The notes beneath the pieces are model-generated. The model was not told the origin of the DNA. It saw only the letters and a program-made list of their open reading frames with translations, and did not search any database. Source: Candidatus Caldarchaeum sp. (GTDB lineage Archaea > Thermoproteota > Nitrososphaeria_A > Caldarchaeales > Caldarchaeaceae). Taken from it: a stretch of DNA of 64,000 nt. This document shows, piece by piece, positions 1 through 64,000 of the stretch (positions are counted from its first letter, which is position 1; every line of letters begins with the position of its first letter). The stretch spans positions 1 to 64,000 of the forward strand of contig JAWBKB010000001.1 of assembly GCA_038831915.1 (NCBI GenBank), given 5' to 3'. A program made the translations under genes and the position numbers.

Positions 1-395
1 CTTCCCTCGCTGTCGAAGAACCCTCTAAGGAAAGCAGACCTGCATTCTATACTGTGTTCTATGAATCTTTTGATTCTCTCTATATCTAAAGGCTTCTTCA
101 ACAGTTCGTAGAGGACTTTACACTGTAGTTCAACGATGAATCGTCTAATTGACCATTTGGGTTTAGGCGGGTCCCTCTTCAAGACAGCAGAAAGACATCT
201 GGAGAACTCTTCAGCAAACTCCCTATCTTTCACATTCAACCCTATATACATTGGATTGTAGGATTTTCGAGGCTTAGAGAGACGATGGACATATCCGTCA
301 CCGGCTACGACGCCGATGACGTATGCCAGCTCTCTGGATGGTTTTGCTGAAGGTATGTGTATGCCGTTGTATGGGCTGAGAACGGAATACCTCAT
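1..395 (-). mobile_element. Free-standing double-motif LAGLIDADG (DOD-type) homing endonuclease ORF; runs off the window start, probably 5'-truncated
   Basis: Hand translation from ATG at 395: MRYSVLSPYNGIHIPSAKPSRELAYVIGVVAGDG...KVLYELLKKPLDIERIKRFIEHSIECRSAFLRGFFDSEG. Both LAGLIDADG motifs are present. No intein or intron context seen. Not in the ORF track. Confidence 0.85.
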
Positions 396-449
396 TTCAG
401 CTATAAAGACCATGAAGAACCTCTCCACACACCGTCAGGCCAGCATCCA

Positions 450-578
450 AGATACGACAGGTGAGAAGAATACTGCACCGTTTGCCGAAAATCCACCACG
501 AACAGAGACAGATGCCCATACTGCAACAAAGTATTAAGAAAAAAGCCGAGAAAAAAGAAACACAAATCAACCATTTAA
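450..578 (+). pseudogene. Decayed small Zn-ribbon protein (RY...CxxC...CPxC...LRxKPR type)
   Basis: Hand translation RYDR*EEYCTVCRKSTTNRDRCPYCNKVLRKKPRKKKHKSTI*. In-frame TGA at 462-464, no clear start. Pattern resembles small basic Zn proteins of Nitrososphaerota (recognition, unverified). Confidence 0.5.
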
Positions 579-652
579 TATTATGACGAAGCTGTCGCTC
601 CACCAGGCTGAGCTACTCAGGTAAATATGTTGGCTATGCGTTTACTTACTGT

Positions 653-1864
653 ATGAATAGGTGGATTTATCCATTTACAGGACTGGCTGCTAACGTTGTT
701 TTGGGCACGATTTATAGCTGGAGCGTTTTCCGCAAGCCGTTGGAAACCATGTGCGGCTGGAACGAATTTGAATCTTCGCTGCCTTTTTCCGTTTTTCTGT
801 TCTTCTTCGCGTTGACCATGCCTTTGGGAGGTCGGCTGGTCGCTCGGATAGGCCCGCGGACAACCGCTTTGCTGGGCGGCGTGCTGGTCGGGTTGGGCTG
901 GGCTCTTTCAGGATTAGTAGTGAACTTCCCGAACTCCTTGTTGTTGACCTTGGTTTCATATGGAATCGTCGCTGGCGCAGGTGTCGGAATTTTTTACGGA
1001 GTACCGATAGCTGTTTCAAGCAGGTGGATTCCTGAAAGACGCGGACTCGCAGTCGGGTTGACCGTCCTTGGCTTCGGGTTGTCCCCACTCATCACCGCTC
1101 CCCTCGCCAACTACTTCATATCTGCATATGGTGTATCGACAACCTTCACGGTTCTCGGCACAGCTTTCGCCGCGATACTCGTTATCCTCGCGGTTCCGCT
1201 CAAGTTTCCGCCACAGGGATGGACAGGTCCTGCAACTTTATCATCCAAACAGATGCCGCAGAGAGACTACGCGACGAATGAGATGCTCCGAACAGGGTTG
1301 TTCAAAGTGCTTTGGCTTTCCTACCTCATCGGAACGTTCGGAGGATTCATCGCGATATCGCTTTCAGCAAAATACTGCATAGACGTGGTGGGCCTGACTC
1401 CGCAGGAGGCCGCTGCTTTGACCGGTTTATTCGCTGTGTTCAACGGAGCTGGAAGACCCCTGTTCGGATATCTCTCCGACAGAATCGGTGTCCAGAAAAC
1501 CGCTGTCTATTCGTTCGCCATGTTGACCGTCGCCGCGGTTTTGGCGATGTTTTCGCAAACTCTTCCGTTGTTCATCGCTTCGTTCGCTGTTTTCTGGCTG
1601 GTTTTCGGTGGATGGCTCGCGATAGCTCCGAGCGCGACATCGACTTTCTTCGGCCTCAAAAACCTCGGAACAAACTATGGCATGGTCTTCACAGCTTACG
1701 GTGCTTCAGCACTCGTAGGGCCGCCTGTTTCATCATACCTACGAGAAATAACTGGAACCTACTTTCTCCCGTTCAGCTTGATAGCTGTGCTCGCAATGGT
1801 TGGACTGGTTCTCGCTGCCACTAAGCTACGACTCGGAGAAGCGGTGATGGTCACGCAGAAATAA
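653..1864 (+). CDS. MFS transporter, oxalate/formate antiporter (OFA)-like
   Basis: About 12 hydrophobic segments; GTIYSWSVF, WIPERRGLAVG and NGAGRPLFGYLSDRIG motifs. Confidence 0.85.
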   Translation: MNRWIYPFTGLAANVVLGTIYSWSVFRKPLETMCGWNEFESSLPFSVFLFFFALTMPLGGRLVARIGPRTTALLGGVLVGLGWALSGLVVNFPNSLLLTLVSYGIVAGAGVGIFYGVPIAVSSRWIPERRGLAVGLTVLGFGLSPLITAPLANYFISAYGVSTTFTVLGTAFAAILVILAVPLKFPPQGWTGPATLSSKQMPQRDYATNEMLRTGLFKVLWLSYLIGTFGGFIAISLSAKYCIDVVGLTPQEAAALTGLFAVFNGAGRPLFGYLSDRIGVQKTAVYSFAMLTVAAVLAMFSQTLPLFIASFAVFWLVFGGWLAIAPSATSTFFGLKNLGTNYGMVFTAYGASALVGPPVSSYLREITGTYFLPFSLIAVLAMVGLVLAATKLRLGEAVMVTQK

Positions 1865-1893
1865 AATACCCCAAAAATCTCTATCTTCACAGG

Positions 1894-2784
1894 TTGTCGC
1901 CGCCTGAAAGCCTTCTTCGAGCAGGTGAAATAGCGAGGAAAATTAGAAGCCAGGTTCCAAACTTGGTCAGCCCCGGAGCCAGCCTTCTCGAGGTCGCTGA
2001 AAAAATCGAAAACATGATTCGAGACATGGGTGGGCTGCCTGCATTTCCATGCAACATTTCCATCGACGCGGTGGCTGCTCATTATTCACCCGCGCCGGGG
2101 GATTCAACGGTGCTTTCGAAGAATTTTGTGGCGAAAATCGATTTTGGCGTTTTAGTGGATGGCTACATCGCGGATACAGCGGTGACTGTAACTGACACAC
2201 CTGTTGGAGAAATGCTGAAGACAGCTGTTGAGGAGGCGTTGAAAGCAGCTGTAAAAACCGTGGCCGCCGGTGTCAAAGTTTCCACGGTCGCGGCTGTGAT
2301 TCAAAACGTGTTAACCCGGTATGGTTTAAAGCCGATACGTAATTTGACCGGGCACGAAATCCAGCCCTACAATCTTCACGCAGGAGTTTCGATTCCCAAT
2401 GTCGCCGTTCGGGACGGAGTCAAACTTTTAGAAAGTCATGTTTACGCCATCGAGCCTTTTGCCACCGTTGCCGAAGGAGCAGGAGAAGTAGTCGACGTAC
2501 GAATGCCCACGATTTACCGATTGGAAAAAGCAATTCCACCGAAAAAATTGGCCGACGAGGAAACACGACTTCTGAACATTATTTCGGAAAGGTTCAAAAC
2601 ACTTCCATACAGTTTGAGATGGCTGCAAGACCTCGACCCCGAGACTTTGAAAATTCATGAAAGACTGGTTAGAATGGGCCGGCTAAAATCATATCCCATG
2701 CTCGTAGAAAAGTCCGAAAAACCGGTTGCGCAGGCCGAGCACACTGTTTTCGTTACTCGGGAAGGTTGTGTCGTTATTACTTAG
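1894..2784 (+). CDS. map: Methionine aminopeptidase type II
   Basis: AFPCNIS...AAHY, KIDFG..DGYIADTA, NLTGH, AIEPF, AQAEHT motifs. Confidence 0.95.
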   Translation: MSPPESLLRAGEIARKIRSQVPNLVSPGASLLEVAEKIENMIRDMGGLPAFPCNISIDAVAAHYSPAPGDSTVLSKNFVAKIDFGVLVDGYIADTAVTVTDTPVGEMLKTAVEEALKAAVKTVAAGVKVSTVAAVIQNVLTRYGLKPIRNLTGHEIQPYNLHAGVSIPNVAVRDGVKLLESHVYAIEPFATVAEGAGEVVDVRMPTIYRLEKAIPPKKLADEETRLLNIISERFKTLPYSLRWLQDLDPETLKIHERLVRMGRLKSYPMLVEKSEKPVAQAEHTVFVTREGCVVIT

Positions 2785-2998
2785 CGGTTTTCTTTTCGGG
2801 GACGTAGATGTTGACGATTTTGCTAGATGTCCCGCCGCATTTGGGACATTTTTCGTCGTTTACGATTTTGAGTACGTAGTCTTCTTCTTTGAATGGCCTT
2901 GAATTTTCTATGCCGCAGCTGAAGCATTTTAGAAAAGTCAAAGGTTCTGGAATTTTTTCCTTGGGCCGGTATCCGAGGATGATAGATGGTTCAGACAT
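2777..2998 (-). CDS. Small Zn-finger protein (CxxC...CPxC), co-transcribed with DUF1512
   Basis: CFSC...RPFKEEDYV...CPKCG; start overlaps the upstream stop. Confidence 0.75.
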   Translation of the reverse strand: MSEPSIILGYRPKEKIPEPLTFLKCFSCGIENSRPFKEEDYVLKIVNDEKCPKCGGTSSKIVNIYVPEKKTAK

Positions 2999-4143
2999 TA
3001 AACACCAACTCCTATCGTGTTTCCAATTCCAGCAACGACTACAGTCTCTCCACCTTTAACTTTTTCGAGAATCAACTGTTTCACTTTTTCAAGCACGACG
3101 TCGGCGGATTTGGCTATTGATTCTCGCATAGGTGTGATAGCTTCGGTGATGGATTGGAAGATAACGAATGCGTAAAGTGGAATTCCCCGGCTTCGTGCGA
3201 GCTCTTCGATTTTGTATTTGTCTACTCCAGGCCCTCCAATTGCGACACCGACTCCTTCAGCGATTTTACCCGTTTCTTCTCCTTCAAGCTTGAGTGCAGC
3301 GTCGATGGTGATTATGAGCTTCGGGTTTTCCGGAAGTTTTTCAACCAGCTGTTTGACCGCTTCGCCGGGTCTTCCAACAGTACCACCAGGCCCCGCCGCT
3401 CGAACTATGTACACTTTTCTGTTGTCGATTTCAATTTCCTGAACAATTGTGTCCTTTGCGATTTCATATCTTTCTTTTTCCCTTCCGTCGGCGAGTTTCG
3501 CGGCCACCAACGGGCCCACACCGTCTCCTATGGGCTGGCCTCTGCTGAAGGCGATAGCGGCCTGTTGATAGGACTCAGCTATTTCGATTATCATGGGCAA
3601 CACCATCTGAATCTGTAGAACCATGTAGATGTTGCTCGTTTTTCTTCCGAGTAGGTAGTAGTGGCGGACAACTCGGTAAAGAGTGTTGATTCCTCTCAAG
3701 ACTTCGACGAGATTCGTTAGAGATTTGACTTGGTGTGGAGATGCGTGTGGAGCGAGTTTCGCGACTTCAGATTCATACGCTGATTCACCTGTTTCGAGAA
3801 TATGTTCGAGCTTGTAAACCAATCCGTAAGGGTCCATGGATTCAGGCTGGATGACGAAAAATTCGCTCAGCCTATCGATGTCGGGAGTTGGGTCTTTTTC
3901 GGGTTTTCCGACGCGTTTAATCGTGTCAACCGTAGTCCGGTGAATGTCGTCTTTAATCGCTTTAAGCTTGTTCAGCTTTCTTTCCAGGTCACGCAGCATG
4001 TAGGAAAGCTGCATCCGCTGTCCAAACGACGGATAAAGAAAGAAGATCATCAAGAAAGCTATCCAGATAAGAGATAGAAGAAATGATAGTACGTTATCGC
4101 CTCCAGTCGCAGGGTTTAGGATAGCCGAAAAATTAACGACCAT
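2998..4143 (-). CDS. DUF1512 family protein
   Basis: N-terminal TM helix; PIGDGVGP, GPGGTVGRPG, IDAALKLEGE, GIGNTIGV motifs. Start placed at ATG 4143. Confidence 0.85.
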   Translation of the reverse strand: MVVNFSAILNPATGGDNVLSFLLSLIWIAFLMIFFLYPSFGQRMQLSYMLRDLERKLNKLKAIKDDIHRTTVDTIKRVGKPEKDPTPDIDRLSEFFVIQPESMDPYGLVYKLEHILETGESAYESEVAKLAPHASPHQVKSLTNLVEVLRGINTLYRVVRHYYLLGRKTSNIYMVLQIQMVLPMIIEIAESYQQAAIAFSRGQPIGDGVGPLVAAKLADGREKERYEIAKDTIVQEIEIDNRKVYIVRAAGPGGTVGRPGEAVKQLVEKLPENPKLIITIDAALKLEGEETGKIAEGVGVAIGGPGVDKYKIEELARSRGIPLYAFVIFQSITEAITPMRESIAKSADVVLEKVKQLILEKVKGGETVVVAGIGNTIGVGV

Positions 4144-4203
4144 ATGTCCAAAACACAGAATCAAATGTTTCTTTATAAGCTTATGCGTAGCAAGCAACAA
4201 TGG

Positions 4204-5976
4204 CTAAACCTTTCTTCGAAGCCTTTTTCTCGCCCTAAAGCGTTCTTCTCCTATGCTTTCCGCAAGAACAGTGCTGACCTCGTCGATACGGTCGTTACAT
4301 GCTTTGAGAAGTTCTTCATAGACTTTCAGAGTTTTGTCCAAGCTTTCAGCCAGAGATGCTTCTCCTCTTTCGATTTTCGCCATGTATTCTTCGACCAGAC
4401 GTCGTGTTTCAGGCGTGACCAATCGCGGGTCTGTTTTCGCAAGAGATTCGATTAGAGCCATTCCAAGCCGAGTGGGCTTGAAATATTTCCCCTCTTTGAC
4501 AGCGTATTTCCGCTCAATTATCAGCTGCGGATAGGTCGCTCTCGTAGCGTCTGTGCCGATGCCGTTTTTCTCCATCAACCTTAGCAAATCGGCTTCAGTT
4601 AGTCGTGAAGGAGGTTTCGTTTCATCCTCTTTCAACTCCAACTTAACAATCGTAAGCTTTTCACCGACGTTCATCACAGGAATCGGGTTGTCGGCCGGCC
4701 TAAAGTAGCCAAACGCCTGGTAAAACCCCTGAGAAATTATCCGTGTTCCATGGGCTTTCAACGGCAACGTCTCGATTTTGATTTTCGCGTCTTGCACGAG
4801 CTGCACCGCGTCGTCGAAGTAAGCGTTTCCGTAAAACCTGCGGGCTATATATTCCCAGATTTTCATCAACACACCTGTGCCGCGAAAAGTCGCCACCGGA
4901 TAAATGGGTGGATGAGCACCGTCGTCCCGAGCCCCGTTCCGGGGATTTGCATTCTCCCACATGGCGGGTATTCGGTTGAGGTTTTCATCTCCTTTCACGG
5001 CTTTGAGCGGTGTTTCAAAGTCAAAGTTCTTCCGGTAACGATTGGTGTCAGTTCGTGGATAGCTGATGTAGCCCTCCGCGTAAAGCTGCTCCATCAATTC
5101 GAGAAGCTTGTTAGCGGACAACCCTGTCAACCGGGTTAAATCACGTAGCACATCGTCGGTTCTCATCGGCAGAGGTCGCGGGATTTTTTTCTCGGATTCA
5201 TAATAGTTGGACACATATGCTTCGCTTGCTTCCTCCGCTTTCCTGAACAGTTCCTTCGCATCGGTAGCGGAGCGGAAGATTTCGCTGACGGCCATAAATT
5301 CTTCTCCTTTTTGGGTTCTTAAAACGGCGTGAATTGTCCAGTATTTTTCCGGCTTGAACGACAGAATTTCTTTCTCCCTTTCAAACACGAAGTTAAGCGT
5401 CGGTGTTTGGCATGAACCCCAGCTAATCAGCCTCACCCATTTTTTACGACGTGTTGATTCGGTCAGTAGGCGGGTGAAAGCCGCACCAGTGATAAGGTCG
5501 AAGACTTGTCTAAACCTCGCTTTTTCGACCCAGCGCATGTTCAGGCCTCTTTCAAGGTTTCTAATGCTTGCAAATAGTTCTCTGCGGTCGACGGAGTTAA
5601 ACCGCATCCGCAGACATTCAGCGTTTTCGCCTCGAATTTTTCGATAGGTTTCCAATATTTCATATCCGATGAGTTCTCCTTCCGAATCGTTGTCGGTCGC
5701 TACCACGAGTGAACTGTTGTTTGAAAAAATTTTCGTCAAAGTTCTATAAGTTGAGAGGTCGCTTACTTTGTCGACGACTGTTCTCAGCTTTATGATTTCA
5801 AGAGGGTGTTTAGCTCCCCATTCATAGCCGTCTGGAAGGTCCGCCTCCATCATATGTCCTCGCACCGAAACTACTTCTGCGTTTATTTTCGCCGCGGCGA
5901 CGACGCTTTTGATGGCTCGGGCTACGCTCGCTTTCTCCGCCACAATCACCAGTTTACTGTTGTTCATCGGCTCCAA
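4204..5976 (-). CDS. topA: DNA topoisomerase type IA (archaeal Topo III-like), no C-terminal Zn fingers
   Basis: TOPRIM AEK and ATDNDSEGE, QTPTL, active-site GYISYPRTD, AHPPIYP, GIGTDATR. Confidence 0.93.
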   Translation of the reverse strand: MEPMNNSKLVIVAEKASVARAIKSVVAAAKINAEVVSVRGHMMEADLPDGYEWGAKHPLEIIKLRTVVDKVSDLSTYRTLTKIFSNNSSLVVATDNDSEGELIGYEILETYRKIRGENAECLRMRFNSVDRRELFASIRNLERGLNMRWVEKARFRQVFDLITGAAFTRLLTESTRRKKWVRLISWGSCQTPTLNFVFEREKEILSFKPEKYWTIHAVLRTQKGEEFMAVSEIFRSATDAKELFRKAEEASEAYVSNYYESEKKIPRPLPMRTDDVLRDLTRLTGLSANKLLELMEQLYAEGYISYPRTDTNRYRKNFDFETPLKAVKGDENLNRIPAMWENANPRNGARDDGAHPPIYPVATFRGTGVLMKIWEYIARRFYGNAYFDDAVQLVQDAKIKIETLPLKAHGTRIISQGFYQAFGYFRPADNPIPVMNVGEKLTIVKLELKEDETKPPSRLTEADLLRLMEKNGIGTDATRATYPQLIIERKYAVKEGKYFKPTRLGMALIESLAKTDPRLVTPETRRLVEEYMAKIERGEASLAESLDKTLKVYEELLKACNDRIDEVSTVLAESIGEERFRARKRLRRKV

Positions 5977-6490
5977 CCTGTTCCATCAATTTTCTCATCG
6001 AACGGTCTCGTTGATATTCCCGCGGTGTTTGGACAGCGACGACGCGTGCACCGGTCGGCAGGTCAGCTATGTGAATGAAGGTTTTGGTGTAGCCGATTTT
6101 TTCGGCTTTTCTCGCGATGGTTATCGTCAACGCAGGCGCCGATACAACCATAGCTGCCTTCTGTCCGGTCACGATGGCTTTTCTATCCGGGCCGGAGCCG
6201 ATGTAAGTTGTTTGACAAGAATCAACCTCTAAAACACGTGAAGCCGCGAGCTCTTTCGCGACGCAGAAATCTTGAATCTGGTAAACGTCGTCAACCCGTA
6301 AAGCTTTTCCCGACACAGGTGTCCCTACGAAAAGCCAGTCAGCAGGCTGTCGAAGCCTGACAACATACTCCTCACCAGCAACTGTTGAAATTGTCACGTA
6401 GTACACCACTCCGTCCGAAGTCACTTTGGTCGAGATGTTGGAGATGTAGCCAACCACCTGCCTACCGGCCGTCAACGTCGTCCAAACCAC
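5954..6490 (-). CDS. Hypothetical beta-rich protein, coupled to topA
   Basis: 178-aa ORF overlapping the topA start; no family recognised. Confidence 0.6.
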   Translation of the reverse strand: MVWTTLTAGRQVVGYISNISTKVTSDGVVYYVTISTVAGEEYVVRLRQPADWLFVGTPVSGKALRVDDVYQIQDFCVAKELAASRVLEVDSCQTTYIGSGPDRKAIVTGQKAAMVVSAPALTITIARKAEKIGYTKTFIHIADLPTGARVVAVQTPREYQRDRSMRKLMEQVGADEQQ

Positions 6491-6826
6491 TTAAAAAGCC
6501 GAGATATTTATGAACAAACAACGCCGAATTCATCGACAAGCCGCCTGTAATACCTGCCCGCTACAATAGGTCTGTGGGCGTGTGGTCCGAAAGACTGGCG
6601 GAGATAGATTGTCAACGTTGTCATTGATGCTTCGTGTTTTGGGTCAGCATCATGATGTTAGTGAAGCTGTTTTGGACAAACACTTCAAAAATAGGCGATG
6701 AACATAAGCTTTGGTTCTCGCATCATCAAACGTTGAAAAATTCGATAAAATCCATGTCTCATGCTGAGTTGACGAAAATAATTTTCCTGACATAAAAGCA
6801 GCTGCCTAAAGATAAATAAAGGCTAC

Positions 6827-7441
6827 CTAACTTTTTTCTACGGGGCCCCGGTAGCGCAGGCTGGGAGCGCGTCCGGCTGAAGACCGGAGTGTCGGCGGTT
6901 CAAGTCCGCCCCGGGGCAGGCGATATTGTAAAAGTGGGAAATAGTGGGGCAAAGTTGGAAAAACAGGGAGAGTTTGGCCTGGAGGCTTTAGTCGTCCAGT
7001 CCTTATGAGGTAGTCTTGGAGTCGTCGTTGTTTCCTTCTTATCGTGAATCCCATCCATTTGTAGAACTTCAGCCGAAAGCCGGCGGGAACGTATAAGTTG
7101 TATGCGTTCTTCCTTGTCTCGTATGTTTTTCCTTTTCTAGTGTCTCTGAAGCTTGTTCCATGCTTTGTCATGAGATGTGGTCCCGTCGTCCCTATCTCCA
7201 GCGACTCAATGAGCTGTCTGACGTATCCAAGCAGTTTTAAATCGGTGTTGTAAAAGGTTACGTCTCCATTTTTAGATATGCATCCTTCGCTGTCGAAGAA
7301 TCCCCTCAGAAAAGCCGCCTTACATTCATCGTCATACTCTACGAATTTTTTGATTTTCTCTATGTCTAATGGCTTCTTCACCAGCTCGTAGAGGACTTTG
7401 ATGACTGTGGGACGGTGGTAGCCAAGCCTTGTCAAACACAT
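6827..7441 (-). mobile_element. 5'-truncated LAGLIDADG endonuclease (C-terminal half); frame continues antisense through tRNA-Phe
   Basis: KVLYELVKKPLDIEKIKKFVE...AAFLRGFFDSEG...FYNTDLKLL...GFTIRRKQRRL. Nt 7281-7400 align without gaps to nt 1-120 (93/120 identical by hand count). First LAGLIDADG motif is missing. Confidence 0.85.
6845..6918 (+). tRNA. tRNA-Phe(GAA), intronless, CCA not encoded
   Basis: GCCCCGG TA GCGC..GCGC G TCCGG CT GAA GA CCGGA GTGTC GGCGG TTCAAGT CCGCC CCGGGGC A folds as a complete cloverleaf. Confidence 0.97.
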
Positions 7442-7528
7442 CCAGCCTTAAGCTGGCCGAGACTAGCATCGACAAGCTCAAGACCTGCTCCCGAAGGGGT
7501 TCGCGGGTTTTGAATCCCATCCCCTGCA
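7412..7528 (+). pseudogene. Decayed tRNA-Leu(CAA) with a D-loop intron (~7436-7466)
   Basis: TAGCCAAGCCT(T)GTCAA-[intron with CCAGC/GCTGG hairpin]-...CT CAA GA CCTGC T CCCGAAGGGG TTC GCGGG TTTTGAAT CCCAT CCCCTGCA. Long variable arm; acceptor, D, anticodon and T stems all carry mismatches. Confidence 0.75.
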
Positions 7529-7672
7529 AAGAGTAGACAGACGTCGCCGGCTCATTTGAAGAGTTAAAAATTGTGCTGTCTGTCTCACGGCGCTGTGTAA
7601 GAATGTGAACGTCGGCTCAAACCCGCTAACAGATTTAAACGAGGCTGGGGGTTTGCTGGCTGGTGGTGTGGG

Positions 7673-7985
7673 CTGGTTTCTAGGGCCCGGGATTGGATGA
7701 GGCAGGCGGTCAGGGACTTCCCATGCTGAAGCGTCTTTGAGGCAGGGCGACTATGAGTGGGCTTGTTTCGCGGCTCAGCAGGCTGCCGAGAAGGCTGTCA
7801 AAGCCCTTTACGAGAGCAGGAACATGGAAGCCTGGGGACATTCTGTGTCTAGGCTGTTGGAGCACCTCCCAGAAGAGCTCAAGCCAGCGGCATCGTTAAT
7901 CGACAAAGCCAAAGAGCTGGACAGACACTACATCCCCACAAGATGCCCCAACCTCCACAGCGAAGGCGCTCCACTATTATACTAG
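7673..7985 (+). pseudogene. HEPN domain protein (HEPN-MNT pair), frameshifted
   Basis: (M)VSRARDWMRQAVRD / frameshift / HAEASLRQGDYEWACFAAQQAAEKAVKA...WGHSV...LDRHYIPTR; premature end. Confidence 0.8.
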
Positions 7986-8017
7986 TAGTGATGCGTAGAG
8001 GGCGGTTAAGCAAGCCC

Positions 8018-8415
8018 GTGAGATCATCGAATTCTGCAGAAGTAAGGGTGTTCAGCCTTGACTACAGCATGGTGATGGAGAGGGTTAGGGATTACGCTCG
8101 GAAGCTCGTTGACAGAGGTTTGGCGGAGCTTGTTGTTCTAGTCGGCTCGTTGGCGAAGGGAAACTACACACCTTTCTCGGACATAGACTTAGTGATAGTG
8201 GTGAAAAAATCGACGAAAAACCTGTCGACAGAATTCCAGCCTACATCGACCCCAGCCTCCCGCTGGATGTCGAGCCACTCGTCTTCACCGTGGAAGAGTT
8301 CCTTCAAATGGTCAGAAAGAGGCCATTGTTCGCGGCGGAAGTGATTGACAACGGAGTGTTCCTAGCTGGAGACAGAAGCCTGCTGGAGAAAGCCATGAAA
8401 ACAAGCCGTGAATAA
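8018..8415 (+). pseudogene. Minimal nucleotidyltransferase (MNT) antitoxin, one frameshift
   Basis: LVGSLAKGNYTPFSDIDLVIVV, then a shift near the A-runs at ~8204-8220, continuing PVDRIPAYIDPSLPLDVEPLVFTVEEF...SRE*. Confidence 0.8.
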
Positions 8416-8800
8416 TCGGCGACGCCAAGACATTCTTAAGCGAAGCCGACTAACCATTGATGAAGCACCAATGGTTAACTATTAGCAGTGCTTCTTAGCA
8501 TGATAAACCCAGAAAAACTTTAGTCAGGGATGAAAGAAAGACCATTTGCAGAACTAACAAACCCTATTCAATTTGAGGTTCGGTTCCTTTACAAGCATTG
8601 GGAATATCCTCTGATTCTGAATGTTTGGCGAAGTTGCTCATGAATGAGCTCTGATTGGGATGGCGTGGTCTTGTGGTGGCGATATCTATTTGTTTGTCGG
8701 TTTGTGCACACGCTGTCAGCTGGTTTGGGGTTTCTGCCGTAGATGCGACAAAAAGTTTGAAAGCGGCTCTGCTTTGAAGGCCAAACACCGCGGCTAGTAC

Positions 8801-9269
8801 GTGGCTAGGTTTTTCACACCATACATGGTGTTGGGAGCTGTGTTGTTTTTTGGTGTGGCTTACTCGCCCCGTACCTGGCGCAGCCCCGTCAGACGGGGAC
8901 AGCGGGCGATGACAACGAGACGCTCCTCAACACCTGCATGAACGCGTATGAGAGGATAAGCATGCACATCCACGTTAGGCTTACTGGTTGACGGCGTGGA
9001 TGTTAAAGTTCAGGCAGACATTGGGATCGCCTCCGACGGACATATAAAAGTAATACACACCCATGACGAGACAGGGATAGCGAATGTCGAGTCACCTGTC
9101 CACATGGATTCTACATTCGGCGACTTGTCTGAGGCAAAGCCCTCGCCCGCCAATGTTTCGACAAACACTGCGGGGAGGTTCAGGTAAAGGTTGACGGCTG
9201 GAAACGCATGGCCGGTAAAACCACATGTCGAGAGATGGAGATAAGATCACAGTTAGGGCAGCCACATAG
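8801..9269 (+). pseudogene. Membrane-anchored HxH...HTHD protein, multiply frameshifted
   Basis: Pieces across frames: MARFFTPYMVLGAVLFFGVAY / ...TCMNAYERISMHIHVRLT / VDGVDVKVQADIGI...IHTHDETGIANVESP...TFGDL / GKALARQCFDKHCGEVQVKVDG / RDGDKITVRAAT*. Confidence 0.65.
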
Positions 9270-9358
9270 CCTTCGATGGAATATGCGTGGCAACGTTTCA
9301 AACTTTGTCGTGCTTTGTCTACTAGCAAGATTGATATTTACTAAACGTCTTTCTTACG

Positions 9359-9604
9359 ATGGATAATGACGAGGAAACCGTGAAAGTAACAAGAAATTAT
9401 CAAGTAACGATACCCAGCCGCGTCAGGTCAAAGGCCGACATAAAAGTGGGGAGCATCGTCAAAGTCGTCTACGACGCGCACGAGAATGTGATAAAGATAA
9501 TTCCTTTGAAGAGGAAGAGGACGACGGTTCGGCTAGGCAGGAAGGTAACGGTTGAGGAAATAGAGGAAGCTGCTGAGAGGCTTTTGGATGAGGCTACTTC
9601 CTGA
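9359..9604 (+). CDS. AbrB/MazE/SpoVT-family antitoxin (VapB-like)
   Basis: VKVTRNYQVTIPSRVRSKADIKVG signature; stop overlaps the PIN gene start. Confidence 0.9.
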   Translation: MDNDEETVKVTRNYQVTIPSRVRSKADIKVGSIVKVVYDAHENVIKIIPLKRKRTTVRLGRKVTVEEIEEAAERLLDEATS

Positions 9605-9992
9605 CACCAACGTTCTAGTCTACGACACAGTTGAGGACAGCATGCACCATGACAAGGCTGTAAAAATCATAGACGCAGCTGGAGAGCTGGCCATACCGCC
9701 CATAGTTATCCATGAATATGTCTAGGTAATGCTGAGGTTTTCAGTATCACCAAAAACAATCTCAGTGAAGATTCATGAATATCTTGAAGACCCGAGGACG
9801 AAATACCTCGTCGAACCTCTCGTCGCAGTAGATGATGCGCTCAGAATGATGGAGGAAGATAAAGCGCCGGTAAAAGAGGTTAACGACTACATCATCCTTT
9901 CGTTAGCTTTGAGACATGGACTGACGCTCGCAACGTTTGACATCGAGCTGAGAAAGAGGGCGGCGGCTAGAAAGGTAAGCGTTATACCTTAA
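9588..9992 (+). pseudogene. PIN-domain toxin (VapC-like) with one in-frame amber stop
   Basis: MRLLPDTNVLVYD...IHEYV*VMLR...VNDYIILSLA...LATFD; TAG at 9723-9725, probably from TGG. Confidence 0.85.
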
Positions 9993-10139
9993 GTAATGTG
10001 AGCTTGCAAAAGCAGGCGAGGGTAGTTTTCCGCTGTTTTCAGAGTCAACCTGTTAACAATACTCACACAATCCGTAAATATACTATATTTTGGTTAATGT
10101 TAAATGCTTTGACGCCGATTTATGTATCGGAGTTTTTCC

Positions 10140-11381
10140 ATGTTGAGAAAAGCCATCATCCCCCTCGGGGGCTTGGGGACGCGTCTTTACCCCCTCACAG
10201 CTGACACTTCAAAGGCCATGATCAGGTTTTTGAACAGGCCTTTAATCGAATGGATGATCGCCTCGCTTGCGAGGCAGGGAATTCGCGAAGTTTATCTCGC
10301 GGTTAGCGGTTTTAACAACTACATTCCGTTAATCGATTATATGGGCGGCGGTGAGCGGATTGCGTTCGCTTTGAGGATGGAGCCGGACATTTTCCGCGTT
10401 CGTTACCAACCGAATATAACGAGTCTTGGAAACGCTCACGCCGTCAAAATAGTCATGGAATATTATGACATAAACGAGCCCGTGCTGGTGTTGCAGGGAG
10501 ATACAGTTGCAAAGCTTGACCTTCTCCAAATCTGGGTTTCACACTATGAAAAAGCGGCTTTCATGTCGGTTGGGTTGAAAGAGTTGGAGCCGTGGAAAGA
10601 CGTGAGCATGTATGGGGTTGCGGATGTCGACGAAGAATACCATGTCAGAAGGTTTGTCGAAAAGCCTAAAACAGCTCCGCCTTCACGGCTCATCAACACA
10701 GGCATCTACGTTCTTTCACCTCAGTTCATGGATTTCTTGAAAACATCCGCGGGGATGCATCTGCTCAAAACAGGACAGCTTGACTTCGGCAAACACGTCA
10801 TTCCAACCCTGGTTGAACACGGATACCATGTTTCAGGTTTTCTAGTCAAAGACTACTGGTTCGACATCGGAACACCCGAAACATATCTAGAAGCCGTTTT
10901 CTACGTTCTTCGGCAGCTGAGCCTCGACGATTTAGGCGTGACGTTTAGCTATAAAGGAGTACGGATGCAGGGCCGAACTCAGGAATCACGAAGGCTACAC
11001 ACCGAGCTCGTCCAAAGAGAAAAAGCCGGCCAAATATTCTTCGAAGGAGAAATTCTACTGGGCCGACATATCTCCGTCGGAACTGGAACCAAAATCATCA
11101 ATTCAGTTATCGACCACTACACTATACTTGACCATGACGTGACGGTTGAAAACTCCGTAATAATGGATCGATGCGTGGTTGGAGGACGCACCGTTGTCAA
11201 GGACAGTATCATCGGCAGACATGTCAGGATTGGAGAGAACTGTGAAATCATCGGCTCGATTCTGGGAAACGGGGCTGAAGTCATGAACGGAGTTCGAATC
11301 ATCGGGTCGAAGATTTGGCCTCATCAAAAACTGAGTGAAAGAACCGAAATTTACAACGTCGTTTCGCAGCCGCCTACTTGA
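10140..11381 (+). CDS. NDP-sugar synthase (sugar-1-phosphate nucleotidyltransferase with LbH domain); probable ADP/UDP-glucose source for glycogen
   Basis: IIPLGGLGTRLYPLT, FVEKP, INTGIY, DFGKHVIP, YWFDIGT and hexapeptide repeats; overlaps glgB start. Confidence 0.85.
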   Translation: MLRKAIIPLGGLGTRLYPLTADTSKAMIRFLNRPLIEWMIASLARQGIREVYLAVSGFNNYIPLIDYMGGGERIAFALRMEPDIFRVRYQPNITSLGNAHAVKIVMEYYDINEPVLVLQGDTVAKLDLLQIWVSHYEKAAFMSVGLKELEPWKDVSMYGVADVDEEYHVRRFVEKPKTAPPSRLINTGIYVLSPQFMDFLKTSAGMHLLKTGQLDFGKHVIPTLVEHGYHVSGFLVKDYWFDIGTPETYLEAVFYVLRQLSLDDLGVTFSYKGVRMQGRTQESRRLHTELVQREKAGQIFFEGEILLGRHISVGTGTKIINSVIDHYTILDHDVTVENSVIMDRCVVGGRTVVKDSIIGRHVRIGENCEIIGSILGNGAEVMNGVRIIGSKIWPHQKLSERTEIYNVVSQPPT

Positions 11382-13279
11382 AGATGAACAACGTGAAACA
11401 GTTCAGCCTTTTGACCGACTACGATATCTGGCTGTTTAGACAGGGGAAACATTTCCGGCTTTACGAGAAGATGGGAGCACATCGGCTGAAGCTGAACGGT
11501 GTAGAAGGTGTTTATTTCGCGGTTTGGGCGCCCAACGCCGCCCGAGTCACGGTCATGGGAGACTTCAACGGCTGGAACAAAGATGCCCACGTTCTCCATC
11601 GACGTGGCGACGGCTCAGGAATATGGGAAGGCTTCATCGAAAACGTCTGGGTTGGCTGCCGATACAAATATCACATCTTTTCGTCGCAGGGGCAGGCGTT
11701 TGACAAGGGAGACCCTTTCGCTTTTCTCTGGGAAACGCCTCCGGGCACAGCTTCCATAATATGGGACCTTAACTATGAATGGAATGATAATGAATGGATG
11801 CGGAACCGTCGGAAACATAACTCGCTTTCCTGTCCCATTTCGGTTTACGAAGTTCATATCGGCTCGTGGCGTCATTTCCACAACATGACTTTTGCAAGCA
11901 TCGGGCAGCAGTTGGCCGAATACGTCGCTGATCTCGGGTTCACGCATGTCGAGCTACTTCCCGTGATGGAACATCCCTTCTATGGTTCGTGGGGTTATCA
12001 GACAACAGGATATTACGCTCCGACCAGCAGGTATGGAACTCCGCAAGACTTTATGAAGTTCGTGGAAACCATGCATCAACACGGCATCGGTGTTTTCATC
12101 GACTGGGTTCCGTCCCATTTCCCCACCGACGGCCACGGCCTCGTCTATTTCGACGGAAGCCATCTCTATGAATACAGCGACCCATTGATGCGTTATCATC
12201 CAGATTGGAACAGCTACGTCTTCGACTACGGCAAACCTGAGGTGGTTTCGTTTCTAATCAGCTCGGCCTTTTTCTGGCTCGACAAATATCACGTGGACGG
12301 CATACGGGTTGACGCGGTCAGTTCGATGCTTTACCGTGACTATTCACGTAGAGAATGGTCTCCAAACATCTACGGCGGCAAGGAAAATTTGGAAGCCGTT
12401 GCCTTCCTAAGAGAACTGAACAAAGCAGTTTATGGAACATTTGACGGCGTTCAAATGATAGCTGAGGAGTCAACCGCCTGGCCGCTTGTTTCGAGGCCCA
12501 CTTACGTGGGCGGGCTTGGTTTTGGAATGAAATGGAACATGGGATGGATGCATGACACGTTGGAATATTTCTCCAAAGACCCCATCTTTCGGAAATATCA
12601 CCACAACCTCATCACGTTCAGTTTCTGGTATGTTTTCAGCGAAAACTACATTCTGCCAATTTCACATGACGAAGTTGTTTATGGGAAAAAGTCTCTGCTA
12701 AACAAAATGCCAGGCGATTGGTGGCAGAAGTTCGCTAATCTCCGCGCCTTCCTCAGCTACATGTATGCGTTCCCTGGGAAGAAGTTGTTATTTATGGGGT
12801 GTGAGTTCGGACAGTGGAACGAATGGAACCATCTATCGCCTTTAGACTGGCACCTACTCAATTATGATACTCACGCAGGCGTGATGCGCCTTGTAAAAGA
12901 CTTGAACCGTGTTTACCGAGCCGAGCCGGCGCTACATCGGTTTGATTTCGAACCAGCTGGTCTCGAAGTCGTTGATTTCTCAGATGTCGACCAGAGTGTT
13001 GTCTGTTTTCTGAGAAAAGCCGGTGATGAAATGATTATGGTTGTGTGCAACTTTACTCCAGTTGTTCGCTATCCATACGTTTTGGGAGTTCCCCGGCCCG
13101 GGTTTTGGAAAGAAATAATCAACACCGACGCCCGCGAATATGGTGGAAGCGGTGTCGGAAACTTTGGCGGAAAACCTGCTCAGCCAAGACCTTGGCATGG
13201 ACGGCCTTACAGCGTCGAACTAGTTTTACCACCTCTCGCAACTCTATACCTCAAACACACGTCATTGGAAAATCACTGA
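11378..13279 (+). CDS. glgB: 1,4-alpha-glucan branching enzyme, GH13 bacterial type
   Basis: FAVWAPNA, SWGYQ, DWVPSHFP; catalytic RVDAV, AEEST, SHDEVV; GKKLLFMG. Confidence 0.95.
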   Translation: MKMNNVKQFSLLTDYDIWLFRQGKHFRLYEKMGAHRLKLNGVEGVYFAVWAPNAARVTVMGDFNGWNKDAHVLHRRGDGSGIWEGFIENVWVGCRYKYHIFSSQGQAFDKGDPFAFLWETPPGTASIIWDLNYEWNDNEWMRNRRKHNSLSCPISVYEVHIGSWRHFHNMTFASIGQQLAEYVADLGFTHVELLPVMEHPFYGSWGYQTTGYYAPTSRYGTPQDFMKFVETMHQHGIGVFIDWVPSHFPTDGHGLVYFDGSHLYEYSDPLMRYHPDWNSYVFDYGKPEVVSFLISSAFFWLDKYHVDGIRVDAVSSMLYRDYSRREWSPNIYGGKENLEAVAFLRELNKAVYGTFDGVQMIAEESTAWPLVSRPTYVGGLGFGMKWNMGWMHDTLEYFSKDPIFRKYHHNLITFSFWYVFSENYILPISHDEVVYGKKSLLNKMPGDWWQKFANLRAFLSYMYAFPGKKLLFMGCEFGQWNEWNHLSPLDWHLLNYDTHAGVMRLVKDLNRVYRAEPALHRFDFEPAGLEVVDFSDVDQSVVCFLRKAGDEMIMVVCNFTPVVRYPYVLGVPRPGFWKEIINTDAREYGGSGVGNFGGKPAQPRPWHGRPYSVELVLPPLATLYLKHTSLENH

Positions 13280-14814
13280 GAAGAACCATAGTATTCATGA
13301 AGTGCTCTTCTGATGTCGAACCGTGTTCTCATAGTTTGGAAAGCGTTGAACGATACCTGCTGATACGTGACGGGTTTTTTCGTGAACACGTCGTAGATAT
13401 CGTGGAATTTTTGAAGCATGTCGGAATAGTCCCTTTCGTCGATTTGTGATGTTTTATCATGGTCTGTGTAAATGTTGATGAGGTGTTCGAGCTCTTGTCC
13501 GAAAAGCCAGCCGTTGTAGCCGTCCACGATGGATTCAACGGCTCCTCCGTCACGTGAAGAAAGGGTTGGAACACCGTTTACACCGGCTTTCATGAAGCTT
13601 GTGCCACATGCTTCCCAGCCGGGGAAAGGAGTGAAAAGCAGCAAATCCACCGAGGAAAGAATCAACTTAGCTTTCGCAACGTCGTAATCGTGAAGATAAA
13701 CAACGTTGTTGTACTCCTTTGCAAGCTTCCGAAACCTCGACATGAAATAAAGTCCATCTCCATCAAATGGATGTGCTTTTCCGCCGAGAACAAAGAATAC
13801 GTCGTCTTTGCGAACTAGGTCTATGATGAGCCGCTCCGCGAAATAAGGCCTCTTGTATTTCGTCAGCCTTCTCGGCCATGCGACGAGGAAGACGTCATCA
13901 TCAAGGTCTACACTGGTTTTCCAGGCCCTGAGAACTTCCAAAAACTGCTTCTTCATCTTGTTTCTCGCATCGGCCAGCGACTGCATTGTTACCTGTTTTT
14001 CTGACGACAACAGACGAGCAATTTCCGGATGTGTCCATCTGTCAAGATTTACGCCGTTGGTGACGTGTGTGATTTTCTCGGCATAGGATGAAGAGACTTG
14101 TTTAACCAGCTTTTCATGCTTTGCGGACACTGCGAAGACCTTGGCCGCCTTGTCCATGGAGAGATAGTAAAGGGATGACCCGTATTTTTCCAAGTCCGAA
14201 TTTTGAATGTCCTTCTTCACCACAGCGGGGTTGACACCGAAATTTGCCCACGGAGCTATAGTGTGAACGACGAAACGAATCTTTCCCCCCAGCTCTGGCA
14301 GTAGATACGTTATCAGGGAGCTGAGGCTTTCCTGCAAATCAATGTATCTAATGTCGTCGAGGCCTATGACTGTTCGAATGTAAGCCGCTGAAGCTTTTGC
14401 CAAGATAATCGCTGCGAGTTCACGGCTGTCCTGAGCATCATAGATATACAGCCTTTCAACAGCACGCGCTGCTTTCATCGGTTCAAGAACGTGAAAGAAA
14501 ACAACTTTCGCACTTCCCAAAGTCTTGCTGTAGGGCCTGATGACTATTTTTTCACCGAGAAATTCCGAATCGATGAAAATATCCCGCTCGGCCTGCAAAT
14601 TCATCGCTAAAACCTTTTGTGGTCTGGCCGCAAAGCCATCATCCACGGGCTCGTACTCTACGTAGCCCCCCGGATAGAAGAACGTGAGAACTGTGTAAGA
14701 CATCTTGCTCGCCGCGGCGGCGTAAAATTTGTCACTTTCGAGAACGCCGAGGCCGCCGGCATAAACAGGGAAATCATCCAGCGCTATTTCAGGAGTGATG
14801 CTGACAATTTTCAT
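13273..14814 (-). CDS. glgP: Glycogen/maltodextrin phosphorylase (GT35, short archaeal type)
   Basis: YAGGLGVL, VTNGV, RRLTKYKR, GKAHP and PLP motif EACGTSFMK. Confidence 0.9.
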   Translation of the reverse strand: MKIVSITPEIALDDFPVYAGGLGVLESDKFYAAAASKMSYTVLTFFYPGGYVEYEPVDDGFAARPQKVLAMNLQAERDIFIDSEFLGEKIVIRPYSKTLGSAKVVFFHVLEPMKAARAVERLYIYDAQDSRELAAIILAKASAAYIRTVIGLDDIRYIDLQESLSSLITYLLPELGGKIRFVVHTIAPWANFGVNPAVVKKDIQNSDLEKYGSSLYYLSMDKAAKVFAVSAKHEKLVKQVSSSYAEKITHVTNGVNLDRWTHPEIARLLSSEKQVTMQSLADARNKMKKQFLEVLRAWKTSVDLDDDVFLVAWPRRLTKYKRPYFAERLIIDLVRKDDVFFVLGGKAHPFDGDGLYFMSRFRKLAKEYNNVVYLHDYDVAKAKLILSSVDLLLFTPFPGWEACGTSFMKAGVNGVPTLSSRDGGAVESIVDGYNGWLFGQELEHLINIYTDHDKTSQIDERDYSDMLQKFHDIYDVFTKKPVTYQQVSFNAFQTMRTRFDIRRALHEYYGSSQ

Positions 14815-14864
14815 CTTTTATCCCCTGCCGAGCCGTCTAACTTTTTACCTTTATCCCACTTTTC

Positions 14865-16436
14865 CTAGTTGATACGTTTCAGTGCAATACTTCGGGCTTT
14901 ATCATAGCATTTGAGAAGCATTTGTAGAGTGTTTCTTTCTCGGAAGTTTTCGTCAACCCATTTAACCACGTTGTGGCGAATGTGTTTCAACGCGTTAAAC
15001 CGATTGCGGATGAATTCGAGTGAAATCTTATCTAGGTATTCTTTTTTCCCGGTGTCGGCGGCTTCTGTGAGCATCGCCAGCGACGAAACAGCCATTCCAA
15101 GATAAAGTGTTTCCTCGTATCCGATGAGTTTTCCGCTACCGTCGTCGTAAAAGTAGATGTCTTTGATGGTTTCAGCGAGGCCGGGCACGTTTGTCGCGAC
15201 GACCGGTGTGCCGAGGGCCTGAGCTTCTACTGAAGCAATTCCGAAAGGTTCGTATCGCGACGGCATGACCGCGACATTCGCCGAATACAGCACGGATTTC
15301 ATCAGCATGGGAGAAATTGCGCCCCGTGTAATCATCACCCTGCCCGGCCTCTGCTCCGCGAGAGTTTTCAAGTAGGATTCATGTCCGAAATCACCCGCTG
15401 AAAGCCCCATTATCAACACACCAACCGACGAATCCATATAGTCGACCGATTGAATCAACACGTCGTAGCCCTTCTGCCAAACTAAACGTCCATGAGCTAC
15501 TGCGAGGAGTTTCGATTTCTCGAGGGTGCCCACGACGGCTTCTGCATGATTTTTGACCGTTTGGATGGCGAGCGGCCGCAGCTTAGACCTGTCAACTGTT
15601 CCAAATTGCTTCGCCGCATAGTCTACGACATCGTGTAAACTCCAGTCGGTCGAGTTGTAGATGTAGCCGGTTTTCTCAGATGGGACGAAAGGCCATCGGG
15701 CGAGAAGCTGGTCCAAATAGCCTCTACTGACCGATGTCAGCAAATCTGATTCGACAGCGGCAAACGCGTCGATGTTTCCGCCGACGCTGTCCCAAACATC
15801 GCTTGTCCAAGACCAGTAACCGTTGCCGTGAGTGGGAACTTTGTGATAGATGCTGTGTAGGCCGCACCATTTCTCAGAAGCATAGTGCCATGGAAAAGAT
15901 GGCGATGAAACGAGATGAACTGTGTGAACCCATGGCACGGTAACACCGGCGAAATGGAAATGTGTTTTGAGCGCTGCGGCGGCTAAGACTGCGGTCCAGT
16001 CATGGCTGTGAACGATGTCCGGCGGTTGCTTGTTTCGCGTCCATTCGAGGACACCACGGGTGAAAAGAGCCATTTTCTCCGCAGCTTCTCTATAAATTTC
16101 TTTTTCGTCGAGGAATTGGCTGGTCCAGCGGTCGAGCCCTCTGAAGACAATGAGCTTGACACCATCCATTGTGAATGACTCGGCTCCGATATGGTATGGA
16201 TATGTTTTTCCGTCGACACCTATGCGGTGGCCGTTCCAGCTTCCTTCATGAGCAGAGTCAGCCACGTGTAATCCATGAGATGGAATCAAAACCATGACTT
16301 TCACGCCCGCCGACACAAGAGCTCTAGCATGCCTCGCAACCGCGGCGCCCAGCCCGCCCGCCTTAGCAAAGCCCTCATATTCGAAAGACAAAATCCACAC
16401 ATCTCTCGGCAACAAATACGACATTTCCACAACCAT
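14865..16436 (-). CDS. glgA: Glycogen synthase (GT5, crenarchaeal type)
   Basis: KAGGLG, HSHDW, GRLVWQKG, PSRYEPFG. Confidence 0.9.
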   Translation of the reverse strand: MVVEMSYLLPRDVWILSFEYEGFAKAGGLGAAVARHARALVSAGVKVMVLIPSHGLHVADSAHEGSWNGHRIGVDGKTYPYHIGAESFTMDGVKLIVFRGLDRWTSQFLDEKEIYREAAEKMALFTRGVLEWTRNKQPPDIVHSHDWTAVLAAAALKTHFHFAGVTVPWVHTVHLVSSPSFPWHYASEKWCGLHSIYHKVPTHGNGYWSWTSDVWDSVGGNIDAFAAVESDLLTSVSRGYLDQLLARWPFVPSEKTGYIYNSTDWSLHDVVDYAAKQFGTVDRSKLRPLAIQTVKNHAEAVVGTLEKSKLLAVAHGRLVWQKGYDVLIQSVDYMDSSVGVLIMGLSAGDFGHESYLKTLAEQRPGRVMITRGAISPMLMKSVLYSANVAVMPSRYEPFGIASVEAQALGTPVVATNVPGLAETIKDIYFYDDGSGKLIGYEETLYLGMAVSSLAMLTEAADTGKKEYLDKISLEFIRNRFNALKHIRHNVVKWVDENFRERNTLQMLLKCYDKARSIALKRIN

Positions 16437-16438
16437 CT

Positions 16439-17926
16439 CTACACGAGGTTTATTCTTACCAGGGCTTTGGCGTCGAACTTTTCGAGCTTGAATGAAACTA
16501 TTCCGGTGAAGGAGCTGAGGTCGATGATGTTTCGTCCTTCACGGATGATGTAATGCTCTGTGGAAGCTGGGTTCAGGGGAAGGGACAGGTCGTATTCGTT
16601 GACGGTGAGCACGTTGTCGCGACTGGCGTAAAACCTGAGAGATGGCGACCTGTACCCTGTTAACGGTATGCCGCCGAAACAATTTGTTCCAAAAGCTTCC
16701 CCGAAGTTTGGCAAATTATTGAATGGAACTGTAAAGACGGCTGATGGTGGAGGTCGTTGCAAAATTTCCTGATTTAGGACGATGAAGTCCTTTTCGCCGC
16801 TGTCGAAGGGCGTTACGCGTGGTCCTCCTGAATTAGGTGAGTTGTCTGTTGCGAGGAGAATTTTGTCAGCGACTTTTTCGACGCTTGTGATTCTCGCACC
16901 GACCGCCGCGACTATTTTTGCAACTGGAGGGGTGATGTAGATGAGAACGGAAGGGCCCGTGATGGTGTTGGTGTATCGGGAATATGTTTTGGCTTCATCG
17001 GTAATGGGTTGGTACACCGAATCGTGATGTGCGTTGTAGGGAACGAGTATGCCGCCGCCAGCGATTATTGAATTGGTTCTGAACGGGGCGTAAAAGTTGT
17101 GAAAGTCGAAAAGCCTGACAAACGTGAATCGTTCATCTAAGTAAGGATTGCCGACAAACAGACCTCCTCTAACGAAGGCGAACACTCTGTCATAGGCGGA
17201 AGTCACATCACCGACGGATGGCTTGAAATAAGAAGAGCCGTCCAAAGAGCCGCCTTCGAGCCCAAACGACGCCAACTTTTTCGAAACGAGGTCGTAAAAC
17301 CTGAATTCACGCAGGCCTTCGGAATAGTTTTCGCCGACCGCGAAACAAGCCATGTCGCGGAGCAAAGCCGCTTTCAAACATTTCTCGCCGAAAAGCTGCT
17401 CAACATGTCCCGAACGTCTGTCAAGCCTGTAAACACCGTTGTTGAAATGACCGTCTTCCTGCATCAAAAACAGTTTATCGTTGAAAGGGTCGTAGAGAAT
17501 GTCTCCGACTTCAGCCGCCCATTCATCTTCCCTATGAACCGATTCACTCCAAACCAGTCTAACTTCCATGTTATCGACATCATATTCGTGGACGTGTGAA
17601 TATTTGTGGAGGAAAACTATTTTCGAAGTGTTGTTATCCATGCGTTGGTATATCGCCGGTGCATTGACCCATCCGCCGAAGTAAATGTATTGGTCGACTG
17701 TTTCGACGGCGTTGTAGGTATCGCCTCCGGAGCGGGGCGCTTGGCCGATTTTATCGAACCTGTAGATTTTCACCGAGTCGCGGTGGATGAAATGTGATTC
17801 GGCGTCAAAGGCGACGGTGTAATAGAGAACGTCTCTGTGAAACCGTAATCCAAAAATTCCTCCGCTTCCCCATTCAGGGCCTTTACGTGGAGGAAATCTT
17901 TCCAATCGGTCGACAACCCAAGACAT
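16439..17926 (-). CDS. DUF2139-type protein associated with glycogen genes
   Basis: FPP..GPEWGSGGIFGL, SGGDTYNAV, FGGWV, NxxKYSH-like motifs; start placed at ATG 17926. Confidence 0.75.
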   Translation of the reverse strand: MSWVVDRLERFPPRKGPEWGSGGIFGLRFHRDVLYYTVAFDAESHFIHRDSVKIYRFDKIGQAPRSGGDTYNAVETVDQYIYFGGWVNAPAIYQRMDNNTSKIVFLHKYSHVHEYDVDNMEVRLVWSESVHREDEWAAEVGDILYDPFNDKLFLMQEDGHFNNGVYRLDRRSGHVEQLFGEKCLKAALLRDMACFAVGENYSEGLREFRFYDLVSKKLASFGLEGGSLDGSSYFKPSVGDVTSAYDRVFAFVRGGLFVGNPYLDERFTFVRLFDFHNFYAPFRTNSIIAGGGILVPYNAHHDSVYQPITDEAKTYSRYTNTITGPSVLIYITPPVAKIVAAVGARITSVEKVADKILLATDNSPNSGGPRVTPFDSGEKDFIVLNQEILQRPPPSAVFTVPFNNLPNFGEAFGTNCFGGIPLTGYRSPSLRFYASRDNVLTVNEYDLSLPLNPASTEHYIIREGRNIIDLSSFTGIVSFKLEKFDAKALVRINLV

Positions 17927-17984
17927 CGCGGTCCGGGCAACGGAAAAGCATCGAGGATAAATAGCCTTTCCAACATGTTGTCTA

Positions 17985-18257
17985 CTAAACTGTTTTCTTC
18001 CGCGGATACGACAAGATGAGAAAGCTTCCAACGACGTAGCCGGCGAGCCAGATGACTAGGTCAGCGGCGAGCAAACTCATGTCGACGGTCCAGAAATCAG
18101 TGGGTCCGGCAAAAGTGTTAACTGTGTGGACGGCGTAGGTCAGTGGAAAACCGTATCGGACGTGTACGAAATCGGGCCATGCGTGAAGTTGGCCGAAGGT
18201 AAGACACAAAACCATCAAGAAAAACCAGACGACGCTAAAAAGAAGAAAACGGGTCAA
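17985..18257 (-). CDS. Small two-TM membrane protein
   Basis: Two hydrophobic helices around a YGFPL motif. Confidence 0.65.
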   Translation of the reverse strand: MTRFLLFSVVWFFLMVLCLTFGQLHAWPDFVHVRYGFPLTYAVHTVNTFAGPTDFWTVDMSLLAADLVIWLAGYVVGSFLILSYPRKKTV

Positions 18258-18260
18258 ATC

Positions 18261-18515
18261 CTATGCTTTTTGCTTGAGCTTGTTTTCGATGATTTCAACG
18301 ATTTCAGTGTCTGTTGGGAATCGTCGTTCCTTGTGACGGGAGAAAACAAGCTCTCCATCGACGTAGACTTCGAATATTCCGCCGTCGGTCGTGTCCAAAG
18401 TGACTGAGAAGTTTTTGTTTAACCGCTGACCATACCTGTTTAGGAGGTTTTTCGCCAAATCCATGGCCTGAGGCAGGTGTCCGCATGGAACACAGTAGAG
18501 GATTCGCACGTTCAT
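18261..18515 (-). CDS. Rdx family (SelT/SelW/SelH-like) protein, Cys form
   Basis: MNVRILYCVPCG...GGIFEVYVDGELVFSR...RFP; start at ATG 18515 within the longer ORF-track call. Confidence 0.9.
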   Translation of the reverse strand: MNVRILYCVPCGHLPQAMDLAKNLLNRYGQRLNKNFSVTLDTTDGGIFEVYVDGELVFSRHKERRFPTDTEIVEIIENKLKQKA

Positions 18516-18591
18516 GGCGTTTTCCACGAAAATGTAAGAAATATGTTTTATCTTGTTACGGAAAAAGTAATGAGGAAGCGGTGTTTCGTTT

Positions 18592-19014
18592 GTGTTAATG
18601 GATTTTAGATGGTTTCTATTGGTTGTGTTGACGCTGCTCGTTTGGGGTATTTGGGGCGTTGTGACCCGAATTGCTTCAGCTTCTCTCGGCTGGCGTGATA
18701 CAACAGCAATAGCCGCTATCGGACACATGGCTGTCGCTTTTCTATTCATCCTAGTATCCAGAGCAGACATAGTTCCGAAAAGCACAGTCTGGCCCCTCGC
18801 TTTGTTCGCAGGCTCGCTGGGATTCCTCGGAGCACTGACATTCTACATGGCCCTTAGCCTAAACCCGTCATCGATAGTGGTGGTGGCTACATCGCTTTAC
18901 CCACTCGTAACCCTCGTGATAGCTTTCTTCGTGCTCGGAGAAACCATTTCCGTTCGTCAAGCAGTTGGAGTGGGTTTGGCTTTGGCCGCGCTGGCGCTGA
19001 TATCCGGTGAATAA
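18592..19014 (+). CDS. EamA/DMT half-transporter
   Basis: WGIWG...SLYPLVT...LGE; five TM segments. Confidence 0.85.
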   Translation: MLMDFRWFLLVVLTLLVWGIWGVVTRIASASLGWRDTTAIAAIGHMAVAFLFILVSRADIVPKSTVWPLALFAGSLGFLGALTFYMALSLNPSSIVVVATSLYPLVTLVIAFFVLGETISVRQAVGVGLALAALALISGE

Positions 19015-19041
19015 GTTGAAACAGTATATATCGCTGAAAAG

Positions 19042-20496
19042 TTGGTGAAAATTATGAAAATTTTACCCAACTTCGTCGATAATGAATTCATCGTGCCGAA
19101 GAGCGTCGAGACGATTCCTGTGAAAAACCCGGCCTTCGACACCGTCATCGCAGAAGCACCGATCTCGTCGGAAGAAGATGTGGAAAAAGCCGTTGAATCA
19201 GGTGTACAAGCCTTCGAAAAATTCCGCAAAACCACTCCATCTGACCGAGTTCAATACTTGATGAAGATACGTGAATATCTTGAAAGGGACACTGATGTTC
19301 TGGCACGTGTCTTGGTGGAAAATCATGGACGAACTTATGCGGAAGGAGTTGGAGAAGTCCGGCGAAGTTTGGAGAACGTCGAAGCCGCGGCCGCAATAGC
19401 TTACACGCTTGCAAAAGGCGAAAAAATGGTGAACATTTCTCCCGACATCGACCAAGAACTTATCCGCGAACCTCTGGGATGTTTCGCCGTCATAACACCG
19501 TTCAACATCCCGCTTCATGCATGGTCATCATACGTTCCCTACGCAATCGCTCTGGGATCAACTGTCGTGCTAAAACCCAGCGAGATAACGCCGATGGTCG
19601 CTAACGAAGTGGCTCGGATAATGAAGGACGCCGGCGTTCCACCGGGTATTATGAACGTGATTCACGGCGACGGCCGAGTTGCTGAAAAACTCGTGAAACA
19701 TCCGGAAATTCAAGGAGTTGGGTTCATCGGGTCAACCCGCACAGGCAAGATGCTTTACGAGCTTATGGCTAAAGAGGGAAAACGAGCTTCCATCAACGCG
19801 GGAGCGAAAAACCACATCGTCGTGACGCCTGACGCGGACATGGTGAAAACCGCTGAGGCAGTTGTTTCATCGTTTTTCGGAATGTCGGGGCAGAGATGTC
19901 TGGCTGGCTCGAATCTCGTCGTCCTGCGGGGTGCTGAAAAAGTTGTTGACCTGGTTGCGTCAAAATCACATCTCAGACTGGGGTACGGCATGGAAAAAGA
20001 TACGGAAATGGGGCCGATGGCTTCACGTCAAGGGCTTGAGAAAGCTCTCAGATACATCGAAATCGGCGAAGAATATGGGGATCTTCTCGTCGACGGCCGT
20101 TTGAACAAGCCGGTGAAACCGCTTAACGGATATTTCGTCGGACCCACGTTGTTCAAGAACGTTCCTCCCGATTCACCGCTCGCAAAGGAGGAGATTTTCG
20201 GCCCCGTTGCATCAATTTTATCCGTCGAAGATATCGAAGCCGCCATCGAACTAGTTAACAAGAACACGCCATATGGAAACGCAGCCTCTATTTTCACGTC
20301 GAACCCACGAACGGCGCGGCATTTTGTTCTAAACGTAAACGTCGGCAACGTGGGCGTTAACATCGGAGTTCCCCAACCAATGGCATATTTCCCGCTCGGC
20401 GGACGAAAGATGTCGTTTTTCGGAACAGCTCATAGCCGAGTCGACACGTTAAGATTCTTTACAGACCACAAAATCGTGACGACGAGGTGGTGGTGA
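19042..20496 (+). CDS. CoA-acylating semialdehyde dehydrogenase (MMSDH-like)
   Basis: ITPFN, LKPSE, FIGST, GAKNH, catalytic GQRCLA, EEIFGP, YGNAASIFT. Confidence 0.9.
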   Translation: MVKIMKILPNFVDNEFIVPKSVETIPVKNPAFDTVIAEAPISSEEDVEKAVESGVQAFEKFRKTTPSDRVQYLMKIREYLERDTDVLARVLVENHGRTYAEGVGEVRRSLENVEAAAAIAYTLAKGEKMVNISPDIDQELIREPLGCFAVITPFNIPLHAWSSYVPYAIALGSTVVLKPSEITPMVANEVARIMKDAGVPPGIMNVIHGDGRVAEKLVKHPEIQGVGFIGSTRTGKMLYELMAKEGKRASINAGAKNHIVVTPDADMVKTAEAVVSSFFGMSGQRCLAGSNLVVLRGAEKVVDLVASKSHLRLGYGMEKDTEMGPMASRQGLEKALRYIEIGEEYGDLLVDGRLNKPVKPLNGYFVGPTLFKNVPPDSPLAKEEIFGPVASILSVEDIEAAIELVNKNTPYGNAASIFTSNPRTARHFVLNVNVGNVGVNIGVPQPMAYFPLGGRKMSFFGTAHSRVDTLRFFTDHKIVTTRWW

Positions 20497-21102
20497 ATGG
20501 AAATCGCACCTGGCGCAGTTATCCGTAAAGTCGCTGTTTTCGTCGAAGACACGCTTGTGGAAAACGGCAAACCGTTGAGCAGACCAGTTAGGAAAAGTGC
20601 GGCCGCAGCGGTCATCAAAAACCCTTACGCCGGACAATTCGTTGAGGATTTGCAGGTTTTGATTGATGTTGGAGATTTTCTCGGTGGTTTTCTCGGAAAG
20701 AGAGCGAGGGAAGCATTAGGCATCTCGCCAGCCCAAGTCGAAAGCTATGGTAAAGCAGCAATTATCGGAACGGCTGGCGAGCTGGAACATGGCCACGCAA
20801 TACTGCATCCGAAGTTCGGAAGAGGTCTGCGTGAAGAATCCGGTGGACAGGACGTTTGCAAAGCCATTATCCCATCTGCTGCAAAAATCGGAGGACCCGG
20901 CACAGCTATCGACGTGCCACTACATTATAAGCGTGCGGCTTTCGTCAGAAGCCATTACGACGCGGTTGAAGTCCGAGTGCCTGACGCACCGCTTCCGGAC
21001 GAAATCGTCGTGATAGCGGCTTTGACGGATTCGGGAAGACCTTTACCGCGTATCGGCGGGCTTAAAAAAGAAGAAGTCAAAGGCGAGGACGGTCTTCGTT
21101 AA
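20497..21102 (+). CDS. AA_synth/DUF1185 family protein
   Basis: AVIKNPYAG, ESYGKAAIIG..GELEH, RSHYD, DAPLPDEI, GRPLPR. Confidence 0.88.
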   Translation: MEIAPGAVIRKVAVFVEDTLVENGKPLSRPVRKSAAAAVIKNPYAGQFVEDLQVLIDVGDFLGGFLGKRAREALGISPAQVESYGKAAIIGTAGELEHGHAILHPKFGRGLREESGGQDVCKAIIPSAAKIGGPGTAIDVPLHYKRAAFVRSHYDAVEVRVPDAPLPDEIVVIAALTDSGRPLPRIGGLKKEEVKGEDGLR

Positions 21103-22061
21103 AAGAACCATGGAAACACTTTTCTTTTGAGAAAGTCGGCGATTCCGTTTCGGAAAAACGCGAGCAGAAACACCAGAGTCAAGCCATAGAGAACCTGTGT
21201 CAAGGGTCCGAGGAACCGGAGGGCTTCGTTGACCACAGCGATGATGGCTGAGCCGATGTAGGGGCCGAGGAGAGTCGCCCTTCCTCCCAGAATCACGATA
21301 ATCTGGACAGGGATGTCGACCGATGCGAACGCGAAGTACGATGGTGCGATGAGCTGTGAAAACAATCCATACAGTGCACCTGCGAAGCCGAGAAGAGCAG
21401 AGGAAAACAACGCCGTCAAAGTCTTAACCTTTGAAACGTTTATCCCGATGAGTTCCGCGCTTGTTTCCTCGTCGATGATGCATCGATACGAATATCCTGT
21501 TCTTGTGTGGAATAGTAGGTAATAAGCGATGGCTGTAACGGCGAGAATTGTCATGGTGGCGACGTAGTAGTAGCGGAGGTTGTAGGGTAGAGCGTCTAAC
21601 GGCCCGAGGCTTACGCCTCTTATCCTGAAGCCAGTTTCTCCACCTGTGATGTTTGCGAGGCCGATCACCAAGTTGTTGAAGACAAGCGTGATGGCAAGTG
21701 TGAAAATTCCCGTAAATATTACGACGAGTTTTCTTCTCACCGATAGATAGCTGACAACCCATCCTAAGGCGGCGACAACTGCTGTGGACAGCAGAACGGC
21801 TTCGACTGGGCCCATTAGTCCGTCACGCAGGGAAATTCCTGTGATATATGCTCCGATTCCGATGAATGCGCCGACGCAGAGGAAAAGCTGTCGCGTGAAG
21901 CCGAAGAGGAAGTTGAAGCCGTATGCGAAGACCGTGAAGAAAGCCATCTGAGCAAGAATGAAGACCACGTATGGCGTGTTTATGAATATAAGCGGAACGA
22001 CGACGTAGATGGCTGCGAGGACGATTAAAGCCATGACACCGACTTGTTTCTTGTTCACCAT
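21099..22061 (-). CDS. HAAT (Liv-type) ABC transporter permease, LivM-like
   Basis: TGGETG and ILGGRATLLGP motifs; multi-TM. Confidence 0.9.
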   Translation of the reverse strand: MVNKKQVGVMALIVLAAIYVVVPLIFINTPYVVFILAQMAFFTVFAYGFNFLFGFTRQLFLCVGAFIGIGAYITGISLRDGLMGPVEAVLLSTAVVAALGWVVSYLSVRRKLVVIFTGIFTLAITLVFNNLVIGLANITGGETGFRIRGVSLGPLDALPYNLRYYYVATMTILAVTAIAYYLLFHTRTGYSYRCIIDEETSAELIGINVSKVKTLTALFSSALLGFAGALYGLFSQLIAPSYFAFASVDIPVQIIVILGGRATLLGPYIGSAIIAVVNEALRFLGPLTQVLYGLTLVFLLAFFRNGIADFLKRKVFPWFF

Positions 22062-22927
22062 CTTTCACCTACTATGCCGTAAGGCCTGACCAAAATCAAA
22101 ACCATGATGAATATCAGCAAAGCGACGTAGGCAAGATATGTTCCAATGAAGACGACGAGGAAGGTGTAGACAACGCCTATGACCAGGCCCGAGATAATGG
22201 TTCCGTAGACGCTGCGGATTCCTCCCACCACCGTAACGAGAAGACCGAGAATCGTAAACTCTATTCCGCTTTCAGGCGCTACTGTGGCTACAACGCTACG
22301 GATAATTCCAGCCAAGGTGACAAGGAACGCGCCGAGCAGAAAGACGAATAAACGGTATTTCTGAACACCGATTCCAACGATCAATGCGCCAGTTTCGTTC
22401 TGTGTAAGAGACCTGATTGCCATGCCGCTCCAAGTATTTTTGAGAAAGAGATAAACGCCGACGAGGATAGCGGCTGAAGCGATGCCTGTCACAAGTTGAG
22501 CCGTTCTAAAGGTTAAACCCATGAAATCAACCGTGGCTATTGGAAGGTTTATTGTGAGAAAAGCCAGCGGAAAACTCGTTATCAAAGCGCCGTGAACAAA
22601 AATCGAAAAAGCAAGAGTAATGTATAGGCCGAGTAGGGTTCTTTCTTCGCCTTCGAGGCGGTAAACGGGGGTGAGAAGGATTTTTTCGATAAAGGCCGCG
22701 GTAGCCATAGTGAATAGCACTCCCGCGACGAGGGCGAAAGGTAGAGGAACGTTGAATGCTTGTAGAAGAACGGCGGCGCCAACTGTGCAGATTACGAGAA
22801 GCTCACCGTGTGCGAGATTCAAAACACCCGCCAAGCCATAGATCAGCGTAAGACCTGCCGCGATCATCGAAAGAATTAATCCAAAGACAATCCCATCGAG
22901 GAAAAACAGAAGAAAACCCGCATCCAT
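22055..22927 (-). CDS. HAAT ABC transporter permease, LivH-like
   Basis: GLTLIYG..GVLNLAHGE, VVGGIRS, RPYGI. Confidence 0.92.
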   Translation of the reverse strand: MDAGFLLFFLDGIVFGLILSMIAAGLTLIYGLAGVLNLAHGELLVICTVGAAVLLQAFNVPLPFALVAGVLFTMATAAFIEKILLTPVYRLEGEERTLLGLYITLAFSIFVHGALITSFPLAFLTINLPIATVDFMGLTFRTAQLVTGIASAAILVGVYLFLKNTWSGMAIRSLTQNETGALIVGIGVQKYRLFVFLLGAFLVTLAGIIRSVVATVAPESGIEFTILGLLVTVVGGIRSVYGTIISGLVIGVVYTFLVVFIGTYLAYVALLIFIMVLILVRPYGIVGERW

Positions 22928-22928
22928 G

Positions 22929-23657
22929 CTACATACCCAGGTATTTCTTGACGAACGCGTGTGTTTTCAAGCCTTCTTCGATGTTGCCCTCGAAAACCAC
23001 TCGGCCGTTGGACAGAATGTATCCTCTGTCGCTTAAGGCTGCGGCTTGAGCGGTTCTCTGCTCCACCAGTAAAATCGACATCTCGGATTTTGTTTCCATA
23101 AGTTCGCGCAGTCCTTCGAAAATGTTTTTGACAAGCAGTGGGGCGAGGCCTGTCGAAGGCTCGTCGAGGAGAAGAAGCTTTGAATCGGTCATCAACGCTC
23201 TGCCGATGGCGAGCATCTGTTGTTCACCCCCGCTCATAGTTCCAGCCCTCTGAACCTGTCTTTGCTTTAGTTTTGGAAAAATTTTGAAAACAAGCTCCAA
23301 ATTTTCTTCAAGCTTTTTGCGAGCGCGTTTGTTAAAGGCTCCGAGAAGAAGGTTTTCCCGAACAGTCATGAGGGGGAAGAGCTCTTTCTCAGCCAAGGCC
23401 AGAGAGATTCCTTCCTCGACTATTTTTTCCGGAGGCAATCCGTCTATTCTTTTGCCGTCAAGCTGAATCGCGCCTTTGCGCGGTCTTATTAGGCCTGCGA
23501 TAGTTTTCAAGAGGGTTGTTTTGCCTGCTCCGTTGGGCCCGAGAACGGCTACAACCTCCCCCCTGTCAACATGCATAGAAACATTCCAGAGAACTTGGAT
23601 GTCGCCGTAGCCTGCATCTAAATTATCCACTTTTAGAAGACTCGACAATCTTCTCAC
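22929..23657 (-). CDS. HAAT ABC ATPase, LivF-like
   Basis: GPNGAGKTT, MSGGEQQML, LLLDEPS. Confidence 0.93.
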   Translation of the reverse strand: MRRLSSLLKVDNLDAGYGDIQVLWNVSMHVDRGEVVAVLGPNGAGKTTLLKTIAGLIRPRKGAIQLDGKRIDGLPPEKIVEEGISLALAEKELFPLMTVRENLLLGAFNKRARKKLEENLELVFKIFPKLKQRQVQRAGTMSGGEQQMLAIGRALMTDSKLLLLDEPSTGLAPLLVKNIFEGLRELMETKSEMSILLVEQRTAQAAALSDRGYILSNGRVVFEGNIEEGLKTHAFVKKYLGM

Positions 23658-24375
23658 CTAAATATGCTTCAATCACTTCTTGGTCGGCCACTATTTCCTC
23701 CGGCTTTCCCTCAGCTATTTTAGACCCCTGGTTTAAGACAGAGACTTTATCGGCGAGAGACGAAACCGCGCTAATAACGTGTTCTACCCAGATGATTGTC
23801 AATCCATATTCTTTTCGGATGTATCTGAAAAGGTCGATGGCGTCTTCTATTTCCGCCGTGTTTAACCCGCTCATGTATTCGTCGACCATCAAAACTTTGG
23901 GCCTCGATGCAAGAGCCCGAGCAAGCTCGACTTTTTTCCGTTCCTGTAGGTTGAGGACGCCTGCCTTCATATTCGCTTTGTCGGTCAGCTGAAGCTTGTC
24001 GAGGAGGGAGTCCACATGGCCTTCCAGCTCGTCCCGAGATATTCGGATGCTGTAAAGCCCTCCGACGTAAACGTTTTCCCACACAGTCAAATCTTTGAAA
24101 GGCCGCGGAATCTGAAGCGTTCTGCCGACGCCGAGCTTGAAAATTTCGTGGGAAGGCTTGCCCGTAATGTCGATGTTGTCTAGAAAAATTTTTCCAGAAG
24201 TCGGCTTGAAGACTCCGTTGATGATGTTGAAGAGAGTGGTTTTTCCCGCGCCGTTGGGCCCGATGATGGCCCTGATTTCACTTTCAGCGACTTCGAGGTT
24301 TACGTTTTTTAAAGCCGGTAGGCCGCCGAAATACTTAGTAACGTCCACGCATCTAACGATTACTGTCAACCCCAT
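23623..24375 (-). CDS. HAAT ABC ATPase, LivG-like
   Basis: FGGL.AL, GPNGAGKTT, VIEAYLG; AGGTGA SD-like sequence upstream. Confidence 0.93.
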   Translation of the reverse strand: MGLTVIVRCVDVTKYFGGLPALKNVNLEVAESEIRAIIGPNGAGKTTLFNIINGVFKPTSGKIFLDNIDITGKPSHEIFKLGVGRTLQIPRPFKDLTVWENVYVGGLYSIRISRDELEGHVDSLLDKLQLTDKANMKAGVLNLQERKKVELARALASRPKVLMVDEYMSGLNTAEIEDAIDLFRYIRKEYGLTIIWVEHVISAVSSLADKVSVLNQGSKIAEGKPEEIVADQEVIEAYLGEKIVESSKSG

Positions 24376-24390
24376 TTATCACCTAAAGAC

Positions 24391-24412
24391 GAAATAAAAA
24401 AGATAAGAAAAT
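24391..24412 (-). terminator. T-rich tract after the substrate-binding gene (possible partial archaeal terminator)
   Basis: ATTTTCTTATCTTTTTTATTTC on the minus strand between the SBP stop and the ATPase start. Confidence 0.4.
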
Positions 24413-24417
24413 GAGGA

Positions 24418-25632
24418 TTACTCAGCCGGTACGTATGGCTGGACGGGTGGAGATGTGTAAATGGTTTCAACTACCCAGTTGGCTCCGGGGTTTATGGGGC
24501 CTGGGGAGCCGCGTTTGATCACTGCAAGCCTCATGGCCGGTTTCTTGATTTCACCCCATTCAGTGTAGGATAGAGGCCATGCGAATATGGGATCGTTGAA
24601 TTCGCTTGTTCGGATGTGATTAGCAACTGTTACTGGGTTTGTTGACCGTGTTTTTTCAACAGCGTCAGCGATAGCCAACACGGTGACGTAGCCGGCGACG
24701 GCGTTGTGGTCGAAATATCTTCCATATTTCTGATAGAATTTGACCGCGAGTTCCCGGTATTCAGGTGCCTCGGTTCTTACGCACGTCGTCGTCACGAGTT
24801 TGTCGAGGCCGATGTCTCCGACTCCTCTAAGCATCAATTCAGGAGGTTGCACAGAAGCTATGTAGTATTGAGATGGGAACCCAAGCTCTATAGCCTGCTT
24901 CGTTATAGTTGGAAATCCCGGTGGATGACCGGTGAGAATCATGACTTCGGGCTGAAGCGGCTGAAGCTTACGCAGCACCGTGGTAAAGTCTGTTTCACCA
25001 AGCGGTGTTTCCTCAATCTGGAACTGAACGTTCGGAATTTCTTTCAGCCTTCTTTCAAGCACTTCTTTGATAGCGAAACCCCATTCATAGCTGGCGATGA
25101 TGACTCCGACGCGCCTGTATCCCATATCTTTGACAAAGTTGGCGAGGAGCTCGCCGTTGGTTGGTGCAGGCGGTAGACATGTCCTGAAGGTGAAACGCGA
25201 ATCTTTCGTCAAAATCGTGTGAGATCCAGCCGCTATGAGGAATAGAGGAACTTTAGCCTGTTCGGCTTCCGCGGTCAATACCGCTCCTATGCCGCTGGAA
25301 ATCGTTCCAACCACCGCGACAACCTTGTCTATTTCAGCCATTCTTTTGAAGATAGACACCGCTTCTTTCGCGTCGTTCTTCTCATCTGCTTCGATCAATA
25401 CGACTCGAGCACCGAGAACACCTCCCTTGGCGTTGATTTCTTCGACGGCGAACCTCATCCCGTCAAGAGTGTAGGCGCCATAGATGGCAAAAGGGCCCGT
25501 CAAGGGCACCAAGGCACCAATTTTTACTTCAGAAACACCGAGGCTTTGCTGCGAAAGAAACAGAAAAGCTGTCGAAGCGACGGCCGCGACGACAACGAGG
25601 GCGACAATCACCACCACAACTGTTTTTTTCAC
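24418..25632 (-). CDS. HAAT ABC substrate-binding protein, LivK-like, N-terminal membrane anchor
   Basis: KIGALVPLTG...AVEEINAKGGVLG, FTFRT. Confidence 0.92.
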   Translation of the reverse strand: MKKTVVVVIVALVVVAAVASTAFLFLSQQSLGVSEVKIGALVPLTGPFAIYGAYTLDGMRFAVEEINAKGGVLGARVVLIEADEKNDAKEAVSIFKRMAEIDKVVAVVGTISSGIGAVLTAEAEQAKVPLFLIAAGSHTILTKDSRFTFRTCLPPAPTNGELLANFVKDMGYRRVGVIIASYEWGFAIKEVLERRLKEIPNVQFQIEETPLGETDFTTVLRKLQPLQPEVMILTGHPPGFPTITKQAIELGFPSQYYIASVQPPELMLRGVGDIGLDKLVTTTCVRTEAPEYRELAVKFYQKYGRYFDHNAVAGYVTVLAIADAVEKTRSTNPVTVANHIRTSEFNDPIFAWPLSYTEWGEIKKPAMRLAVIKRGSPGPINPGANWVVETIYTSPPVQPYVPAE

Positions 25633-25659
25633 AAGTCTCCCTGCCCGCTGCTCCGTAAT

Positions 25660-26655
25660 TTAAATCTTTACATTTTGTACAGACGGAAACAATTCGTCGA
25701 CGATTTTGCGAAGCTGCTGCATCTCGAACGTAACAGGATTCAGAACAATCCAGTCAACGCCTTCAAGCGACTTGACACGTTCCTTGATTTTTTCAGCAAT
25801 TTCTTCAACCGTTCCGTAGAGGTAGAATTTTTTCCAGTAGTCAAGGTTCATTCCTGAATAGAGTGAAAATCGTTTCACTGCTTCTGTGTCGCTGTCTCCT
25901 GGATTCTTCAAGTAAACGAAGTTCGAATAGATCTTTGTGATTTTGTAAGGGTCTTTTCCCAGATCAGCCGCGTATTTCTTAACCTTCTCCCAGTCTTGTG
26001 CAGCCATTTCAGGCGTCGAACTCGAATGCGGAATCCATCCATCAGCAAATTTAGCGATGCGGAACAGCACTTTGTCGATTCCTTTAGCCGCGGCGCCGTA
26101 GAGAATTTCGTGTGGCTGGCTTCCTCCACCAATCCAGATAGGTGGATGCGGTTTCTGAGCTGGCTTGGGTTCGAGAACCAAGTCTTTTACGTTGAAGAAT
26201 TTGCCTTCGAAAGTGATTTTATCCTCTGTCCAAAGTTTTTTCAACAGTTGCAGATATTCGTCCATTATTGTTCCGCGTTTTTCGAGAGGCGTGTTGAGAA
26301 GGTTGAATTCGTCAGGGTTCCATCCGACGCCTGCGCCGAGCACAAATCTCCCGCCCGAATACACGTCGAGTGAAGCAATTTGTTTAGCGACGAGGTAGGG
26401 ATTTCTGAAAGGTAGCACCATGATCATAGGGCCTATCAGTGCTTTTTTTGTCGCTGCAGCCACAAACGACAACGCTATCAAAGGGTCGTGCCAACTGGTT
26501 GAATATGCGGGCCTCGAGGTAAGCAGATGATCTATGACGAAAAATCCTTCAACTCCCATGCGTTCGGCTTCCGCGACGTAGTTCTTCAAAGTCTCCGCGG
26601 ATGAAAATTCTCCGGGCCTGGCGTATGTAGGTAAACGTAGACCTAACTTCATCAA
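25660..26655 (-). CDS. LLM-class (luciferase-like, probably F420-dependent) oxidoreductase
   Basis: DH, LPFRNP...AKQIASLD..SGGRFVLGAGVGW, PKPAQKPHPPIWIGG, ADGW. Confidence 0.9.
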   Translation of the reverse strand: MMKLGLRLPTYARPGEFSSAETLKNYVAEAERMGVEGFFVIDHLLTSRPAYSTSWHDPLIALSFVAAATKKALIGPMIMVLPFRNPYLVAKQIASLDVYSGGRFVLGAGVGWNPDEFNLLNTPLEKRGTIMDEYLQLLKKLWTEDKITFEGKFFNVKDLVLEPKPAQKPHPPIWIGGGSQPHEILYGAAAKGIDKVLFRIAKFADGWIPHSSSTPEMAAQDWEKVKKYAADLGKDPYKITKIYSNFVYLKNPGDSDTEAVKRFSLYSGMNLDYWKKFYLYGTVEEIAEKIKERVKSLEGVDWIVLNPVTFEMQQLRKIVDELFPSVQNVKI

Positions 26656-27836
26656 TGTGCACCTTCGGGCAGTTTTGCTTCGCCGCTTGTTTTTATTTGT
26701 TTAGAAGGCGGAGGTGTCATACGGCTGCGACCAACTCTAACAACTCCATCAATCATGACCATGGCGATGCCGGGTATGTCGCCGATTGAAAATGCTTCGA
26801 CAGCGTCGTTCGCGACTGAGCCATATGGCGCGTCCATTACCACTAGGTCTGCTGGACGTCCCGGCTCCAGAACTCCTTCTTTGAGTCCGAAAGCCTTTGC
26901 GGTGTTTCCAGTGGCTGCGCAGACAGCTTTCTCAGGCGCGAGTCCCGTGTTTGATGCTATGAACGAAATAGTTCTGATGATGCCGAGAGGAATGACGCCT
27001 GTGCCCGAAGGTGAGTCTGTTCCAATTATCAGCCGATTTAACTCGTTTCTGGATTCGAGGATTTTGACCGTTTCCACCATGGATTTGAAGTTTCCACATT
27101 GGACGACTTCGATCGCTGATTTCGTGTTTTCGATAATGGTTCGGATGTCGGGGATTGACGGGGATGTGGGGCCTCCGTTGATGTGAGAAACAACGTCAGG
27201 CTGAACTTTGAGAACGACTTGTGCATTGATTACTGTGCTTCCTGGGATAGATGCTCCACCTGTGTGAATCACGACTTTCATGCCGTGTTTCTGGGCAAGT
27301 CGGACAAGATCGGCTGCTTCGTCGGGGTCTTGAACAGTTCCCAGCCCCACTTCGCCGACAAGCCAAACACCTTTCGCAACCACTTCTTGGAAATCGGCTT
27401 CGACAAGCCCTTTTTCCAGTAGGAGGGCGCCTGCGTGAACTTTCGCGCCGAGAGGTCTAAGGTTTTTGAAGGTTTTGTGTGCGAGAACAGCGAGTGCTTT
27501 CGCCGCTTCTTTGTCGCCCCGAGGCCTGCCAGGAAGATGCACTTCTCCCGCTGAAACGAAGGACGTTACTCCGCCGTTGACGTAGGCTTCGATGAAGCCC
27601 AACGTGTTCTGGCGTGGTGTGAAGTCGCCGAAAACGGGATGAACATGTGAGTCAATCAGTCCGGGAGTTACGGTCATCTGGTTTACGTCGAAGACTCCGT
27701 CGGCGGGCTTTGAAATATCCCAGCCGATTTCCTCTATTACCCCGTTGCTGATGTAAATGCTGTCGCCGTCTGCAAATGGTTTATCGAGTTTTCCTAAAAG
27801 AATTTTTCCCGCGTTTTTTATGAGAATAGTTTTCAT
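26652..27836 (-). CDS. ena: Amidohydrolase, close homologue of enamidase (nicotinate catabolism)
   Basis: PGLIDSHVH..GDFTPRQ, SAGEVHLPGRP, LEKGL, GEVGLG, HTGGASIPGS, SHINGGPT, GTDSPSGTGVIPLG, GDIPGI, SRMTPP. These follow Eubacterium barkeri enamidase motif by motif as I recall it. Confidence 0.85.
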   Translation of the reverse strand: MKTILIKNAGKILLGKLDKPFADGDSIYISNGVIEEIGWDISKPADGVFDVNQMTVTPGLIDSHVHPVFGDFTPRQNTLGFIEAYVNGGVTSFVSAGEVHLPGRPRGDKEAAKALAVLAHKTFKNLRPLGAKVHAGALLLEKGLVEADFQEVVAKGVWLVGEVGLGTVQDPDEAADLVRLAQKHGMKVVIHTGGASIPGSTVINAQVVLKVQPDVVSHINGGPTSPSIPDIRTIIENTKSAIEVVQCGNFKSMVETVKILESRNELNRLIIGTDSPSGTGVIPLGIIRTISFIASNTGLAPEKAVCAATGNTAKAFGLKEGVLEPGRPADLVVMDAPYGSVANDAVEAFSIGDIPGIAMVMIDGVVRVGRSRMTPPPSKQIKTSGEAKLPEGAH

Positions 27837-30157
27837 AAATTTCCGCTCTGAAAGTCGTTTTTATTTGTTGCGACGCTCCATAAATAATGCGGCGAAAGAT
27901 GTGATTTTGTTATCCGTATTTTTGTGGCGTCTTCAACTGCGTTAGCAATGGCTGCGGCGACAGGTATGAGCGGGCCTTCGCCCATTCCTTTAGCACCTAA
28001 TTCAGAAAACAGCGAGGGATTTTCAACATGATCAACGATTATCTCGGGTGTTTCCAAGCTGGTGGGTAAAAGATAGTCGCTTAGAGATGAGGTCAACAAT
28101 ATTCCATCACGGTCATAGACCATTTTTTCGTAAAGTGATGCGCCTAATCCCTGCAAAACACCGCCGATTATCTGCCCTTCGACGATTGATTTGTTCAGGA
28201 TTTTTCCACAGTCGTGAACAGCCACGTATCTTATAACTTTGACCTGATATGTGTCGGGGTCGATTTGCACGATTGCGACGTGAGCGGAGTTACCGTATGT
28301 GGCTGACATGTTGATTTCGCCTGGGCCTCCTGTGTTGAACGTCGGGAAATCGTAAAAAACTTCAGCCTGCAGAGTTCCGTGATTGCTCCGCGTCCGCACC
28401 ACATCCCGGTAAGCTTTCGCCGCAAGTTGAGCAAACGTCAGAGACATATCTGTTCCTTTGAGGACAATTTTTCCATCGTTTATTTCCAAGTCTTTTTCCG
28501 ATGCTTCGAGTAGGTTGGCGGCGAGCGAAAGAATTTTACCTCTTAGGATTTCACATGATTTTTTCACGGCGGCAACGGTTATTACGCTGAATCTGCTGGC
28601 CCATGTGCCGCCGTAAGGGCTTGGATAAATCATGTCGGAGTCGCCGAAAACTATTCTTACATTTTCGGGTCTAACACCCAGAGTTTCCATGACCACTTGG
28701 GTCAGAACGGTTTCGTGACCTTGTCCCTGAGGTATTGAAGCGGCGTAAACTGTTATCGTTCCAGACTCTTCAAGCCTGACGATTGCTCCTTCACCTGAAC
28801 CCGATGTTTCGAGTTCGGGAAACAAGAGCTTGTTTCGGGCCAAGTTAGTGACCGCGGGCTCAACCACGCAGGCCACGCCAATGCCAATATGGGGCAAGCC
28901 TTTGTATTTCTCGGGCTGAGCCAGCTCCCATGCCTTTAACAACACGTCGCGGTAGTTTCCACCGTCGTAAAGACTTCCGAACACCGTGCGGTACGACATC
29001 ATCTCACCGTCGACCATGTTCTTCAACCTGATTTCAACAGGCGATAGCCCAAGTTCTTTCGCCGCGATGTCCATCATTCTCTCGAGAACAAAGTATGCTT
29101 GCTGACATCCATAACCACGGACAGGGCCAGTCGGACATTTGTTCGTATAAACCACTTTCAACTCAACTTCGACGTTGCGGATATCATAGCAGCCCAGGTA
29201 AGTCATTAGAGACCGTATGACGCCGCCAGGGTCGGGTAAACGGGCGAAGGCCCCTACGTCCTCGATGAAACGTGTGCGGTATGCTGTGACTTTTCCCGTT
29301 TTTTCAAGCGCCATCTCAGCGAAAGTGACGCGGTTGGAGTTATGGGCCATCGCGGTTAAATGTTCCCGACGCGTTTCAACCCATTTAACGGGTCTTCCCA
29401 GCCGGAGAGCGGTGTAAGCGACGAGGAACACATATGGATAAAGCATTATCTTGACGCCGAACCCGCCTCCAATGTCTTTCTCAATGAACCGGAGCTTTTC
29501 AGACCTGATTCCAAGCGAATCGGCTATAATTTTTTTGAAAAGGAGAGGAGTTTGCTGGTTGTCGTAAATAGTTAGCGAGCCGTCCTTTGAAGGCACCGCG
29601 ACTACTCCCGAAGTCTCTATTGGTGATGAAACATACCTGTCGAATGCAAATTTTTCTTTGATTATTTTGTCGGCGTTGGCGAATGCTTCTTGGACTTTTC
29701 CGAATGAAAATTTTCGTTTGACCGCGAGGTTGGTTCCCAACTGTTCGTGAATAAGCGTTGATGTTTGGAGTGCTTCTTCGGGGTCGAGAACTGCGTCCAA
29801 AGGCTCGTATTCGACGGCAACATGCTCTGCCAAGTCGAATGCTTCTTCCCGTGATTCCGCGACCACCGCTGCGACAGCTTCGCCGTAGTAACGCACTTTG
29901 TCAACCGCTATTCCGTAGTAATGCACGTTTTTCATGAGTGTGTAAAGGGGCTTTGTATGCGATGCGATGGTTTTTCCGGTGAATACGTGAGCGCCTCTCC
30001 GAACAGCGTCCTCGTAGTCAATGTGTTTGAGCCTGGCGTGGCTATAAGGGCTTCTGACAAAAACTAAATGAAGCATTTTTGGAAAAACGATGTCATCGAC
30101 GTAAACGGCTTGACCCTTTAGGAACCGGGGGTCTTCGACTCTTTTCGATAAGGACAA
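27833..30157 (-). CDS. Xanthine dehydrogenase-family molybdopterin large subunit (CutA/CoxL/NdhL-like, not form I CODH)
   Basis: KRVED.RFL.G, IGGGFGVK, active-site loop PVRGYG, QGQGHET, ASR, GAKGMGE. Confidence 0.92.
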   Translation of the reverse strand: MSLSKRVEDPRFLKGQAVYVDDIVFPKMLHLVFVRSPYSHARLKHIDYEDAVRRGAHVFTGKTIASHTKPLYTLMKNVHYYGIAVDKVRYYGEAVAAVVAESREEAFDLAEHVAVEYEPLDAVLDPEEALQTSTLIHEQLGTNLAVKRKFSFGKVQEAFANADKIIKEKFAFDRYVSSPIETSGVVAVPSKDGSLTIYDNQQTPLLFKKIIADSLGIRSEKLRFIEKDIGGGFGVKIMLYPYVFLVAYTALRLGRPVKWVETRREHLTAMAHNSNRVTFAEMALEKTGKVTAYRTRFIEDVGAFARLPDPGGVIRSLMTYLGCYDIRNVEVELKVVYTNKCPTGPVRGYGCQQAYFVLERMMDIAAKELGLSPVEIRLKNMVDGEMMSYRTVFGSLYDGGNYRDVLLKAWELAQPEKYKGLPHIGIGVACVVEPAVTNLARNKLLFPELETSGSGEGAIVRLEESGTITVYAASIPQGQGHETVLTQVVMETLGVRPENVRIVFGDSDMIYPSPYGGTWASRFSVITVAAVKKSCEILRGKILSLAANLLEASEKDLEINDGKIVLKGTDMSLTFAQLAAKAYRDVVRTRSNHGTLQAEVFYDFPTFNTGGPGEINMSATYGNSAHVAIVQIDPDTYQVKVIRYVAVHDCGKILNKSIVEGQIIGGVLQGLGASLYEKMVYDRDGILLTSSLSDYLLPTSLETPEIIVDHVENPSLFSELGAKGMGEGPLIPVAAAIANAVEDATKIRITKSHLSPHYLWSVATNKNDFQSGNL

Positions 30158-30269
30158 CGTTTGCTGGTTTTTCGGCTGATTTTTATACCGTTTCTACAGC
30201 GTAGCATCCGTTGTTCTGTTTTCTGGACTTATTATGAACCCGTGGACAAGCGTAGTTTGAGGAGAAAAA

Positions 30270-31028
30270 ATGGAAAAACAGACATTGGCGTTGCTTAGTG
30301 TTTCGTTGACGGCGGTCGTTTTAGCTGCGGCCCTCACCATGGTGACTTTAGCTGACGGCAGACAGTTCCAAACATTGAATACTAATGGACAGAATTCACA
30401 GGCTGAATCATTTATTTCGGTCATGGGCTCAGCTCAAACAACCATCGTGCCAGACACAGTCGTGCTGATGTTCATGGTCGAGGAACGGGCGCCAACCCCT
30501 TCAGAAGCATTAGCCCGTGTGTCATCGGCTGCTAACAACGTCGTCTCAACTATTTTGCGGCTTGGAATAAGCTCGGACGACGTCAAAACAACAGGGCTTA
30601 ACATCTATCCTGAATACGTTTACAGAGAAAGAGAGCCGCCGCAAATCGTCGGATACATAGCAACCTACTCCATAGAGGTGAAAACAAAGAAAATCGTCGA
30701 CGCGGGCGCACTGGTAGAGTCGGCTGTCAATGCTGGGGCAGACTACATTACCGGTATCTATTTCACGGCGTCTGCTGAACAACTCGGCAAAGTCTACAAA
30801 CAGCTTCTCGCAGCAGCTGTTGGCGACGCGGAATCCAAGCTGGAGGCAGTTCTCGCGCCTTTGGGCATGAAGAAAATTGGTGTAAAATCTGTGTCGATAA
30901 TGGATTCCACTCCCGCTGTGCCGCATAGGGCTGCGGCTGAAGCGACAACTGCTCCGCCGCCGATACTTCCCGGAACAACGACGTACACACTTTCGGTAAC
31001 CATCACCTACGTCATCGCGCCGCGTTAA
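30270..31028 (+). CDS. SIMPL (DUF541) domain protein
   Basis: Signal/TM, ISVMG...VPD, PEY...IVGY, PILPG. Confidence 0.85.
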   Translation: MEKQTLALLSVSLTAVVLAAALTMVTLADGRQFQTLNTNGQNSQAESFISVMGSAQTTIVPDTVVLMFMVEERAPTPSEALARVSSAANNVVSTILRLGISSDDVKTTGLNIYPEYVYREREPPQIVGYIATYSIEVKTKKIVDAGALVESAVNAGADYITGIYFTASAEQLGKVYKQLLAAAVGDAESKLEAVLAPLGMKKIGVKSVSIMDSTPAVPHRAAAEATTAPPPILPGTTTYTLSVTITYVIAPR

Positions 31029-31071
31029 CACTCCAACTACATTTTTTTCTTAGCTTTTTTTTCGTCTATGC

Positions 31072-31929
31072 ATGGCTAAATTTTTCTACGTAGCACAGGG
31101 CGCGGCAGCCGGCTTTTTCTTCGGAACAGCCTCTATCTTCGTACGTCTGCTGCCTGGTCTCGACGCCTTCACAATCGTCGTATTCCGCGTATTGATTGCT
31201 TCGGCTTTTCTATGGATAATTGGGTTGACGTTTTTCAGGGCTGAAATTTTGAAAGTTTTCAGACGCTTTGGATTTCAGCTTTTCATCGTTGGGTTTCTTC
31301 TTGGTATGCATCTGATCTTTTTTGTTCTCGGAGTCCAGAACACTTCGGTTGTCAACGCGACTACCTTGGTGAACACGACGCCAGCGATGGCTCTAGTTAT
31401 TGGCTGGGCGTTCAAATGGATTAGACCGTCGAACATAAACATCATCGGTCTTGCTCTGGCCGTTGCCGGCTCTGCAGTCATGACATTAGGCGAATTCTCC
31501 ACACAGTCTCAGAGTTTTCTCGGAGATGTTTACGCGGTTTTGGGAGCTTTTTTCTGGGCGCTTTACCTCGTTTTCGGCAAAAAAGTGAGAGAAGAGGTGA
31601 ACATCTTCGCGGTTCTCGGGCCTTTATACATGTTTACTTCGCTGCCAGCAGTGGCTGTTGCTTGTGGATTGGGCGAAGGCCTCGCTATGCCTAAACAAGA
31701 CCAAATCTATCCTTTGCTTGGACTGGCTTTTTTCCCCACGGTCCTAGGTCACGGGCTTCAGTTTTCAAGCCTCCGCGGCCTCCATCCCTACCAGGCTTCT
31801 TCTCTAGCTCTTCTCGAACCAATTGTCGCTACAATCATAGCGGCAATTCTTCTCGCTGAAATCGCCGATCCAATCACCTACGTCGCCGCAGCTATCGTAA
31901 TAACTGGAATCTATCTTGTCATTAGGTAG
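31072..31929 (+). CDS. DMT/EamA transporter
   Basis: Ten TM segments, two EamA repeats, LLEP motif. Confidence 0.88.
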   Translation: MAKFFYVAQGAAAGFFFGTASIFVRLLPGLDAFTIVVFRVLIASAFLWIIGLTFFRAEILKVFRRFGFQLFIVGFLLGMHLIFFVLGVQNTSVVNATTLVNTTPAMALVIGWAFKWIRPSNINIIGLALAVAGSAVMTLGEFSTQSQSFLGDVYAVLGAFFWALYLVFGKKVREEVNIFAVLGPLYMFTSLPAVAVACGLGEGLAMPKQDQIYPLLGLAFFPTVLGHGLQFSSLRGLHPYQASSLALLEPIVATIIAAILLAEIADPITYVAAAIVITGIYLVIR

Positions 31930-32855
31930 TCTAGTAAAATTTTCGAAGCCGCTGCGTCCTGTACAGCTAGGCCCACGCTTTTGAACAAGGTGATTTCGTC
32001 CTCTTTCTCCCTGCCGGGCTTAAGGCCTGCCGCGATTTCACCGATTTCTGCGTAAATGTTTTCGAACTTCATCAACCCGAGCTCTATAGGTTTCAACACG
32101 TCGCCAGCTTCTTCCTTAACTGCTTCACGCGAATCAACTACGAGTTTGGAACGAGCTGTCAGAACTGGGTCTATTTCAACCATTTCAGGTGTGTAGCCGC
32201 CTATAGCGGAAATATGAATTCCCGATTTCACCCATCCATTAGAGACTACGGGTGTTTTGGAAGTCGTCACAGTCACGATGACGTCCGACCATTTTACCAG
32301 CTCTTCGGCGGAAGCGGCTGGCTTAACATCGTATCCCATCCGACCTATTTCTGCGATGAATTCCTCCAACCGCCGCCGGTCGACATCATAGACCATGAAT
32401 TTCGAGCCGGGATAGTTAGCGGCGACAACCTTGAGCTGCCATCGGGCCTGATAACCCGCGCCGATGATTCCCACTTTGGTGAAATGTCTGGGTGCGAGAT
32501 GTTTTATGGACACAGCAGTTGCGGCAGCCGTTCGAAGGCCCGTGAGTGCTCGCGCTTCGGCGACGAACTTTGGAACACCTGTTTCAGCCTCGAGAACGAT
32601 GACGGTTGCGTTGATTGTTGGGATGCCTTTGTCGACGTTTCCGGGGTAAACCGTCACAAGCTTCAAGCTGAAGATTTTCATGTCGGGAACGAGGCACGGC
32701 ATCATCAAAATGTCCCCGTCTTTTGCTGGAATCCTTGACCGAACAGGCATCACGACCTTGCCCAAGCTATATAGGATGTAAGCACGTTCAACGGCTTCAA
32801 CAACTTTCAAAGGGTCAACGAGCTCCGCAACATCCGCATCTGTCAAAACTTTCAT
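31911..32855 (-). CDS. Ornithine cyclodeaminase / mu-crystallin family protein (archaeal alanine dehydrogenase-like)
   Basis: KLVTVYPGN, LTGLRTAA, GAGYQA, FKSVGLAVQD; start placed at ATG 32855. Confidence 0.9.
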   Translation of the reverse strand: MKVLTDADVAELVDPLKVVEAVERAYILYSLGKVVMPVRSRIPAKDGDILMMPCLVPDMKIFSLKLVTVYPGNVDKGIPTINATVIVLEAETGVPKFVAEARALTGLRTAAATAVSIKHLAPRHFTKVGIIGAGYQARWQLKVVAANYPGSKFMVYDVDRRRLEEFIAEIGRMGYDVKPAASAEELVKWSDVIVTVTTSKTPVVSNGWVKSGIHISAIGGYTPEMVEIDPVLTARSKLVVDSREAVKEEAGDVLKPIELGLMKFENIYAEIGEIAAGLKPGREKEDEITLFKSVGLAVQDAAASKILLDYLMTR

Positions 32856-32930
32856 ACGAGAAAACGGCTGAGGCTGTTTATATTTGTGTGGAAAGCACAT
32901 GTATAAAAGCGGTTTCAGCAACTGGATGAT

Positions 32931-35243
32931 GTGGTGTTTCGCCCCGCGGCTGCCGCGCTGTTACTGGCCATGTTACTACTCTACGTGCCAGCGGAGCCGA
33001 AGGAAAAATGGGTCGAAATAATCAGCGAACAGCCGCTATATTTCCCGAGTTATTCTCCTGTCGAGGTCGTGGACGGTGTTTTTACGGCCAAAGTGCCTGA
33101 ATCAGTTTATCGAAGGCTGAGAGAGGCCGGGGCGCCTGTTAACCGACCGAGAATGTTTTATCCTCTCCTCGATGTCAGCACGGTTGAAATCGGGTTAGAC
33201 CATCTTGCGAACTTGAGCGGCGTAAACGCTGAAGCGGTGGACGGCAGAGGTGTTCTCATAGCCGTCATCGACACAGGTGTGGACTACACTCATCCAGCGT
33301 TCAAATCCAGCGATGGGCGGCCGCGAATTCTCTACATCTGGGACCAAACAATCGGCGGAAGACCGCCGGTTGAATTCGGCTACGGTTACGAATGCACATC
33401 ACAGGAAATAGCTTCGGATACCTGTCCCCAGAAGGACACGGTCGGACATGGCACTCTCGTTGCATCAGTTGCGGCTGGTGGTGCATACGGCGAATGGACC
33501 TTGAAAGGTGTCGCACCAGGAGCCGAGTTAATTGTCGTGAAGTCGGGCGGGCCCGCATGCGATGGACGGAGATGGTTTTTCAGCGAAAAAGGACTGCTTG
33601 ACGGAATTTCCTACGCGGTTCAGAAAGCGTCAAGCCTCGGTCGAAGGCTCGTAGTGGCTCTCAGCCTCGGCACCGACATCGGCCCACATGATGGAAGCAC
33701 GCCACTGGAAAAAGCACTCGACAGATGGGCTGAGCAGGGAATTGTTTTCGTGGTAGCGGCGGGAAACAGCGCAAACGACTCAAGACATGCGGAAGGAACG
33801 CTGAAAAAGGGAACACCATTGACGCTTCGATGGACCGTCCCCACAGAAACAAAAACAATCAGCATATCCTTCGTAACGTTCCATTCGAATCAACTCGAAA
33901 TGACAGTAGTTACTCCGACCGGTGGTGTCATAGGTGTGAAAGTTAACGGGTCAAACGAGGCTGAGGGGGTTTTGGTCGAGTCAACGTCGACAAGAAGCGG
34001 AAGAATCCGTGAAATACTCGTGGATGTTTCTTCGAACCCGTTAAGACCCGGGATATGGAGCCTAACCGTTGCGCCGACCGAGGTCATCGAAGACCGATGG
34101 CATGCATGGATACAGTCAGACACATGCGACTACGAATCCGAAACTTTCATCTCTTCGCCAGACTACGAAATCACCCCAACGTCGACCGTGACAATTCCAG
34201 GCACTGCGAAAAACGTGTTAACGGTGGGCGCTTACACAAGCAAGACGACTTGGACAGCGTCGGGACGAACTTGGACAGTCTACGGAGAAATTGGAAACAT
34301 CGAGTTTTACAGCGGAAGAGGCCCGACAATCGATGGAAGAACGAAACCCGACATCGTTGCTCCGGGTGGAATAATTATCGCAGCAGGCTCGAAAGACATG
34401 CCGAGTCAAAGCTTCAGCCCAGGACCGCGATACGCCGTCAGTAGGGGAACGAGCATGGCCGCGCCACATGCGGCCGGCGTCGCTGCCTTAATGCTCCAGC
34501 TCGCTCCAGACCTCGCGCCCGACGAGCTGTTTCTCGCAATCAAAAGAAATGCCCGAACAGATTTCTTTACAGGAGAACGGGTCTCAGAAGGTTCGAATAT
34601 CTGGGGATGGGGGAAGATAAACGCCGCAATTGCTTATGTTTTTGAAGCAGAATTTTCTGGAAGAGTTGCCGAGGCGCAGCCGACCCTTTACCTGAACGGC
34701 ACACCTCTCGCGAACATTACTTCAGCAGGGGTATCGAAAATCGTTCTTCTCAAAAACACTATCGCCAACATAACTGTGGCATCCAGCGTCTCAGACCAAT
34801 TCACAAAATACGTGGTCGAGCCATCAACCGCGATGGTGTCAACACCGACTGGCCGAAACGAATTCAAAGCCGTGGCCCAGCACAAAATAACTGTGTTGCA
34901 TCCCAACGGCTCGATTTTGGGAACAAGTTGGCAGAAGGAAGGAGAAATACTTGATGTCAACAGGCTTGCTTCACTTTTCAGCTTAAGAGAGCGTGTAATC
35001 GGCTACGTAGACGAAAACGGGATAACGCAGAGAACGGTCTTCGTTGAGGTGGACCGCCCCAGAACAATTACGCTTCTTTTTGAGCGGCGAAACATCCTGA
35101 TTCCGGTTTTGGGATTGTTGGCTGCCCTGATTTTAGCAGGTGTTTTGGCTTGGCTTCTGTTGTTTCTCTACAGGAGCTCTGGAAAGAAAAGACACGACGA
35201 GGCCTTCGTCGACGACGCATTTGCCGTTTTCATCGACCGCTGA
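32931..35243 (+). CDS. S8 subtilase with an inserted domain (CspA/B-like architecture), signal peptide and C-terminal TM anchor
   Basis: VIDTG, GHGT, AAGNS, ~140-aa insertion, KPDIVAPG, GTSMAAPH. Confidence 0.9.
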   Translation: MVFRPAAAALLLAMLLLYVPAEPKEKWVEIISEQPLYFPSYSPVEVVDGVFTAKVPESVYRRLREAGAPVNRPRMFYPLLDVSTVEIGLDHLANLSGVNAEAVDGRGVLIAVIDTGVDYTHPAFKSSDGRPRILYIWDQTIGGRPPVEFGYGYECTSQEIASDTCPQKDTVGHGTLVASVAAGGAYGEWTLKGVAPGAELIVVKSGGPACDGRRWFFSEKGLLDGISYAVQKASSLGRRLVVALSLGTDIGPHDGSTPLEKALDRWAEQGIVFVVAAGNSANDSRHAEGTLKKGTPLTLRWTVPTETKTISISFVTFHSNQLEMTVVTPTGGVIGVKVNGSNEAEGVLVESTSTRSGRIREILVDVSSNPLRPGIWSLTVAPTEVIEDRWHAWIQSDTCDYESETFISSPDYEITPTSTVTIPGTAKNVLTVGAYTSKTTWTASGRTWTVYGEIGNIEFYSGRGPTIDGRTKPDIVAPGGIIIAAGSKDMPSQSFSPGPRYAVSRGTSMAAPHAAGVAALMLQLAPDLAPDELFLAIKRNARTDFFTGERVSEGSNIWGWGKINAAIAYVFEAEFSGRVAEAQPTLYLNGTPLANITSAGVSKIVLLKNTIANITVASSVSDQFTKYVVEPSTAMVSTPTGRNEFKAVAQHKITVLHPNGSILGTSWQKEGEILDVNRLASLFSLRERVIGYVDENGITQRTVFVEVDRPRTITLLFERRNILIPVLGLLAALILAGVLAWLLLFLYRSSGKKRHDEAFVDDAFAVFIDR

Positions 35244-35819
35244 AACGGTGAACAAGGGATGATATCTGTTTGCGGGAATGTTGCGAGGCCTTGGATAGCC
35301 TGCGAACGCGAGGTCAAGAATAACATAGCAAGCGACCACGGTTGTTCCACATCGCTCGAGAAGGTCGACGGCGGTTTGTATGGTCGTCGAAGTTCTTCTC
35401 ACGTCATCAACCAAAAGAACTTTGCCAAACTGTGAAGCAACCGGCCGGTCAACATGAAGAGTGACGGGCCTGCCCTCGGTGAAGGAAATTCCTTCAGCGG
35501 TTATTGGCGTTTCGAAGATGAGCTTTGAGGTTTTGTGGATTGAGAAATAGGGTTTTCCCAATTCGTAGGATATGGCGAACCCATATTTTGCTCCGGATGT
35601 TTCGATGGAGGCCACCGCGTCAACTTGGTAACCGTTTTCAACGCTGTGTATTTTGATGAGTTTCGCCAACGCCTGGTAAATTTCAGGCTGGTGAACGATG
35701 TTGAGCCAGCTTATGCGGAGTATGCGTTTCCCTGCCACGGGAATTACGTGAACGGAACTTCCTGTCCGCAACCCGTCTAATACGTTTGAAAGAACTTGGA
35801 TGTATCGTGGTTGCTCCAC
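35133..35819 (-). CDS. Type I phosphoribosyltransferase (purine PRT-like)
   Basis: IETSG loop and PRPP motif VLLVDDVRRTSTT. Confidence 0.8.
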   Translation of the reverse strand: MEQPRYIQVLSNVLDGLRTGSSVHVIPVAGKRILRISWLNIVHQPEIYQALAKLIKIHSVENGYQVDAVASIETSGAKYGFAISYELGKPYFSIHKTSKLIFETPITAEGISFTEGRPVTLHVDRPVASQFGKVLLVDDVRRTSTTIQTAVDLLERCGTTVVACYVILDLAFAGYPRPRNIPANRYHPLFTVSAVDENGKCVVDEGLVVSFLSRAPVEKQQKPSQNTC

Positions 35820-35840
35820 GTTTCCAACTCTGTGACGCGG

Positions 35841-36971
35841 TTAATTAATTGTGCGTTTCTCAGGCGGCAACTTAACCGTAGCAATCAGAGCTGCAGCGGT
35901 GAGGGGAAGCGCGGCAAGTGTCAGAAACGTTGATTGGTAACTGAATGCGTCGATTCCAAGCCCTATGAACGGGACGGCGATGTTGGCAACCCCGAACGTG
36001 AAGCCGTAGATAAGTGCTGATGCCATTCCGAGACGCGACGGCGACAAATCGTGCGACACCGCGACCAACACAGGATGCGATGCAAAGAGGCTGAAACCAA
36101 TCAGAGGAAATGTCAGCCATGCAAACTCGACAGGGCTTAGAACCGCGACGGGAATCAAGACAGCGGCTATAATTAGGAAAATCTTCACCGTGTTTATCTT
36201 GCCTATTCTGTCGCCGAGAAACCCGGCTGAAATCATCCCAAACGCTCCTGCTAGAATGGTCGTGGTCAACACTCCACCTGAATATGTAAGTGACTGGCCT
36301 TTCGACGCCAGATACAGCGGTAGATACGTCATGATGGTAAGGTTTGCAGAGGCTCTGAGAAACGATACGCTGATGATTTTCGACAACAATTTCACAACAT
36401 TAGTTAATGGTTCAGGCTTCGTTAAGGGCTGTGGGTTTGAATGTGTTTTGACGACTTTTATGGTGACTATTGCCGCGGCTATTGGGAGGAACAGTAAAGC
36501 TGCTGTTCCATTTAGTCCGAAGAACGCGATGGCCGCCGTAGAGATGAACGAACCGGCTGCCAAGCCAAGGTCTCCGCCCGTCATGAAAAACGAAATTGAT
36601 GAAGACCGTTTGGACGCTATGGAGCTTAACGCAGTGGCGATGGGATGGAATAACGCGGAACCAACGCCGCCGCCAAAAGCCAGAACCAGAAACAACCAAT
36701 AGTTTCCCACGAATCCAATAGATGCGACTGCAACACCTCCCATGACCAAGCCTAACGGAACAAGCAGACCCAAGTTTTTTCTGTCATGAAAATGTCCCAC
36801 GATTATCTGGAGAAATGAAGCGGTCATCATGTAAACGGCTGGAATCAATCCGAGAGCCGCGGTGGAAAGACCGTAATGTGCCGCTAGAACGGGAAGAAGC
36901 GGCGGAAGGCTTGTGTAGAGGCTGTCATTGGCGAAATGGGCGAAAAACAGCCTATTTGTCTGACGGAACAA
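35841..36971 (-). CDS. MFS transporter (Fsr-like)
   Basis: AHFAND..LPPLLP, GSALFHP, GFLGDRIG; start placed at TTG 36971 to avoid head-to-head overlap. Confidence 0.85.
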   Translation of the reverse strand: MFRQTNRLFFAHFANDSLYTSLPPLLPVLAAHYGLSTAALGLIPAVYMMTASFLQIIVGHFHDRKNLGLLVPLGLVMGGVAVASIGFVGNYWLFLVLAFGGGVGSALFHPIATALSSIASKRSSSISFFMTGGDLGLAAGSFISTAAIAFFGLNGTAALLFLPIAAAIVTIKVVKTHSNPQPLTKPEPLTNVVKLLSKIISVSFLRASANLTIMTYLPLYLASKGQSLTYSGGVLTTTILAGAFGMISAGFLGDRIGKINTVKIFLIIAAVLIPVAVLSPVEFAWLTFPLIGFSLFASHPVLVAVSHDLSPSRLGMASALIYGFTFGVANIAVPFIGLGIDAFSYQSTFLTLAALPLTAAALIATVKLPPEKRTIN

Positions 36972-37018
36972 TTCCGCCGCAAACGCCTGAAAGCCGTATT
37001 TGATGTTTACGGACGTCG

Positions 37019-38182
37019 ATGAAGATAAAAACTCGTCAACCAAACCCAATTTTCATGAAAGAAGTGGAAGACCTGCAGGTGCTCTTTCCAGTAGACTATT
37101 GGAATCGGAAAAGTGACGAAGCTGCCTTTCCCGAAGAGTTTTGGAGCGAAGCTAGCCGGCGTAAACTTCCAGGCTTTCTCATACCTCAGCGCTACGGCGG
37201 CTTGGGCAAAACATTGACGGAGCTTGTCGAGACAGTTATCTACCTCGCCTCGCATGGCTGTGGAACAGGTCTTTACCCGTTGCTCAGCAACAACATGTCA
37301 TCACTCGTCATCATGAATTCAGCAAGCGAAAAACTACGCGAAGAATTCCTGCCAAAACTCGCGTCAGGCGACTACGTCATGGGTCTCGCGGTCACAGAGA
37401 AGGAATCAGGCTCCGATGTTCTTTCGATAAAGACGTCGGCGGAGAAGATTAGAGGGAAATATGTTGTCAAGGGCGAGAAAATGTACGTCAACAACGTCGA
37501 CCGCGCGACGCACATGCTTCTCGCCGTCAGAACGACTCCGGCTGAGCGTGTTGCGAAAAAAAGCGATGGAATATCGCTGTTCATCGTCGAGTTTGACCGA
37601 AGGCGGCTGAAGGTTGAGCCGCTTGAAAAGATGGGTACGAATTATTTTCGGACTGCGGCGGTGGTTTTTGATGGCGTTGAAGTTGATGAAGATTTTGTGG
37701 TCGGAGAACTGGACAAGGGCTGGAAAGCTTTGACATACGCCTTGAACCCGGATAGAATCGTGTACGCGGCTCTCGCGGTTGGCTCTGCGTTCTTCGCAAT
37801 CAAAACAGCGTCAAATTATGCTCGAAGCCGATTGGTTTTCGGAAAACCCATCGGCTCTTATCAAGGCATACAGCTGCCCCTTGCAGCACATTACTCTGAA
37901 GCGGAGGCAGCTAAGCTCTTGACGTTGGAGGCCGCTCGAAAATTTGACCGAAGAGAGAGAACAGACGTAGACGCTTGCCTCGCCAAATATCTCGCTTCGG
38001 AGGTGGCGTTCAAAGCTGTTTCGGTTGCTTTGCAGGTGTTGGGCGGATATGGATACTTGAGGGAAAGCGGTTTGGAAAGAGTTCTACGCGACGTTTACCT
38101 GCTCAAATCCGGGCCCATAACGCAGGAGCTCGCCCTCGCCTATATAGCTGAAAAAGGACTCGGCCTTCCCCGCTCATATTAA
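37019..38182 (+). CDS. Acyl-CoA dehydrogenase family protein
   Basis: AVTE..SGSD, GEKMY, R.VFGKPIGSYQGIQ, LGGYGY; alternative start at 37055. Confidence 0.92.
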   Translation: MKIKTRQPNPIFMKEVEDLQVLFPVDYWNRKSDEAAFPEEFWSEASRRKLPGFLIPQRYGGLGKTLTELVETVIYLASHGCGTGLYPLLSNNMSSLVIMNSASEKLREEFLPKLASGDYVMGLAVTEKESGSDVLSIKTSAEKIRGKYVVKGEKMYVNNVDRATHMLLAVRTTPAERVAKKSDGISLFIVEFDRRRLKVEPLEKMGTNYFRTAAVVFDGVEVDEDFVVGELDKGWKALTYALNPDRIVYAALAVGSAFFAIKTASNYARSRLVFGKPIGSYQGIQLPLAAHYSEAEAAKLLTLEAARKFDRRERTDVDACLAKYLASEVAFKAVSVALQVLGGYGYLRESGLERVLRDVYLLKSGPITQELALAYIAEKGLGLPRSY

Positions 38183-39156
38183 AAGTCAAATTCAAAACCG
38201 ACCTTTTCCTTTTCGGCTTTTCTCAAAACCGCCGCGGAGAAATACAGGTCTAACGCCGCGAACCCGACTGACTTGAGAATTGTCATGGATTTGCCGGACG
38301 GCCTTTTGACACCGTTCTTGACTACGTAATGTAGTTCAAGGATTTTTTCCGGGTCGACGACTCCTTGTTCAACGGCCCTCATGATGTCTCCCGCTTCTCT
38401 TAACACCGCTTTCTTCAAGTCGGCTGCGATTAGGTTCGCGCGACGGAAAGTTTCAACGTCGAGCTCACGTCGGGTTGGCAGAGCACCGATACTCGTGACG
38501 TGAACGTTTTCACCAAGCCATCCACCGTTCAAGACCGGCTCAGCGGCGTTCGTAGCGGTCAAGACAACATCCGCTTTTTCGATAGCGGTTTTCGCCGAAT
38601 CGACAGCAACAGCGTCGATGCCGAGGATTTTCGATGCCTTTTCCGCAAAAGTTTCCCTATGTGAACGTGTTGGGCTGTAAACCCGCAGCTTTTCGATATT
38701 GCGAACGGTGGCTAATGCGGTTAACTGTGTCCAGGCTGTTCGACCGCTTCCAATCAAAGCAGCCGACCTACTATCGGTGGGAGCGAGATATTTTGCTCCG
38801 ACGCCGCCAATCGCCCCGGTACGCAGAGCTGTAACCGACACCGCATCCAACATCCCGATAAGAACACCTGTTTCGACATCGTAATACATGATTATCCCTC
38901 CCGCGGCTTCTAAACCATGGCGAGCAGGGTTTTGACGATATTCGTTGATAAGTTTGAGGACGAATCCTCCTACGGATAAGCTGTAGGCTGGCATGTTGAG
39001 CCAGACCGCGTCTTTTTCATCGACGTGTATCACCGTTCGCGGCGGTCCGACATATTTCGCGTCATCGTAGTCGCGGTAAAACTCCTCTATGATCGCTACA
39101 GAATCTTTGATGGAAACGAGTTGCTCTATGTGGCTGCGGCTGAGAAACCTAACCAC
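38179..39156 (-). CDS. Ornithine cyclodeaminase / mu-crystallin family protein (second paralogue)
   Basis: MPAY, VTALRTGA, IGSGRTA, LKSVG. Confidence 0.88.
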   Translation of the reverse strand: MVRFLSRSHIEQLVSIKDSVAIIEEFYRDYDDAKYVGPPRTVIHVDEKDAVWLNMPAYSLSVGGFVLKLINEYRQNPARHGLEAAGGIIMYYDVETGVLIGMLDAVSVTALRTGAIGGVGAKYLAPTDSRSAALIGSGRTAWTQLTALATVRNIEKLRVYSPTRSHRETFAEKASKILGIDAVAVDSAKTAIEKADVVLTATNAAEPVLNGGWLGENVHVTSIGALPTRRELDVETFRRANLIAADLKKAVLREAGDIMRAVEQGVVDPEKILELHYVVKNGVKRPSGKSMTILKSVGFAALDLYFSAAVLRKAEKEKVGFEFDF

Positions 39157-39158
39157 AT

Positions 39159-40469
39159 TTATTCAGCTCGTTTGTCGACTAATCTCCTTGCTTTGCCTAT
39201 TTCTTGTCGCGGAAGGGTCATGGGTTCGACCAGCTCGACTTCGGGAGCAATGAACAGGGTTTCGCGAAGCTCTTCAACTAGTTTCATTCGAAGTTGTTCA
39301 GCGTCTTCAGGCTTCAGTTCCCGGGCCAGTTCAGCTACAATCTTGAGTCTGTCAAGGCCCTTTTCACGCCAAACAACAATCTGATATTCGGAGCCTAGTT
39401 CCCCGTGTTTCAGCAACACTGCTTCGACGGCGCTCGGCCAAACCGCTACACCGGAGACTTTAATCATGTCGTCAACCCTGCCCGTGATGTATCCAAGCTT
39501 CCGATGAGTTCTACCGCAGTCGCAGGAATCAGCGTCCATGAGAAAGGACATGTCCCGGGACCGATATCTTATCACCGGAGCCGCTTCTTTCGTCAAAGTC
39601 GTGAATACTAATTCCCCTTTCTCCTCCGGCTCGACCGGCTCACCCGTCTTGGGGTCGATGACCTCGACGTAGAAATGGTCTTCCCAGAGATGAAGTCCGT
39701 CGTGGACATAACAATCGTTTGCTGCTCCGGGGCCGCAAAGCTCTGTAAACCCGTAAATATCATAAACATCCATGTCCCATGTTTCCGCGATACGTTTCTT
39801 CATTTCCGCCGTCCACATCTCTGAGCCGAAAACACCCTTACGCACCAAGGTGTCCCTTGCAGGGTCGACGCCCATCTCAAAAGCCGTCTCAGTAAGCCGT
39901 AGAACGTAGGAAACGACGGCGCTAATCATCGTGGTGCCGAAATCCATCATGTATTGGATCTGGCGTTTACTGAATCCGGCACCCGTCGGCACAATCATGG
40001 CTCCGACTTTACGGGCGCCGTAGTAGAACCCGAATCCGCCCGTAAACATGCCAAAGCTCGGTGTTATCTGGAAGACATCTTCTTTCGTCAATCCTGACAT
40101 GACGAGGCTTCTCGCGGAAACTTCAGCCCATACTTCGATGTCGCTTTTTGTATAGAATCCAAGTGTAGGAACTCCTGTTGTGCCAGAGGTTGCGTGAACT
40201 TCCAAAACATCGGTTCGGGGAACAGCGAGGCCGCCGTATGGATAAAGCGAGCGAAGCTCGTCCTTGGTGGTGAAGGGGATAATATGCAGGTCGGCCGCGG
40301 TTTTTATGTCGTCGGGCTTGACACCTGCGGAATCCATTTTTCGCCGATAAAATGCGTTGTTTTCATAAGCGTGTCGAACAACCCATTGAAGTTGTTTATC
40401 CCTTATTGCTTCAATTTCTCGGCGGCTCATGGTTTCAGCTGGCTTGTTGTAAAATTGGTTACGCTGCAC
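39159..40469 (-). CDS. paaK: Phenylacetate-CoA ligase family protein
   Basis: HATSGTTG, FTGG.G, DIYGFTE..GPG, WEDHF, IRYR..D, GRVDDM. Confidence 0.88.
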   Translation of the reverse strand: MQRNQFYNKPAETMSRREIEAIRDKQLQWVVRHAYENNAFYRRKMDSAGVKPDDIKTAADLHIIPFTTKDELRSLYPYGGLAVPRTDVLEVHATSGTTGVPTLGFYTKSDIEVWAEVSARSLVMSGLTKEDVFQITPSFGMFTGGFGFYYGARKVGAMIVPTGAGFSKRQIQYMMDFGTTMISAVVSYVLRLTETAFEMGVDPARDTLVRKGVFGSEMWTAEMKKRIAETWDMDVYDIYGFTELCGPGAANDCYVHDGLHLWEDHFYVEVIDPKTGEPVEPEEKGELVFTTLTKEAAPVIRYRSRDMSFLMDADSCDCGRTHRKLGYITGRVDDMIKVSGVAVWPSAVEAVLLKHGELGSEYQIVVWREKGLDRLKIVAELARELKPEDAEQLRMKLVEELRETLFIAPEVELVEPMTLPRQEIGKARRLVDKRAE

Positions 40470-40559
40470 GAATTGACACAGTGAACGGCTCTGCTAAAAA
40501 TGTTTCCAGAAAAATGCTCCGGGAAAGTATTTAACAACCCGGCTTGCCGCAAATATAGC

Positions 40560-41525
40560 ATGAAGCTCGTCACTTTTCACAACCCATATCTTCAATCGCC
40601 TCGTTTCGGAATAGTGTTCAGCGAATTCGTGCTCGACGGAAACCTCGCTTACACGGCTCTGCTTCAAGAAGAAGGTGAAGAAGACGCCGACATCCTTGCT
40701 TCAGCACTTTTACCATCAACTATGATTGGATTTCTCAGACGGGGCCGGAGGGCATTTGAAGCGGCTGAAAAAGTTCTCTACAGGGCAAGGGCGTTCGTGA
40801 ACAACGAATATGGGCCCGGTATAGTTTTCAAACTGAATGACGTGCATCTATATGCGCCGGTTCCGCGGCCGGGCAAAATCATTCACACCGCTGGAAACTT
40901 CCGTGAGCACGCGAAAGAAGCTGAAATAGCAAAATGGGAATTTCCCATACCTCAGTGGATTTCTTTCCTGAAAAGCCCGTCAGCCGTTATCGGGCCTTTC
41001 GACAACATTGTGTATCCGCGGTTCACGAAAGAGCTTGACTACGAATTGGAAATGGTAATGGTGATAGGTAGACGGGGTAAATATATTCCCAAGGAACGGG
41101 CTTTTGAACACGTGGCCGGATTCATGGTATTCAACGACATAACCGCGCGTGACATCCAGAGAGAAGAAATGAAGAATGGATTGCTTAATTTTGGGAAGAA
41201 CCTCGACACATTCGGCCCCATGGGCCCCTACCTTGTCACTAAAGACGAGATAAGCAACCCGCACAACCTCAAAATGGAGCTAAGGGTTAATGGCGAAGTC
41301 CGTCAATCAGGCAACACAAACAGGCTGTCCGTCACGCTTCAAGAAATCATCGAACATTATTCATGGGTGATGCTTGAGCCCGGAGACATTATCTCCACGG
41401 GCACTATTTCAGGCGTCGCGGCGTTCAGAGAAAACCCGGAAAAATACTACCTCAAGCCTGGAGACGTGGTCGAGTCGGAAATAGAAGGGCTCGGCACGAT
41501 GCGTAACAAAGTGGTGGCTGAATAA
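40560..41525 (+). CDS. Fumarylacetoacetate hydrolase family protein
   Basis: LDYELE, FNDITARD, GKNLDTFGPMGP, PGDIISTGT; start placed at ATG 40560. Confidence 0.9.
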   Translation: MKLVTFHNPYLQSPRFGIVFSEFVLDGNLAYTALLQEEGEEDADILASALLPSTMIGFLRRGRRAFEAAEKVLYRARAFVNNEYGPGIVFKLNDVHLYAPVPRPGKIIHTAGNFREHAKEAEIAKWEFPIPQWISFLKSPSAVIGPFDNIVYPRFTKELDYELEMVMVIGRRGKYIPKERAFEHVAGFMVFNDITARDIQREEMKNGLLNFGKNLDTFGPMGPYLVTKDEISNPHNLKMELRVNGEVRQSGNTNRLSVTLQEIIEHYSWVMLEPGDIISTGTISGVAAFRENPEKYYLKPGDVVESEIEGLGTMRNKVVAE

Positions 41526-41526
41526 A

Positions 41527-42732
41527 ATGTCTTCAGAGCCTTGGCGTGGAACCAGCCACTGGGTCAGCCCATACAACTTCAGCCCCGACGTCGTCAAACA
41601 GTTTAGCTTTCCAGAAAAAATCGAAATTTACGACGTAACTCTTCGGGATGGTGAGCAGGCTCCGGGTGTTGTGTTAAGGGCTGAAGAAAAGCTCGAAATT
41701 GCAAAGGCCCTTGACGAAGTGGGTGTTCATCGTCTCGAAGCGGGAATGCCGATTGTTTCTCGGGAAGATTTTAACGCAGTTCGGATGATAGCCAGTGAAG
41801 GACTGCGGACGAAAGTTTTCGGATTCGCTCGGCTTGTGAAAGAAGACATCGACGCCGCCATAGAAGCCGGTGTATCCGGAATAGTCACCGAAGGCCCCGT
41901 GGGCGTTCCGAAGCTGATGCAGTTTGGGTGGAAGCCCGAAGACGTTGTCAATAAAGCTATCACCCATGTTGATTACGCCCGGGACCACGGTCTCTACACC
42001 GTCTTCTTCGGAGTGGACGGCACACGCGCCGACCTAAACTTCCTCAAACACATCTATTCACGTGTGGTTCAAGAAGCTAAACCCAACTCTGTCGCGGTCG
42101 TCGACACCATGGGATGTGCATCTCCCGAAGGATTCCGCTACCTCGTGGGAGAAATAGTCAAAATTGTAAAAATCCCTGTTGAAGTTCACTGTCACAACGA
42201 CTTCGGCATGGGTGTGGCAGTCAGTATAGCTGGTCTTTCAGCCGGTGCGAGCGTCGTCCACGTATCCGTAAATGGAATAGGTGAAAGAGCAGGCAACGCA
42301 AGCCTCGAGGAAGTCGCGGTCAGCCTCGAACTTCTATATGGCATTAAGCTCGGGCTCAAATATGAAAAACTTGTGGAGCTGTCGCGGCTTGTGGAAAGGC
42401 TGACTGGGTTCCGTTTAGCAGCTAACAAGCCCGTTGTCGGAGAACGTGTTTTCACGCGTGAATCCGGTATATCGGTTGCAGGATGGATGAAATATCATCT
42501 CGGTTCAGAAGCGTTTCTCCCCGAACTAGTTGGAAACTGTCACGGCGTATTGATTGGAAAGAAAAGCGGCAAACATTCGATTGAATGGAAGCTCGAGCAA
42601 TTAGGAATAAAAGCGTCGGCTGAAGAGATTCAAAAGTTAGTTGAGAAAGTCAAGGAGAAATCGTTGGTTAAGAAAGGACCGTTGACAGATGAGGAGCTGT
42701 TGGAATGTCTTCAGGAAGTGAGGCAGAGTTAG
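41527..42732 (+). CDS. DRE-TIM (HMGL-like) acyltransferase, homocitrate/isopropylmalate/Re-citrate synthase-like, no regulatory domain
   Basis: DVTLRDGEQ, HCHNDFG, NGIGERAGN, GKKSG. Confidence 0.88.
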   Translation: MSSEPWRGTSHWVSPYNFSPDVVKQFSFPEKIEIYDVTLRDGEQAPGVVLRAEEKLEIAKALDEVGVHRLEAGMPIVSREDFNAVRMIASEGLRTKVFGFARLVKEDIDAAIEAGVSGIVTEGPVGVPKLMQFGWKPEDVVNKAITHVDYARDHGLYTVFFGVDGTRADLNFLKHIYSRVVQEAKPNSVAVVDTMGCASPEGFRYLVGEIVKIVKIPVEVHCHNDFGMGVAVSIAGLSAGASVVHVSVNGIGERAGNASLEEVAVSLELLYGIKLGLKYEKLVELSRLVERLTGFRLAANKPVVGERVFTRESGISVAGWMKYHLGSEAFLPELVGNCHGVLIGKKSGKHSIEWKLEQLGIKASAEEIQKLVEKVKEKSLVKKGPLTDEELLECLQEVRQS

Positions 42733-43781
42733 GCCTTTTCCAGGTCGTCAACCCCGCCGGAGAAATTGTGGGCGAGCCAGACCCATCCATCACCGACGAC
42801 TTGATGAGGAAAATGATGCGTGAAATGGTGATGCTCCGGACTTTCGACCTCTGGATGATGAAAATCCATCCCCTTGGCAAAGCATCGCGTTACGCTCCGA
42901 TTGAAGGACAGGAAGCAGCAGTTGTTGGAAGCGTTAAAAGTCTATCGGATAGAGACTGGACATTTCCAACATACCGCGAGCTAACCATAGGGCTTTTACG
43001 GAACCTGCCACTATCAACCCTTCTCCATCGCCTGTTTGCCACTGGGCTCGACCCCTTGAAAGGCCATGAAATCACGCTTTTCGGAGACAGAGACCACCGA
43101 ATCGTTGTTGGGCCCGGCGCGGTTTCTCTGATGTGCCCCATCGCGGTCGGAATGGCCATGGCTGCGATGAGAAGACGCGAAAGAGAAGTTTTCATGGTTT
43201 ACATCGGCGACGGGGCGACGTCAAAAGGCGATTTCCATGAAGCGATTAACTGGGCCGGGGTCTTCAAAACGCCGGTGATTTTCTTCGTTCAGAACAACCA
43301 GTGGGCTATTTCGCTGCCGGTGACAAAGCAGACCGCCTCGAAAACCATCGCGGTCAAAGCAAGAGCCTACGGCATTCCAGGATTCCGTGTAGATGGAAAC
43401 GATGTTCTCGCAGTTTACACCGCCTGCAGAAAATTCGTCGAAAAAGCACGGAACGGCGAAGGCCCCGCCTTGATCGAAGCTGTAACATATCGGTTGGGGC
43501 CTCATACAACCGCCGACGACCCCTCGAAATACCGTTCAGAGCATGAAGTGGAGCAGATGCGGTTGCTCGACCCCTTAGCTAGGTTTCGGAAACTTCTTCA
43601 AAGAAGAAATCTGTGGTCGATTGAAGAGGAAAAAAAGTTCGTGGAGGATTTCAAGGACAAGCTTCGGGCCGCTACAGAGGAAGCGGAAAAAGCACCGCCG
43701 CTGACTGTTAAAGCGGTTTTCGAAGATGTATACGCCCAACCGCCGTGGCATCTTTTAGAGGAAATGGATGAAGCGGTTTGA
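42705..43781 (+). CDS. 2-oxoacid dehydrogenase E1 alpha subunit
   Basis: GQEA, FPTYR, TPP motif GDGATS...NNQWAIS, YRLGPHTTADDP. Confidence 0.92.
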   Translation: MSSGSEAELGLFQVVNPAGEIVGEPDPSITDDLMRKMMREMVMLRTFDLWMMKIHPLGKASRYAPIEGQEAAVVGSVKSLSDRDWTFPTYRELTIGLLRNLPLSTLLHRLFATGLDPLKGHEITLFGDRDHRIVVGPGAVSLMCPIAVGMAMAAMRRREREVFMVYIGDGATSKGDFHEAINWAGVFKTPVIFFVQNNQWAISLPVTKQTASKTIAVKARAYGIPGFRVDGNDVLAVYTACRKFVEKARNGEGPALIEAVTYRLGPHTTADDPSKYRSEHEVEQMRLLDPLARFRKLLQRRNLWSIEEEKKFVEDFKDKLRAATEEAEKAPPLTVKAVFEDVYAQPPWHLLEEMDEAV

Positions 43782-44644
43782 CCCTGAAAGCTTGGAAGAT
43801 ATGTCTTGCCCAAACCGAGACGCTGAAACCTCATGAACAATCTCTTCCCTATTTCGTCTCTAAACTCAGGGAAGAAATTAAGAAAGACAAATGCGTGATT
43901 CATCCAGTTATAGTCGATGCGGCAACAGGTTTAGTGGTTGATGGAACACATCGTGTCGAAGCCGCGTTAAAGCTCAGAATCCCCCGCATCCCCGTCTACA
44001 CCGTCGACTATTTTTCGGAAAAGGTTGAACTCCATGGCTGGGGTAGGGCGGTTACTAAAAAAATCACGATGGAAACGCTTACAAGCTTAATCAAATCTTT
44101 CGGTTTTAGTTTTGAAAATATTTCCTCTCAGCCGTATGCCGTGAAGTTTCTCTGGAGCGACGGCGTTTCCAAACAAATCTACGTCGAAGATTCTGACATA
44201 CCTGCTACGTATTCGAAAATCAATCTCCTCGAAAAACAGCTTCAGCAGCTCGGAATCAAATACGTACGCGACAAAGACCTCGAACAATTGGTTTTGACAG
44301 CGGAATATCCTTTCGGATACGTGATCAGGCAGTTGACGAAAAAGGAAGTCCTTGAATCTGTTTTGGATGACTACAGACTTCCACCTAAATCAACCCGTCA
44401 TGTTGTCGAAGACCGGCCCATGTTCATTTTCTGTCCCGTTGATATTTTGTACAGCGACGATGCTGATGAAAGGTTCGCCGAATGGCTTGATGAAGGAACG
44501 TGGATAGATGTTCCTCCGGGCGTTGAGCTGGATAGGAAATACGACGAAAAAACCAAGGTTTTCTTCAGGGAAGAACTCAGAAGCAGGTATCCCACCAGTT
44601 TGATGGATTACTTTAAGGCTGCGTCGGAGCAAAAAATTCGATGA
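43778..44644 (+). CDS. ParB/Srx-fold protein, SerK/SbnI free serine kinase-like
   Basis: LKPHE, PVIVD....VVDGTHR, VDY, LPPKSTRH. Confidence 0.7.
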   Translation: MTLKAWKICLAQTETLKPHEQSLPYFVSKLREEIKKDKCVIHPVIVDAATGLVVDGTHRVEAALKLRIPRIPVYTVDYFSEKVELHGWGRAVTKKITMETLTSLIKSFGFSFENISSQPYAVKFLWSDGVSKQIYVEDSDIPATYSKINLLEKQLQQLGIKYVRDKDLEQLVLTAEYPFGYVIRQLTKKEVLESVLDDYRLPPKSTRHVVEDRPMFIFCPVDILYSDDADERFAEWLDEGTWIDVPPGVELDRKYDEKTKVFFREELRSRYPTSLMDYFKAASEQKIR

Positions 44645-45548
44645 TTTTTTTGGCGAGCATCGTGGCTGCAGCCTCTTGAGCTTCTGCAGTCTGTGCTCCG
44701 ATGTGTGGAGTCAATACGATGTTGTCGAGTTCGAGTAGTTTACTGCCGGTTGGAGGCTCTTTTTCATAAACATCGAGGCCAGCTCCAGCTATCCGCCGCG
44801 TAGTCAGGGCTTGAATTAGAGCCTCTTCGTCTATTACTTCTCCGCGAGAAGCGTTGATGAGGATGGCGGTTGGCTTCATCATGGCGATTTTTTCAGCGTT
44901 GATGAAATGGCGTGTTTCAGACGTGAGAGGTATGTGCAGTGTAATTACGTCGGAGCTGCGTAACAGTTCTTCGAGCGAAGTAAGCTTGGTGTTGGTTTTC
45001 GCAAGAACTTCTTCAGGAATGGGTATGACGTCGTGAGCAATTATCTTCATTCCCATCGCATAAGCTATTTCTGCAACCCTTCGTCCGATACGGCCAAAAC
45101 CCACTACACCCAGAGTTTTTCCGCAAAGCTCCATACCCATGGCTTCGCTTTTAGGCCATTTTCCAGCCCTCATCACACGGTCGCTCCAAGCGATCTTCCT
45201 AGCGACTGCAATCATTAAACCAATCACCAACTCAGCCACACTGTTGGTTGAAGATTCTGGTGTGTTCAACACTTTTACACCGTGCTTCGAAGCCGCTTCG
45301 AGGTCGACGTTGTCAAGCCCAACACCCGCCCTGCCCACAACCTTAAGCCTTGGAACACCTTTCTCGATAACTTTCGCAGTGACCTTAGTCCTTCCACGAA
45401 CCATCAAAACATCAAACCCACCTATCACTGATTCAAGCTCATTCGCGGAAATACCGGGACGTTGGTCAACATCAAACCCTGCGCTAGAAAGAATCTGCAC
45501 AGCAGAAAAATCAATTGGGTCCGCGATCAGGACTTTCGGCTTCATCAC
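44613..45548 (-). CDS. serA: D-3-phosphoglycerate dehydrogenase (short form)
   Basis: RAGVGLDNVD, GFGRIG, INASRG, LDVYEKEP, TPHIGAQT.EAQ. Confidence 0.85.
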   Translation of the reverse strand: MMKPKVLIADPIDFSAVQILSSAGFDVDQRPGISANELESVIGGFDVLMVRGRTKVTAKVIEKGVPRLKVVGRAGVGLDNVDLEAASKHGVKVLNTPESSTNSVAELVIGLMIAVARKIAWSDRVMRAGKWPKSEAMGMELCGKTLGVVGFGRIGRRVAEIAYAMGMKIIAHDVIPIPEEVLAKTNTKLTSLEELLRSSDVITLHIPLTSETRHFINAEKIAMMKPTAILINASRGEVIDEEALIQALTTRRIAGAGLDVYEKEPPTGSKLLELDNIVLTPHIGAQTAEAQEAAATMLAKKIIEFFAPTQP

Positions 45549-45616
45549 ATCTGGATAGGCCGCGGATTATTTAAGCCGATAACATTTTATAGGTCGGTCT
45601 ATCGCTCTATGCAGGG

Positions 45617-45901
45617 ATGCCGTTCAAGAGGAAAAGCCGAGGAAGAACGAAAGGAGCTAAAGGAAAGGAGCCTACAGTTCAGTGCGATAACTGCGGTGCA
45701 TATGTTCCGAGAAGCAAAGTGCAGAGAGTTACACGCCGTGTTTCACTAGTTCGTGGAGACCTCGCCCGTGAGCTGAAACAAGCTGGAGCATATCTCGCTG
45801 AAAACATCGTGGTGAAAAATCTCTGCATAAGCTGCGCCATCCACTACGGCGTATTGAAAGTCAGGGCTCGTGAAGAAAGAAAACCAGAACAATTTATCTG
45901 A
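45617..45901 (+). CDS. rps26e: 30S ribosomal protein S26e
   Basis: MP.KRKSRGR.KG..G....VQCDNCG..VPR.K, CISCAIH. Confidence 0.96.
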   Translation: MPFKRKSRGRTKGAKGKEPTVQCDNCGAYVPRSKVQRVTRRVSLVRGDLARELKQAGAYLAENIVVKNLCISCAIHYGVLKVRAREERKPEQFI

Positions 45902-45956
45902 AAGTTGGGACATGGTTTATTAGTGACTAGCTCCTGAACTGAGTTAGGTGAGTTAG

Positions 45957-46925
45957 ATGACTTACTCATTTGAAAAGGCACGGCTCTCTCTGTTCAAGCT
46001 CCGCGTTGCGATGCTCGGGACATGGGCCCTCATTACCGCAGTTGCATCGCTGCTTTTCGTCGCCGTGCTTTCGTTCCTGCGGATTCCGCTGCTTAACTTC
46101 TACACCATCATCGCGTTCGTGGTTTTCTTCCACGTGTTTCAGTGGCTGATCGGGCCTTACATGATAGCAGCGATTTACAGAACAAGGCCTGCGGCTGAAG
46201 CCGGGATGGGCTGGGTCGAGGAGGCTGTAAATAGGTTGAGCGTCGCAGCTGGAATGGAAAAGCCTCCCAAAACATACATCGCAGAAATTGATATTCCCAA
46301 CGCCTTTGCATATGGAAGCCCGTTGACGGGCCCAATTGTGGCCGTGACTCGAAGGCTTGCCGAAGGTATCCCGCGTGAAGAAGTTGAAGCTGTCATCGGA
46401 CACGAGCTTGGACACATCAAGCACCGCGACGTTGCCTTCATGATGGCGGTCAGCATCATCCCAGCAATTATCTACTACTTGGGATACACCTTGTTCGTTT
46501 CAGGTGCCTACGGCGGAAGACGCGAAGGAGGTGCCTACGTCTTCCTCATAGGAATTGTTCTAATGGCTTTCAGCTTCGTTTTCAACCTCTTTGTTTTCTA
46601 CATGAGCAGACTACGTGAATACTACGCCGACTACTTCGCGGCGAAAACAGTCCGCAACGGCGCCCGAAACCTTCAGAGAGCTCTTGTCAGAATCATGATG
46701 ATGGCAGGACGTATGAGACGTGAAGAAGTGGCTCACGCCGACCAGTTCAAAGCCTTCTTCATCGCTGACCCGGATATGCGAATTCAAGGATTCGGTGACG
46801 TAGACAGCTTGATTGAACGCATCAAAAACCAGAAGCCAAATGCGGTTGCGGAGCTTTTCAGCACTCATCCGGACCCTGCGAAAAGACTGCGGGCACTCGA
46901 CAACTACATATCAATCCAGCCATAG
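45957..46925 (+). CDS. htpX: Zinc metalloprotease HtpX (M48)
   Basis: PNAFA, GHELGH..HRD, SRLREYYAD, FSTHP. Confidence 0.93.
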   Translation: MTYSFEKARLSLFKLRVAMLGTWALITAVASLLFVAVLSFLRIPLLNFYTIIAFVVFFHVFQWLIGPYMIAAIYRTRPAAEAGMGWVEEAVNRLSVAAGMEKPPKTYIAEIDIPNAFAYGSPLTGPIVAVTRRLAEGIPREEVEAVIGHELGHIKHRDVAFMMAVSIIPAIIYYLGYTLFVSGAYGGRREGGAYVFLIGIVLMAFSFVFNLFVFYMSRLREYYADYFAAKTVRNGARNLQRALVRIMMMAGRMRREEVAHADQFKAFFIADPDMRIQGFGDVDSLIERIKNQKPNAVAELFSTHPDPAKRLRALDNYISIQP

Positions 46926-46927
46926 CG

Positions 46928-48370
46928 TCAGTAAGCTCTGGCGAAATACGCAACCTCTGTCGCTGTTTTTCCACATATGATGCAGGGCCCTGAAGGAGCT
47001 TCGACTTCGTCAAACTTTGTTCCACGTAGTTCACCGCCAGCTTCTTCCTTCAGCTTCATCGCGCATTCTTCTGACCCGCACCAGTTTATCCGAGCGATTC
47101 TTCTCTCCGAAATCGCTTTCGCAGCCTCCTCAACTGTATTTGTGTCGATGACCATTTGACGCATTATACGATTGCTTCTTTCGGCTAGGTTTTGGTCGAT
47201 GGCTTTCAAAAGCTCGTTCAAAGTTTTTTCCAAATCATCAACAGGCACCAGCATCTTCTCCAACGTGTCTCTGCGGAAAACTGTTACGCGGTTTTCAGCG
47301 ACTTCACGTGGACCGACTTCGATTCTCGTTGGAACTCCCATTTTTTCCCAGTAGTAGAACTTTTCACCTGGAGTAACGTCTTCGCGGTCGTCAAGCTTCA
47401 CCAAAAAGCCTGTCAGCCTGCTGGCAAGCTGTCGACAATAATTGAGAATAATCTCTTCCTGTCCTTTGAAAACAATTGGCACTATGACAACTTGAACAGG
47501 TGCTACAATCGATGGAAGTACAAGACCCCGGTCGTCGCCGTGCTGGCTTATCAAGGCGGCGAGAACACGGCTGTATCCAAATCCATAGCAGAGCTGATAC
47601 GGGTTCTCCCGCTCGCCCGTCCGTGTTTCAAACTCGATTTCAAAAACTTTTGAAAAGTTTTTACCGAGGTTGTGAACCGTGGCAACTTGGTTTACGCGTC
47701 CGTCTGGATTCCATGCATCGAAAGCCACGGAATACTTTGCTCCCGCGAATTTGTCAAAATCCGGTCTTTTTAAAATAAGATACGCTATCCCCAACTTGTC
47801 CAAAACCTTTCGGTAGATTTCAACTGCTTTGCGGACTTGTTGTTCAGCTTCTGCGGCTGTAGCGTGAACTGTGTGAGCCTCGTTCCACGGAATTTCCCTC
47901 ACCCTGAGCAGAGGCCGGGTTGCCTTGGTTTCATGCCTGTAAACCATGTTACTTTGATGAACCATCAGGGGCAAGTCGGCGTGGCTGCGAATCCACAGCT
48001 TGAACATGGGGTACATGATTGTTTCGCTCGTGGGCCGCACGATGAGCTTGACATCGAGAGGCTTGCCGCCAGCGGTCTCTATTACAAACACCTCCGTACT
48101 GAAGCCTTTAATATGCTGAGCTTCCTTGCCGAAAAGCTCGTCGGTTGTGATGAGTGGGAAAATCATCTCTTTGTGACCCGAGTGGTTTAACTCCTTTTCC
48201 AACATCTCCTTCACACGCCGCAAAACATAAGTTCCGTTCTCCAGATATACGGCGAACCCTTTCACGGGAAACCTGTCGTCCACGATTCTCGCTTCCAACA
48301 ACAGATTGTCAAACCATTCAGTAAAGTTTCGATATTTGTTTAAGGCTGTTGCTGTGGTCATCTGAATCAT
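46928..48370 (-). CDS. proS: Proline-tRNA ligase (archaeal/eukaryotic type)
   Basis: RPTSET, YRHETKATRPLLRVRE, EAHT, C-terminal C..C...ARAY. Confidence 0.96.
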   Translation of the reverse strand: MIQMTTATALNKYRNFTEWFDNLLLEARIVDDRFPVKGFAVYLENGTYVLRRVKEMLEKELNHSGHKEMIFPLITTDELFGKEAQHIKGFSTEVFVIETAGGKPLDVKLIVRPTSETIMYPMFKLWIRSHADLPLMVHQSNMVYRHETKATRPLLRVREIPWNEAHTVHATAAEAEQQVRKAVEIYRKVLDKLGIAYLILKRPDFDKFAGAKYSVAFDAWNPDGRVNQVATVHNLGKNFSKVFEIEFETRTGERENPYQLCYGFGYSRVLAALISQHGDDRGLVLPSIVAPVQVVIVPIVFKGQEEIILNYCRQLASRLTGFLVKLDDREDVTPGEKFYYWEKMGVPTRIEVGPREVAENRVTVFRRDTLEKMLVPVDDLEKTLNELLKAIDQNLAERSNRIMRQMVIDTNTVEEAAKAISERRIARINWCGSEECAMKLKEEAGGELRGTKFDEVEAPSGPCIICGKTATEVAYFARAY

Positions 48371-48410
48371 CGCAGACCTGAATCCTATTTAAATCTCTCC
48401 GTTCGACTGG

Positions 48411-49205
48411 TCAAGTCTGTGCCGTTGCCAACGGCTCAACCACATGGTCGGTGGCAAGCTTTTGTTCATAATCTTTAAGCAGGAATAAGCTTACGTCGTC
48501 CTGTGTTCTTTCACCTTGTCGGAAAGGCGTGTCAAGGGCGTAGGACAGATATCTGAGATAGACGATGAAGTATGTGATGATGCCAAACTGTACGAGTGAT
48601 TCAATTACTCCACTTATTTGCACGAAGAGAAGCAGACCAACAGCCCCTATCATCAACACTTCGGCGAGAAACCTGGCCGAAGGAAGATACACCGTCCGCT
48701 GTATGTAGTAAATTCTCAGCACGTTTCTCAGAAGGTTTTCACGTCCGTCTTTCACGCGGCCTAAAAGAAACGGGGGAGCTCCCTGCTTTTCCATTTCTGC
48801 CACCAGCGACGATAGATTGTCGATGGATTCGATGCATGACCGCAAATCGCCATACCCTCTTGTTTTCTCAACACCTACGAGGAAAGACCTAAGGATGGCA
48901 AGGAGTTGCCTTCTAACATGCTCGATGTCGAAATCACGCTTTGATAGATGAAAAAGCTTCGTTTCGGTCCAGATTCTGTCGAGTGCAGCCCGTATTTCGC
49001 TGGGCATTCGCTCGGCCTCCTTGTAATCCGCTATAAGCCCACCCAGCACAAACCCCATGACGAATATAGCTCCCGCTATTACGCTTCCGATTAGAGGGTT
49101 GAGCGGCATAAATTCCAATCCCAGCACGATGACTAACGCCTTCAAAGCAATAGCCGGAACAGCAATTCTGAAAGCTTTCAGAGCGACGCTTGGACGTAGC
49201 ATCAT
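48411..49205 (-). CDS. Hypothetical 4-TM membrane protein (bestrophin-like layout, LDTPF)
   Basis: Two TM pairs around a helical domain; DYKEAERMP. Confidence 0.65.
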   Translation of the reverse strand: MMLRPSVALKAFRIAVPAIALKALVIVLGLEFMPLNPLIGSVIAGAIFVMGFVLGGLIADYKEAERMPSEIRAALDRIWTETKLFHLSKRDFDIEHVRRQLLAILRSFLVGVEKTRGYGDLRSCIESIDNLSSLVAEMEKQGAPPFLLGRVKDGRENLLRNVLRIYYIQRTVYLPSARFLAEVLMIGAVGLLLFVQISGVIESLVQFGIITYFIVYLRYLSYALDTPFRQGERTQDDVSLFLLKDYEQKLATDHVVEPLATAQT

Positions 49206-49294
49206 CAGCGCCTCACCGATGCTATTTGGTTTAAAAATTTTTTCCGCGATATCTTTTTAGAGCAGCTTTTAGACGATGTGCAGGGTGCGCGGTT

Positions 49295-49957
49295 CTGTCC
49301 GTCAGCTTCGGCGGCCGGTTTTTACCCACTAAGCTTGAGTTGATAAGGGCGCGGAGGTCTCTACAAGTAGCGAAAAGCATCTACCGTATTCTCGAGGACA
49401 AACGCGACGTTTTGGTTAGAAGGCTGAATGACTTGGTCGACGTGGCTGAAGAAGAAAGGGAGAAGATGGAAAAACCACTCCGCCAAGCCTACATGTCACT
49501 TTTCAAAGCCTACGCTGAAATGGGCTCGATGAAAGTTGAATCAATTGCTTCGACGACGCCGCCGTCAATCACGGTGAACGTCAGCGAAAAAACTATACTC
49601 GGAATCCGAATACCGACCCTTGAAATCGCGAGCACAAAAATCCCGCTGAACTATGGATTCCTCGACACCACGGCGTCCTTCGACGAAGCTGTCAGAAACT
49701 TCCGCGAAATCCTCGAAACCATGTGTAAGGTGGCTGAAATCGAGAACACTATCTTCAGGCTCGCGGAGGAGCTCAAAAAGACTCAAAGGCTACTAAACGC
49801 GCTCGAACATCTCATCATCCCGCGGTATCAGGAAGCCATCAAATTCATCAGCGCGAGCTTAGAGGAAAGGGAAAGAGAAGACTTCGTCAAGCTTAAACAC
49901 GTGAAGAGAATTCTTGAAAGAAGAAAGGAGGCGGAAATAGTTGGAAGAACAAATTAG
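49295..49957 (+). CDS. atpD: A/V-type ATP synthase subunit D, probable CTG start
   Basis: PTKLEL, ILEDKRDVL, LAEELKKTQRLLNALE..IIP, LEEREREDFVKLK. Conserved N-terminus lies upstream of the ORF-track TTG. Confidence 0.93.
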   Translation: MSVSFGGRFLPTKLELIRARRSLQVAKSIYRILEDKRDVLVRRLNDLVDVAEEEREKMEKPLRQAYMSLFKAYAEMGSMKVESIASTTPPSITVNVSEKTILGIRIPTLEIASTKIPLNYGFLDTTASFDEAVRNFREILETMCKVAEIENTIFRLAEELKKTQRLLNALEHLIIPRYQEAIKFISASLEEREREDFVKLKHVKRILERRKEAEIVGRTN

Positions 49958-50051
49958 GAAAGAGTTTGAACAGCTTCGTGAATTGGTTAAGAAACGTAAG
50001 CAGGAGCTTGTGGAAGAGCTGATGAAAAAAGCAGAGCAGGCGATGACGTAG
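49941..50051 (+). CDS. 36-aa charged helical microprotein overlapping the atpD stop
   Basis: TTG start preceded by AGGAGG; MEEQIRKEFEQLRELVKKRKQELVEELMKKAEQAMT*. Confidence 0.6.
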   Translation: MEEQIRKEFEQLRELVKKRKQELVEELMKKAEQAMT

Positions 50052-50099
50052 TTTTTGGAGAAAGCCGCGTCCTTAAATAAGCCCCAGCCAAAATTTTGT

Positions 50100-50816
50100 A
50101 TGTTGAACATCAAGCAGGCCGCGGCAGCGCTTATCCTAATCACGTTCGGCTATGTAACGGTGTTCCACTATGGGATAGTCCGCGGCCTTGAGCTGACCAA
50201 CTTATTGTTCTACATGGATGTATGGCCCACGGTCATAGCGGCTGCCGGATTTTCAGCCGCATATCTTATCGCGACAAGTTTCAAACTCAACGTGAAAGGC
50301 AAAGTGATCACAGTTACTGGTCTCATGTTTTCAGCCGTTCTGATAACATATTGGCATATCCCGGTTAACTCGGCATTTGGGTTTGGAGTTTGTCCCGCAG
50401 ATTTGAACGACCCTTTCTTATACCAGCTTAAACGTTTATCCTATTTCGTCGTCGGTGTGATATTGTATTTCTCAATACGTGATGTCTCGAAGCCTTGGCG
50501 TGAAGCCTTGGCAATTGCTTTTGGAAAGGTTATGGGATGGTATGGATTTTACCTCACGCTTGTCCAGACGCCGTTGTATGTGTCGCCGCCCGTAATTTTC
50601 AGTGTTCAGCTTCACCATGAAGCAGGTTTCGCGATGCTCGTCTCCATGATAGCTCTCGACTTCGCCGCCGTAGTATCACTTGTCAATCATCATTTCAAAG
50701 GCAAACAGACTGGGCCCTATCCATTAATAACGGAAAAAAATCTGAACACGCGGTATTTCCGGTCCCACGGTTGGAGAAGAATAATTTTACTCTGTTGCTT
50801 TAGAAGCCGGTGTTAA
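50100..50816 (+). CDS. Multi-TM membrane protein, DUF1404/CtaG-like
   Basis: YWHIP motif, LSY...G, late hydrophobic helix; family call tentative. Confidence 0.6.
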   Translation: MLNIKQAAAALILITFGYVTVFHYGIVRGLELTNLLFYMDVWPTVIAAAGFSAAYLIATSFKLNVKGKVITVTGLMFSAVLITYWHIPVNSAFGFGVCPADLNDPFLYQLKRLSYFVVGVILYFSIRDVSKPWREALAIAFGKVMGWYGFYLTLVQTPLYVSPPVIFSVQLHHEAGFAMLVSMIALDFAAVVSLVNHHFKGKQTGPYPLITEKNLNTRYFRSHGWRRIILLCCFRSRC

Positions 50817-50942
50817 AACACGTTTGACGTAGTTGAAGCGGTTTCTCTGCCGCGGAGAAGGTGATTTCCTCGGCTTTGCTTCGAGCTTCGGCGTCTGGCT
50901 TCTCACTTTACCAGCTTTAGTTATGCTTCCGTGCGAAGGCAT
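50787..50942 (-). CDS. rps30e: 30S ribosomal protein S30e
   Basis: Hand translation MPSHGSITKAGKVRSQTPKLEAKPRKSPSPRQRNRFNYVKRVLTPASKATE* (51 aa, below the ORF-track cutoff). Confidence 0.95.
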   Translation of the reverse strand: MPSHGSITKAGKVRSQTPKLEAKPRKSPSPRQRNRFNYVKRVLTPASKATE

Positions 50943-51080
50943 ACCAGTTAATCGTTGATTTTCTTATATTTAGGGCTATCTCGTTTTTCCAACTTGACGC
51001 TAACTCGGCCTTCACAACCTCTACGACAAACTAACAGCATCGTCCAACGGTTTGCTCCGCCCACCTTTCCCTTCCTCCAA

Positions 51081-51090
51081 TTCTTATATA
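51081..51090 (+). promoter_or_regulatory. TATA box of tRNA-Arg
   Basis: TTCTTATATA about 23-32 nt upstream of the tRNA 5' end. Confidence 0.55.
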
Positions 51091-51112
51091 CGAGCACAAC
51101 CCTACGAAGTTC

Positions 51113-51246
51113 GGGCCCGTAGCTTAGCATGGACAGAGAAGATATTGTTGATAGAATATCTCTGGTTCGCTGGCCTCCGGAGCCAGAGGTCGTGAGCACA
51201 TTCACGAATGTGATGTGCCGGCAGGGTTCAAGTCCCACCGGGCCCG
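51113..51246 (+). tRNA. tRNA-Arg(CCG) with two non-canonical introns (24/25: 51139-51167; 51/52: 51195-51224)
   Basis: Removing both gives GGGCCCG TA GCTT AGCATGGACA GAGC G CTGGC CT CCG GA GCCAG AGGTC GTGGG TTCAAGT CCCAC CGGGCCC G. Each junction forms a bulge-helix-bulge-like motif. Confidence 0.93.
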
Positions 51247-51467
51247 CACATTTTATATTAAGATGCCTAGTTGGTTTTCAACCGTGATGAAGATTGGTCA
51301 AGGGTTGTCTATGGTACGTGTGGATTCAGGCTCGACGTTTGCGGCGTGGTCCTGCAGAAGGATGTTGAAAAGAGAAGCTTACGCGATGTGTTGAAGCGAA
51401 TATTGTTGTTGTTTCGTCGGTCGGGTTTGACAGTTAAGTTTTTTGACCAGACGAGCGTTTAGTTTTC

Positions 51468-52664
51468 ATGTTTTCCGACTTGGACGCTTTGATGGAAAAA
51501 TTTGAATGCGACACCTTGGTTGTTTACGGCGAATCGCCTTCCGCTTCTCCGGAGCTGGCTTATCTTGTCCGTGCTGCGATACCGCGCGGCGGTGTCTATG
51601 TGAAGAAAAGAGGCGTCGAGCCGTTGCTTGTTGTCGGCGGCCTCGACGTAGAATGCGCGAGAAAAGGCGTGGTAAAAACCGTCAAAACATACGCTGACTA
51701 CGGTTTGCGGGAGCTTCAACGAAGGTTTGGACCTGGACGGGCCTGGGCTGAGTTTATCGTAGCCGTGCTACGAACCGAAAAAGTAAGTGGAAATGTGATG
51801 CTGGCGGGGCGTAGCGACATGGCTCAAACGGTTTATCTCGTCGACTTCCTACGGCGCCGCGGTTTTCGCGTCATCGGCACACCAAAACCGTCAATACTCG
51901 ACCTTTGCCGCAGAACCAAAGATGAATGGGAAATCAAACGGATAAAAGAAGTGGGAAGAAAAACAGTTTCTGTCACGAGACGGCTGGAGCAAGTGTTTGA
52001 ACAGTCGAAAACCGTCGGCGGAAAAGTCTTGTATGATGGAAAGCCTCTGACAGAAACGGTTCTGAGGAAAATGATTCGCGCTTGGTGTGCGGAAGAGGGC
52101 CTCAACCTCGTCGAAGGGTTCATTCTCGCAGTTGGACAAGAATCAGCCGACCCACATTACGTAGATGAAAAAGATACACCGATTACAGAGGGAGTGCCGG
52201 TGATGTTCGACATTTATCCAGCCGATTCAACGGGATACCGCTACGACTTCACTCGAACCTACTGCGTCGGCACGCCCAAACCACTCCTCAGAAAAATGTT
52301 CCGGGACGTCTACGACGCCCAGCAAACTGCCTTCGATTTCATCCGAGAAAATATCCCATGTGAAACTCCGTTCATAAAGGTCTGCCAGCTACTGCGGTCT
52401 CGTGGATGGCCAACGCCTCTCGACAGAAAAGTGGGCAACCGAGGCTTTGTTCACGGCCTCGGTCACGGAATCGGGTTGACCATCGGTGAAGAGCCTTACC
52501 TCACACGCTATAACCGTGGCACGCTCACTTCGGGAGACGTGGTCACCGTCGAGCCCGGCCTATATGAGCCGGGTTTCGGCGGTGTCAGGCTCGAAGACGT
52601 TGTCGTTGTTTCGGGAAACAAATGCGAAATACTGGCGGAACATCGCAAACAGCTCGAATTCTAA
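51468..52664 (+). CDS. Xaa-Pro peptidase (M24B)
   Basis: DPH, FDIYP...GYRYDFTRT, HGLGHGIG, EPGLY, GVRLED. Confidence 0.92.
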   Translation: MFSDLDALMEKFECDTLVVYGESPSASPELAYLVRAAIPRGGVYVKKRGVEPLLVVGGLDVECARKGVVKTVKTYADYGLRELQRRFGPGRAWAEFIVAVLRTEKVSGNVMLAGRSDMAQTVYLVDFLRRRGFRVIGTPKPSILDLCRRTKDEWEIKRIKEVGRKTVSVTRRLEQVFEQSKTVGGKVLYDGKPLTETVLRKMIRAWCAEEGLNLVEGFILAVGQESADPHYVDEKDTPITEGVPVMFDIYPADSTGYRYDFTRTYCVGTPKPLLRKMFRDVYDAQQTAFDFIRENIPCETPFIKVCQLLRSRGWPTPLDRKVGNRGFVHGLGHGIGLTIGEEPYLTRYNRGTLTSGDVVTVEPGLYEPGFGGVRLEDVVVVSGNKCEILAEHRKQLEF

Positions 52665-53461
52665 GAGATGTAAAGCCAGAGAGAGAAAGCTGCAAAAGCT
52701 CCGTAAAACGAGGCCAGTAAGTTGACCAAATCGTTGTTCACGTGTTTACTTCCCGAAATATACACTGTCGGCTGTCCGCAGTGTTTCTTGACTTCAACAC
52801 TTCTTCCACAAACCTTGCATACATACCGTGATTGAAACAAAGCACCGACAACGCTGTCAAACAAACTACCCGTAAAACCTGCAAAAACACACAGAGCAAC
52901 CAGCTCAACATTCCACAACGAACTTCCAAATATGAAGTCATACATTAGTACGGCAGCGGCCACGACAAACCCTGTCAAAAAACCAGCCAACAACCCAGGA
53001 ACGCTGACCGCCCCCGGAGTACCTGGCTTAGCAACTTTAAGCGAGTTAATCATCCGAGGCGGCTTCTTCGACAGAAGACCGATTTCAGTCGACATAGTGT
53101 CGGCGAAAACAGACGAAATTGCTCCGACGAACATCACGAAGAAGACAGTCGGTTCGTTGAGCAGGTAGCCGGCAGTTGCGAAAAACGCCGCAGCAGATCC
53201 ATTTGACAATACATTCGACCAAGTTCTAACACCACGACCAAATTCTCCATATTTTTCACGGTATCGGTAACGCGTGGTGACTCCGCCTACTATGAAGAAG
53301 ATCAATAGAAGAAGAAAATGAACCCGGCCACCCATGAGATAGATTACATATCCCACCGTTACCGCGGCCAAAACTCCTTTAACATCGAGAAAACGACCGA
53401 CCACGGCCACTAAACCAGCCAACCCGATGACAAACGTCGCCTCCAAAAAAAGCGAAAACAA
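52661..53461 (-). CDS. DUF92 (TMEM19-like) membrane protein
   Basis: R...NVLSNG, ADTMSTEIG, PGTPGAVS..G, DSVVGA..Q, NNDLVN. Confidence 0.9.
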   Translation of the reverse strand: MFSLFLEATFVIGLAGLVAVVGRFLDVKGVLAAVTVGYVIYLMGGRVHFLLLLIFFIVGGVTTRYRYREKYGEFGRGVRTWSNVLSNGSAAAFFATAGYLLNEPTVFFVMFVGAISSVFADTMSTEIGLLSKKPPRMINSLKVAKPGTPGAVSVPGLLAGFLTGFVVAAAVLMYDFIFGSSLWNVELVALCVFAGFTGSLFDSVVGALFQSRYVCKVCGRSVEVKKHCGQPTVYISGSKHVNNDLVNLLASFYGAFAAFSLWLYIS

Positions 53462-53467
53462 AGGTTG

Positions 53468-54733
53468 TCACTTCAGAAACTCTAATACTTTTTGAAGCGA
53501 ATCCGTTATCTGGGTTCTTGTCGTCAAATCGCGGACTGTGACCGTGCCGGTGTTTAACTCGTTTTCACCAACAACCGCAAGATACCTCACCCCTTTGATC
53601 ACAGCCGTTTCTATCGCGTCCGAAAGCCTTTTTCTCGAAACATCAACCCAAACACCGTAACCTTTTCGACGGAGTTCGTCAGCGACCTTCAAACCATACA
53701 CAGCAGCTCTATCGCTGACAATCGATAAAAAGACCGAAGGAGCGGCGAGATAATTAACTGGTTTAATCTTCATCAAATACATCTGGATACGCGTGATTCC
53801 TATCGAGCATCCAACCGCTGGAGTGCTCTGTCCGCCGAATAATTCGACCAAACCATCATACCGTCCTCCTCCGTTAAACGACAACGGCTCATCAGCTATC
53901 TTCTGCTCGAAAATCATGCCGGTGTAATATTCGAGCCCTCGTGCAAAGCCGAGGTCGACTTCCATCCTAAGCTGGTGATCTGTTTCGAAAATGTGTTCGA
54001 CAATTTGTTTAAGGTTTTCCAGCGACTCCGAAGCTTCGCGCCACGGAGAAACAACGTCGAAGGCTCGGTCGACAACTTTGAGATCGCCTCTTAACTCCAT
54101 TACCTCGCTGACCGCCTTCAAAGCCTCTGGTTCAAGATGATTCGACGCCAGTTCTAACGCCTCGGAAACAAGCTTACGGTCGATGTAGGACAAAATCATG
54201 TCTTGTGTTAGTTGGTCGGCTTTTCTCATTAAACCTCGTAGAACACCGACGTGACCAATCTTGAACTGAAAATCTTTTATCCCCAGCTTTTGAAACACGT
54301 CTCTACTGGCGAGAATGATTTCAACGTCGCTCAGTGGGTCTCTGCTGCCGAGAAGCTCTAAACCGCCCTGCCAAAACCTTCTCCTCCGCCCCCACTGTGG
54401 CTCGTCGTAACGGTAGCAGTCTGAGATGTATCCCAGACGGAGTGGAAGTGGTTTTCTCGAAAGCTTGGAAGCAACCAGCCGCGCTATCGAAGCGGTAACT
54501 TCGGGCCTGAGAACGAGTTTGCGGCCATGTGGGTCGTCGAACACAAACATCCTATGTCGAATTTCTTCACCGGACTTTGCTTCGAATAGTTCGAGATATT
54601 CGAGGGTGGGTGTTTCAACTTCCTCGTAGCCGTAAAGCCGGTAAACTTCGCGTATTACATCGACTATTTTCTGCTTGACCGCGAATTCTTCGGGAAGAAG
54701 GTCGTCCATTCCCCTCGGCGACTCAAACTTCAT
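53468..54733 (-). CDS. hisS: Histidine-tRNA ligase
   Basis: PRGM.D, LRPE.T, YRYDEPQ.GR, ARGLEYYTG, GGGRYD. Confidence 0.96.
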   Translation of the reverse strand: MKFESPRGMDDLLPEEFAVKQKIVDVIREVYRLYGYEEVETPTLEYLELFEAKSGEEIRHRMFVFDDPHGRKLVLRPEVTASIARLVASKLSRKPLPLRLGYISDCYRYDEPQWGRRRRFWQGGLELLGSRDPLSDVEIILASRDVFQKLGIKDFQFKIGHVGVLRGLMRKADQLTQDMILSYIDRKLVSEALELASNHLEPEALKAVSEVMELRGDLKVVDRAFDVVSPWREASESLENLKQIVEHIFETDHQLRMEVDLGFARGLEYYTGMIFEQKIADEPLSFNGGGRYDGLVELFGGQSTPAVGCSIGITRIQMYLMKIKPVNYLAAPSVFLSIVSDRAAVYGLKVADELRRKGYGVWVDVSRKRLSDAIETAVIKGVRYLAVVGENELNTGTVTVRDLTTRTQITDSLQKVLEFLK

Positions 54734-54828
54734 CCACTACACCGCATCGACTTCAGCAGGCACTCTATTTAGCCGTTAATAACCAAGATGAATCATCCAT
54801 CAAATATATTATCGAGGATGGGGAAAAG

Positions 54829-55977
54829 ATGGTCATGGCTAATCGTTTCGGCCTCGCTGCAATCATGGTTGTTTTGGTTCTGCTGGCCGGGCTGAACGTC
54901 TATTTCGTCAACACAATCAGAGAAGAAAGTCTACGAATACGTGAAGCAGTGCAAATGGTTCACACAATAACGGTTGAGAAAACCGTTACACAGGTAGTGC
55001 AGGTGACCACAGCTGTGACGTTGACGGCCGGCAAAGCAAGCTACGCCGACATCTATGAAATGGTTAAGGATTCAGTTGTGCTTATCCGGGTTTCAGGTCC
55101 TGGCTTGCCTTCCCTCGGCTCCGGGTTTGTTTACGACACAGAAGGTCACATCGTCACAAACCATCACGTGGTTCGAGGAGCGGCCACGATTAGAGTTGTC
55201 TTCGCAAATGGAGACATGTACGCCGCTCGGATGGTCGGCACCGACGTTGACAGCGACCTCGCAGTCATTAAAATCGAAAATCCACCACCCAACCTAAAAC
55301 CTTTGAAGCTTGGTAATTCTTCTGCTCTCCGCATTGGCGAAGAAGTGTTAGCAATAGGCAATCCTTTCGGTCTCGAAGGCACAGTGACAGCGGGAATCGT
55401 CAGCCAGAAAGGCCGACTTCTACCAACCGGTAGAGGATACTCGATACCAGGAGTAATTCAAACCGACGCGGCGATCAACCCCGGCAATTCGGGAGGCCCT
55501 CTGCTGAACCTTTTAGGTGAAGTCGTCGGGGTCAACACAGCCATTGAGCCATCTGGAGTGGGAATAGGCTATGCGGTTCCATCATCCATAGTTAGCCGTG
55601 TCGTACCGTCGTTGATTGAAAAAGGCGTTTACAGGCGGAGCTGGATGGGCATCAACGGCATGACGCTTGACATGGACATAGCGGCTGCGGGAGGTTACGC
55701 TGTGAAGAAAGGTGTCCTGATCATTGAGGTCGTGGCGAACAGTCCTGCTCAAAAGGCTGGTCTCCGTGGAGGCGACCGAACCGTGGTGGTAAACGGTGTC
55801 CAAATCAGAGTCGGCGGAGATGTAATCATCAAGGTCAACGATTTCCCGATAAACAGCATCGACGACCTACTAACCTACATGGAGGAAAAAACAAGCCCAG
55901 GCCAAACCATCACGCTGACAATCGTCCGAAACACCCAGACACTCGAAATTCCGCTAACCCTCGAAACAAGGCCTTAA
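54829..55977 (+). CDS. HtrA/DegP-like trypsin protease with PDZ domain
   Basis: TNHHV, DLAV, IGNPFG, QTDAAINPGNSGGPL, PDZ. Confidence 0.94.
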   Translation: MVMANRFGLAAIMVVLVLLAGLNVYFVNTIREESLRIREAVQMVHTITVEKTVTQVVQVTTAVTLTAGKASYADIYEMVKDSVVLIRVSGPGLPSLGSGFVYDTEGHIVTNHHVVRGAATIRVVFANGDMYAARMVGTDVDSDLAVIKIENPPPNLKPLKLGNSSALRIGEEVLAIGNPFGLEGTVTAGIVSQKGRLLPTGRGYSIPGVIQTDAAINPGNSGGPLLNLLGEVVGVNTAIEPSGVGIGYAVPSSIVSRVVPSLIEKGVYRRSWMGINGMTLDMDIAAAGGYAVKKGVLIIEVVANSPAQKAGLRGGDRTVVVNGVQIRVGGDVIIKVNDFPINSIDDLLTYMEEKTSPGQTITLTIVRNTQTLEIPLTLETRP

Positions 55978-56127
55978 ATACAGCAGGAAAAATCGTTTTC
56001 ACTCCGATTTATCAACGACTGCATAGCCATCTGTTGGCCAAGTTAGTGTAGTTTTGACACAGATGTATACGTGGCTTGGACGCGGCGAACCGTCAACGTC
56101 GAATATAGGAGGCTTCGTTGCAAAAAC

Positions 56128-56160
56128 TGCTTACAAACAAAGTTTTATACGTTGTAAGCA
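56128..56160. promoter_or_regulatory. 9-bp inverted repeat straddling BRE/TATA (candidate operator)
   Basis: TGCTTACAA-N15-TTGTAAGCA; spacer contains CAAAG TTTTATA, 24-30 nt upstream of ATG 56173. Confidence 0.65.
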
Positions 56161-56172
56161 CCGCTTAGTCCT

Positions 56173-57657
56173 ATGTCTCATGGCGAGTTATGGAATGTTT
56201 TCTATGGCCGTCTCCAAAACTTCGTCAACGGCGAAATGATTGCTTCCCGTTCGGAGACGTGGCGTCCGGTTTACGACCCGGGGGCTGGCAGAGTGATCGG
56301 CGAAGTACCATATTCGACTCAGGAAGAAGTCGACGCGGCGGTTGAATCGGCGGCTGCTGCATTCGAGGAATGGAGCAGAAGACCGTTTCTGGAAAGAGTT
56401 CGTTATCTGTTTGAGATGAAACGGGTTATGGAGAACAGGTTTGAGGAAATCGTGGCTTTAAACACGTTGAACCATGGCAAAACTTTGGAAGAAAGCCGTG
56501 GAGATCTTCGGCGAGCTATTGAGAACATAGACGCAGCCATCGCGGCCGCATACACGCTTGCGAAAGGCGAAGTGATACATGAAATCGCCCCGAACATAGA
56601 TGAGCAAAGTGTCAGAGAGCCGTTGGGTGTTTTCGCAGTAATTACGCCGTTCAACTTCCCTGTGATGATTCCCTTCTGGTTTCTACCATATGCTATCGCG
56701 TTGGGCAACACCGTGGTTATCAAGCCCAGCGACATCACCCCCCTGCCGATGACAATGGTCGTCGACATACTGCATCGAGAGGTTAAGCTTCCCCCGGGAG
56801 TGGTCAACCTCGTTCACGGCGGAAAAGAAACAGCTGAAGCCTTGGTCAAACATCCAGAAGTAAAGGGAGTTTGCTTCGTCGGCTCGACACCCGTTGCTCA
56901 AAACATCTACAAACTGGCTGGAGAATACGGGAAAAGATGCATTGCGCAGGGCGGCGCCAAAAACTACATCGTGGTCATGCCGGACGCTGACATGGATGTA
57001 ACAATTCCCGCGGTCGTCTCCTCGTTCTTCGGAAACACGGGCCAAAGATGTCTGGCGGGAAGCAACCTACTCGTCGTAAACCAATCCTTTAAGGAAAAGT
57101 TTCTCACGAAATTCGCGACAAGGAGTAAACAGCTCGTTGTCGGCCACGGGTTGAGACAGGGTGTTGAAATGGGGCCGCTGGTCAGCTCCGCCGCGGTCAA
57201 AAGAGTCCGGTCATACGTGGATAAAGGTTTGGAAGAGGGCGCGGAGCTTGTGATCGACGGCCGAGAGGTTGCCGTCAAAGAATTTCCAAACGGGTTCTAC
57301 CTCGGGCCAAACATATTCGACGACGTAAGCCCTGACATGGTGATCGCCCAAGAGGAGATATTCGGGCCAGTAGCCTCCGTCATCACGTCAACCACACTCG
57401 ACGAAGCAATTGAAATCATCAACACCAAAACAGGGTACGGCAACATGGCCTGCATATTCACAACCAATGGCTCAAAAGCTTCAAAGTTCGCGAAAAGGGT
57501 GAACGCCGGAAATATCGGAATAAACATCGGCGTCGCGGCTCCAGCCGCGTACTTCCCGTTCGGCGGTAGACGAAACTCGTTCTACGGCGTCTTACACGGC
57601 CAAATAGATTCTGTCGATTTCTTCACAGACAAGAAAGTAATAATTTCGAGGTGGTAG
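56173..57657 (+). CDS. mmsA: CoA-acylating methylmalonate/malonate-semialdehyde dehydrogenase
   Basis: ITPFNFP.MIP.W, FVGST, GGAKNY, GQRCLA, EEIFGP, YGNMACIFT. Confidence 0.85.
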   Translation: MSHGELWNVFYGRLQNFVNGEMIASRSETWRPVYDPGAGRVIGEVPYSTQEEVDAAVESAAAAFEEWSRRPFLERVRYLFEMKRVMENRFEEIVALNTLNHGKTLEESRGDLRRAIENIDAAIAAAYTLAKGEVIHEIAPNIDEQSVREPLGVFAVITPFNFPVMIPFWFLPYAIALGNTVVIKPSDITPLPMTMVVDILHREVKLPPGVVNLVHGGKETAEALVKHPEVKGVCFVGSTPVAQNIYKLAGEYGKRCIAQGGAKNYIVVMPDADMDVTIPAVVSSFFGNTGQRCLAGSNLLVVNQSFKEKFLTKFATRSKQLVVGHGLRQGVEMGPLVSSAAVKRVRSYVDKGLEEGAELVIDGREVAVKEFPNGFYLGPNIFDDVSPDMVIAQEEIFGPVASVITSTTLDEAIEIINTKTGYGNMACIFTTNGSKASKFAKRVNAGNIGINIGVAAPAAYFPFGGRRNSFYGVLHGQIDSVDFFTDKKVIISRW

Positions 57658-57737
57658 CTGTCCCCCATCACTAACTCACCGCTTCATCGACGGGTGATGC
57701 ACCGTGTCTGCAGCGGAGCTTAAGGCATGATGGGGGC
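57656..57737 (-). ncRNA. Probable single-hairpin H/ACA pseudouridylation guide RNA
   Basis: Lower stem CCCCCATCA/TGATGGGGG directly followed by ACA; internal pocket; upper stem CCGCT/AGCGG with tandem GA K-turn-like motif. Confidence 0.75.
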
Positions 57738-57762
57738 ATACATAATAAATGCAAAGGTTGAT

Positions 57763-59421
57763 TTATTGTTGACGCTCGAAAAACTGCTGTAAAAATATCT
57801 CGAAGCAGGCGACTGGCATAGACAGTCCAATGTTCTCGAGAACTTTGGGTGAAACTTCGCCTGCGAAGCCAACCATTACGCCGTCGACGTTAATTGACGC
57901 ACAGCGGCCCGGTATGAAGATGCTTAACGAATACGGCGTGTACTCGGCTGTGTGGCCTATCATGTGTACAAGCTCGTCCACCGTGCTTTTCATCTCTGAG
58001 TATGATGCGTCGCTGTGGCATGTTGCCGCGGCAAGATGTTTTCTTCTAAATGTTTTTTCCGGTAGTGAGGGTTCGACGTGTATTACGTCGCCGATTTCGA
58101 AGATTTTCTGTGGATAGAGGTTGTCTTTGTTGAACGCGAGCGTTGACAGAACCGAGGGGGTGAGCAGAGTTCGAACCATGGTGTATTCGCGGGTCGCTGG
58201 GTTCGCCAGAGATACGTGGGGCTGTTCCTCCAGTTCCATGTGCTTGTAGTGCTGTGTCTCGTTCGTCAGCATGAGGTTGTGGACCTCTGTATAGCCTAGA
58301 CCGGTCATGATCTCGGCGGCTAATTCATAAAACTGCGTAGAGGGTAGAAGCTTTCCATAGGTGTTTGACTCTGGTTTTTGCGGAACCATGTTGTTGTAGC
58401 CGTATGCGATCGAAATGTCTTCGACGAGGTCGACTGGATGCATGATGTCGACGCGATACGCGGGATATCTTACCACGATTTTCCCATCCTTCACCCACCC
58501 ATCCAACCCCATTCTTCTCAGAAGCGAAACAGCCTGCCTGGCTGAAAGCGCGATACCTACAAGCTTCGAAGCAAGCCTGACATCAAGCTTGATCACGCCC
58601 TCCCTGAAATCAGGAGTGTAAACAGCTTTTCTTCCATAGACCACTTTTACATGCTGGACAGTTCCACCATGGTCGGCTAAAGCCGCCACAAGGATGTTCA
58701 GCGCTTGGTTGACTTTTTCCCATTCCGTCCCCGTTACGTCGATGAATATGTTTCTCCTGCCGGGGGTTAGCTCAGTTATGGCGGCGTTGACTATTGGCGG
58801 CATCGAAAAAACTTGGCCCTGTGAATCCACAATGACCGGTGCTTTTGGCTTATCTTTCAGGAGCCATGCGTGTTTGCGGCCGATTTCGCTTTTCTCCAAC
58901 ACCTCACCCGGCGTCATCGCTCTGTAATCTTTCAAAGGCACGAACTTCAGCTCGTCGAACCCAACGGCTTTATAGGTGAAAGGCGGCCTTATCGCTGCCA
59001 TGTCATGCAACCCAATCGCGGTTTTCCGCCTATTTCTTCCAATAATCCAGTGAAGGTCTTCCTGCATGGAAATGATGTCGATGAGGTCTTCTTCATCCAG
59101 CTTAACGTCCGAGACCACGGCGCAGGCGATGTAGGGCCTTATCGTCTGAACACTTGGGTCCACGAACATCGTTATTCTTGACTTGGTGAAAGAATACTTT
59201 GGTAGGCCGGTTTTGATTCCTAAGTAACTTCGTAGAGCCCGTGCAACTCCGTAAACGCTTGAGAAATCTGGTCTGTTGGGGTTGTATTCAACTCGGAGTA
59301 CGGAGTCCGTTTCTTCGACGCTCATACCGAGTTCGGCGATTTTTTCCGCGATTGTTTTGACGGGCATGTCTACGCCGAGAAGGCGTTTCATCTTTTCAAC
59401 ACGGATGTTTACAACCGGCAT
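57763..59421 (-). CDS. pheT: Phenylalanine-tRNA ligase beta subunit
   Basis: NRPD, R.K.AIGLHD, SMPPIVN, YRVDIMHPVDLVEDI.IAYGY. Confidence 0.96.
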   Translation of the reverse strand: MPVVNIRVEKMKRLLGVDMPVKTIAEKIAELGMSVEETDSVLRVEYNPNRPDFSSVYGVARALRSYLGIKTGLPKYSFTKSRITMFVDPSVQTIRPYIACAVVSDVKLDEEDLIDIISMQEDLHWIIGRNRRKTAIGLHDMAAIRPPFTYKAVGFDELKFVPLKDYRAMTPGEVLEKSEIGRKHAWLLKDKPKAPVIVDSQGQVFSMPPIVNAAITELTPGRRNIFIDVTGTEWEKVNQALNILVAALADHGGTVQHVKVVYGRKAVYTPDFREGVIKLDVRLASKLVGIALSARQAVSLLRRMGLDGWVKDGKIVVRYPAYRVDIMHPVDLVEDISIAYGYNNMVPQKPESNTYGKLLPSTQFYELAAEIMTGLGYTEVHNLMLTNETQHYKHMELEEQPHVSLANPATREYTMVRTLLTPSVLSTLAFNKDNLYPQKIFEIGDVIHVEPSLPEKTFRRKHLAAATCHSDASYSEMKSTVDELVHMIGHTAEYTPYSLSIFIPGRCASINVDGVMVGFAGEVSPKVLENIGLSMPVACFEIFLQQFFERQQ

Positions 59422-59422
59422 C

Positions 59423-60994
59423 TCAAAGACCCCTCACAGCTTTGAACACTGTTAGCGGAGATGCTTTTCGAAGCCATGAAAGGTCGTTCAAATGAAAAGC
59501 TCTAATGTCATCCAAGCCGTAAATCACCATCGCGAGCCTTTCGAGCCCAAGCCCCCACGCCAGAACCGGGTCACGCACTCCGAAAGGATAAGTAGTTTCA
59601 GGCCTAAATATCCCAGAGCCTCCCAGCTCAAGCCATCGACCGCCAAGCTTAACCTCAACTTCCATCGAAGGCTCCGTGTACGGAAAATAGCTCGGCCTAA
59701 ACCGCACTTCCTTCAAACCCAGCCGCGCGTAGAAATCTTTCAAAACACCCATCAACATCCGTAGGTTTGCGTTCTTCTCGACGACGATCCCCTCTATTTG
59801 ATGAAATTCGGCTAAATGTTTCCAGTCGACTTTCTCGTTGCGGAAAATTCGGTCGACACAAAAGACTTTCACAGGATGTTTTTTGACTTTAGCGAGATGC
59901 CTGATCGTGGTAGCCGTAGTATGTGTACGGAGAAGAAGCTTCCGAGATTCTTCCACAGACCACTTGTACCTCCAGCCTCGCGAACCCGTATCACCGCCGT
60001 TTTCATGAACAGCTTTAACAGCGTCGACGAATTCCGCCGGCACATCCCCGACCCTTGGCTCCAACAGATAGAACGTGTCCTGCATCTCGCGGGCTGGATG
60101 GTCCTGCGGCTGGAAAAGAGCGTCGAAATTCCAGAACGCCAACTCCACTATAGGGCCTTCAATTTCTTCAAAACCCATCTCGACGTAAGCTTGCTTCACC
60201 ATCCGGATGACCGTGTTGAGCGGGTGCCGTTTCGCCGCAAAGACCGGTGGTGTCGGGGCTCTGACATCGTAAGCGCTTAGAACCACTTCACGCCACGCAC
60301 CAGTTTTAAGAAGCTCTGGACTGAGACGCGTCACCTCCGGAACAACCACAGCTGATAACTGTTCAGAAACACGACGCCCCTCTTCGGTCAAAAACACGTT
60401 TTTCACAGTCTTTTCAACAAGCTTAACAACCCGTTGCCTCCGCAACAGCTCGTCAACCAACTGCTTAACCGCGCCTGATTCAGGAATTTCCAACCCTTCC
60501 ACCTTGCTCAAAGATTTAAGAAAATCTTCCATGTCAGTTTTTTCAGGAACATCGTGTTTCAACACAACCAGCGTCGCTGAATTTTTCCTTACGAAATCAA
60601 TCCAGCCTCTTCGACGGGCCCACATCAATCCGATGTCATGCTTGTCCAACGCCTTCAACTCATCAACCGAAGCCGTGCCGCCTTTTTGACGGAGAAACTC
60701 GACAAGCCGTCTTTCCGGAAGCCCCGTCGTCAAATATTCGCGGCCTTCGAGGTCCAAGACAACGAACTTCTTCGGCTTGCTTTCCGTAATTTTGACAAGG
60801 TTTTTGTCGCTAAGCCATCCGCAAGCCTTCGCTACGGAGGAGATGCGGGCTTCTCTGTCATGATGCCAGTCTATTCTTTCTGATGGGACTATTTCTTTCA
60901 CTTTGTCGGCGACTTCCTCGAAAGTAGCTTCGCCCCCAAGCTCTCTTAAAGCGACCAAAACCGCTTTCTCAATCCAGTGAAGAACCGATGCCAT
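59423..60994 (-). CDS. pheS: Phenylalanine-tRNA ligase alpha subunit
   Basis: FWNFDALFQPQDHPAREMQDTF, LRTHTT, HLAEFHQ, YFPYTEPS, WGLGLERL; start placed at ATG 60994. Confidence 0.96.
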   Translation of the reverse strand: MASVLHWIEKAVLVALRELGGEATFEEVADKVKEIVPSERIDWHHDREARISSVAKACGWLSDKNLVKITESKPKKFVVLDLEGREYLTTGLPERRLVEFLRQKGGTASVDELKALDKHDIGLMWARRRGWIDFVRKNSATLVVLKHDVPEKTDMEDFLKSLSKVEGLEIPESGAVKQLVDELLRRQRVVKLVEKTVKNVFLTEEGRRVSEQLSAVVVPEVTRLSPELLKTGAWREVVLSAYDVRAPTPPVFAAKRHPLNTVIRMVKQAYVEMGFEEIEGPIVELAFWNFDALFQPQDHPAREMQDTFYLLEPRVGDVPAEFVDAVKAVHENGGDTGSRGWRYKWSVEESRKLLLRTHTTATTIRHLAKVKKHPVKVFCVDRIFRNEKVDWKHLAEFHQIEGIVVEKNANLRMLMGVLKDFYARLGLKEVRFRPSYFPYTEPSMEVEVKLGGRWLELGGSGIFRPETTYPFGVRDPVLAWGLGLERLAMVIYGLDDIRAFHLNDLSWLRKASPLTVFKAVRGL

Positions 60995-61039
60995 GTCCCG
61001 GTTTTTTGACAAAAAACTCGGTAAAAAATACAAACGAAG

Positions 61040-61654
61040 TTATTCGGGTGCGGTCAAAAAAGCGACAGCCGAAAAGATATTGCTCAATAGGGCGCCGATT
61101 TGGAGCGGTAGTAATAGCAGGAAATAAGTTCCGCCCAAAGATCCGAAGTCGGCTAAAGCCATTGGGCTCGCCACAAACAGAGCAATAAACACAGCCACGA
61201 ACACCACAATCAAAAGGATGACGATAATTCTCATCCAGCCAGCTCTCCTAAACCATGCCGATCGGAAAACCGTGCCCGCGCGGAAATGAGAAGCCACTTC
61301 GAGGACGAAAGAAGCCATGCCGAGAGCCGCAAGCATGATAGCCCCAAGTATAAACGCGGCGAAGATGCCTACGATGTCCGGCATTATGGTGAAGAAGACG
61401 TCTGGGGTGATTTCCTTGAAGCCGTTCACAACCGGCAGCGCCAACAAAATAGAGAATATGGAGCCGAAGAAAAAAGCGAGAACTCCCATCAACGCCACAA
61501 AAGTCACAATCATAAGGACACCAGTTGCTTTGAAAAGGCTTTGGCCTGTATTTCTGCCGGCTTGAAACCACGCGATTCCAATCAATACGGGGGCGACAAT
61601 GTTTACAACCGGGATGATAGAGAGAATATATCCAATTCCACCCAGTATCTTCAA
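61040..61654 (-). CDS. DUF996-like membrane protein
   Basis: KILGGIG.IL N-terminus and AVAF C-terminus; multi-TM. Confidence 0.7.
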   Translation of the reverse strand: MKILGGIGYILSIIPVVNIVAPVLIGIAWFQAGRNTGQSLFKATGVLMIVTFVALMGVLAFFFGSIFSILLALPVVNGFKEITPDVFFTIMPDIVGIFAAFILGAIMLAALGMASFVLEVASHFRAGTVFRSAWFRRAGWMRIIVILLIVVFVAVFIALFVASPMALADFGSLGGTYFLLLLPLQIGALLSNIFSAVAFLTAPE

Positions 61655-61743
61655 GGTGTGTCTCGGTATTTTTCGACTGATATAAGGATTGCATTCGACT
61701 GTTTAAGATTATATTGATTCCGTGCTGTTCTTTTTTTGAGTAA

Positions 61744-62925
61744 ATGGCTGAAGAAGGTAGAGGTCTGCTTATACTGGTGGTCGACCGCGATGACGACCTC
61801 GGTCAGAAAGCAGAGGTCAGGGGGCCTGTTATAGGTAGACAGGAGAACCTCGATGCGGCGGTGAAGCTCGCATTAGCCGACCCCGAAGACCCCGACGCCA
61901 ACACAATCTTCTACGCGGTAAAACTTTATGATGACATGAGTCAGAAATTTGCCGGCGAGAAAATCGAAGTCGCCACCGTGACGGGTTCGCGGAAAGAAGG
62001 CATCGAAGCGGACATGAATGTTTTCAACCAGCTGCGGGAAGTTTTAGAAAAATTTCCCGCACAAAGATGTGTTTTCGTCAGCGACGGCGAAACTGACGCC
62101 GTCGTAACACCGATCATATCGTCCCAGCTCTCCATTGTATCTGTTCAAAGAGTGACAGTTCGACAAAGTCAGACCGTTGAACAGTCTTGGCTGATCCTTG
62201 GAAAATATCTCCGTCTTGGGTTAACAGACCCTCGTTATGCGAAATTTCTCGTCGGAATACCCGGCGGCTTCATCGCTCTCTCCGCTTTACTTAGCACTTT
62301 CGGTCTTGCCCAGCCTTCAATATTTCTCCTATTTCTCGGCTTGTTGCTGTTCTTTTGGGGTTTCAGGTTTGACATTCATCTTTCCAAACTATTCACGGGA
62401 TTTTACAGGATATCTCAGATGCCGGCAATTGGTCAAATAAGAGCCTTCGCCTACTTAAGCGCGGGAGCATCCCTACTCGTCGCCCTCTACCTCGGAATAT
62501 CCTCGGCTTACAGCACTTTCGTATCCCTCGGACTTTCGCAAGAACAACTCAGCGACCCCAGCGTAGTTCTCGCAACAACAGTTAGGCTAGCTGGTGTTTT
62601 CATCGGCCAAAGCATCGACTTGATAGCGGTAAGCGCCCTTATAGTCGTGCTATCCAACATGATATACTACTACATCATCCGCTACTACGGATTCTGGCGA
62701 ACCATTCACGCAGGAGTGCTCGCGATATGGCTTTGGGCGCTGTTGAAGAGAGCCGGCGTCATACTGCAACAGCCTCAAGCAATCTCGATAACCGATAGCT
62801 CGATATTTCTGTTCATTTTGACGGCGGTAATGGGCGTAATAACCCTCGGAATAACCTTCGCCATGACACGTATACTACGTTCAACCTTCGGGAAGCACTT
62901 CAAGAAAGGGACATCCAAACGTTAG
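61744..62925 (+). CDS. DUF373 family protein
   Basis: VDRDDDLG.K, LALADPED.DAN, VSDG..D, VRQS. Confidence 0.9.
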   Translation: MAEEGRGLLILVVDRDDDLGQKAEVRGPVIGRQENLDAAVKLALADPEDPDANTIFYAVKLYDDMSQKFAGEKIEVATVTGSRKEGIEADMNVFNQLREVLEKFPAQRCVFVSDGETDAVVTPIISSQLSIVSVQRVTVRQSQTVEQSWLILGKYLRLGLTDPRYAKFLVGIPGGFIALSALLSTFGLAQPSIFLLFLGLLLFFWGFRFDIHLSKLFTGFYRISQMPAIGQIRAFAYLSAGASLLVALYLGISSAYSTFVSLGLSQEQLSDPSVVLATTVRLAGVFIGQSIDLIAVSALIVVLSNMIYYYIIRYYGFWRTIHAGVLAIWLWALLKRAGVILQQPQAISITDSSIFLFILTAVMGVITLGITFAMTRILRSTFGKHFKKGTSKR

Positions 62926-62936
62926 GGGCTGAAAAA

Positions 62937-63719
62937 TTGTTACGAACTATCTTTCAAATGTTCGGCGTCTACTGGATGTATGAAAGATGGCTTCAGCACA
63001 CGGTTTCTTCCAAACCCATGCCGCAGCATATCGCTCTAATCCTAGATGGAAACCGGAGGTGGGCGAGAAGTAGGGGATGGCCGCCTTGGCGGGGCCACAT
63101 CGCCGGCGCGGACAAGGTTGAGGAAATTTTGGACTGGCTTCTCGACCTCGGAATCAAAACTGTTACACTGTATGTTCTATCGACGGAGAATTTGAGAAGA
63201 CCACCTGAAGAAGTCAACGAAATATTCCGATTGATAAAGGAAAAGGCTGAAAAACTTCTCAAAAGCCAGAAAATCCACCGCAACAAGGTGAAGGTCAAGG
63301 TTATCGGAAGCAAGGAGCTTTTACTCCGTGACGTTGCGGAAGCTCTTGAAAAGCTCGAGGAGGCGACGAAAAATTATGACAGGTATTTTCTCAACCTTGC
63401 AGTTGCGTATGGCGGCCGCAGGGAAATACTCGATGCTGTTAGAGCAGTGGCTGCCGAGGTGGAACGCGGCAATTTGTCCGTAGACCAGATTAACGAGGAA
63501 GTTTTCGAAGCGCATCTTTACACTAACGGTGTTCCGAACCCCGAGCCCGACCTCATCATCAGAACTTCAGGCGAATCGCGTATAAGCAATTTTCTACTCT
63601 GGCAGTCTGCTTACAGCGAATACGTTTTCCAAGACGTAAACCTCCCCGACTTTAGATACATCGACCTTTTACGCGCCATTCGAACTTATCAGAACCGTGA
63701 AAGAAGATATGGACTTTAA
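62937..63719 (+). CDS. uppS: cis-prenyltransferase (polyprenyl diphosphate synthase)
   Basis: HIALILDGNRRWA, STEN..R, YGGR.EI, IIRTSGE.RISNFLLWQ.AYSE. Confidence 0.95.
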   Translation: MLRTIFQMFGVYWMYERWLQHTVSSKPMPQHIALILDGNRRWARSRGWPPWRGHIAGADKVEEILDWLLDLGIKTVTLYVLSTENLRRPPEEVNEIFRLIKEKAEKLLKSQKIHRNKVKVKVIGSKELLLRDVAEALEKLEEATKNYDRYFLNLAVAYGGRREILDAVRAVAAEVERGNLSVDQINEEVFEAHLYTNGVPNPEPDLIIRTSGESRISNFLLWQSAYSEYVFQDVNLPDFRYIDLLRAIRTYQNRERRYGL

Positions 63720-64000
63720 CCTATTTCGAGAGACGAATCCGAGTCGGTCAGCTGCGTTATCTGTCGCGATGTAACGTGATAAATGTCGGAAACTGACAGC
63801 CCGTATCGGCCCGGAAGAAGCAGCTCGGGCCCTATCGACATGACGGTTGATTCGCGGATGATGTCGGCGCTTCCCGCCTGAATAAACGGCGGTTCTTCTT
63901 CCTCTATTCCAATTCCTTTCCCGAAAAGCGTCAGAGTCGACGGCTCGAAACCCATTTCGAGAGCATACGCTCTACCTCGGTCGTATATCGACACGGCTGA
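63716..64000 (-). CDS. C-terminal part of an M24 (creatinase/Xaa-Pro peptidase-like) protein; truncated by the window end
   Basis: GKGIGIEEEEPP...MSIGPEL..PG.YG..VSDI: pita-bread C-terminus with degenerate metal ligands. Confidence 0.6.
   Translation of the reverse strand, partial: SAVSIYDRGRAYALEMGFEPSTLTLFGKGIGIEEEEPPFIQAGSADIIRESTVMSIGPELLLPGRYGLSVSDIYHVTSRQITQLTDSDSSLEIG

Follow-up and report, generated by a model that had tools for sequence, protein, structure and literature searches.

A broken homing endonuclease gene lies directly beside a tRNA-Phe gene of the archaeon Candidatus Caldarchaeum sp. We read it as a dead, 5′-truncated member of a free-standing mobile family that docks at the 3′ ends of tRNA genes by the action of its own nuclease, with an old tRNA-Leu locus abutting it. 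We put the chance that this reading is correct at about 70%. The window, by which we mean the whole stretch of DNA that was analysed, covers 64,000 nucleotides of one contig from a genome of 1.59 Mb in 34 contigs. The features around the tRNA-Phe gene, together with the other family copy of the window and the intact copy of the genome, are as follows.

3–434, minus strand: second family copy, N-terminal half, cut by the contig start (tblastn; Pfam LAGLIDADG_3, E 2.4e-07)
6827–7441, minus strand: open reading frame of 204 aa, running through the antisense strand of the tRNA (ORF list)
6845–6918, plus strand: tRNA-Phe(GAA), intact, the docking site (ARAGORN; Rfam tRNA, 61.2 bits)
6919–6988, minus strand: 3′ tail of the endonuclease element (alignments)
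about 6989–7426, minus strand: LAGLIDADG endonuclease fragment, pseudogene (tblastn, Pfam)
7398–7412, plus strand: junction, where a remnant of the ancestral tRNA-Leu(CAA) 5′ flank abuts the truncated endonuclease (homology limits)
7413–7528, plus strand: pseudo-tRNA-Leu(CAA) with its D-loop intron retained (identity to working genes)
C12:38903–39730: intact family copy on another contig, 276 aa (tblastn)

A sequence-only reading of this locus had described a tRNA-Phe on the plus strand, the C-terminal half of a LAGLIDADG protein on the minus strand and a decayed tRNA-Leu on the plus strand. Each of these details is borne out by ARAGORN, Rfam, Pfam, tblastn and alignment. The tRNA-Phe(GAA) gene is identical to that of the related genome G011 over 75 of 75 nucleotides. 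The 3′ tail of the element runs from a C-rich motif, cctccaggccaaactctccc, through a T-run to an A+T-rich stretch that reaches the tRNA discriminator, and it departs from the empty alleles described below at the first base past tRNA-Phe. At the opposite end, homology to the other copy of the window had been said to stop near 7400. This is confirmed by a DNA match of 80.5% identity between 7283–7399 and 3–119 of the window, while homology to the genomes G003 and G005 begins at 7398.

The arrangement is real and no assembly artefact, because independent hot-spring metagenome contigs bridge the tRNA-Phe, the fragment and the pseudo-tRNA. Contigs from other studies span 6889–7601 (X6, record 19), 6594–7019 and 7322–7883 (X9, records 27–29), and 5500–7309 and 7296–10500 (X5, records 9 and 12). 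No joints that would mark alternative alleles at the locus were seen in the X5, X6 and X9 contigs, which drop rare variants.

The frame of 204 aa includes the stretch FLRGFFDSEGCI and matches Pfam LAGLIDADG_3 at residues 39–86 (E 1.7e-11), and its C-terminal RLPRGGLEPPTLRSSAGRAPSLRYRGPVEKS is the antisense reading of tRNA-Phe. In tblastn the fragment aligns solely to residues 131–275 of the intact C12 paralogue. It carries the second motif, FLRGFFDSEG, and is without the helix-turn-helix (HTH) domain and the first motif. Because this N-terminal domain and the first LAGLIDADG motif are absent, the window copy is a dead, 5′-truncated pseudogene and a non-working member of the family. It had also been noticed that the frame meets no stop before the tRNA. 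The observation itself stands; the meaning given to it does not, as the read-through varies between strains and is a trivial effect of a missing stop in a pseudogene. In three of the metagenome populations, X5, X6 and X9, a single base is missing at 6979. The loss shifts the read-through frame, so that no conserved meaning attaches to the antisense reading of the tRNA.

There are six family places in this genome: the window fragment, the copy at the window start, the intact C12 copy, a frameshifted copy on C20 and C-terminal parts at contig ends of C15 and C4. Three contig ends of the genome fall inside family copies, as a repeat would give. A database search returned 317 relatives at E<=0.001, and the best 120 of the 317 all carry PF14528. 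Those with names come from Nitrososphaerota, Aigarchaeota or Caldarchaeum metagenome-assembled genomes (MAGs), with labels such as ‘LAGLIDADG family homing endonuclease’ or ‘intein-encoded DNA endonuclease-like protein’. Family matches occur in 27 of 41 related genomes, at 1 to 59 per positive genome, and many of them are truncated, contain stops or lie at contig ends.

The AF2 model of the C12 copy (mean pLDDT 89.8) has three N-terminal helices (residues 2–46), an ill-defined linker (54–58) and a core of two alpha-beta-beta-alpha-beta-beta-alpha halves. The top Foldseek matches for this model are I-DmoI (target TM-score 0.77, E 1e-9) and PI-PfuI, and I-DmoI is also the best match in sequence (E 1.7e-4). 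Intact members carry GVVAGDGY and FLRGFFDSEG, within which GDG (D80) and D175, E177 and G178 are invariant in 31 sequences. From the model and these residues the protein is predicted to be an I-DmoI-like monomeric double-LAGLIDADG nuclease with an N-terminal HTH domain. The family is free-standing, multi-copy and belongs to the Caldarchaeales.

The copies are intergenic and antisense to tRNA, and they are not borne by introns or inteins. The independence of this nuclease from both had been proposed from the window alone, and it agrees with a search of longer proteins for a possible host, in which a single weak match was found, to a ribonucleotide reductase (RNR) intein, with an E-value of 3.9e-4 and 32% identity across 42% of the query. 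The intact C12 copy has a conserved, G+C-rich block of 300 nt upstream of it. Rfam finds nothing in this block at E<=0.1, and we rejected the idea that it is the RNase P or SRP RNA gene, both of which were located elsewhere in the genome. It contains a conserved inverted repeat that is paired in 86% of cells, with covariation that does not go beyond shuffles, and that may be either an RNA structure or a DNA palindrome.

In order to describe where family members sit, we tabulated 90 loci from relatives. Thirty of these are the best place in each genome and 60 come from the top of the same list, chosen because the match reaches the C-terminal residues; loci that lack a C-terminus, a pair of heavily broken copies and all lower rows of the list were left out. 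A convergent T-arm motif, on the opposite strand, lies 30–135 nt past residue 276 in 48 of the 90, at a median of 81 nt. At 36 of these 48, ARAGORN also calls a tRNA, and 18 amino-acid classes are represented. An Rfam scan of 40 sources, 37 of them the remaining copies, added one docked copy (L031), which brings the total to 49 docked within about 135 nt and 41 undocked. The T-arm motif occurs 147 times in the 1.59-Mb genome, giving a chance expectation of 0.0048 per site. The 90 copies are related to each other and come from related genomes, so these counts describe a habit of the family and are not independent events. The family adjoins tRNA 3′ ends far above chance and in one orientation. 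That it sits beside tRNA genes had been the central suggestion of the sequence-only reading, and a convergent tRNA at 49 of 90 copies, against about 0.005 expected per copy, is far more than chance would give.

Among the undocked copies the T-arm motif is farther off in four and a tRNA or motif lies on the same strand in three. They comprise whole basal clades as well as scattered members of the main clade, and include the only intact copy of this genome, on C12, which stands 788 nt from the nearest tRNA. Of the five copies with a 3′ end in this genome, three are docked, at the tRNA genes Phe-GAA, Gly-TCC and Gly-GCC, with the 3′ end of the element 60–70 nt from that of the tRNA and on the other strand. 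We also asked whether a T-run right after the tRNA could serve as its replacement terminator and discarded the idea, as there is no enrichment of such runs at occupied sites (20 of 51) over other tRNAs of the genome (7 of 22).

Comparisons within single genomes place the junction at nucleotide scale. In G032 the copies beside tRNA-Ile, tRNA-Trp and tRNA-Phe are 85–89% alike over about 300 nt, and in G038 those beside the Ser, Asn, Pro, Gly and Glu tRNAs are 80–89% alike over about 320–350 nt. This likeness runs to within 0–3 nt of the discriminator base, and the acceptor stems beyond it differ, each being that of its own tRNA. Because similar copies stand beside different tRNAs and their likeness ends at the discriminator, the elements have moved recently between tRNA genes, landing each time at the 3′ boundary and in one orientation. 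The left ends of the elements are heterogeneous and the upstream regions are mosaic, and a defined two-ended element is not drawable.

Empty and filled alleles were compared at tRNA-Phe. In G011 and G001, which are of the same genus and have the identical tRNA-Phe, the site is empty and the tRNA end GCA is followed by TTTTC; in the window (G000) GCA is followed by GGCGAT, so that the filled allele departs at the first base past the tRNA. About 90 nt past the start of TTTTC, both G011 and G001 have a gene that matches the window gene beginning at 10122. A second example is tRNA-Arg(TCT). In G041 this site is empty, with 35 nt between the stop codon of a protein gene and the tRNA 3′ end, and in G018 the same spacer holds 1.45 kb with the endonuclease gene alone; the flanks of this empty and filled pair are only about 71% alike. 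Presence and absence are thus polymorphic at homologous sites, and the elements come and go between related genomes.

This polymorphism also bears on the idea that the family is a domesticated, WhiA-like DNA-binding regulator of tRNA genes and no mobile nuclease at all. As in WhiA, an HTH is fused to LAGLIDADG domains, and WhiA chains are among the fold matches at an E of about 1e-5, with a weak Pfam LAGLIDADG_WhiA match (E 0.21). Invariant catalytic acidic residues, match counts that range from 0 to 59 among the genomes of a single order, the many frameshifted or truncated copies and the differing occupancy of homologous sites all speak against it, and we consider a regulator of this kind very improbable.

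We return to the window, in which the tRNA-Phe site holds far more than the endonuclease fragment. Past the fragment the order is pseudo-tRNA-Leu, HEPN, MNT, about 900 bp without a family match, VapB and PIN. The insert and its further genes are listed here.

6919–10035: whole insert, 3117 bp, by comparison with the empty tRNA-Phe alleles of G011 and G001
7701–7982, plus strand: HEPN toxin gene, shortened to 94 aa as against 172 aa in G003 (Pfam HEPN, E 1.7e-23)
7943–8415, plus strand: MNT nucleotidyltransferase gene in two frames, ORFs 7943–8344 and 8113–8415 (Pfam NTP_transf_2, E 1.6e-09)
9335–9992, plus strand: VapB (MazE/AbrB-type) and a stop-interrupted PIN-domain VapC (Pfam MazE_antitoxin, E 3e-11; PIN on both pieces)

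At 10036 the native downstream sequence, TTTTCAGAG, restarts when compared with G011 and G001. The insert is a small island of decaying toxin-antitoxin genes, placed exactly after tRNA-Phe.

Such an island invites the explanation that the fragment is what is left of an integrative element or provirus of the integrase type, which had its att site at the tRNA-Phe 3′ end and carried the LAGLIDADG gene only as cargo. The 3′ ends of tRNA genes are classic att sites of archaeal integrative elements, and HEPN-MNT and VapBC are typical island cargo. However, the Pfam domains on the insert ORFs are HEPN, NTP_transf_2, MazE and PIN only, with no integrase or recombinase among them, and the 22-nt tRNA-Phe 3′ end occurs once in the window, even with three mismatches allowed. 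We set an integrase-type element aside because of these two results, which uphold the remark that no integrase was to be seen. Furthermore, the G018 insert at tRNA-Arg is 1.45 kb with the endonuclease gene alone, and this junction is found again and again, at tRNAs that belong to 18 amino-acid classes. An integrase origin strikes us as a long shot.

We now turn to the decayed tRNA-Leu beside the fragment. Positions 7413–7528 are 77% identical over 116 nt to the real tRNA-Leu(CAA) of this genome (C14:6723–6837), the non-canonical D-loop intron included, and 79–81% identical to the tRNA-Leu(CAA) genes of relatives. Aligned to the C14 gene, the copy is mismatched in three stems (acceptor, anticodon and T) and its T-loop is longer by one base. 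As a functional tRNA this stretch receives no ARAGORN call, also with introns allowed, and no Rfam tRNA match at E<=10.

The neighbourhood of the pseudo-tRNA suggests its origin. It shares about 15 nt of 5′ flank with the working tRNA-Leu(CAA) of G002, G003 and G005, and downstream of the working gene these three genomes have the HEPN-MNT pair that is found in the window, at 83% identity. Because the 5′ flank and the HEPN-MNT neighbours match the working locus of relatives, the pseudo-tRNA-Leu is a displaced ancestral copy, the old locus having been moved to the tRNA-Phe flank, where it decayed. The C14 gene has an unrelated 5′ flank and is followed by a TnpB-type gene (Pfam Cas12f1-like_TNB); the 1.5-kb unit of this tRNA-Leu(CAA) and TnpB-type gene is 93% identical to G003, compared with about 67% for core genes of the same genome pair. 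The tRNA-Leu in the insert decayed because this second working copy was present on C14. The earlier suggestion that the pseudo-tRNA is a by-product of the nuclease is not supported, as it retains the ancestral 5′ flank and the HEPN-MNT neighbours of the relatives' working gene.

A related suggestion, that the endonuclease may move or duplicate tRNA genes by break repair, stands only as a rival account of how the two pieces came to be joined. The pseudo-tRNA-Leu block would have been captured during repair of an endonuclease-induced break, in which copying of an occupied locus was followed by a template switch to tRNA-Leu(CAA)-HEPN-MNT and the far end was then rejoined. The 3117-bp insert does start directly after A73 of tRNA-Phe and stop directly before the native TTTTC, with neither flank shortened, and the endonuclease breaks off near codon 131, no more than 15 nt from the tRNA-Leu 5′ flank. 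Moreover, the free-standing phage nuclease SegB reportedly brings about segmental amplification of anti-defence loci when a defence cleaves tRNA-Tyr (PMC13096335). Against capture, the same picture would result if successive insertions at one point had built the island and an internal deletion had followed, and the intact host flanks fit either route. This genome has no second HEPN-MNT block at an ‘original’ locus, which makes copying and moving indistinguishable. The only tandem tRNA pair found beside a family copy, a tRNA-Val pair by L059, was considered as a nuclease-driven duplication and rejected, since a run of N lies between the two tRNAs and the pair is an artefact of assembly. Capture is in our view unlikely, at about one chance in four.

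For the docked family itself we propose the following mechanism. The intact element is about 1.4 kb and encodes a single protein, composed of an N-terminal three-helix HTH, a linker and a double-LAGLIDADG nuclease. The nuclease may recognise the conserved end of tRNA genes (T-arm and acceptor), with the HTH domain as a possible reader, and would cut at the 3′ boundary of the gene. Repair of the break by copying an occupied locus would then install the element and leave the tRNA unharmed. Homology within the tRNA could guide this repair on the tRNA side, with less precise joining on the far side, which would fit the mosaic upstream regions. In the window, on this reading, an element docked at tRNA-Phe and then lost its 5′ half, and it now abuts the displaced tRNA-Leu(CAA)-HEPN-MNT piece.

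A bolder version of this proposal is one that we hold tentatively, at somewhat less than even odds. A LAGLIDADG nuclease aimed by its HTH at the universally conserved T-arm and acceptor would cut at the 3′ boundary and so spread in the manner of a transposon to any tRNA 3′ end, in a fixed orientation, and would occasionally drag or displace its neighbours, tRNA genes included. It would be the first homing endonuclease to target a class of genes and not a single allele.

How does this family compare with known systems? Like I-DmoI, which is encoded in an archaeal 23S rRNA intron, it has two LAGLIDADG motifs per chain, each with a catalytic acidic residue. Unlike I-DmoI, it is free-standing, has an extra N-terminal HTH, reaches tens of copies per genome and lies by tRNA genes and not inside an rRNA intron.

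A closer analogue in habit is SegB of phage T4, a free-standing homing endonuclease in a tRNA gene cluster and an example of ‘intronless homing’. Nuclease genes of this kind lie between genes and, in the usual account, cut a conserved gene next to them and enter as a copy when the break is repaired. SegB itself belongs to the GIY-YIG enzymes and occupies one phage locus. The two share an intergenic nuclease gene beside tRNA genes, which makes SegB a functional analogue from another nuclease family, whereas the family described here is LAGLIDADG, chromosomal and archaeal, occurs at many tRNA genes and has a nucleotide-precise junction at the tRNA end.

Integrative elements of the SSV and pNOB8 types also land at tRNA gene 3′ ends. 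The elements considered here differ from these in having no integrase and no duplicated tRNA 3′ segment, and in being units of 1.4 kb with a single gene. Ty3, the Dictyostelium TRE elements and Tn7-like/CAST elements likewise treat tRNA genes as a class of safe landing sites, and they do so with integrases, transposases and RNA guides. To our knowledge none of them uses a LAGLIDADG nuclease.

The nearest precedent in the same archaeal group comes from the tRNA-Thr loci of Caldiarchaeum subterraneum, where a multi-copy insertion sequence of 1.87 kb, ‘a+b’, combines about 550 bp of non-coding sequence with an ORF of 813 bp (Sugahara et al. 2012, PMC3293823). Its authors linked it to tRNA gene fragments, rearrangement and tRNA gene splitting, and the ORF was classed by a classifier as DNA-binding or recombination; the term LAGLIDADG does not occur in the paper. 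The ‘a+b’ element resembles ours, by description only, in being a similar multi-copy and tRNA-linked element, but it lies inside tRNA-Thr (positions 24–27) and splits the gene, whereas our family stands at the tRNA 3′ end. In the literature covered, subscription journals apart, LAGLIDADG genes that dock at the 3′ ends of archaeal tRNA genes are not described. The family would be a free-standing homing endonuclease with tRNA-gene-end targeting, a target habit that we did not find in print.

The usual view of homing endonucleases is that each parasitises one site, in an intron or an intein. The free-standing family described here has reached tens of copies per genome, as it appears by landing at the exact ends of varied tRNA genes. 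If the nuclease reads the shared architecture of tRNAs, this would be a new logic of target choice for the enzyme class, and the family could be a source of thermostable, modular meganucleases. In that case it would also help to cause the genome breaks, the contig ends of MAGs and the tRNA-linked islands of the Caldarchaeales. It would likewise bring a concrete and testable agent into the old problem of why split, interrupted or duplicated tRNA genes are so common in archaea.

On the same strand and 5′ of the endonuclease lies a G+C-rich conserved block, found before the intact copy on contig C12 (L001:2117-2330) and at 10 further loci (L008, L009, L011, L023, L034, L056, L058, L063, L064 and L068). 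The block comprises a 13-bp inverted repeat (CCCCGACAGGAGG...CCTCCTGTCGGGG) that encloses an inner repeat, and is followed by GGGAG..ATG. Pairing of the inverted repeat is seen in 86% of cells; no covariation was found in it, and a comparison of the block with Rfam gave no match. Candidate roles for the block are leader RNA, operator and end of the element. In one subfamily (L035, L058 and L010), the endonuclease is preceded by about 300 nt of conserved sequence. Differences within this stretch are three-periodic, as in coding sequence, and it finishes by overlapping the start of the endonuclease in an ATGA. The element may have a second, small gene here.

At the other end of the gene, the endonuclease frame in the window reads through into the antisense strand of the adjoining tRNA. 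In other genomes too, gene callers prolong ORFs of the family across the antisense side of the neighbouring tRNA, as the alignment of family proteins (A1) illustrates: the C-termini of P0007, P0014, P0019, P0054 and P0111 carry antisense-tRNA tails, e.g. ...GRDLNP..., ...GSLNP... and ...KFEP. These tails make the window's read-through a recurrent annotation artefact of endonuclease docking at a tRNA.

Related populations differ from the window within the island. Three of them (X5, X6 and X9) have a 1-nt deletion at window position 6979; X5 also carries one of 6 nt at 8184. Both deletions fit with an island that is still decaying.

Endonuclease copies in the source genome are broken by three contig ends (window 1-434, C15:1-290 and C4:105978-106252). 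Two of these ends, those of C15 and C4, are 97% alike, and both adjoin a tRNA-Gly (TCC or GCC). The starts of C1 and C15 overlap by 10 nt, hence these contigs may be neighbours in the genome. A further tRNA-Gly(TCC), predicted by ARAGORN at C16:4707-5439, has a candidate 636-nt intron; in a search of the source genome's contigs, no endonuclease family match was found at this locus.

Two tRNA-Leu genes, tRNA-Leu(CAA) at C14:6722-6838 (L005) and tRNA-Leu(TAG) at C15:6314-6427 (L006), host a non-canonical D-loop intron of about 29 nt; the pseudo-tRNA-Leu(CAA) at window 7413-7528 has kept its D-loop intron as well. For the gene on C14, ARAGORN wrongly predicts a tRNA-Arg(GCG) whose intron lies in the anticodon loop; the one on C15 it overlooks.

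The working tRNA-Leu(CAA) on C14 belongs to a 1.5-kb unit (C14:6722-8459, i.e. L005:2223-3960), in which a TnpB-type gene with the Pfam domain Cas12f1-like_TNB lies 3′ of the tRNA. Between the source genome and the related genome G003 this unit is 93% identical, compared with only about 67% for core genes, and the sequences on both sides of it are unlike. It seems that the tRNA-Leu(CAA) gene has moved together with an IS-like element.

Follow-up and report, generated by a model that had tools for sequence, protein, structure and literature searches.

A cluster of ten genes in the genome of a Candidatus Caldarchaeum sp. probably serves the uptake and catabolism of nicotinate (vitamin B3), or of a very close pyridine carboxylate, by a variant of the reductive route known from Eubacterium barkeri and Azorhizobium. 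Judging from sequence comparisons, we give this reading a probability of about 0.65. The cluster would represent the known hydroxylate-reduce-hydrolyse route in a hot-spring archaeon with a swapped ring reductase. We found no published description of a nicotinate cluster with a luciferase-like (LLM) oxidoreductase in place of the iron-sulfur reductase Hnr in the literature.

Gene order and conservation of the cluster

We analysed a stretch of 64,000 nucleotides, referred to here as the window. The ORF listing of the Caldarchaeum window gave ten ORFs at the positions named beforehand; they form two operons that converge and are densely packed (Table 1). The family assignment of every ORF was borne out by Pfam and NCBIfam, in agreement with the preliminary description of this DNA, which had named the same operons and families. 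The two plus-strand ORFs abut. On the minus strand, the intergenic spacing from the Mo-hydroxylase gene (MoL) onward was -4, -4, +27, +42, -35, +1 and -7 bp, the first two values being the overlaps of the enamidase gene (Ena) with the stop of MoL and with the start of LLM. The ends of the convergent operons overlap by 4 bp (21099-21102).

The cluster was present in 11/11 Caldarchaeum-like loci, to the extent of the contigs; nine contained all enzyme genes and two were cut by contig ends. Because it recurs in all 11 loci, the arrangement is not due to chance. Contigs of one metatranscriptome run were identical to 24500-25575, within the SBP gene of the importer, and others from the same run to the LLM/Ena junction (26151-26753) and to parts of Ena and MoL. 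These RNA-library contigs are a hint of expression from a single run in which DNA carry-over is possible.

Table 1. Genes of the putative nicotinate cluster in the window, with the matches on which the assignments are based.
Feature	Position	Strand	Length (aa)	Basis
MoL, Mo-hydroxylase large subunit	27833..30157	-	774	Pfam Ald_Xan_dh_C+MoCoBD_1+MoCoBD_2
Ena, enamidase orthologue	26652..27836	-	394	2VUN match, Amidohydro_1
LLM oxidoreductase, TIGR03619 F420-type subfamily	25660..26655	-	331	TIGR03619, Bac_luciferase
SBP of Liv/HAAT-type ABC importer	24418..25632	-	404	Peripla_BP_6 2.1e-51
ABC ATPase, LivG-like	23623..24375	-	250	ABC_tran + BCA_ABC_TP_C; LivG model 208.9 bits, under cut-off
ABC ATPase, LivF-like	22929..23657	-	242	ABC_tran; LivF model 239.1 bits, under cut-off
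ABC permease, LivH/UrtB-like	22055..22927	-	290	BPD_transp_2 1.5e-27
ABC permease, LivM/UrtC-like	21099..22061	-	320	BPD_transp_2 4.2e-30
MMSDH-like aldehyde dehydrogenase (CoA-acylating, decarboxylating type; ALDH)	19042..20496	+	484	TIGR01722, Aldedh
DUF1185 / AA_synth protein	20497..21102	+	201	PF06684 2.3e-69

The enamidase and its genomic neighbourhood

The amidohydrolase had been read as enamidase-like before, and our comparisons support this. It matched the enamidase of Eubacterium barkeri (2VUN), to our knowledge the one characterised enamidase, with an E value of 1.5e-119 over residues 3-380 (approximately 55% identity over the full length), while the next solved match was at 2e-6. 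The E. barkeri enzyme was compared through this match. An alignment of 88 enamidases from all cluster types contained 54 invariant columns and 46 columns conserved at 95% or more, and we found no columns in it that separate clusters with LLM from clusters with Hnr. By this alignment, the window's Ena and the enamidases from bacterial nicotinate clusters belong to a single family.

Bacterial relatives with 53-55% identity to the window's Ena are located in gene clusters that are unmistakably nicotinate clusters. In Sporomusa acidovorans the order is Ena-DUF1185-Hgd-Hmd-DmdAB-Mgm-Mii-MutL, and in bacterial locus L012 it is ALDH-TRAP-CoxS-CoxM-CoxL-Ena-Hnr-like-ApbE-like-DUF1185. Another bacterial locus, L011, has a split MoL, which we take to be of the kind found in E. 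barkeri Ndh.

We surveyed two sets of loci chosen by similarity, the best 80 of at least 570 relatives and the best 80 of 520; the counts given below are not independent events, because the sets share contigs and contain many kin. Ena, AA_synth, MMSDH and LLM genes, whose synteny had been put forward as a check, co-occur widely in both the Ena-locus and the LLM-locus survey.

LLM as a candidate replacement for Hnr

Among the matches listed, 92 Ena loci fell into 43 with Hnr only, 27 with LLM only, none with both and 22 with neither. Conversely, among the best 80 loci with an LLM orthologue, Ena was found in 66, DUF1185 in 72 and Hnr in none. Where at least 5 kb was available on each flank (44 loci among the matches listed), Ena was present in 43, DUF1185 in 43 and MoL in 40. 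The same exclusion was seen in genome searches: there was no Hnr or ApbE homologue in the window's genome or in the five LLM-type bacterial genomes searched, and no LLM orthologue in the five Hnr-type genomes searched. The window's LLM was the reciprocal best hit for 5/5 bacterial LLMs tested. LLM is therefore our best candidate for the absent Hnr step, a putative 6-hydroxynicotinate reductase replacing Hnr. The preliminary reading of the pathway is supported by these comparisons, except that the route it cites requires Hnr, for which this genome has no gene, and that LLM had been given no role in it.

Aldehyde dehydrogenase and DUF1185

The ALDH scored 411.6 bits against TIGR01722, under the cut-off of 448.5, and its ten best solved matches were all methylmalonate-semialdehyde dehydrogenases (MMSDHs; 1T90 at 5.9e-101). 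In the alignment to MMSDH, GQRCLAG stands against GERCMAC and GEVRRS against GEVGRG, and GAKNH is present. Three features that we take as hallmarks of MMSDHs, an Arg-Cys pair, an Arg upstream of it and GAKNH where a Glu-containing motif is usual, are common to the cluster ALDH and the B. subtilis enzyme MSDH (1T90/TIGR01722). The cluster ALDH differs from that family in its score, and its proposed substrate carries a carboxyethyl in place of a methyl group. In the tree it grouped with 14 ALDHs that adjoin Ena in bacteria of the Hnr type (SH-aLRT 99), whereas the window's canonical MMSDH (56173-57657), which is over the cut-off, branched apart from it. Ena-adjacent ALDHs of Actinobacteria belong to a different clade, and their best match was the window's second ALDH.

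Near Ena, among the loci listed, ALDH was found in 30 loci, Hgd in six and both in none. Most LLM-type loci of Rokubacteria had neither within 10 kb. The hallmark residues, the clade and the exclusivity with Hgd fit a candidate 2-formylglutarate dehydrogenase yielding glutaryl-CoA; the score under the cut-off, the separate actinobacterial clade and the Rokubacteria loci weigh against it. The preliminary description had read the enzyme in this way; the active-site motifs and the exclusivity with Hgd agree with the MMSDH part, and the conversion to glutaryl-CoA is still one that we infer.

DUF1185, which had been listed earlier as an AA_synth gene, proved to be the most constant neighbour of the enamidase, a partnership that had been missed. 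Among the matches listed, it lay near Ena in 71/92 loci (39/43 Hnr-type and 24/27 LLM-type); of the loci with Hgd all six had it, and of the 30 with ALDH, 29. Loci of Pelearchaeum lacked both DUF1185 and ALDH nearby. The solved relatives of DUF1185 are 2QTP (3.3e-65) and 3BYQ (9.3e-33).

Mo-hydroxylase, importer and the identity of the substrate

Among solved structures, MoL matched CoxL (8UEM, 1.6e-124) and quinoline 2-oxidoreductase (1T3Q, 3.2e-112) better than E. barkeri Ndh (3HRD, 2.8e-41), and so is nearer to CoxL and Qor than to Ndh. Neither an AYXCSFR nor an AYRGAGR motif was visible in its translation. The gene lies directly upstream of Ena in 11/11 Caldarchaeum-like loci. The family had been recognised correctly before, but not the lack of partners: we found no gene for a FAD or 2Fe-2S subunit in the window, and an unpartnered M+S pair is located on another contig of the genome (C2). 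We propose this CoxL/quinoline-oxidoreductase-like protein as a candidate nicotinate 6-hydroxylase.

The nearest solved relatives of the SBP bind branched-chain amino acids (Leu/Ile/Val; 3TD9, 6e-26). Across many phyla, Ena has Liv-type systems at its side; this holds for many bacterial loci, including those of Bradyrhizobium and Afipia, with SBP identities of 22-29%. For the proteobacterial cluster, excerpts of PMC3511419 speak of a 'putative nicotinate ABC transporter'. We propose the SBP as a candidate binder of nicotinate or a related acid.

These two proteins leave some room for the same chemistry acting on another N-heterocyclic acid that ends as a cyclic enamide, such as a pyridine bearing hydroxyl or amide groups, an isomer of the pyridine carboxylate or a pyridone formed when NAD is broken down, with MoL and SBP differing in specificity from those for nicotinate. 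The CoxL/quinoline-oxidoreductase/6-hydroxypseudooxynicotine-dehydrogenase group of MoL and the low SBP identity would fit, as would the absence of orthology with the MoLs of other Ena clusters (0/5 reciprocal best hits against the MoLs of five bacterial LLM-type clusters). We nevertheless consider another substrate rather unlikely, since Ena has no type-specific columns, the ALDH groups with those of Hnr-type nicotinate clusters, and the LLM-type clusters of Chloroflexia use the Ndh-like MoL+S+M of Hnr-type nicotinate clusters.

Cofactor of the LLM oxidoreductase

LLM scored 203.8 bits against TIGR03619, above the cut-off of 166.9. Its AF2 model (pLDDT 83.9) matched F420 Mer best in Foldseek, with FMN monooxygenases, including RutA, scoring nearly equal; the closest PDB sequence match was 8CBB, a luciferase-like FMN enzyme (1.3e-19). 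F420 users and FMN users were not separable by either search. CofE and Fno are present in the window's genome, in which CofD, CofG and CofH were searched for and none was found. CofH was above the cut-off in 0/13 genomes of the genus, so FO synthase was not found there. CofD, a marker of F420, was present in 12/12 Caldarchaeum congeners, and in 3/5 bacterial genomes of the LLM type, with one further match that was split, versus 0/5 Hnr-type genomes; its occurrence thus tracks the LLM type. According to excerpts of a review (PMC8498797), F420H2-dependent reductases reduce alkenes, enones and enoates, and the lineages that encode or make F420 include Rokubacteria, Chloroflexi and Actinobacteria. 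LLM probably uses F420.

If LLM were not a reductase but an FMN monooxygenase like RutA, SsuD or luciferase, oxygenating or cleaving a ring or a side chain, the Ena substrate would be made otherwise. The 8CBB match, the near-equal Foldseek scores and the missing FO synthase would suit such an enzyme, yet it passes the F420-class model, strictly substitutes for Hnr in otherwise matching clusters and belongs to the cluster type that CofD tracks, and there was no flavin reductase gene among the scanned window genes. We regard this as improbable.

Lastly, a cluster for amino acids (a branched-chain amino acid importer, an MMSDH for the breakdown of valine, an amidohydrolase of generic type and, for 'amino acid synthesis', DUF1185) agrees with the family names, the SBP relatives and the role that excerpts of the DUF1185 structure paper (PMC2954203) propose from neighbouring Liv genes, but it is very hard to reconcile with an amidohydrolase that is specifically an enamidase, with the canonical MMSDH elsewhere in the window, and with DUF1185, LLM and ALDH following enamidase and nicotinate genes across phyla.

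Proposed pathway and comparison with known systems

In the nicotinate pathway that we propose, the Liv-type ABC system would import the substrate, and MoL, probably together with FAD and 2Fe-2S subunits whose genes lie elsewhere, would convert it to 6-hydroxynicotinate. LLM, probably with F420H2, would reduce C4=C5 to give 1,4,5,6-tetrahydro-6-oxonicotinate, replacing the Fe-S flavoprotein Hnr. Ena would then open the ring to 2-formylglutarate and NH3; DUF1185 would take part in this opening or in an earlier step, and the MMSDH-like ALDH would oxidatively decarboxylate 2-formylglutarate to glutaryl-CoA. We observed the identities, conservation and co-occurrence of the genes; every substrate and every reaction we infer from their association.

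Alhapel et al. are said to have described in 2006 the upper part of nicotinate fermentation in E. barkeri as NdhFSLM, Hnr and Ena. The two systems are alike in Ena, in the Mo-hydroxylase gene directly upstream and in the hydroxylate-reduce-hydrolyse order. In contrast to E. barkeri, the Caldarchaeum cluster has LLM in the position of Hnr and lacks the ApbE-like gene; its MoL is a single CoxL-like gene without adjoining F and S genes, instead of split NdhL/NdhM; an MMSDH-like ALDH replaces Hgd and the B12-dependent branch downstream; and the host is an archaeon.

LLM shares the TIM-barrel LLM fold of F420 hydride transferases (Mer, Fgd, Adf; TIGR03619 Rv2161c subfamily), and is like them in passing TIGR03619, in having Mer as top structural match and in occurring in hosts of F420-encoding lineages. 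In the literature we found no described member of this group that reduces a pyridone ring.

According to excerpts of PMC3511419, the genes for the first three steps in Azorhizobium caulinodans and Bradyrhizobiaceae SG-6C lie together with those for an ABC importer and for conserved proteins without an assigned function, as in the arrangement proposed here; of the A. caulinodans route beyond THON they say only that it runs 'via glutarate'. Clusters of this type retain Hnr, at 42-44% identity to the Hnr-like protein of L012, and have no MMSDH-like ALDH within 10 kb, whereas the Caldarchaeum cluster has LLM and includes the ALDH, which would lead straight to glutaryl-CoA. As in Caldarchaeum, DUF1185 adjoins Ena together with the Liv-type genes in the Bradyrhizobium and Afipia loci.

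Organization of the cluster

The preliminary description had drawn ten genes in two convergent operons. The ORF listing of the window contained each of these genes with the same boundaries, and searches with Pfam and NCBIfam confirmed the family assigned to all ten. The two plus-strand ORFs abut, and neighbouring genes of the minus strand are spaced by -4, -4, +27, +42, -35, +1 and -7 bp. Where the operons converge, they overlap by 4 bp. The parts of the ABC importer lie in one operon (two BPD_transp_2 permeases, two ABC ATPases and a Peripla_BP_6 binding protein), which is a Liv/HAAT-type composition. On both sides the cluster is flanked by unrelated genes (glycogen metabolism, DUF2139, Rdx, SIMPL, EamA, OCD-family protein, subtilase and others). 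We detected neither a gene for an FAD or 2Fe-2S subunit nor a regulator among the flanking genes scanned in the window. The genome, referred to as G000, comprises 1.59 Mb in 34 contigs and is 95.6% complete; the window covers the initial 64 kb of its contig C1. The nearest relatives are MAGs assigned to Candidatus Caldarchaeum (Aigarchaeota/Caldarchaeales).

Features of the window considered in this part, with positions on the forward strand
Feature	Position	Strand	Remark
Glycogen-type cluster	10122-16436		
DUF2139 archaeal protein	16439-18031		next after the glycogen-type cluster
Overlapping Rdx-family and EamA-like ORFs	18261-19014	minus (Rdx-family); plus (EamA-like)	174 aa; 140 aa (half-length)
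ALDH, MMSDH-like dehydrogenase	19042-20496	plus	abuts DUF1185
DUF1185, AA_synth protein	20497-21102	plus	
Minus-strand operon	30157 down to 21099	minus	eight genes: MoL, Ena, LLM, SBP, two ATPases, two permeases
SBP, importer binding protein	24418-25632	minus	
LLM, luciferase-like oxidoreductase	25660-26655	minus	
Ena, enamidase	26652-27836	minus	394 aa
MoL, Mo-hydroxylase large subunit	27833-30157	minus	
OCD/mu-crystallin paralogues, acyl-CoA dehydrogenase, CoA ligase and FAH-family genes	31911-32921 and 37019-41525		
Acyl-CoA dehydrogenase (ACAD)	37019-38182		
Second ALDH	56173-57657	plus	

Identity of the enamidase

Ena matched the structure of the Eubacterium barkeri enamidase (2VUN) over residues 3-380 with E 1.5e-119, while the second-ranked solved amidohydrolase gave 2.1e-6. 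The gene had been described as an enamidase-like amidohydrolase, and this full-length match, far above those to other solved amidohydrolases, bears the description out. We consider Ena a full-length relative of the characterised enamidase (EC 3.5.2.18), and hydrolysis of 1,4,5,6-tetrahydro-6-oxonicotinate to 2-formylglutarate and NH3 is its expected activity as predicted from sequence. Since the E. barkeri sequence was neither among the 120 homologues listed nor in the fetched loci, and is thus absent from our tree, the link with the characterised enzyme is made through the match to 2VUN. Ena belongs to a large family (at least 8000 clusters at 90% identity with E <= 1e-30), and some of its archaeal members already carry the automatic label "enamidase".

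When 88 enamidases representing every cluster type were aligned, there were 54 invariant columns and a further 46 with at least 95% conservation. H64, H66, E162, H218 and D274 were invariant and H191 was at least 95% conserved. These residues (H64 and H66 forming the HxH motif) correspond to the metal and active-site positions to be expected of the amidohydrolase fold. No column of the alignment separated enamidases of clusters with the luciferase-like oxidoreductase (LLM-type) from those of clusters with Hnr, the Fe-S flavoprotein 6-hydroxynicotinate reductase of the classical route (Hnr-type). The enamidase tree was a quick tree; it placed the Caldarchaeum and Actinomycetota enamidases as sister groups (SH-aLRT 89), a grouping on which we do not rely. 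A second archaeal lineage was encountered in locus L031 (Archaeoglobi archaeon JdFR-42), where positions 9989-11152 encode an enamidase of 56% identity. Among its neighbours are genes of the Hnr-like and ApbE-like kind, and LLM is missing; this is the classical type, and in the same tree the enamidase groups with Firmicutes and Desulfovibrionaceae.

Neighbourhoods of enamidase relatives and proposed exchange of the reductase

We collected 93 loci with relatives of Ena. A single-protein query gave 14 of them, and a further 79 came from the top 80 of at least 570 relatives found with an alignment query. Neighbouring genes were scored by tblastn, and 92 loci had a usable Ena. For two high-GC loci (L049 and L054) gene positions were taken from tblastn coordinates because naive ORF calls were spoiled by long spurious ORFs.

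The Ena family is tied to nicotinate by three bacterial loci. In Sporomusa acidovorans the gene order is Ena-DUF1185-Hgd-Hmd-DmdA-DmdB-Mgm-Mii-MutL, which we take to be the fermentation gene set of E. barkeri. In L012, from an uncultured bacterium, we found ALDH, a TRAP transporter, CoxS, CoxM, CoxL, Ena, a 4Fe-4S protein of 503 aa, an ApbE-like protein and DUF1185, in this order. The 4Fe-4S protein is taken to be Hnr-like on account of its position, its Fe-S domain and its flavin-transferase partner. In the third locus, L011, MoL is divided between two genes, in the manner of E. barkeri NdhL/NdhM. PMC3511419 describes a proteobacterial counterpart cluster in A. caulinodans, B. japonicum and strain SG-6C. 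The cluster studied here shares with those of the E. barkeri and Azorhizobium type an enamidase clustered with other genes of the pathway, but they possess Hnr and an ApbE-like partner, whereas here both are missing and an LLM is present.

The preliminary description had proposed a survey of synteny between enamidase, AA_synth, MMSDH and LLM genes. This combination recurred among Caldarchaeum-like loci: MoL, Ena and LLM were present in identical order in 11 of 11, and DUF1185 and ALDH accompanied them in nine, the other two being cut by contig ends. Across all 92 loci Hnr-like genes and LLM orthologues excluded each other. An Hnr-like gene alone was found at 43 loci, an LLM orthologue alone at 27 (11 archaeal and 16 from Actinomycetota/Acidimicrobiia and Rokubacteria/Methylomirabilota), both at none, and neither at 22. 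For all five bacterial loci compared, the best match of their LLM within G000 was the LLM of the window (172-324 bits, against at most 109 for its paralogues).

We also performed the survey in reverse, starting from the 80 best-matching relatives of LLM out of 520 and taking them with their flanks. Ena was detected at 66 of these best 80 loci, DUF1185 at 72 and Hnr at none. When at least 5 kb was available on both sides (44 loci), the numbers were 43 for Ena, 43 for DUF1185 and 40 for MoL. The two sets of loci share contigs and hold many close kin, therefore the counts describe a pattern and not independent events. Lineages new in the reverse survey were Chloroflexia, Terriglobia, Binatia and the Caldarchaeales genus Pelearchaeum. 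In Chloroflexia LLM lies beside an Ndh-like MoL with CoxS and CoxM, which are 42-45% identical to their counterparts in the Hnr-type locus L012; this ties clusters of both types to the same first step. Two loci from Candidatus Pelearchaeum (L116 and L117) carried orthologues of MoL, Ena and LLM at 60-72% identity, and DUF1185 and ALDH were not found within their flanks.

The exclusion was also seen at the level of genomes. Searches with tblastn (queries from L012, L011 and L014, E <= 1e-3) revealed no Hnr-like or ApbE-like gene in G000 at its 95.6% completeness, and no Hnr-like gene was detected with the query used in five LLM-type bacterial genomes. Conversely, no LLM orthologue was found in five Hnr-type genomes, one of which has paralogues only (at most 57 bits).

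Cofactor of the luciferase-like oxidoreductase

LLM scored 203.8 bits with TIGR03619, a model of the F420 class (cut-off 166.9). CofE and the F420:NADP oxidoreductase Fno were identified in G000, both above their cut-offs. CofD was not found in G000 but was present in all 12 other genomes of the genus (in 11 above cut-off). Among bacteria, CofD was above cut-off in three of five LLM-type genomes (a fourth gave a split match) and in none of five Hnr-type genomes. The FO synthase components CofG and CofH were not found in G000, and CofH was above cut-off in none of the 13 genomes of the genus. This may reflect salvage of FO, a synthase that has diverged, or a shortcoming of the method. Neither a PDB sequence search nor Foldseek with the AF2 model of LLM (pLDDT 83.9) separated F420 from FMN users. 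On the sequence evidence, F420 is the probable cofactor. The review PMC8498797 lists Actinobacteria, Chloroflexi and Rokubacteria as producers or encoders of F420, and alkenes, enamines, enones and enoates as substrates of F420H2-dependent reductases.

The most far-reaching reading of these results is that LLM represents a new family of F420H2-dependent 6-hydroxynicotinate (pyridone) reductases. It would have taken the place of Hnr, an oxygen-sensitive Fe-S flavoprotein, among lineages that use F420 in at least five phyla (Caldarchaeales, Rokubacteria/Methylomirabilota, Chloroflexota, Actinomycetota and some Acidobacteriota), and DUF1185 would be an overlooked, near-obligatory component of the enamidase step. 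We give this joint reading, including the route to glutaryl-CoA and the role of CoxL paralogues considered below, an even chance, about 0.5.

The dehydrogenase, DUF1185 and the proposed downstream step

The best model for ALDH was the MMSDH model TIGR01722, and its ten best solved relatives were all CoA-acylating MMSDHs. In an alignment with B. subtilis MSDH (1T90), GQRCLAG of ALDH corresponds to GERCMAC and GEVRRS to GEVGRG, and GAKNH is found in both. ALDH contains the Arg-Cys pair and a further Arg upstream of it, and it has GAKNH in place of the general-base Glu motif of ordinary aldehyde dehydrogenases. According to the MSDH literature, such enzymes have an Arg before the catalytic Cys and a second Arg for the substrate carboxylate, and they lack the general-base Glu motif. 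The enzyme had been described as an MMSDH-type dehydrogenase; this stands as far as the 1T90-like motifs and the exclusively MMSDH top solved matches are concerned, but the score with TIGR01722 (411.6 bits) fell below the cut-off of 448.5. A second ALDH in the window, 47% identical to that of the cluster, passed the same cut-off with 473.7 bits. Judging by sequence, this second enzyme, and not the cluster ALDH, is probably the housekeeping methylmalonate-semialdehyde dehydrogenase.

A quick tree joined the ALDHs of Caldarchaeum clusters in one clade (SH-aLRT 99) with 14 ALDHs encoded next to Ena in Hnr-type anaerobes. Canonical MMSDH fell outside this clade, and Ena-adjacent ALDHs of actinobacteria belonged to another. 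Near Ena we found ALDH at 30 loci, Hgd at 6 and both at none. In E. barkeri, Hgd is the known consumer of 2-formylglutarate; given that ALDH and Hgd exclude each other near Ena, the simplest reading is that ALDH is an alternative consumer of this compound. MSDH-type chemistry on a 2-substituted malonate semialdehyde, here 2-formylglutarate, would yield glutaryl-CoA and CO2, and by this analogy we infer that the cluster ALDH may convert 2-formylglutarate to glutaryl-CoA.

DUF1185 was the most constant neighbour of Ena (71 of 92 loci). It was present at 39 of 43 Hnr-type and 24 of 27 LLM-type loci, as well as at 6 of 6 loci with Hgd and 29 of 30 with ALDH. As it accompanies both downstream branches, DUF1185 should act at or before 2-formylglutarate. 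The protein matches the solved structures 2QTP and 3BYQ, whose authors noted adjoining Liv-type transporters and guessed at amino-acid metabolism (PMC2954203).

The Mo-hydroxylase

MoL is full length. Its closest relatives are CoxL, quinoline 2-oxidoreductase, a Sulfolobus oxidoreductase and the nicotine-pathway enzyme Kdh, and in the comparison with solved structures E. barkeri Ndh is distant. According to PMC6053391 and PMC4681859, the active-site signature of form I CoxL is AYXCSFR; inspection of the MoL translation by eye revealed neither this signature nor AYRGAGR, the other CoxL motif cited in these papers, and scores with models of aerobic CO dehydrogenase were far below their cut-offs. 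Of the Mo, FAD and 2Fe-2S gene set of classical nicotinate dehydrogenase, the cluster contains the large subunit only; small (2Fe-2S) and medium (FAD) subunit genes of G000 are located on other contigs.

G000 encodes 13 large-subunit paralogues, compared with 5 small and 5 medium subunit genes. Outside the window, Mo-hydroxylase genes are found on contigs C2, C3, C4, C8-C11, C13 and C25, and nine large subunits stand alone. A medium-small pair at C2:79398-80757 has no adjoining large subunit and could serve the lone ones. MoL proteins of five bacterial LLM-type loci best matched other G000 paralogues and not MoL of the window, which indicates that the hydroxylase was recruited separately in different lineages. 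In the case for nicotinate itself as the substrate, MoL is the weakest point.

Transporter and possible transcription

Liv-type ABC genes flank Ena across many phyla, including Bradyrhizobium and Afipia, with 22-29% identity to SBP. In archaeon HR01 the same cluster holds another Liv-type system, placed elsewhere. The nearest solved relatives of SBP are amino-acid binders.

Contigs of one metatranscriptome run (X1) were identical to parts of SBP, the LLM/Ena junction (26151-26753), Ena and MoL. This hints that the cluster is transcribed, as far as assembled contigs of a single run that possibly includes DNA can indicate. ALDH, DUF1185 and the permeases had no cover in X1, which is uninformative either way. 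A second run (X2) was set aside, as its matches were confined to short, conserved parts of the ATPases (90-95% identity).

Relation to described pathways

The reductive nicotinate route and enamidase are already known. To our knowledge, nicotinate catabolism has not been described by experiment in archaea and, judging by the entries listed, none of the literature retrieved on nicotinate degradation in Aigarchaeota and archaea deals with it. Searches for 6-hydroxynicotinate together with luciferase-like enzymes returned no link, and together with F420 an unrelated review only. An LLM reductase, an MMSDH-like step linked to Ena, DUF1185 as a constant partner and an archaeal host are without description in the literature searched. 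In Aigarchaeota/Caldarchaeales genome papers (including PMC6053391 and PMC4681859), CoxL paralogues are read as putative CO dehydrogenases and the term "nicotin" is absent from the text searched.

If this reading is true, thermophilic archaea, equipped with a 2-formylglutarate dehydrogenase derived from MMSDH, would be able to take vitamin B3 all the way to glutaryl-CoA. At least one "CO dehydrogenase" paralogue of Aigarchaeota would be an N-heterocycle hydroxylase, which calls for caution before any of the many CoxL paralogues in Caldarchaeales is named a CO dehydrogenase. The results suggest an Hnr-free reductive nicotinate route for aerobes and F420 users, working without a ferredoxin-dependent Fe-S reductase. 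They also provide a concrete, testable substrate for a subfamily of F420-class LLM proteins and would place DUF1185 in a defined pathway, both being large families. An F420H2-dependent reductase that dearomatises a pyridone ring would, if confirmed, be of interest for biocatalysis.

Other genes of the window

Beyond the cluster, on the MoL side, we observed two OCD/mu-crystallin paralogues, an acyl-CoA dehydrogenase, a PaaK-like CoA ligase (445 bits, under its cut-off) and an FAH-family hydrolase. This gene order is retained beside the cluster in three Caldarchaeum-like loci, with no demonstrated tie to the nicotinate genes. The acyl-CoA dehydrogenase was considered as a glutaryl-CoA dehydrogenase; it reached 159.5 bits against a cut-off of 470, and we make no such claim.

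On the ALDH side, the glycogen-type cluster encodes a nucleotidyl transferase, a branching-enzyme-like alpha-amylase/CBM48 protein, and phosphorylase-like and starch-synthase-like GTs. Of the overlapping Rdx-family and EamA-like ORFs on opposite strands, it is likely that only one is real. An RNA-library contig covers 18613-18840 within this region.

Follow-up and report, generated by a model that had tools for sequence, protein, structure and literature searches.

In the 64,000-nucleotide stretch of Candidatus Caldarchaeum DNA analysed here (the window), a gene for a luciferase-like (LLM) protein adjoins an enamidase gene (ena) at the position where the ferredoxin-dependent 6-hydroxynicotinate reductase (Hnr) would be expected. 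The best-supported reading, to which we assign a probability of roughly 0.55, is that a known pathway is encoded in which the ring reductase has been swapped for a non-orthologous protein; in this pathway, the LLM protein would act as an F420H2-dependent hydride transferase that reduces 6-hydroxynicotinate or an analogue very close to it, which yields the tetrahydro product opened by the enamidase. Non-orthologous replacement of the ring-reducing step had been proposed in an initial annotation made from the DNA letters, and it is now favoured by three findings: no Hnr was found in the genome, the two proteins exclude each other beside ena, and use of F420 by the host is plausible.

The genes in question form a minus-strand operon, delineated from the list of open reading frames (ORFs) together with Pfam and NCBIfam matches. 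Read 5′ to 3′, it begins with the large subunit of a molybdenum hydroxylase (27833..30157; 774 aa; Pfam Ald_Xan_dh_C, MoCoBD_1 and MoCoBD_2), which is presumed to be the ring hydroxylase, and continues with the enamidase orthologue (26652..27836; 394 aa) and the LLM gene (25660..26652 or 25660..26655, for 330 aa from an ATG or 331 aa from a TTG). These are followed by five Liv/urea-type ABC transporter genes at 21099–25632, which encode a substrate-binding protein (24418..25632; Pfam Peripla_BP_6, 176 bits), a LivG-like ATPase (23623..24375), a LivF-like ATPase (22929..23657) and two permeases (22055..22927 and 21099..22061; Pfam BPD_transp_2 in both); the gene for the substrate-binding protein is kept after the LLM gene in 8 of the 12 archaeal LLM-type loci. 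Two plus-strand genes converge on the 3′ end of this operon. One encodes a DUF1185 or "amino acid synthesis" (AA_synth) family protein (20497..21102; 201 aa; PF06684, 232.8 bits) that matches PDB 2qtp, itself an uncharacterised protein, with an E-value of 3.3e-65, and the other encodes a methylmalonate-semialdehyde-dehydrogenase-like (MMSDH-like) ALDH (19042..20496; 484 aa) that scores 411.6 bits against TIGR01722, under the cut-off of 448.5. The window is archaeal, as it encodes DUF2139, DUF1512 and DUF373 proteins, a V-type ATPase D subunit and an archaeal PheRS, and the nearest homologues of its proteins are those of Candidatus Caldarchaeum. An acyl-CoA dehydrogenase gene at 37019–38182 was considered as a possible glutaryl-CoA dehydrogenase; no equivalog scores over its cut-off there, and the gene lends no support.

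At the junction between the LLM gene and ena, the minus strand reads CAT TGA TGA AG. The 4-nt overlap with the enamidase stop that was first annotated holds when the LLM gene is started at TTG; the codon after this TTG is an ATG (26652–26650), and because database proteins that are identical or 91% identical to the LLM protein begin with MKLGLR (330 and 325 aa, respectively), the true overlap is more likely to be 1 nt (TGATG), with translation starting at the ATG. Under either start codon, the two genes are tightly coupled.

The product of the ORF at 25660–26655 is a member of the luciferase-like/LLM superfamily PF00296 (165.8 bits against a gathering score of 27.9) and of TIGR03619, a predicted F420-dependent LLM class (203.8 bits; cut-off, 166.9), and the other NCBIfam models on which it scores high are mostly F420 families as well. 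Family membership is also confirmed in a protein atlas, where its neighbours come from Methylomirabilota and Actinomycetota. The AF2 model of the protein is a (β/α)8 TIM barrel (pLDDT 87.4, pTM 0.88), for which Foldseek places the F420-dependent Mer at the top and returns matches to Mer, Adf, Fgd, LuxA and SsuD at a probability of 1.00 and a query-normalised TM of 0.69–0.79. The FMN enzymes SfnG, LuxA, RutA and SsuD score nearly as high as Mer in the fold search, and the use of F420 or of FMN is not readable from the modelled fold or the sequence. When 20 Ena-linked LLM proteins were compared, distant actinobacterial ones included, 11 residues were found to be invariant (R6, Y25, I40, Y50, W54, S210, D220, W221, F245, F262 and Y277), each of which is matched in 0–16% of 38 unlinked paralogues; these clade-specific residues are candidates for substrate binding. 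A literature search returned no characterised member of TIGR03619 and no biochemistry on the Ena-linked clade.

In the step that would be replaced, the C4=C5 bond of the 6-pyridone, an α,β-unsaturated lactam, is reduced. This step is catalysed by Hnr (EC 1.3.7.1), a covalent flavoprotein with ferredoxin as its electron donor, and in Azorhizobium the nicotinate pathway ends in glutarate. Compared with the Hnr of Eubacterium barkeri, the LLM protein is encoded in the same place beside the enamidase in otherwise equivalent clusters, and the same product is proposed for it; however, the two are unrelated, since Hnr is a protein of ~505 aa with an N-terminal 2×[4Fe-4S] domain and a UPF0280 partner that works with ferredoxin and not with a hydride carrier. 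The LLM protein has no Fer4 domain and differs in fold; it is thus not an Hnr homologue, and it is only the work of Hnr that is proposed for it.

The reaction that we infer, with its cofactor and substrate and the subsequent fate of 2-formylglutarate, is as follows. The molybdenum hydroxylase encoded alongside would supply 6-hydroxynicotinate or a very close analogue, after which the LLM protein, in place of the ferredoxin-dependent Hnr, would pass a hydride from F420H2 (formed at the expense of NADPH via Fno) to C4 of the 6-pyridone ring. The resulting 1,4,5,6-tetrahydro-6-oxonicotinate would be converted into 2-formylglutarate and NH3 by the translationally coupled enamidase, and 2-formylglutarate, being a 2-substituted malonate semialdehyde, could be turned into glutaryl-CoA and CO2 by the MMSDH-like ALDH. 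Such a glutaryl-CoA route would match the glutarate end product of Azorhizobium. The reduced intermediate and its hydrolytic opening would likewise be shared with the nicotinate pathway of Azorhizobium caulinodans, given that tetrahydro-6-oxonicotinate followed by hydrolytic opening to 2-formylglutarate is the route described for E. barkeri and Azorhizobium (PMC9304392).

Precedents for this chemistry are provided by known LLHTs. According to a review of F420 (PMC8498797), F420 is an obligate hydride carrier at −340 mV, F420H2 reduces enones, enoates and enamines, and LLHTs reduce dehydroalanine and pass a hydride to the ring of picrate, so that both an aromatic ring and an α,β-unsaturated amide have precedents as hydride acceptors. 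The LLM protein shares the TIM-barrel fold of the LLHTs (e.g., the picrate reductase Fht/Npd, the dehydroalanine reductase LxmJ and Mer, its best Foldseek match), yet it is only 18–24% identical to those with solved structures, and its proposed substrate is a hydroxypyridine carboxylate that would be consumed in catabolism. The literature search, with most subscription papers outside its reach, yielded nothing that ties F420 or LLM proteins to the reduction of nicotinate or 6-hydroxynicotinate. The only text found in which "F420" and "hydroxynicotin" are paired is a bioremediation review.

For the identification of Hnr itself, the surroundings of ena in other genomes were used. In most of the best 80 of 562 confirmed ena loci, the enamidase gene is followed by one for a ~505-aa protein with an N-terminal 2×[4Fe-4S] domain, and many of these loci hold a full nicotinate fermentation set around ena, comprising a 3-hydroxyisobutyrate-dehydrogenase-type Hgd, aconitase-type subunits, a B12 mutase, a PrpF-type isomerase, a MutL-type protein and a PEP-mutase-type lyase. 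Relatives of this protein cluster at 64% identity and, on a plasmid, at 42% identity are labelled 6-hydroxynicotinate reductase by their sources. By context and by these source names, the cluster is taken as Hnr. The protein that follows it has 283 aa and is annotated as UPF0280 in one plasmid record.

No Hnr-type protein is present among the 51 window ORFs that were scanned against Pfam, in agreement with the initial annotation, which had seen no Hnr-like gene in the cluster or the window. The same holds for the genome as a whole (1.59 Mb in 34 contigs, 95.6% complete), in which a tblastn search of all 34 contigs with 55 Hnr-type proteins returned only short ferredoxin-domain matches, with a query coverage of at most 0.17, and a search with the 283-aa companion returned zero matches. 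Hnr was also not found genome-wide in any of the five other LLM-type genomes searched.

The relation between the two proteins was surveyed at the best 80 of 562 confirmed ena matches in species-representative genomes, for which 10-kb flanks were taken, ORFs were clustered, and the presence of Hnr or LLM was scored by tblastn (coverage ≥50%, E ≤1e-10). Hnr only is found at 58 of these 80 loci, LLM only at 16, neither at 6 and both together at none, so that the mutual exclusivity beside ena raised in the initial annotation is borne out. The 16 LLM loci in this set comprise 12 from Caldarchaeales, 2 from Terriglobia and 2 from Actinomycetota, and the UPF0280-like companion, present at 50 of the 58 Hnr loci, occurs at none of the 16. 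The molybdenum subunit, the enamidase, DUF1185 and the ALDH are common to the LLM loci and to many Hnr-type loci of Thermodesulfobacteriota. A DUF1185 gene, for instance, lies at 59 of the best 80 of 562 loci, in Hnr and LLM types alike, and the MMSDH-like ALDH is encoded at 8 of the 12 archaeal and all 4 bacterial LLM-type loci in addition to many Hnr-type ones. Because the other genes are common to both locus types, Hnr (with UPF0280) and LLM are the sole module that is swapped.

The loci with neither protein include four that are short or at a contig edge (L034, L041, L048 and L063), one with the Hnr companion only (L065) and one full Bacillus locus (L067). Plasmids of Mesorhizobium, Thermomicrobium and Rhodococcus, like the Bacillus locus, carry ena with neither reductase nearby; therefore, the reductase can be unlinked or of another kind. 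This occurrence of ena away from any reductase gene is one of the points in favour of an explanation that we consider improbable, in which an unlinked enzyme reduces the ring and the LLM protein performs another step, either F420-dependent aldehyde or alcohol redox on 2-formylglutarate or an FMN-dependent oxygenation. The characterised LLHTs do include alcohol and sugar dehydrogenases (PMC8498797), and the FMN monooxygenases SfnG, RutA and SsuD are nearly as close to the LLM protein in sequence and fold. However, Hnr with UPF0280 is the sole module that LLM loci lack in comparison with Hnr loci that have the same lower pathway, and Hnr was found neither in this assembly nor in the five other LLM-type genomes searched. 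At the same time, the ALDH already accounts for the aldehyde step, and no flavin-reductase family, the partner expected of two-component FMN monooxygenases, is represented among the 51 window ORFs of at least 150 aa that were scanned.

In a 61-genome sample of Caldarchaeales, an LLM orthologue (≥66% identity) is found in 15 genomes and adjoins ena in all 15, and ena is found in these same 15 genomes and as one further contig-end fragment. The gene order is Mo-Ena-LLM-ABC in the archaea, ALDH-Ena-DUF1185-LLM in Terriglobia, LLM-DUF1185-Ena-ALDH in Actinomycetota and Ena-DUF1185-LLM-Mo on metagenome contigs, and because it varies in this way among lineages, the linkage between LLM and ena has outlived rearrangement. 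That the LLM gene is a mere passenger with no role in the pathway is very improbable; neighbourhood alone is no proof of function and nothing specific favours this possibility, whereas the adjacency in every Caldarchaeales genome that has the orthologue, a linkage that persists across several gene orders and four phylum-level groups, and the clade-specific invariant residues all argue against it.

A scan of metagenomes with the LLM alignment returned five full-length homologues of at least 44% identity. At three metagenome loci (L083, L084 and L086), the LLM gene again lies with ena, DUF1185 and the molybdenum subunit, and at two others with close LLM homologues (L085 and L087), no ena is present within the DNA covered. 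The remaining 75 metagenome LLM loci, 74 of them at 28–43% identity, have no ena; at L124, a partial LLM match of 44% identity stands beside molybdenum-hydroxylase subunits, also with no ena. The occurrence profile in Terriglobia is uninformative, the LLM orthologue being present in only 2 of 201 genomes, both already known. In a quick-search tree of 84 enamidase rows, the 20 that are LLM-linked fall on one side of a branch, which requires 1 change and has a support of only 18, and the rows from Actinomycetota group as sister to those from Caldarchaeales with a support of 93. Since the LLM-linked enamidases group together, the exclusivity of Hnr and LLM is not to be counted as 16 events; the pattern is compatible with a single displacement, followed by descent and by transfer of the whole cluster.

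As to the substrate, the product of 26652–27836 aligns with the solved enamidase 2VUN over residues 3–380 with an E-value of 1.5e-119, and the first annotation of this ORF as an enamidase thus stands. In an alignment of the Hnr-type enamidases, 122 columns are at least 95% conserved, and at least 90% of the LLM-linked enamidases retain 104 of these; the changes at the rest are conservative, and G135A and E230D are the only consistent differences between the groups. This conservation argues for an LLM-linked enamidase whose reduced-ring substrate is identical or very similar to that of the Hnr-type enamidases. The molybdenum subunit points in a different direction: it shares just 27–37% identity with the molybdenum subunits encoded at 49 bacterial ena loci, and it reaches the cut-off of no NCBIfam equivalog. 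Genes for the FeS and FAD subunits are not in the Mo-Ena-LLM cluster and occur only on other contigs; because the large subunit is divergent and has no such partners in the cluster, the substrate may not be nicotinate.

A pathway for another N-heterocycle, in which the LLM protein would still reduce a hydroxylated ring ahead of an enamidase-like hydrolase, is accordingly worth considering, and we judge it unlikely. Besides the divergent molybdenum subunit, it would fit the Liv/urea-type ABC transporter, in place of which TRAP, MFS and SSF transporters are encoded in Hnr-type loci, and the position of the LLM-linked enamidases in a part of the tree of their own. It would also fit the quite different contexts in which some enamidase homologues are found. 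In a search of plasmids for a cultured host, homologues of 41–48% identity were present in 25 records and lie with Rieske dioxygenases or FAD oxidoreductases; LLM was present in none of the 5 records inspected, the best plasmid match to it being just 31% identical. Against a different heterocycle stand the columns of the nicotinate-fermentation enamidases that are kept, with conservative differences at the rest, as well as the DUF1185 and MMSDH-like ALDH genes that are shared with Hnr-type loci.

The proposed reaction further requires a supply of F420, for which the biosynthesis genes were named in the initial annotation as a point to be checked. CofE (290 bits), Fno/NpdG (173 bits; cut-off, 149.8) and an FrhB-like gene are encoded in the genome; profile searches did not find CofC, CofD, CofG or CofH in this assembly. 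A weak "CofH" match of 17.7 bits in this genome is a lipoyl synthase. CofD scores over its cut-off in all 12 congeners and in all 17 genomes of the family, and CofC adjoins CofD in all five congeners examined for it. Contig C4 is syntenic with a closed congener up to a point 0.7 kb from the contig end, ~1.5 kb short of the expected cofC-cofD pair; as this site falls just beyond the contig end, the missing cofC and cofD are probably the result of an assembly break. For the Fo synthase the situation is different, since CofG and CofH were found in none of 5 congeners with a completeness of 90–99%. The genus thus seems to turn Fo into F420 with no Fo synthesis of its own, and F420 in Caldarchaeum would need imported Fo.

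The distribution of CofD was also compared between locus types in the genomes that host 50 of the 80 ena loci (the best 80 of 562). CofD scores over its cut-off in 7 of the 8 LLM-type hosts, the host of L058 being the exception, in 2 of the 41 Hnr-type hosts, both of which are archaea (Archaeoglobi and Hydrothermarchaeum), and not in the 1 host with neither reductase. Four of the 8 LLM-type hosts are Caldarchaeales already contained in the sample of the order, and the base rate of CofD in Terriglobia is 78 of 201 genomes (one unpublished genome included), so that its presence in the two Terriglobia hosts weighs little. With the Caldarchaeales hosts counted twice and this base rate in Terriglobia, the correlation between CofD and LLM is suggestive, not strong, and use of F420 by the LLM host is plausible.

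The same observations bear on the possibility that the LLM protein is the ring reductase but works with reduced FMN or another flavin instead of F420, which we rate as a little less probable than either a different heterocycle or a different step. The Fo synthase that was not found in the genus, the cofC and cofD genes that were not found in the assembly, the CofD-negative host of L058 and a fold that is equally like those of FMN enzymes would all agree with a flavin. On the other side, the LLM protein scores over the TIGR03619 cut-off with F420 families as most of its other top NCBIfam models, its hosts are nearly all CofD-positive, and Fno and CofE are encoded in this genome. Moreover, the step usually requires ferredoxin as the reductant. 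Reduced FMN, at −190 mV (PMC8498797), is a far weaker reductant.

If F420H2-dependent reduction by the LLM protein is accepted, a wider scenario can be drawn, for which we would give somewhat less than even odds. An F420H2-dependent, luciferase-like 6-hydroxynicotinate reductase, an activity not previously described, would dearomatise the pyridone; it would have displaced Hnr and UPF0280 once, and the cluster would then have spread among F420-using lineages (Caldarchaeales, Terriglobia, Actinomycetota and probably Methylomirabilota), with the pathway in Caldarchaeum depending on Fo that the cell cannot make. The catabolism of N-heterocycles by Caldarchaeum would in that case be linked to the cross-feeding of a cofactor within hot-spring communities. 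A 2021 review of F420 gives no experimentally established physiological role of F420 in bacteria beyond Actinobacteria and treats a role in TACK archaea as unconfirmed (PMC8498797); the present locus offers a concrete and testable one, with one substrate, one product and an enamidase-coupled assay. The known chemistry of LLHTs would also be extended to partial pyridone-ring reduction within central catabolism, some members of the large, uncharacterised TIGR03619 family would acquire a function, and completion of the pathway would be explained in organisms that have an enamidase but no hnr. A ferredoxin-independent ene-reductase for N-heterocycles would, in addition, be of use in biocatalysis.

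Some indication of transcription may be present. Two runs of raw RNA reads gave 0 and 1 matching reads, too few to bear on expression. Metatranscriptome contigs from one library, for which DNA carry-over is possible, match the binding-protein gene, ena and the molybdenum-subunit gene with 0–1 mismatched letters each among the matches listed, and a 603-nt piece from this library spans the junction between the LLM gene and ena.

A DUF1185 protein (PF06684, also annotated as an 'amino acid synthesis' protein), encoded at 20497-21102 on the forward strand of the window, accompanies the enamidase in 59 of 80 genome loci (L003-L082, the best 80 of 562 confirmed matches), and this association is independent of both the type of reductase and the lower pathway. 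The pairing recurs in plasmid-borne loci from Thermomicrobium, from Mesorhizobium, and from a member of the Comamonadaceae, the last of which carries two copies of DUF1185. PF06684 structures are available (PDB 2qtp and 3byq), both of them of uncharacterised proteins; the DUF1185 protein seems to belong to the core of the enamidase pathway without having been recognised as such. The pair can occur without a linked reductase; for example, Bacillus sp. JJ1562 (L067:9306-12459) combines a nicotinamidase-like isochorismatase, enamidase, DUF1185, and the S-component of an ECF transporter, with no Hnr, LLM, or Mo enzyme within 10 kb. Further variants surround the enamidase-like genes (44-48% identity) of the plasmid loci L174, L175, and L177 (Thermomicrobium roseum, Mesorhizobium sp. 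WSM4875, and Comamonadaceae OTU4NAUVB1): in one, an aerobic cluster of the Hnr type also encodes a ferredoxin-NADP reductase; in another, two type II dehydroquinate dehydratases accompany a 'FAD-binding oxidoreductase'; and another has a Rieske dioxygenase and an SDR. The redox module beside the enamidase-type hydrolase is evidently interchangeable.

Where Hnr is present, it is followed by a protein of about 283 amino acids in 50 of 58 loci (L015-L082; e.g., L032:6362-7213; a plasmid example is L177:3701-4630), and this protein occurs in no LLM locus. It found no match in a Pfam search, matches NCBIfam PRK04334 weakly, and is annotated in one plasmid record as UPF0280, a family that we take to belong to the ApbE superfamily. 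The protein probably acts together with Hnr or in its maturation. Many Hnr-type clusters (L035-L079, from Thermodesulfobacteriota, Syntrophorhabdales, and others) lack the B12-mutase fermentation genes and carry instead an MMSDH-like ALDH, as in the LLM loci, alongside genes for a TRAP transporter and a regulator of the cupin-HTH type. This substitution suggests that many anaerobes process 2-formylglutarate through a lower branch not yet described, which probably leads to glutaryl-CoA.

The genus Caldarchaeum has CofC, CofD, CofE, and Fno, but CofG and CofH are found in none of five congeners (90-99% complete), which suggests that these archaea scavenge Fo and convert it to F420. In the window's own genome, the cofDC site lies just past the end of contig C4. 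The same contig carries a second cluster (C4:19876-25871, equivalent to L169:876-6871) that follows the same logic as that of the window, comprising the large, FeS, and FAD subunits of a xanthine-dehydrogenase-like enzyme, an aminohydrolase resembling SsnA, and an F420-type LLM that is Mer-like and scores 199 bits against TIGR03555, under its cut-off. An adenine deaminase gene is divergent to this cluster, which may serve F420-linked purine ring reduction.

The Mo-hydroxylase large subunit of the window's operon (27833-30157, reverse strand) stands alone, since genes for FeS and FAD subunits are missing from its surroundings. In this genome (contigs C2, C4, and C25), large-subunit paralogues number at least eight against about five genes for the FeS subunit, implying that subunits are shared or that electrons take a different path.

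Elsewhere in the window, a tRNA gene (6845-6918, forward strand, 61 bits) lies antisense within a 204-aa ORF (6827-7441, reverse strand) that matches LAGLIDADG_3 weakly and may be spurious.
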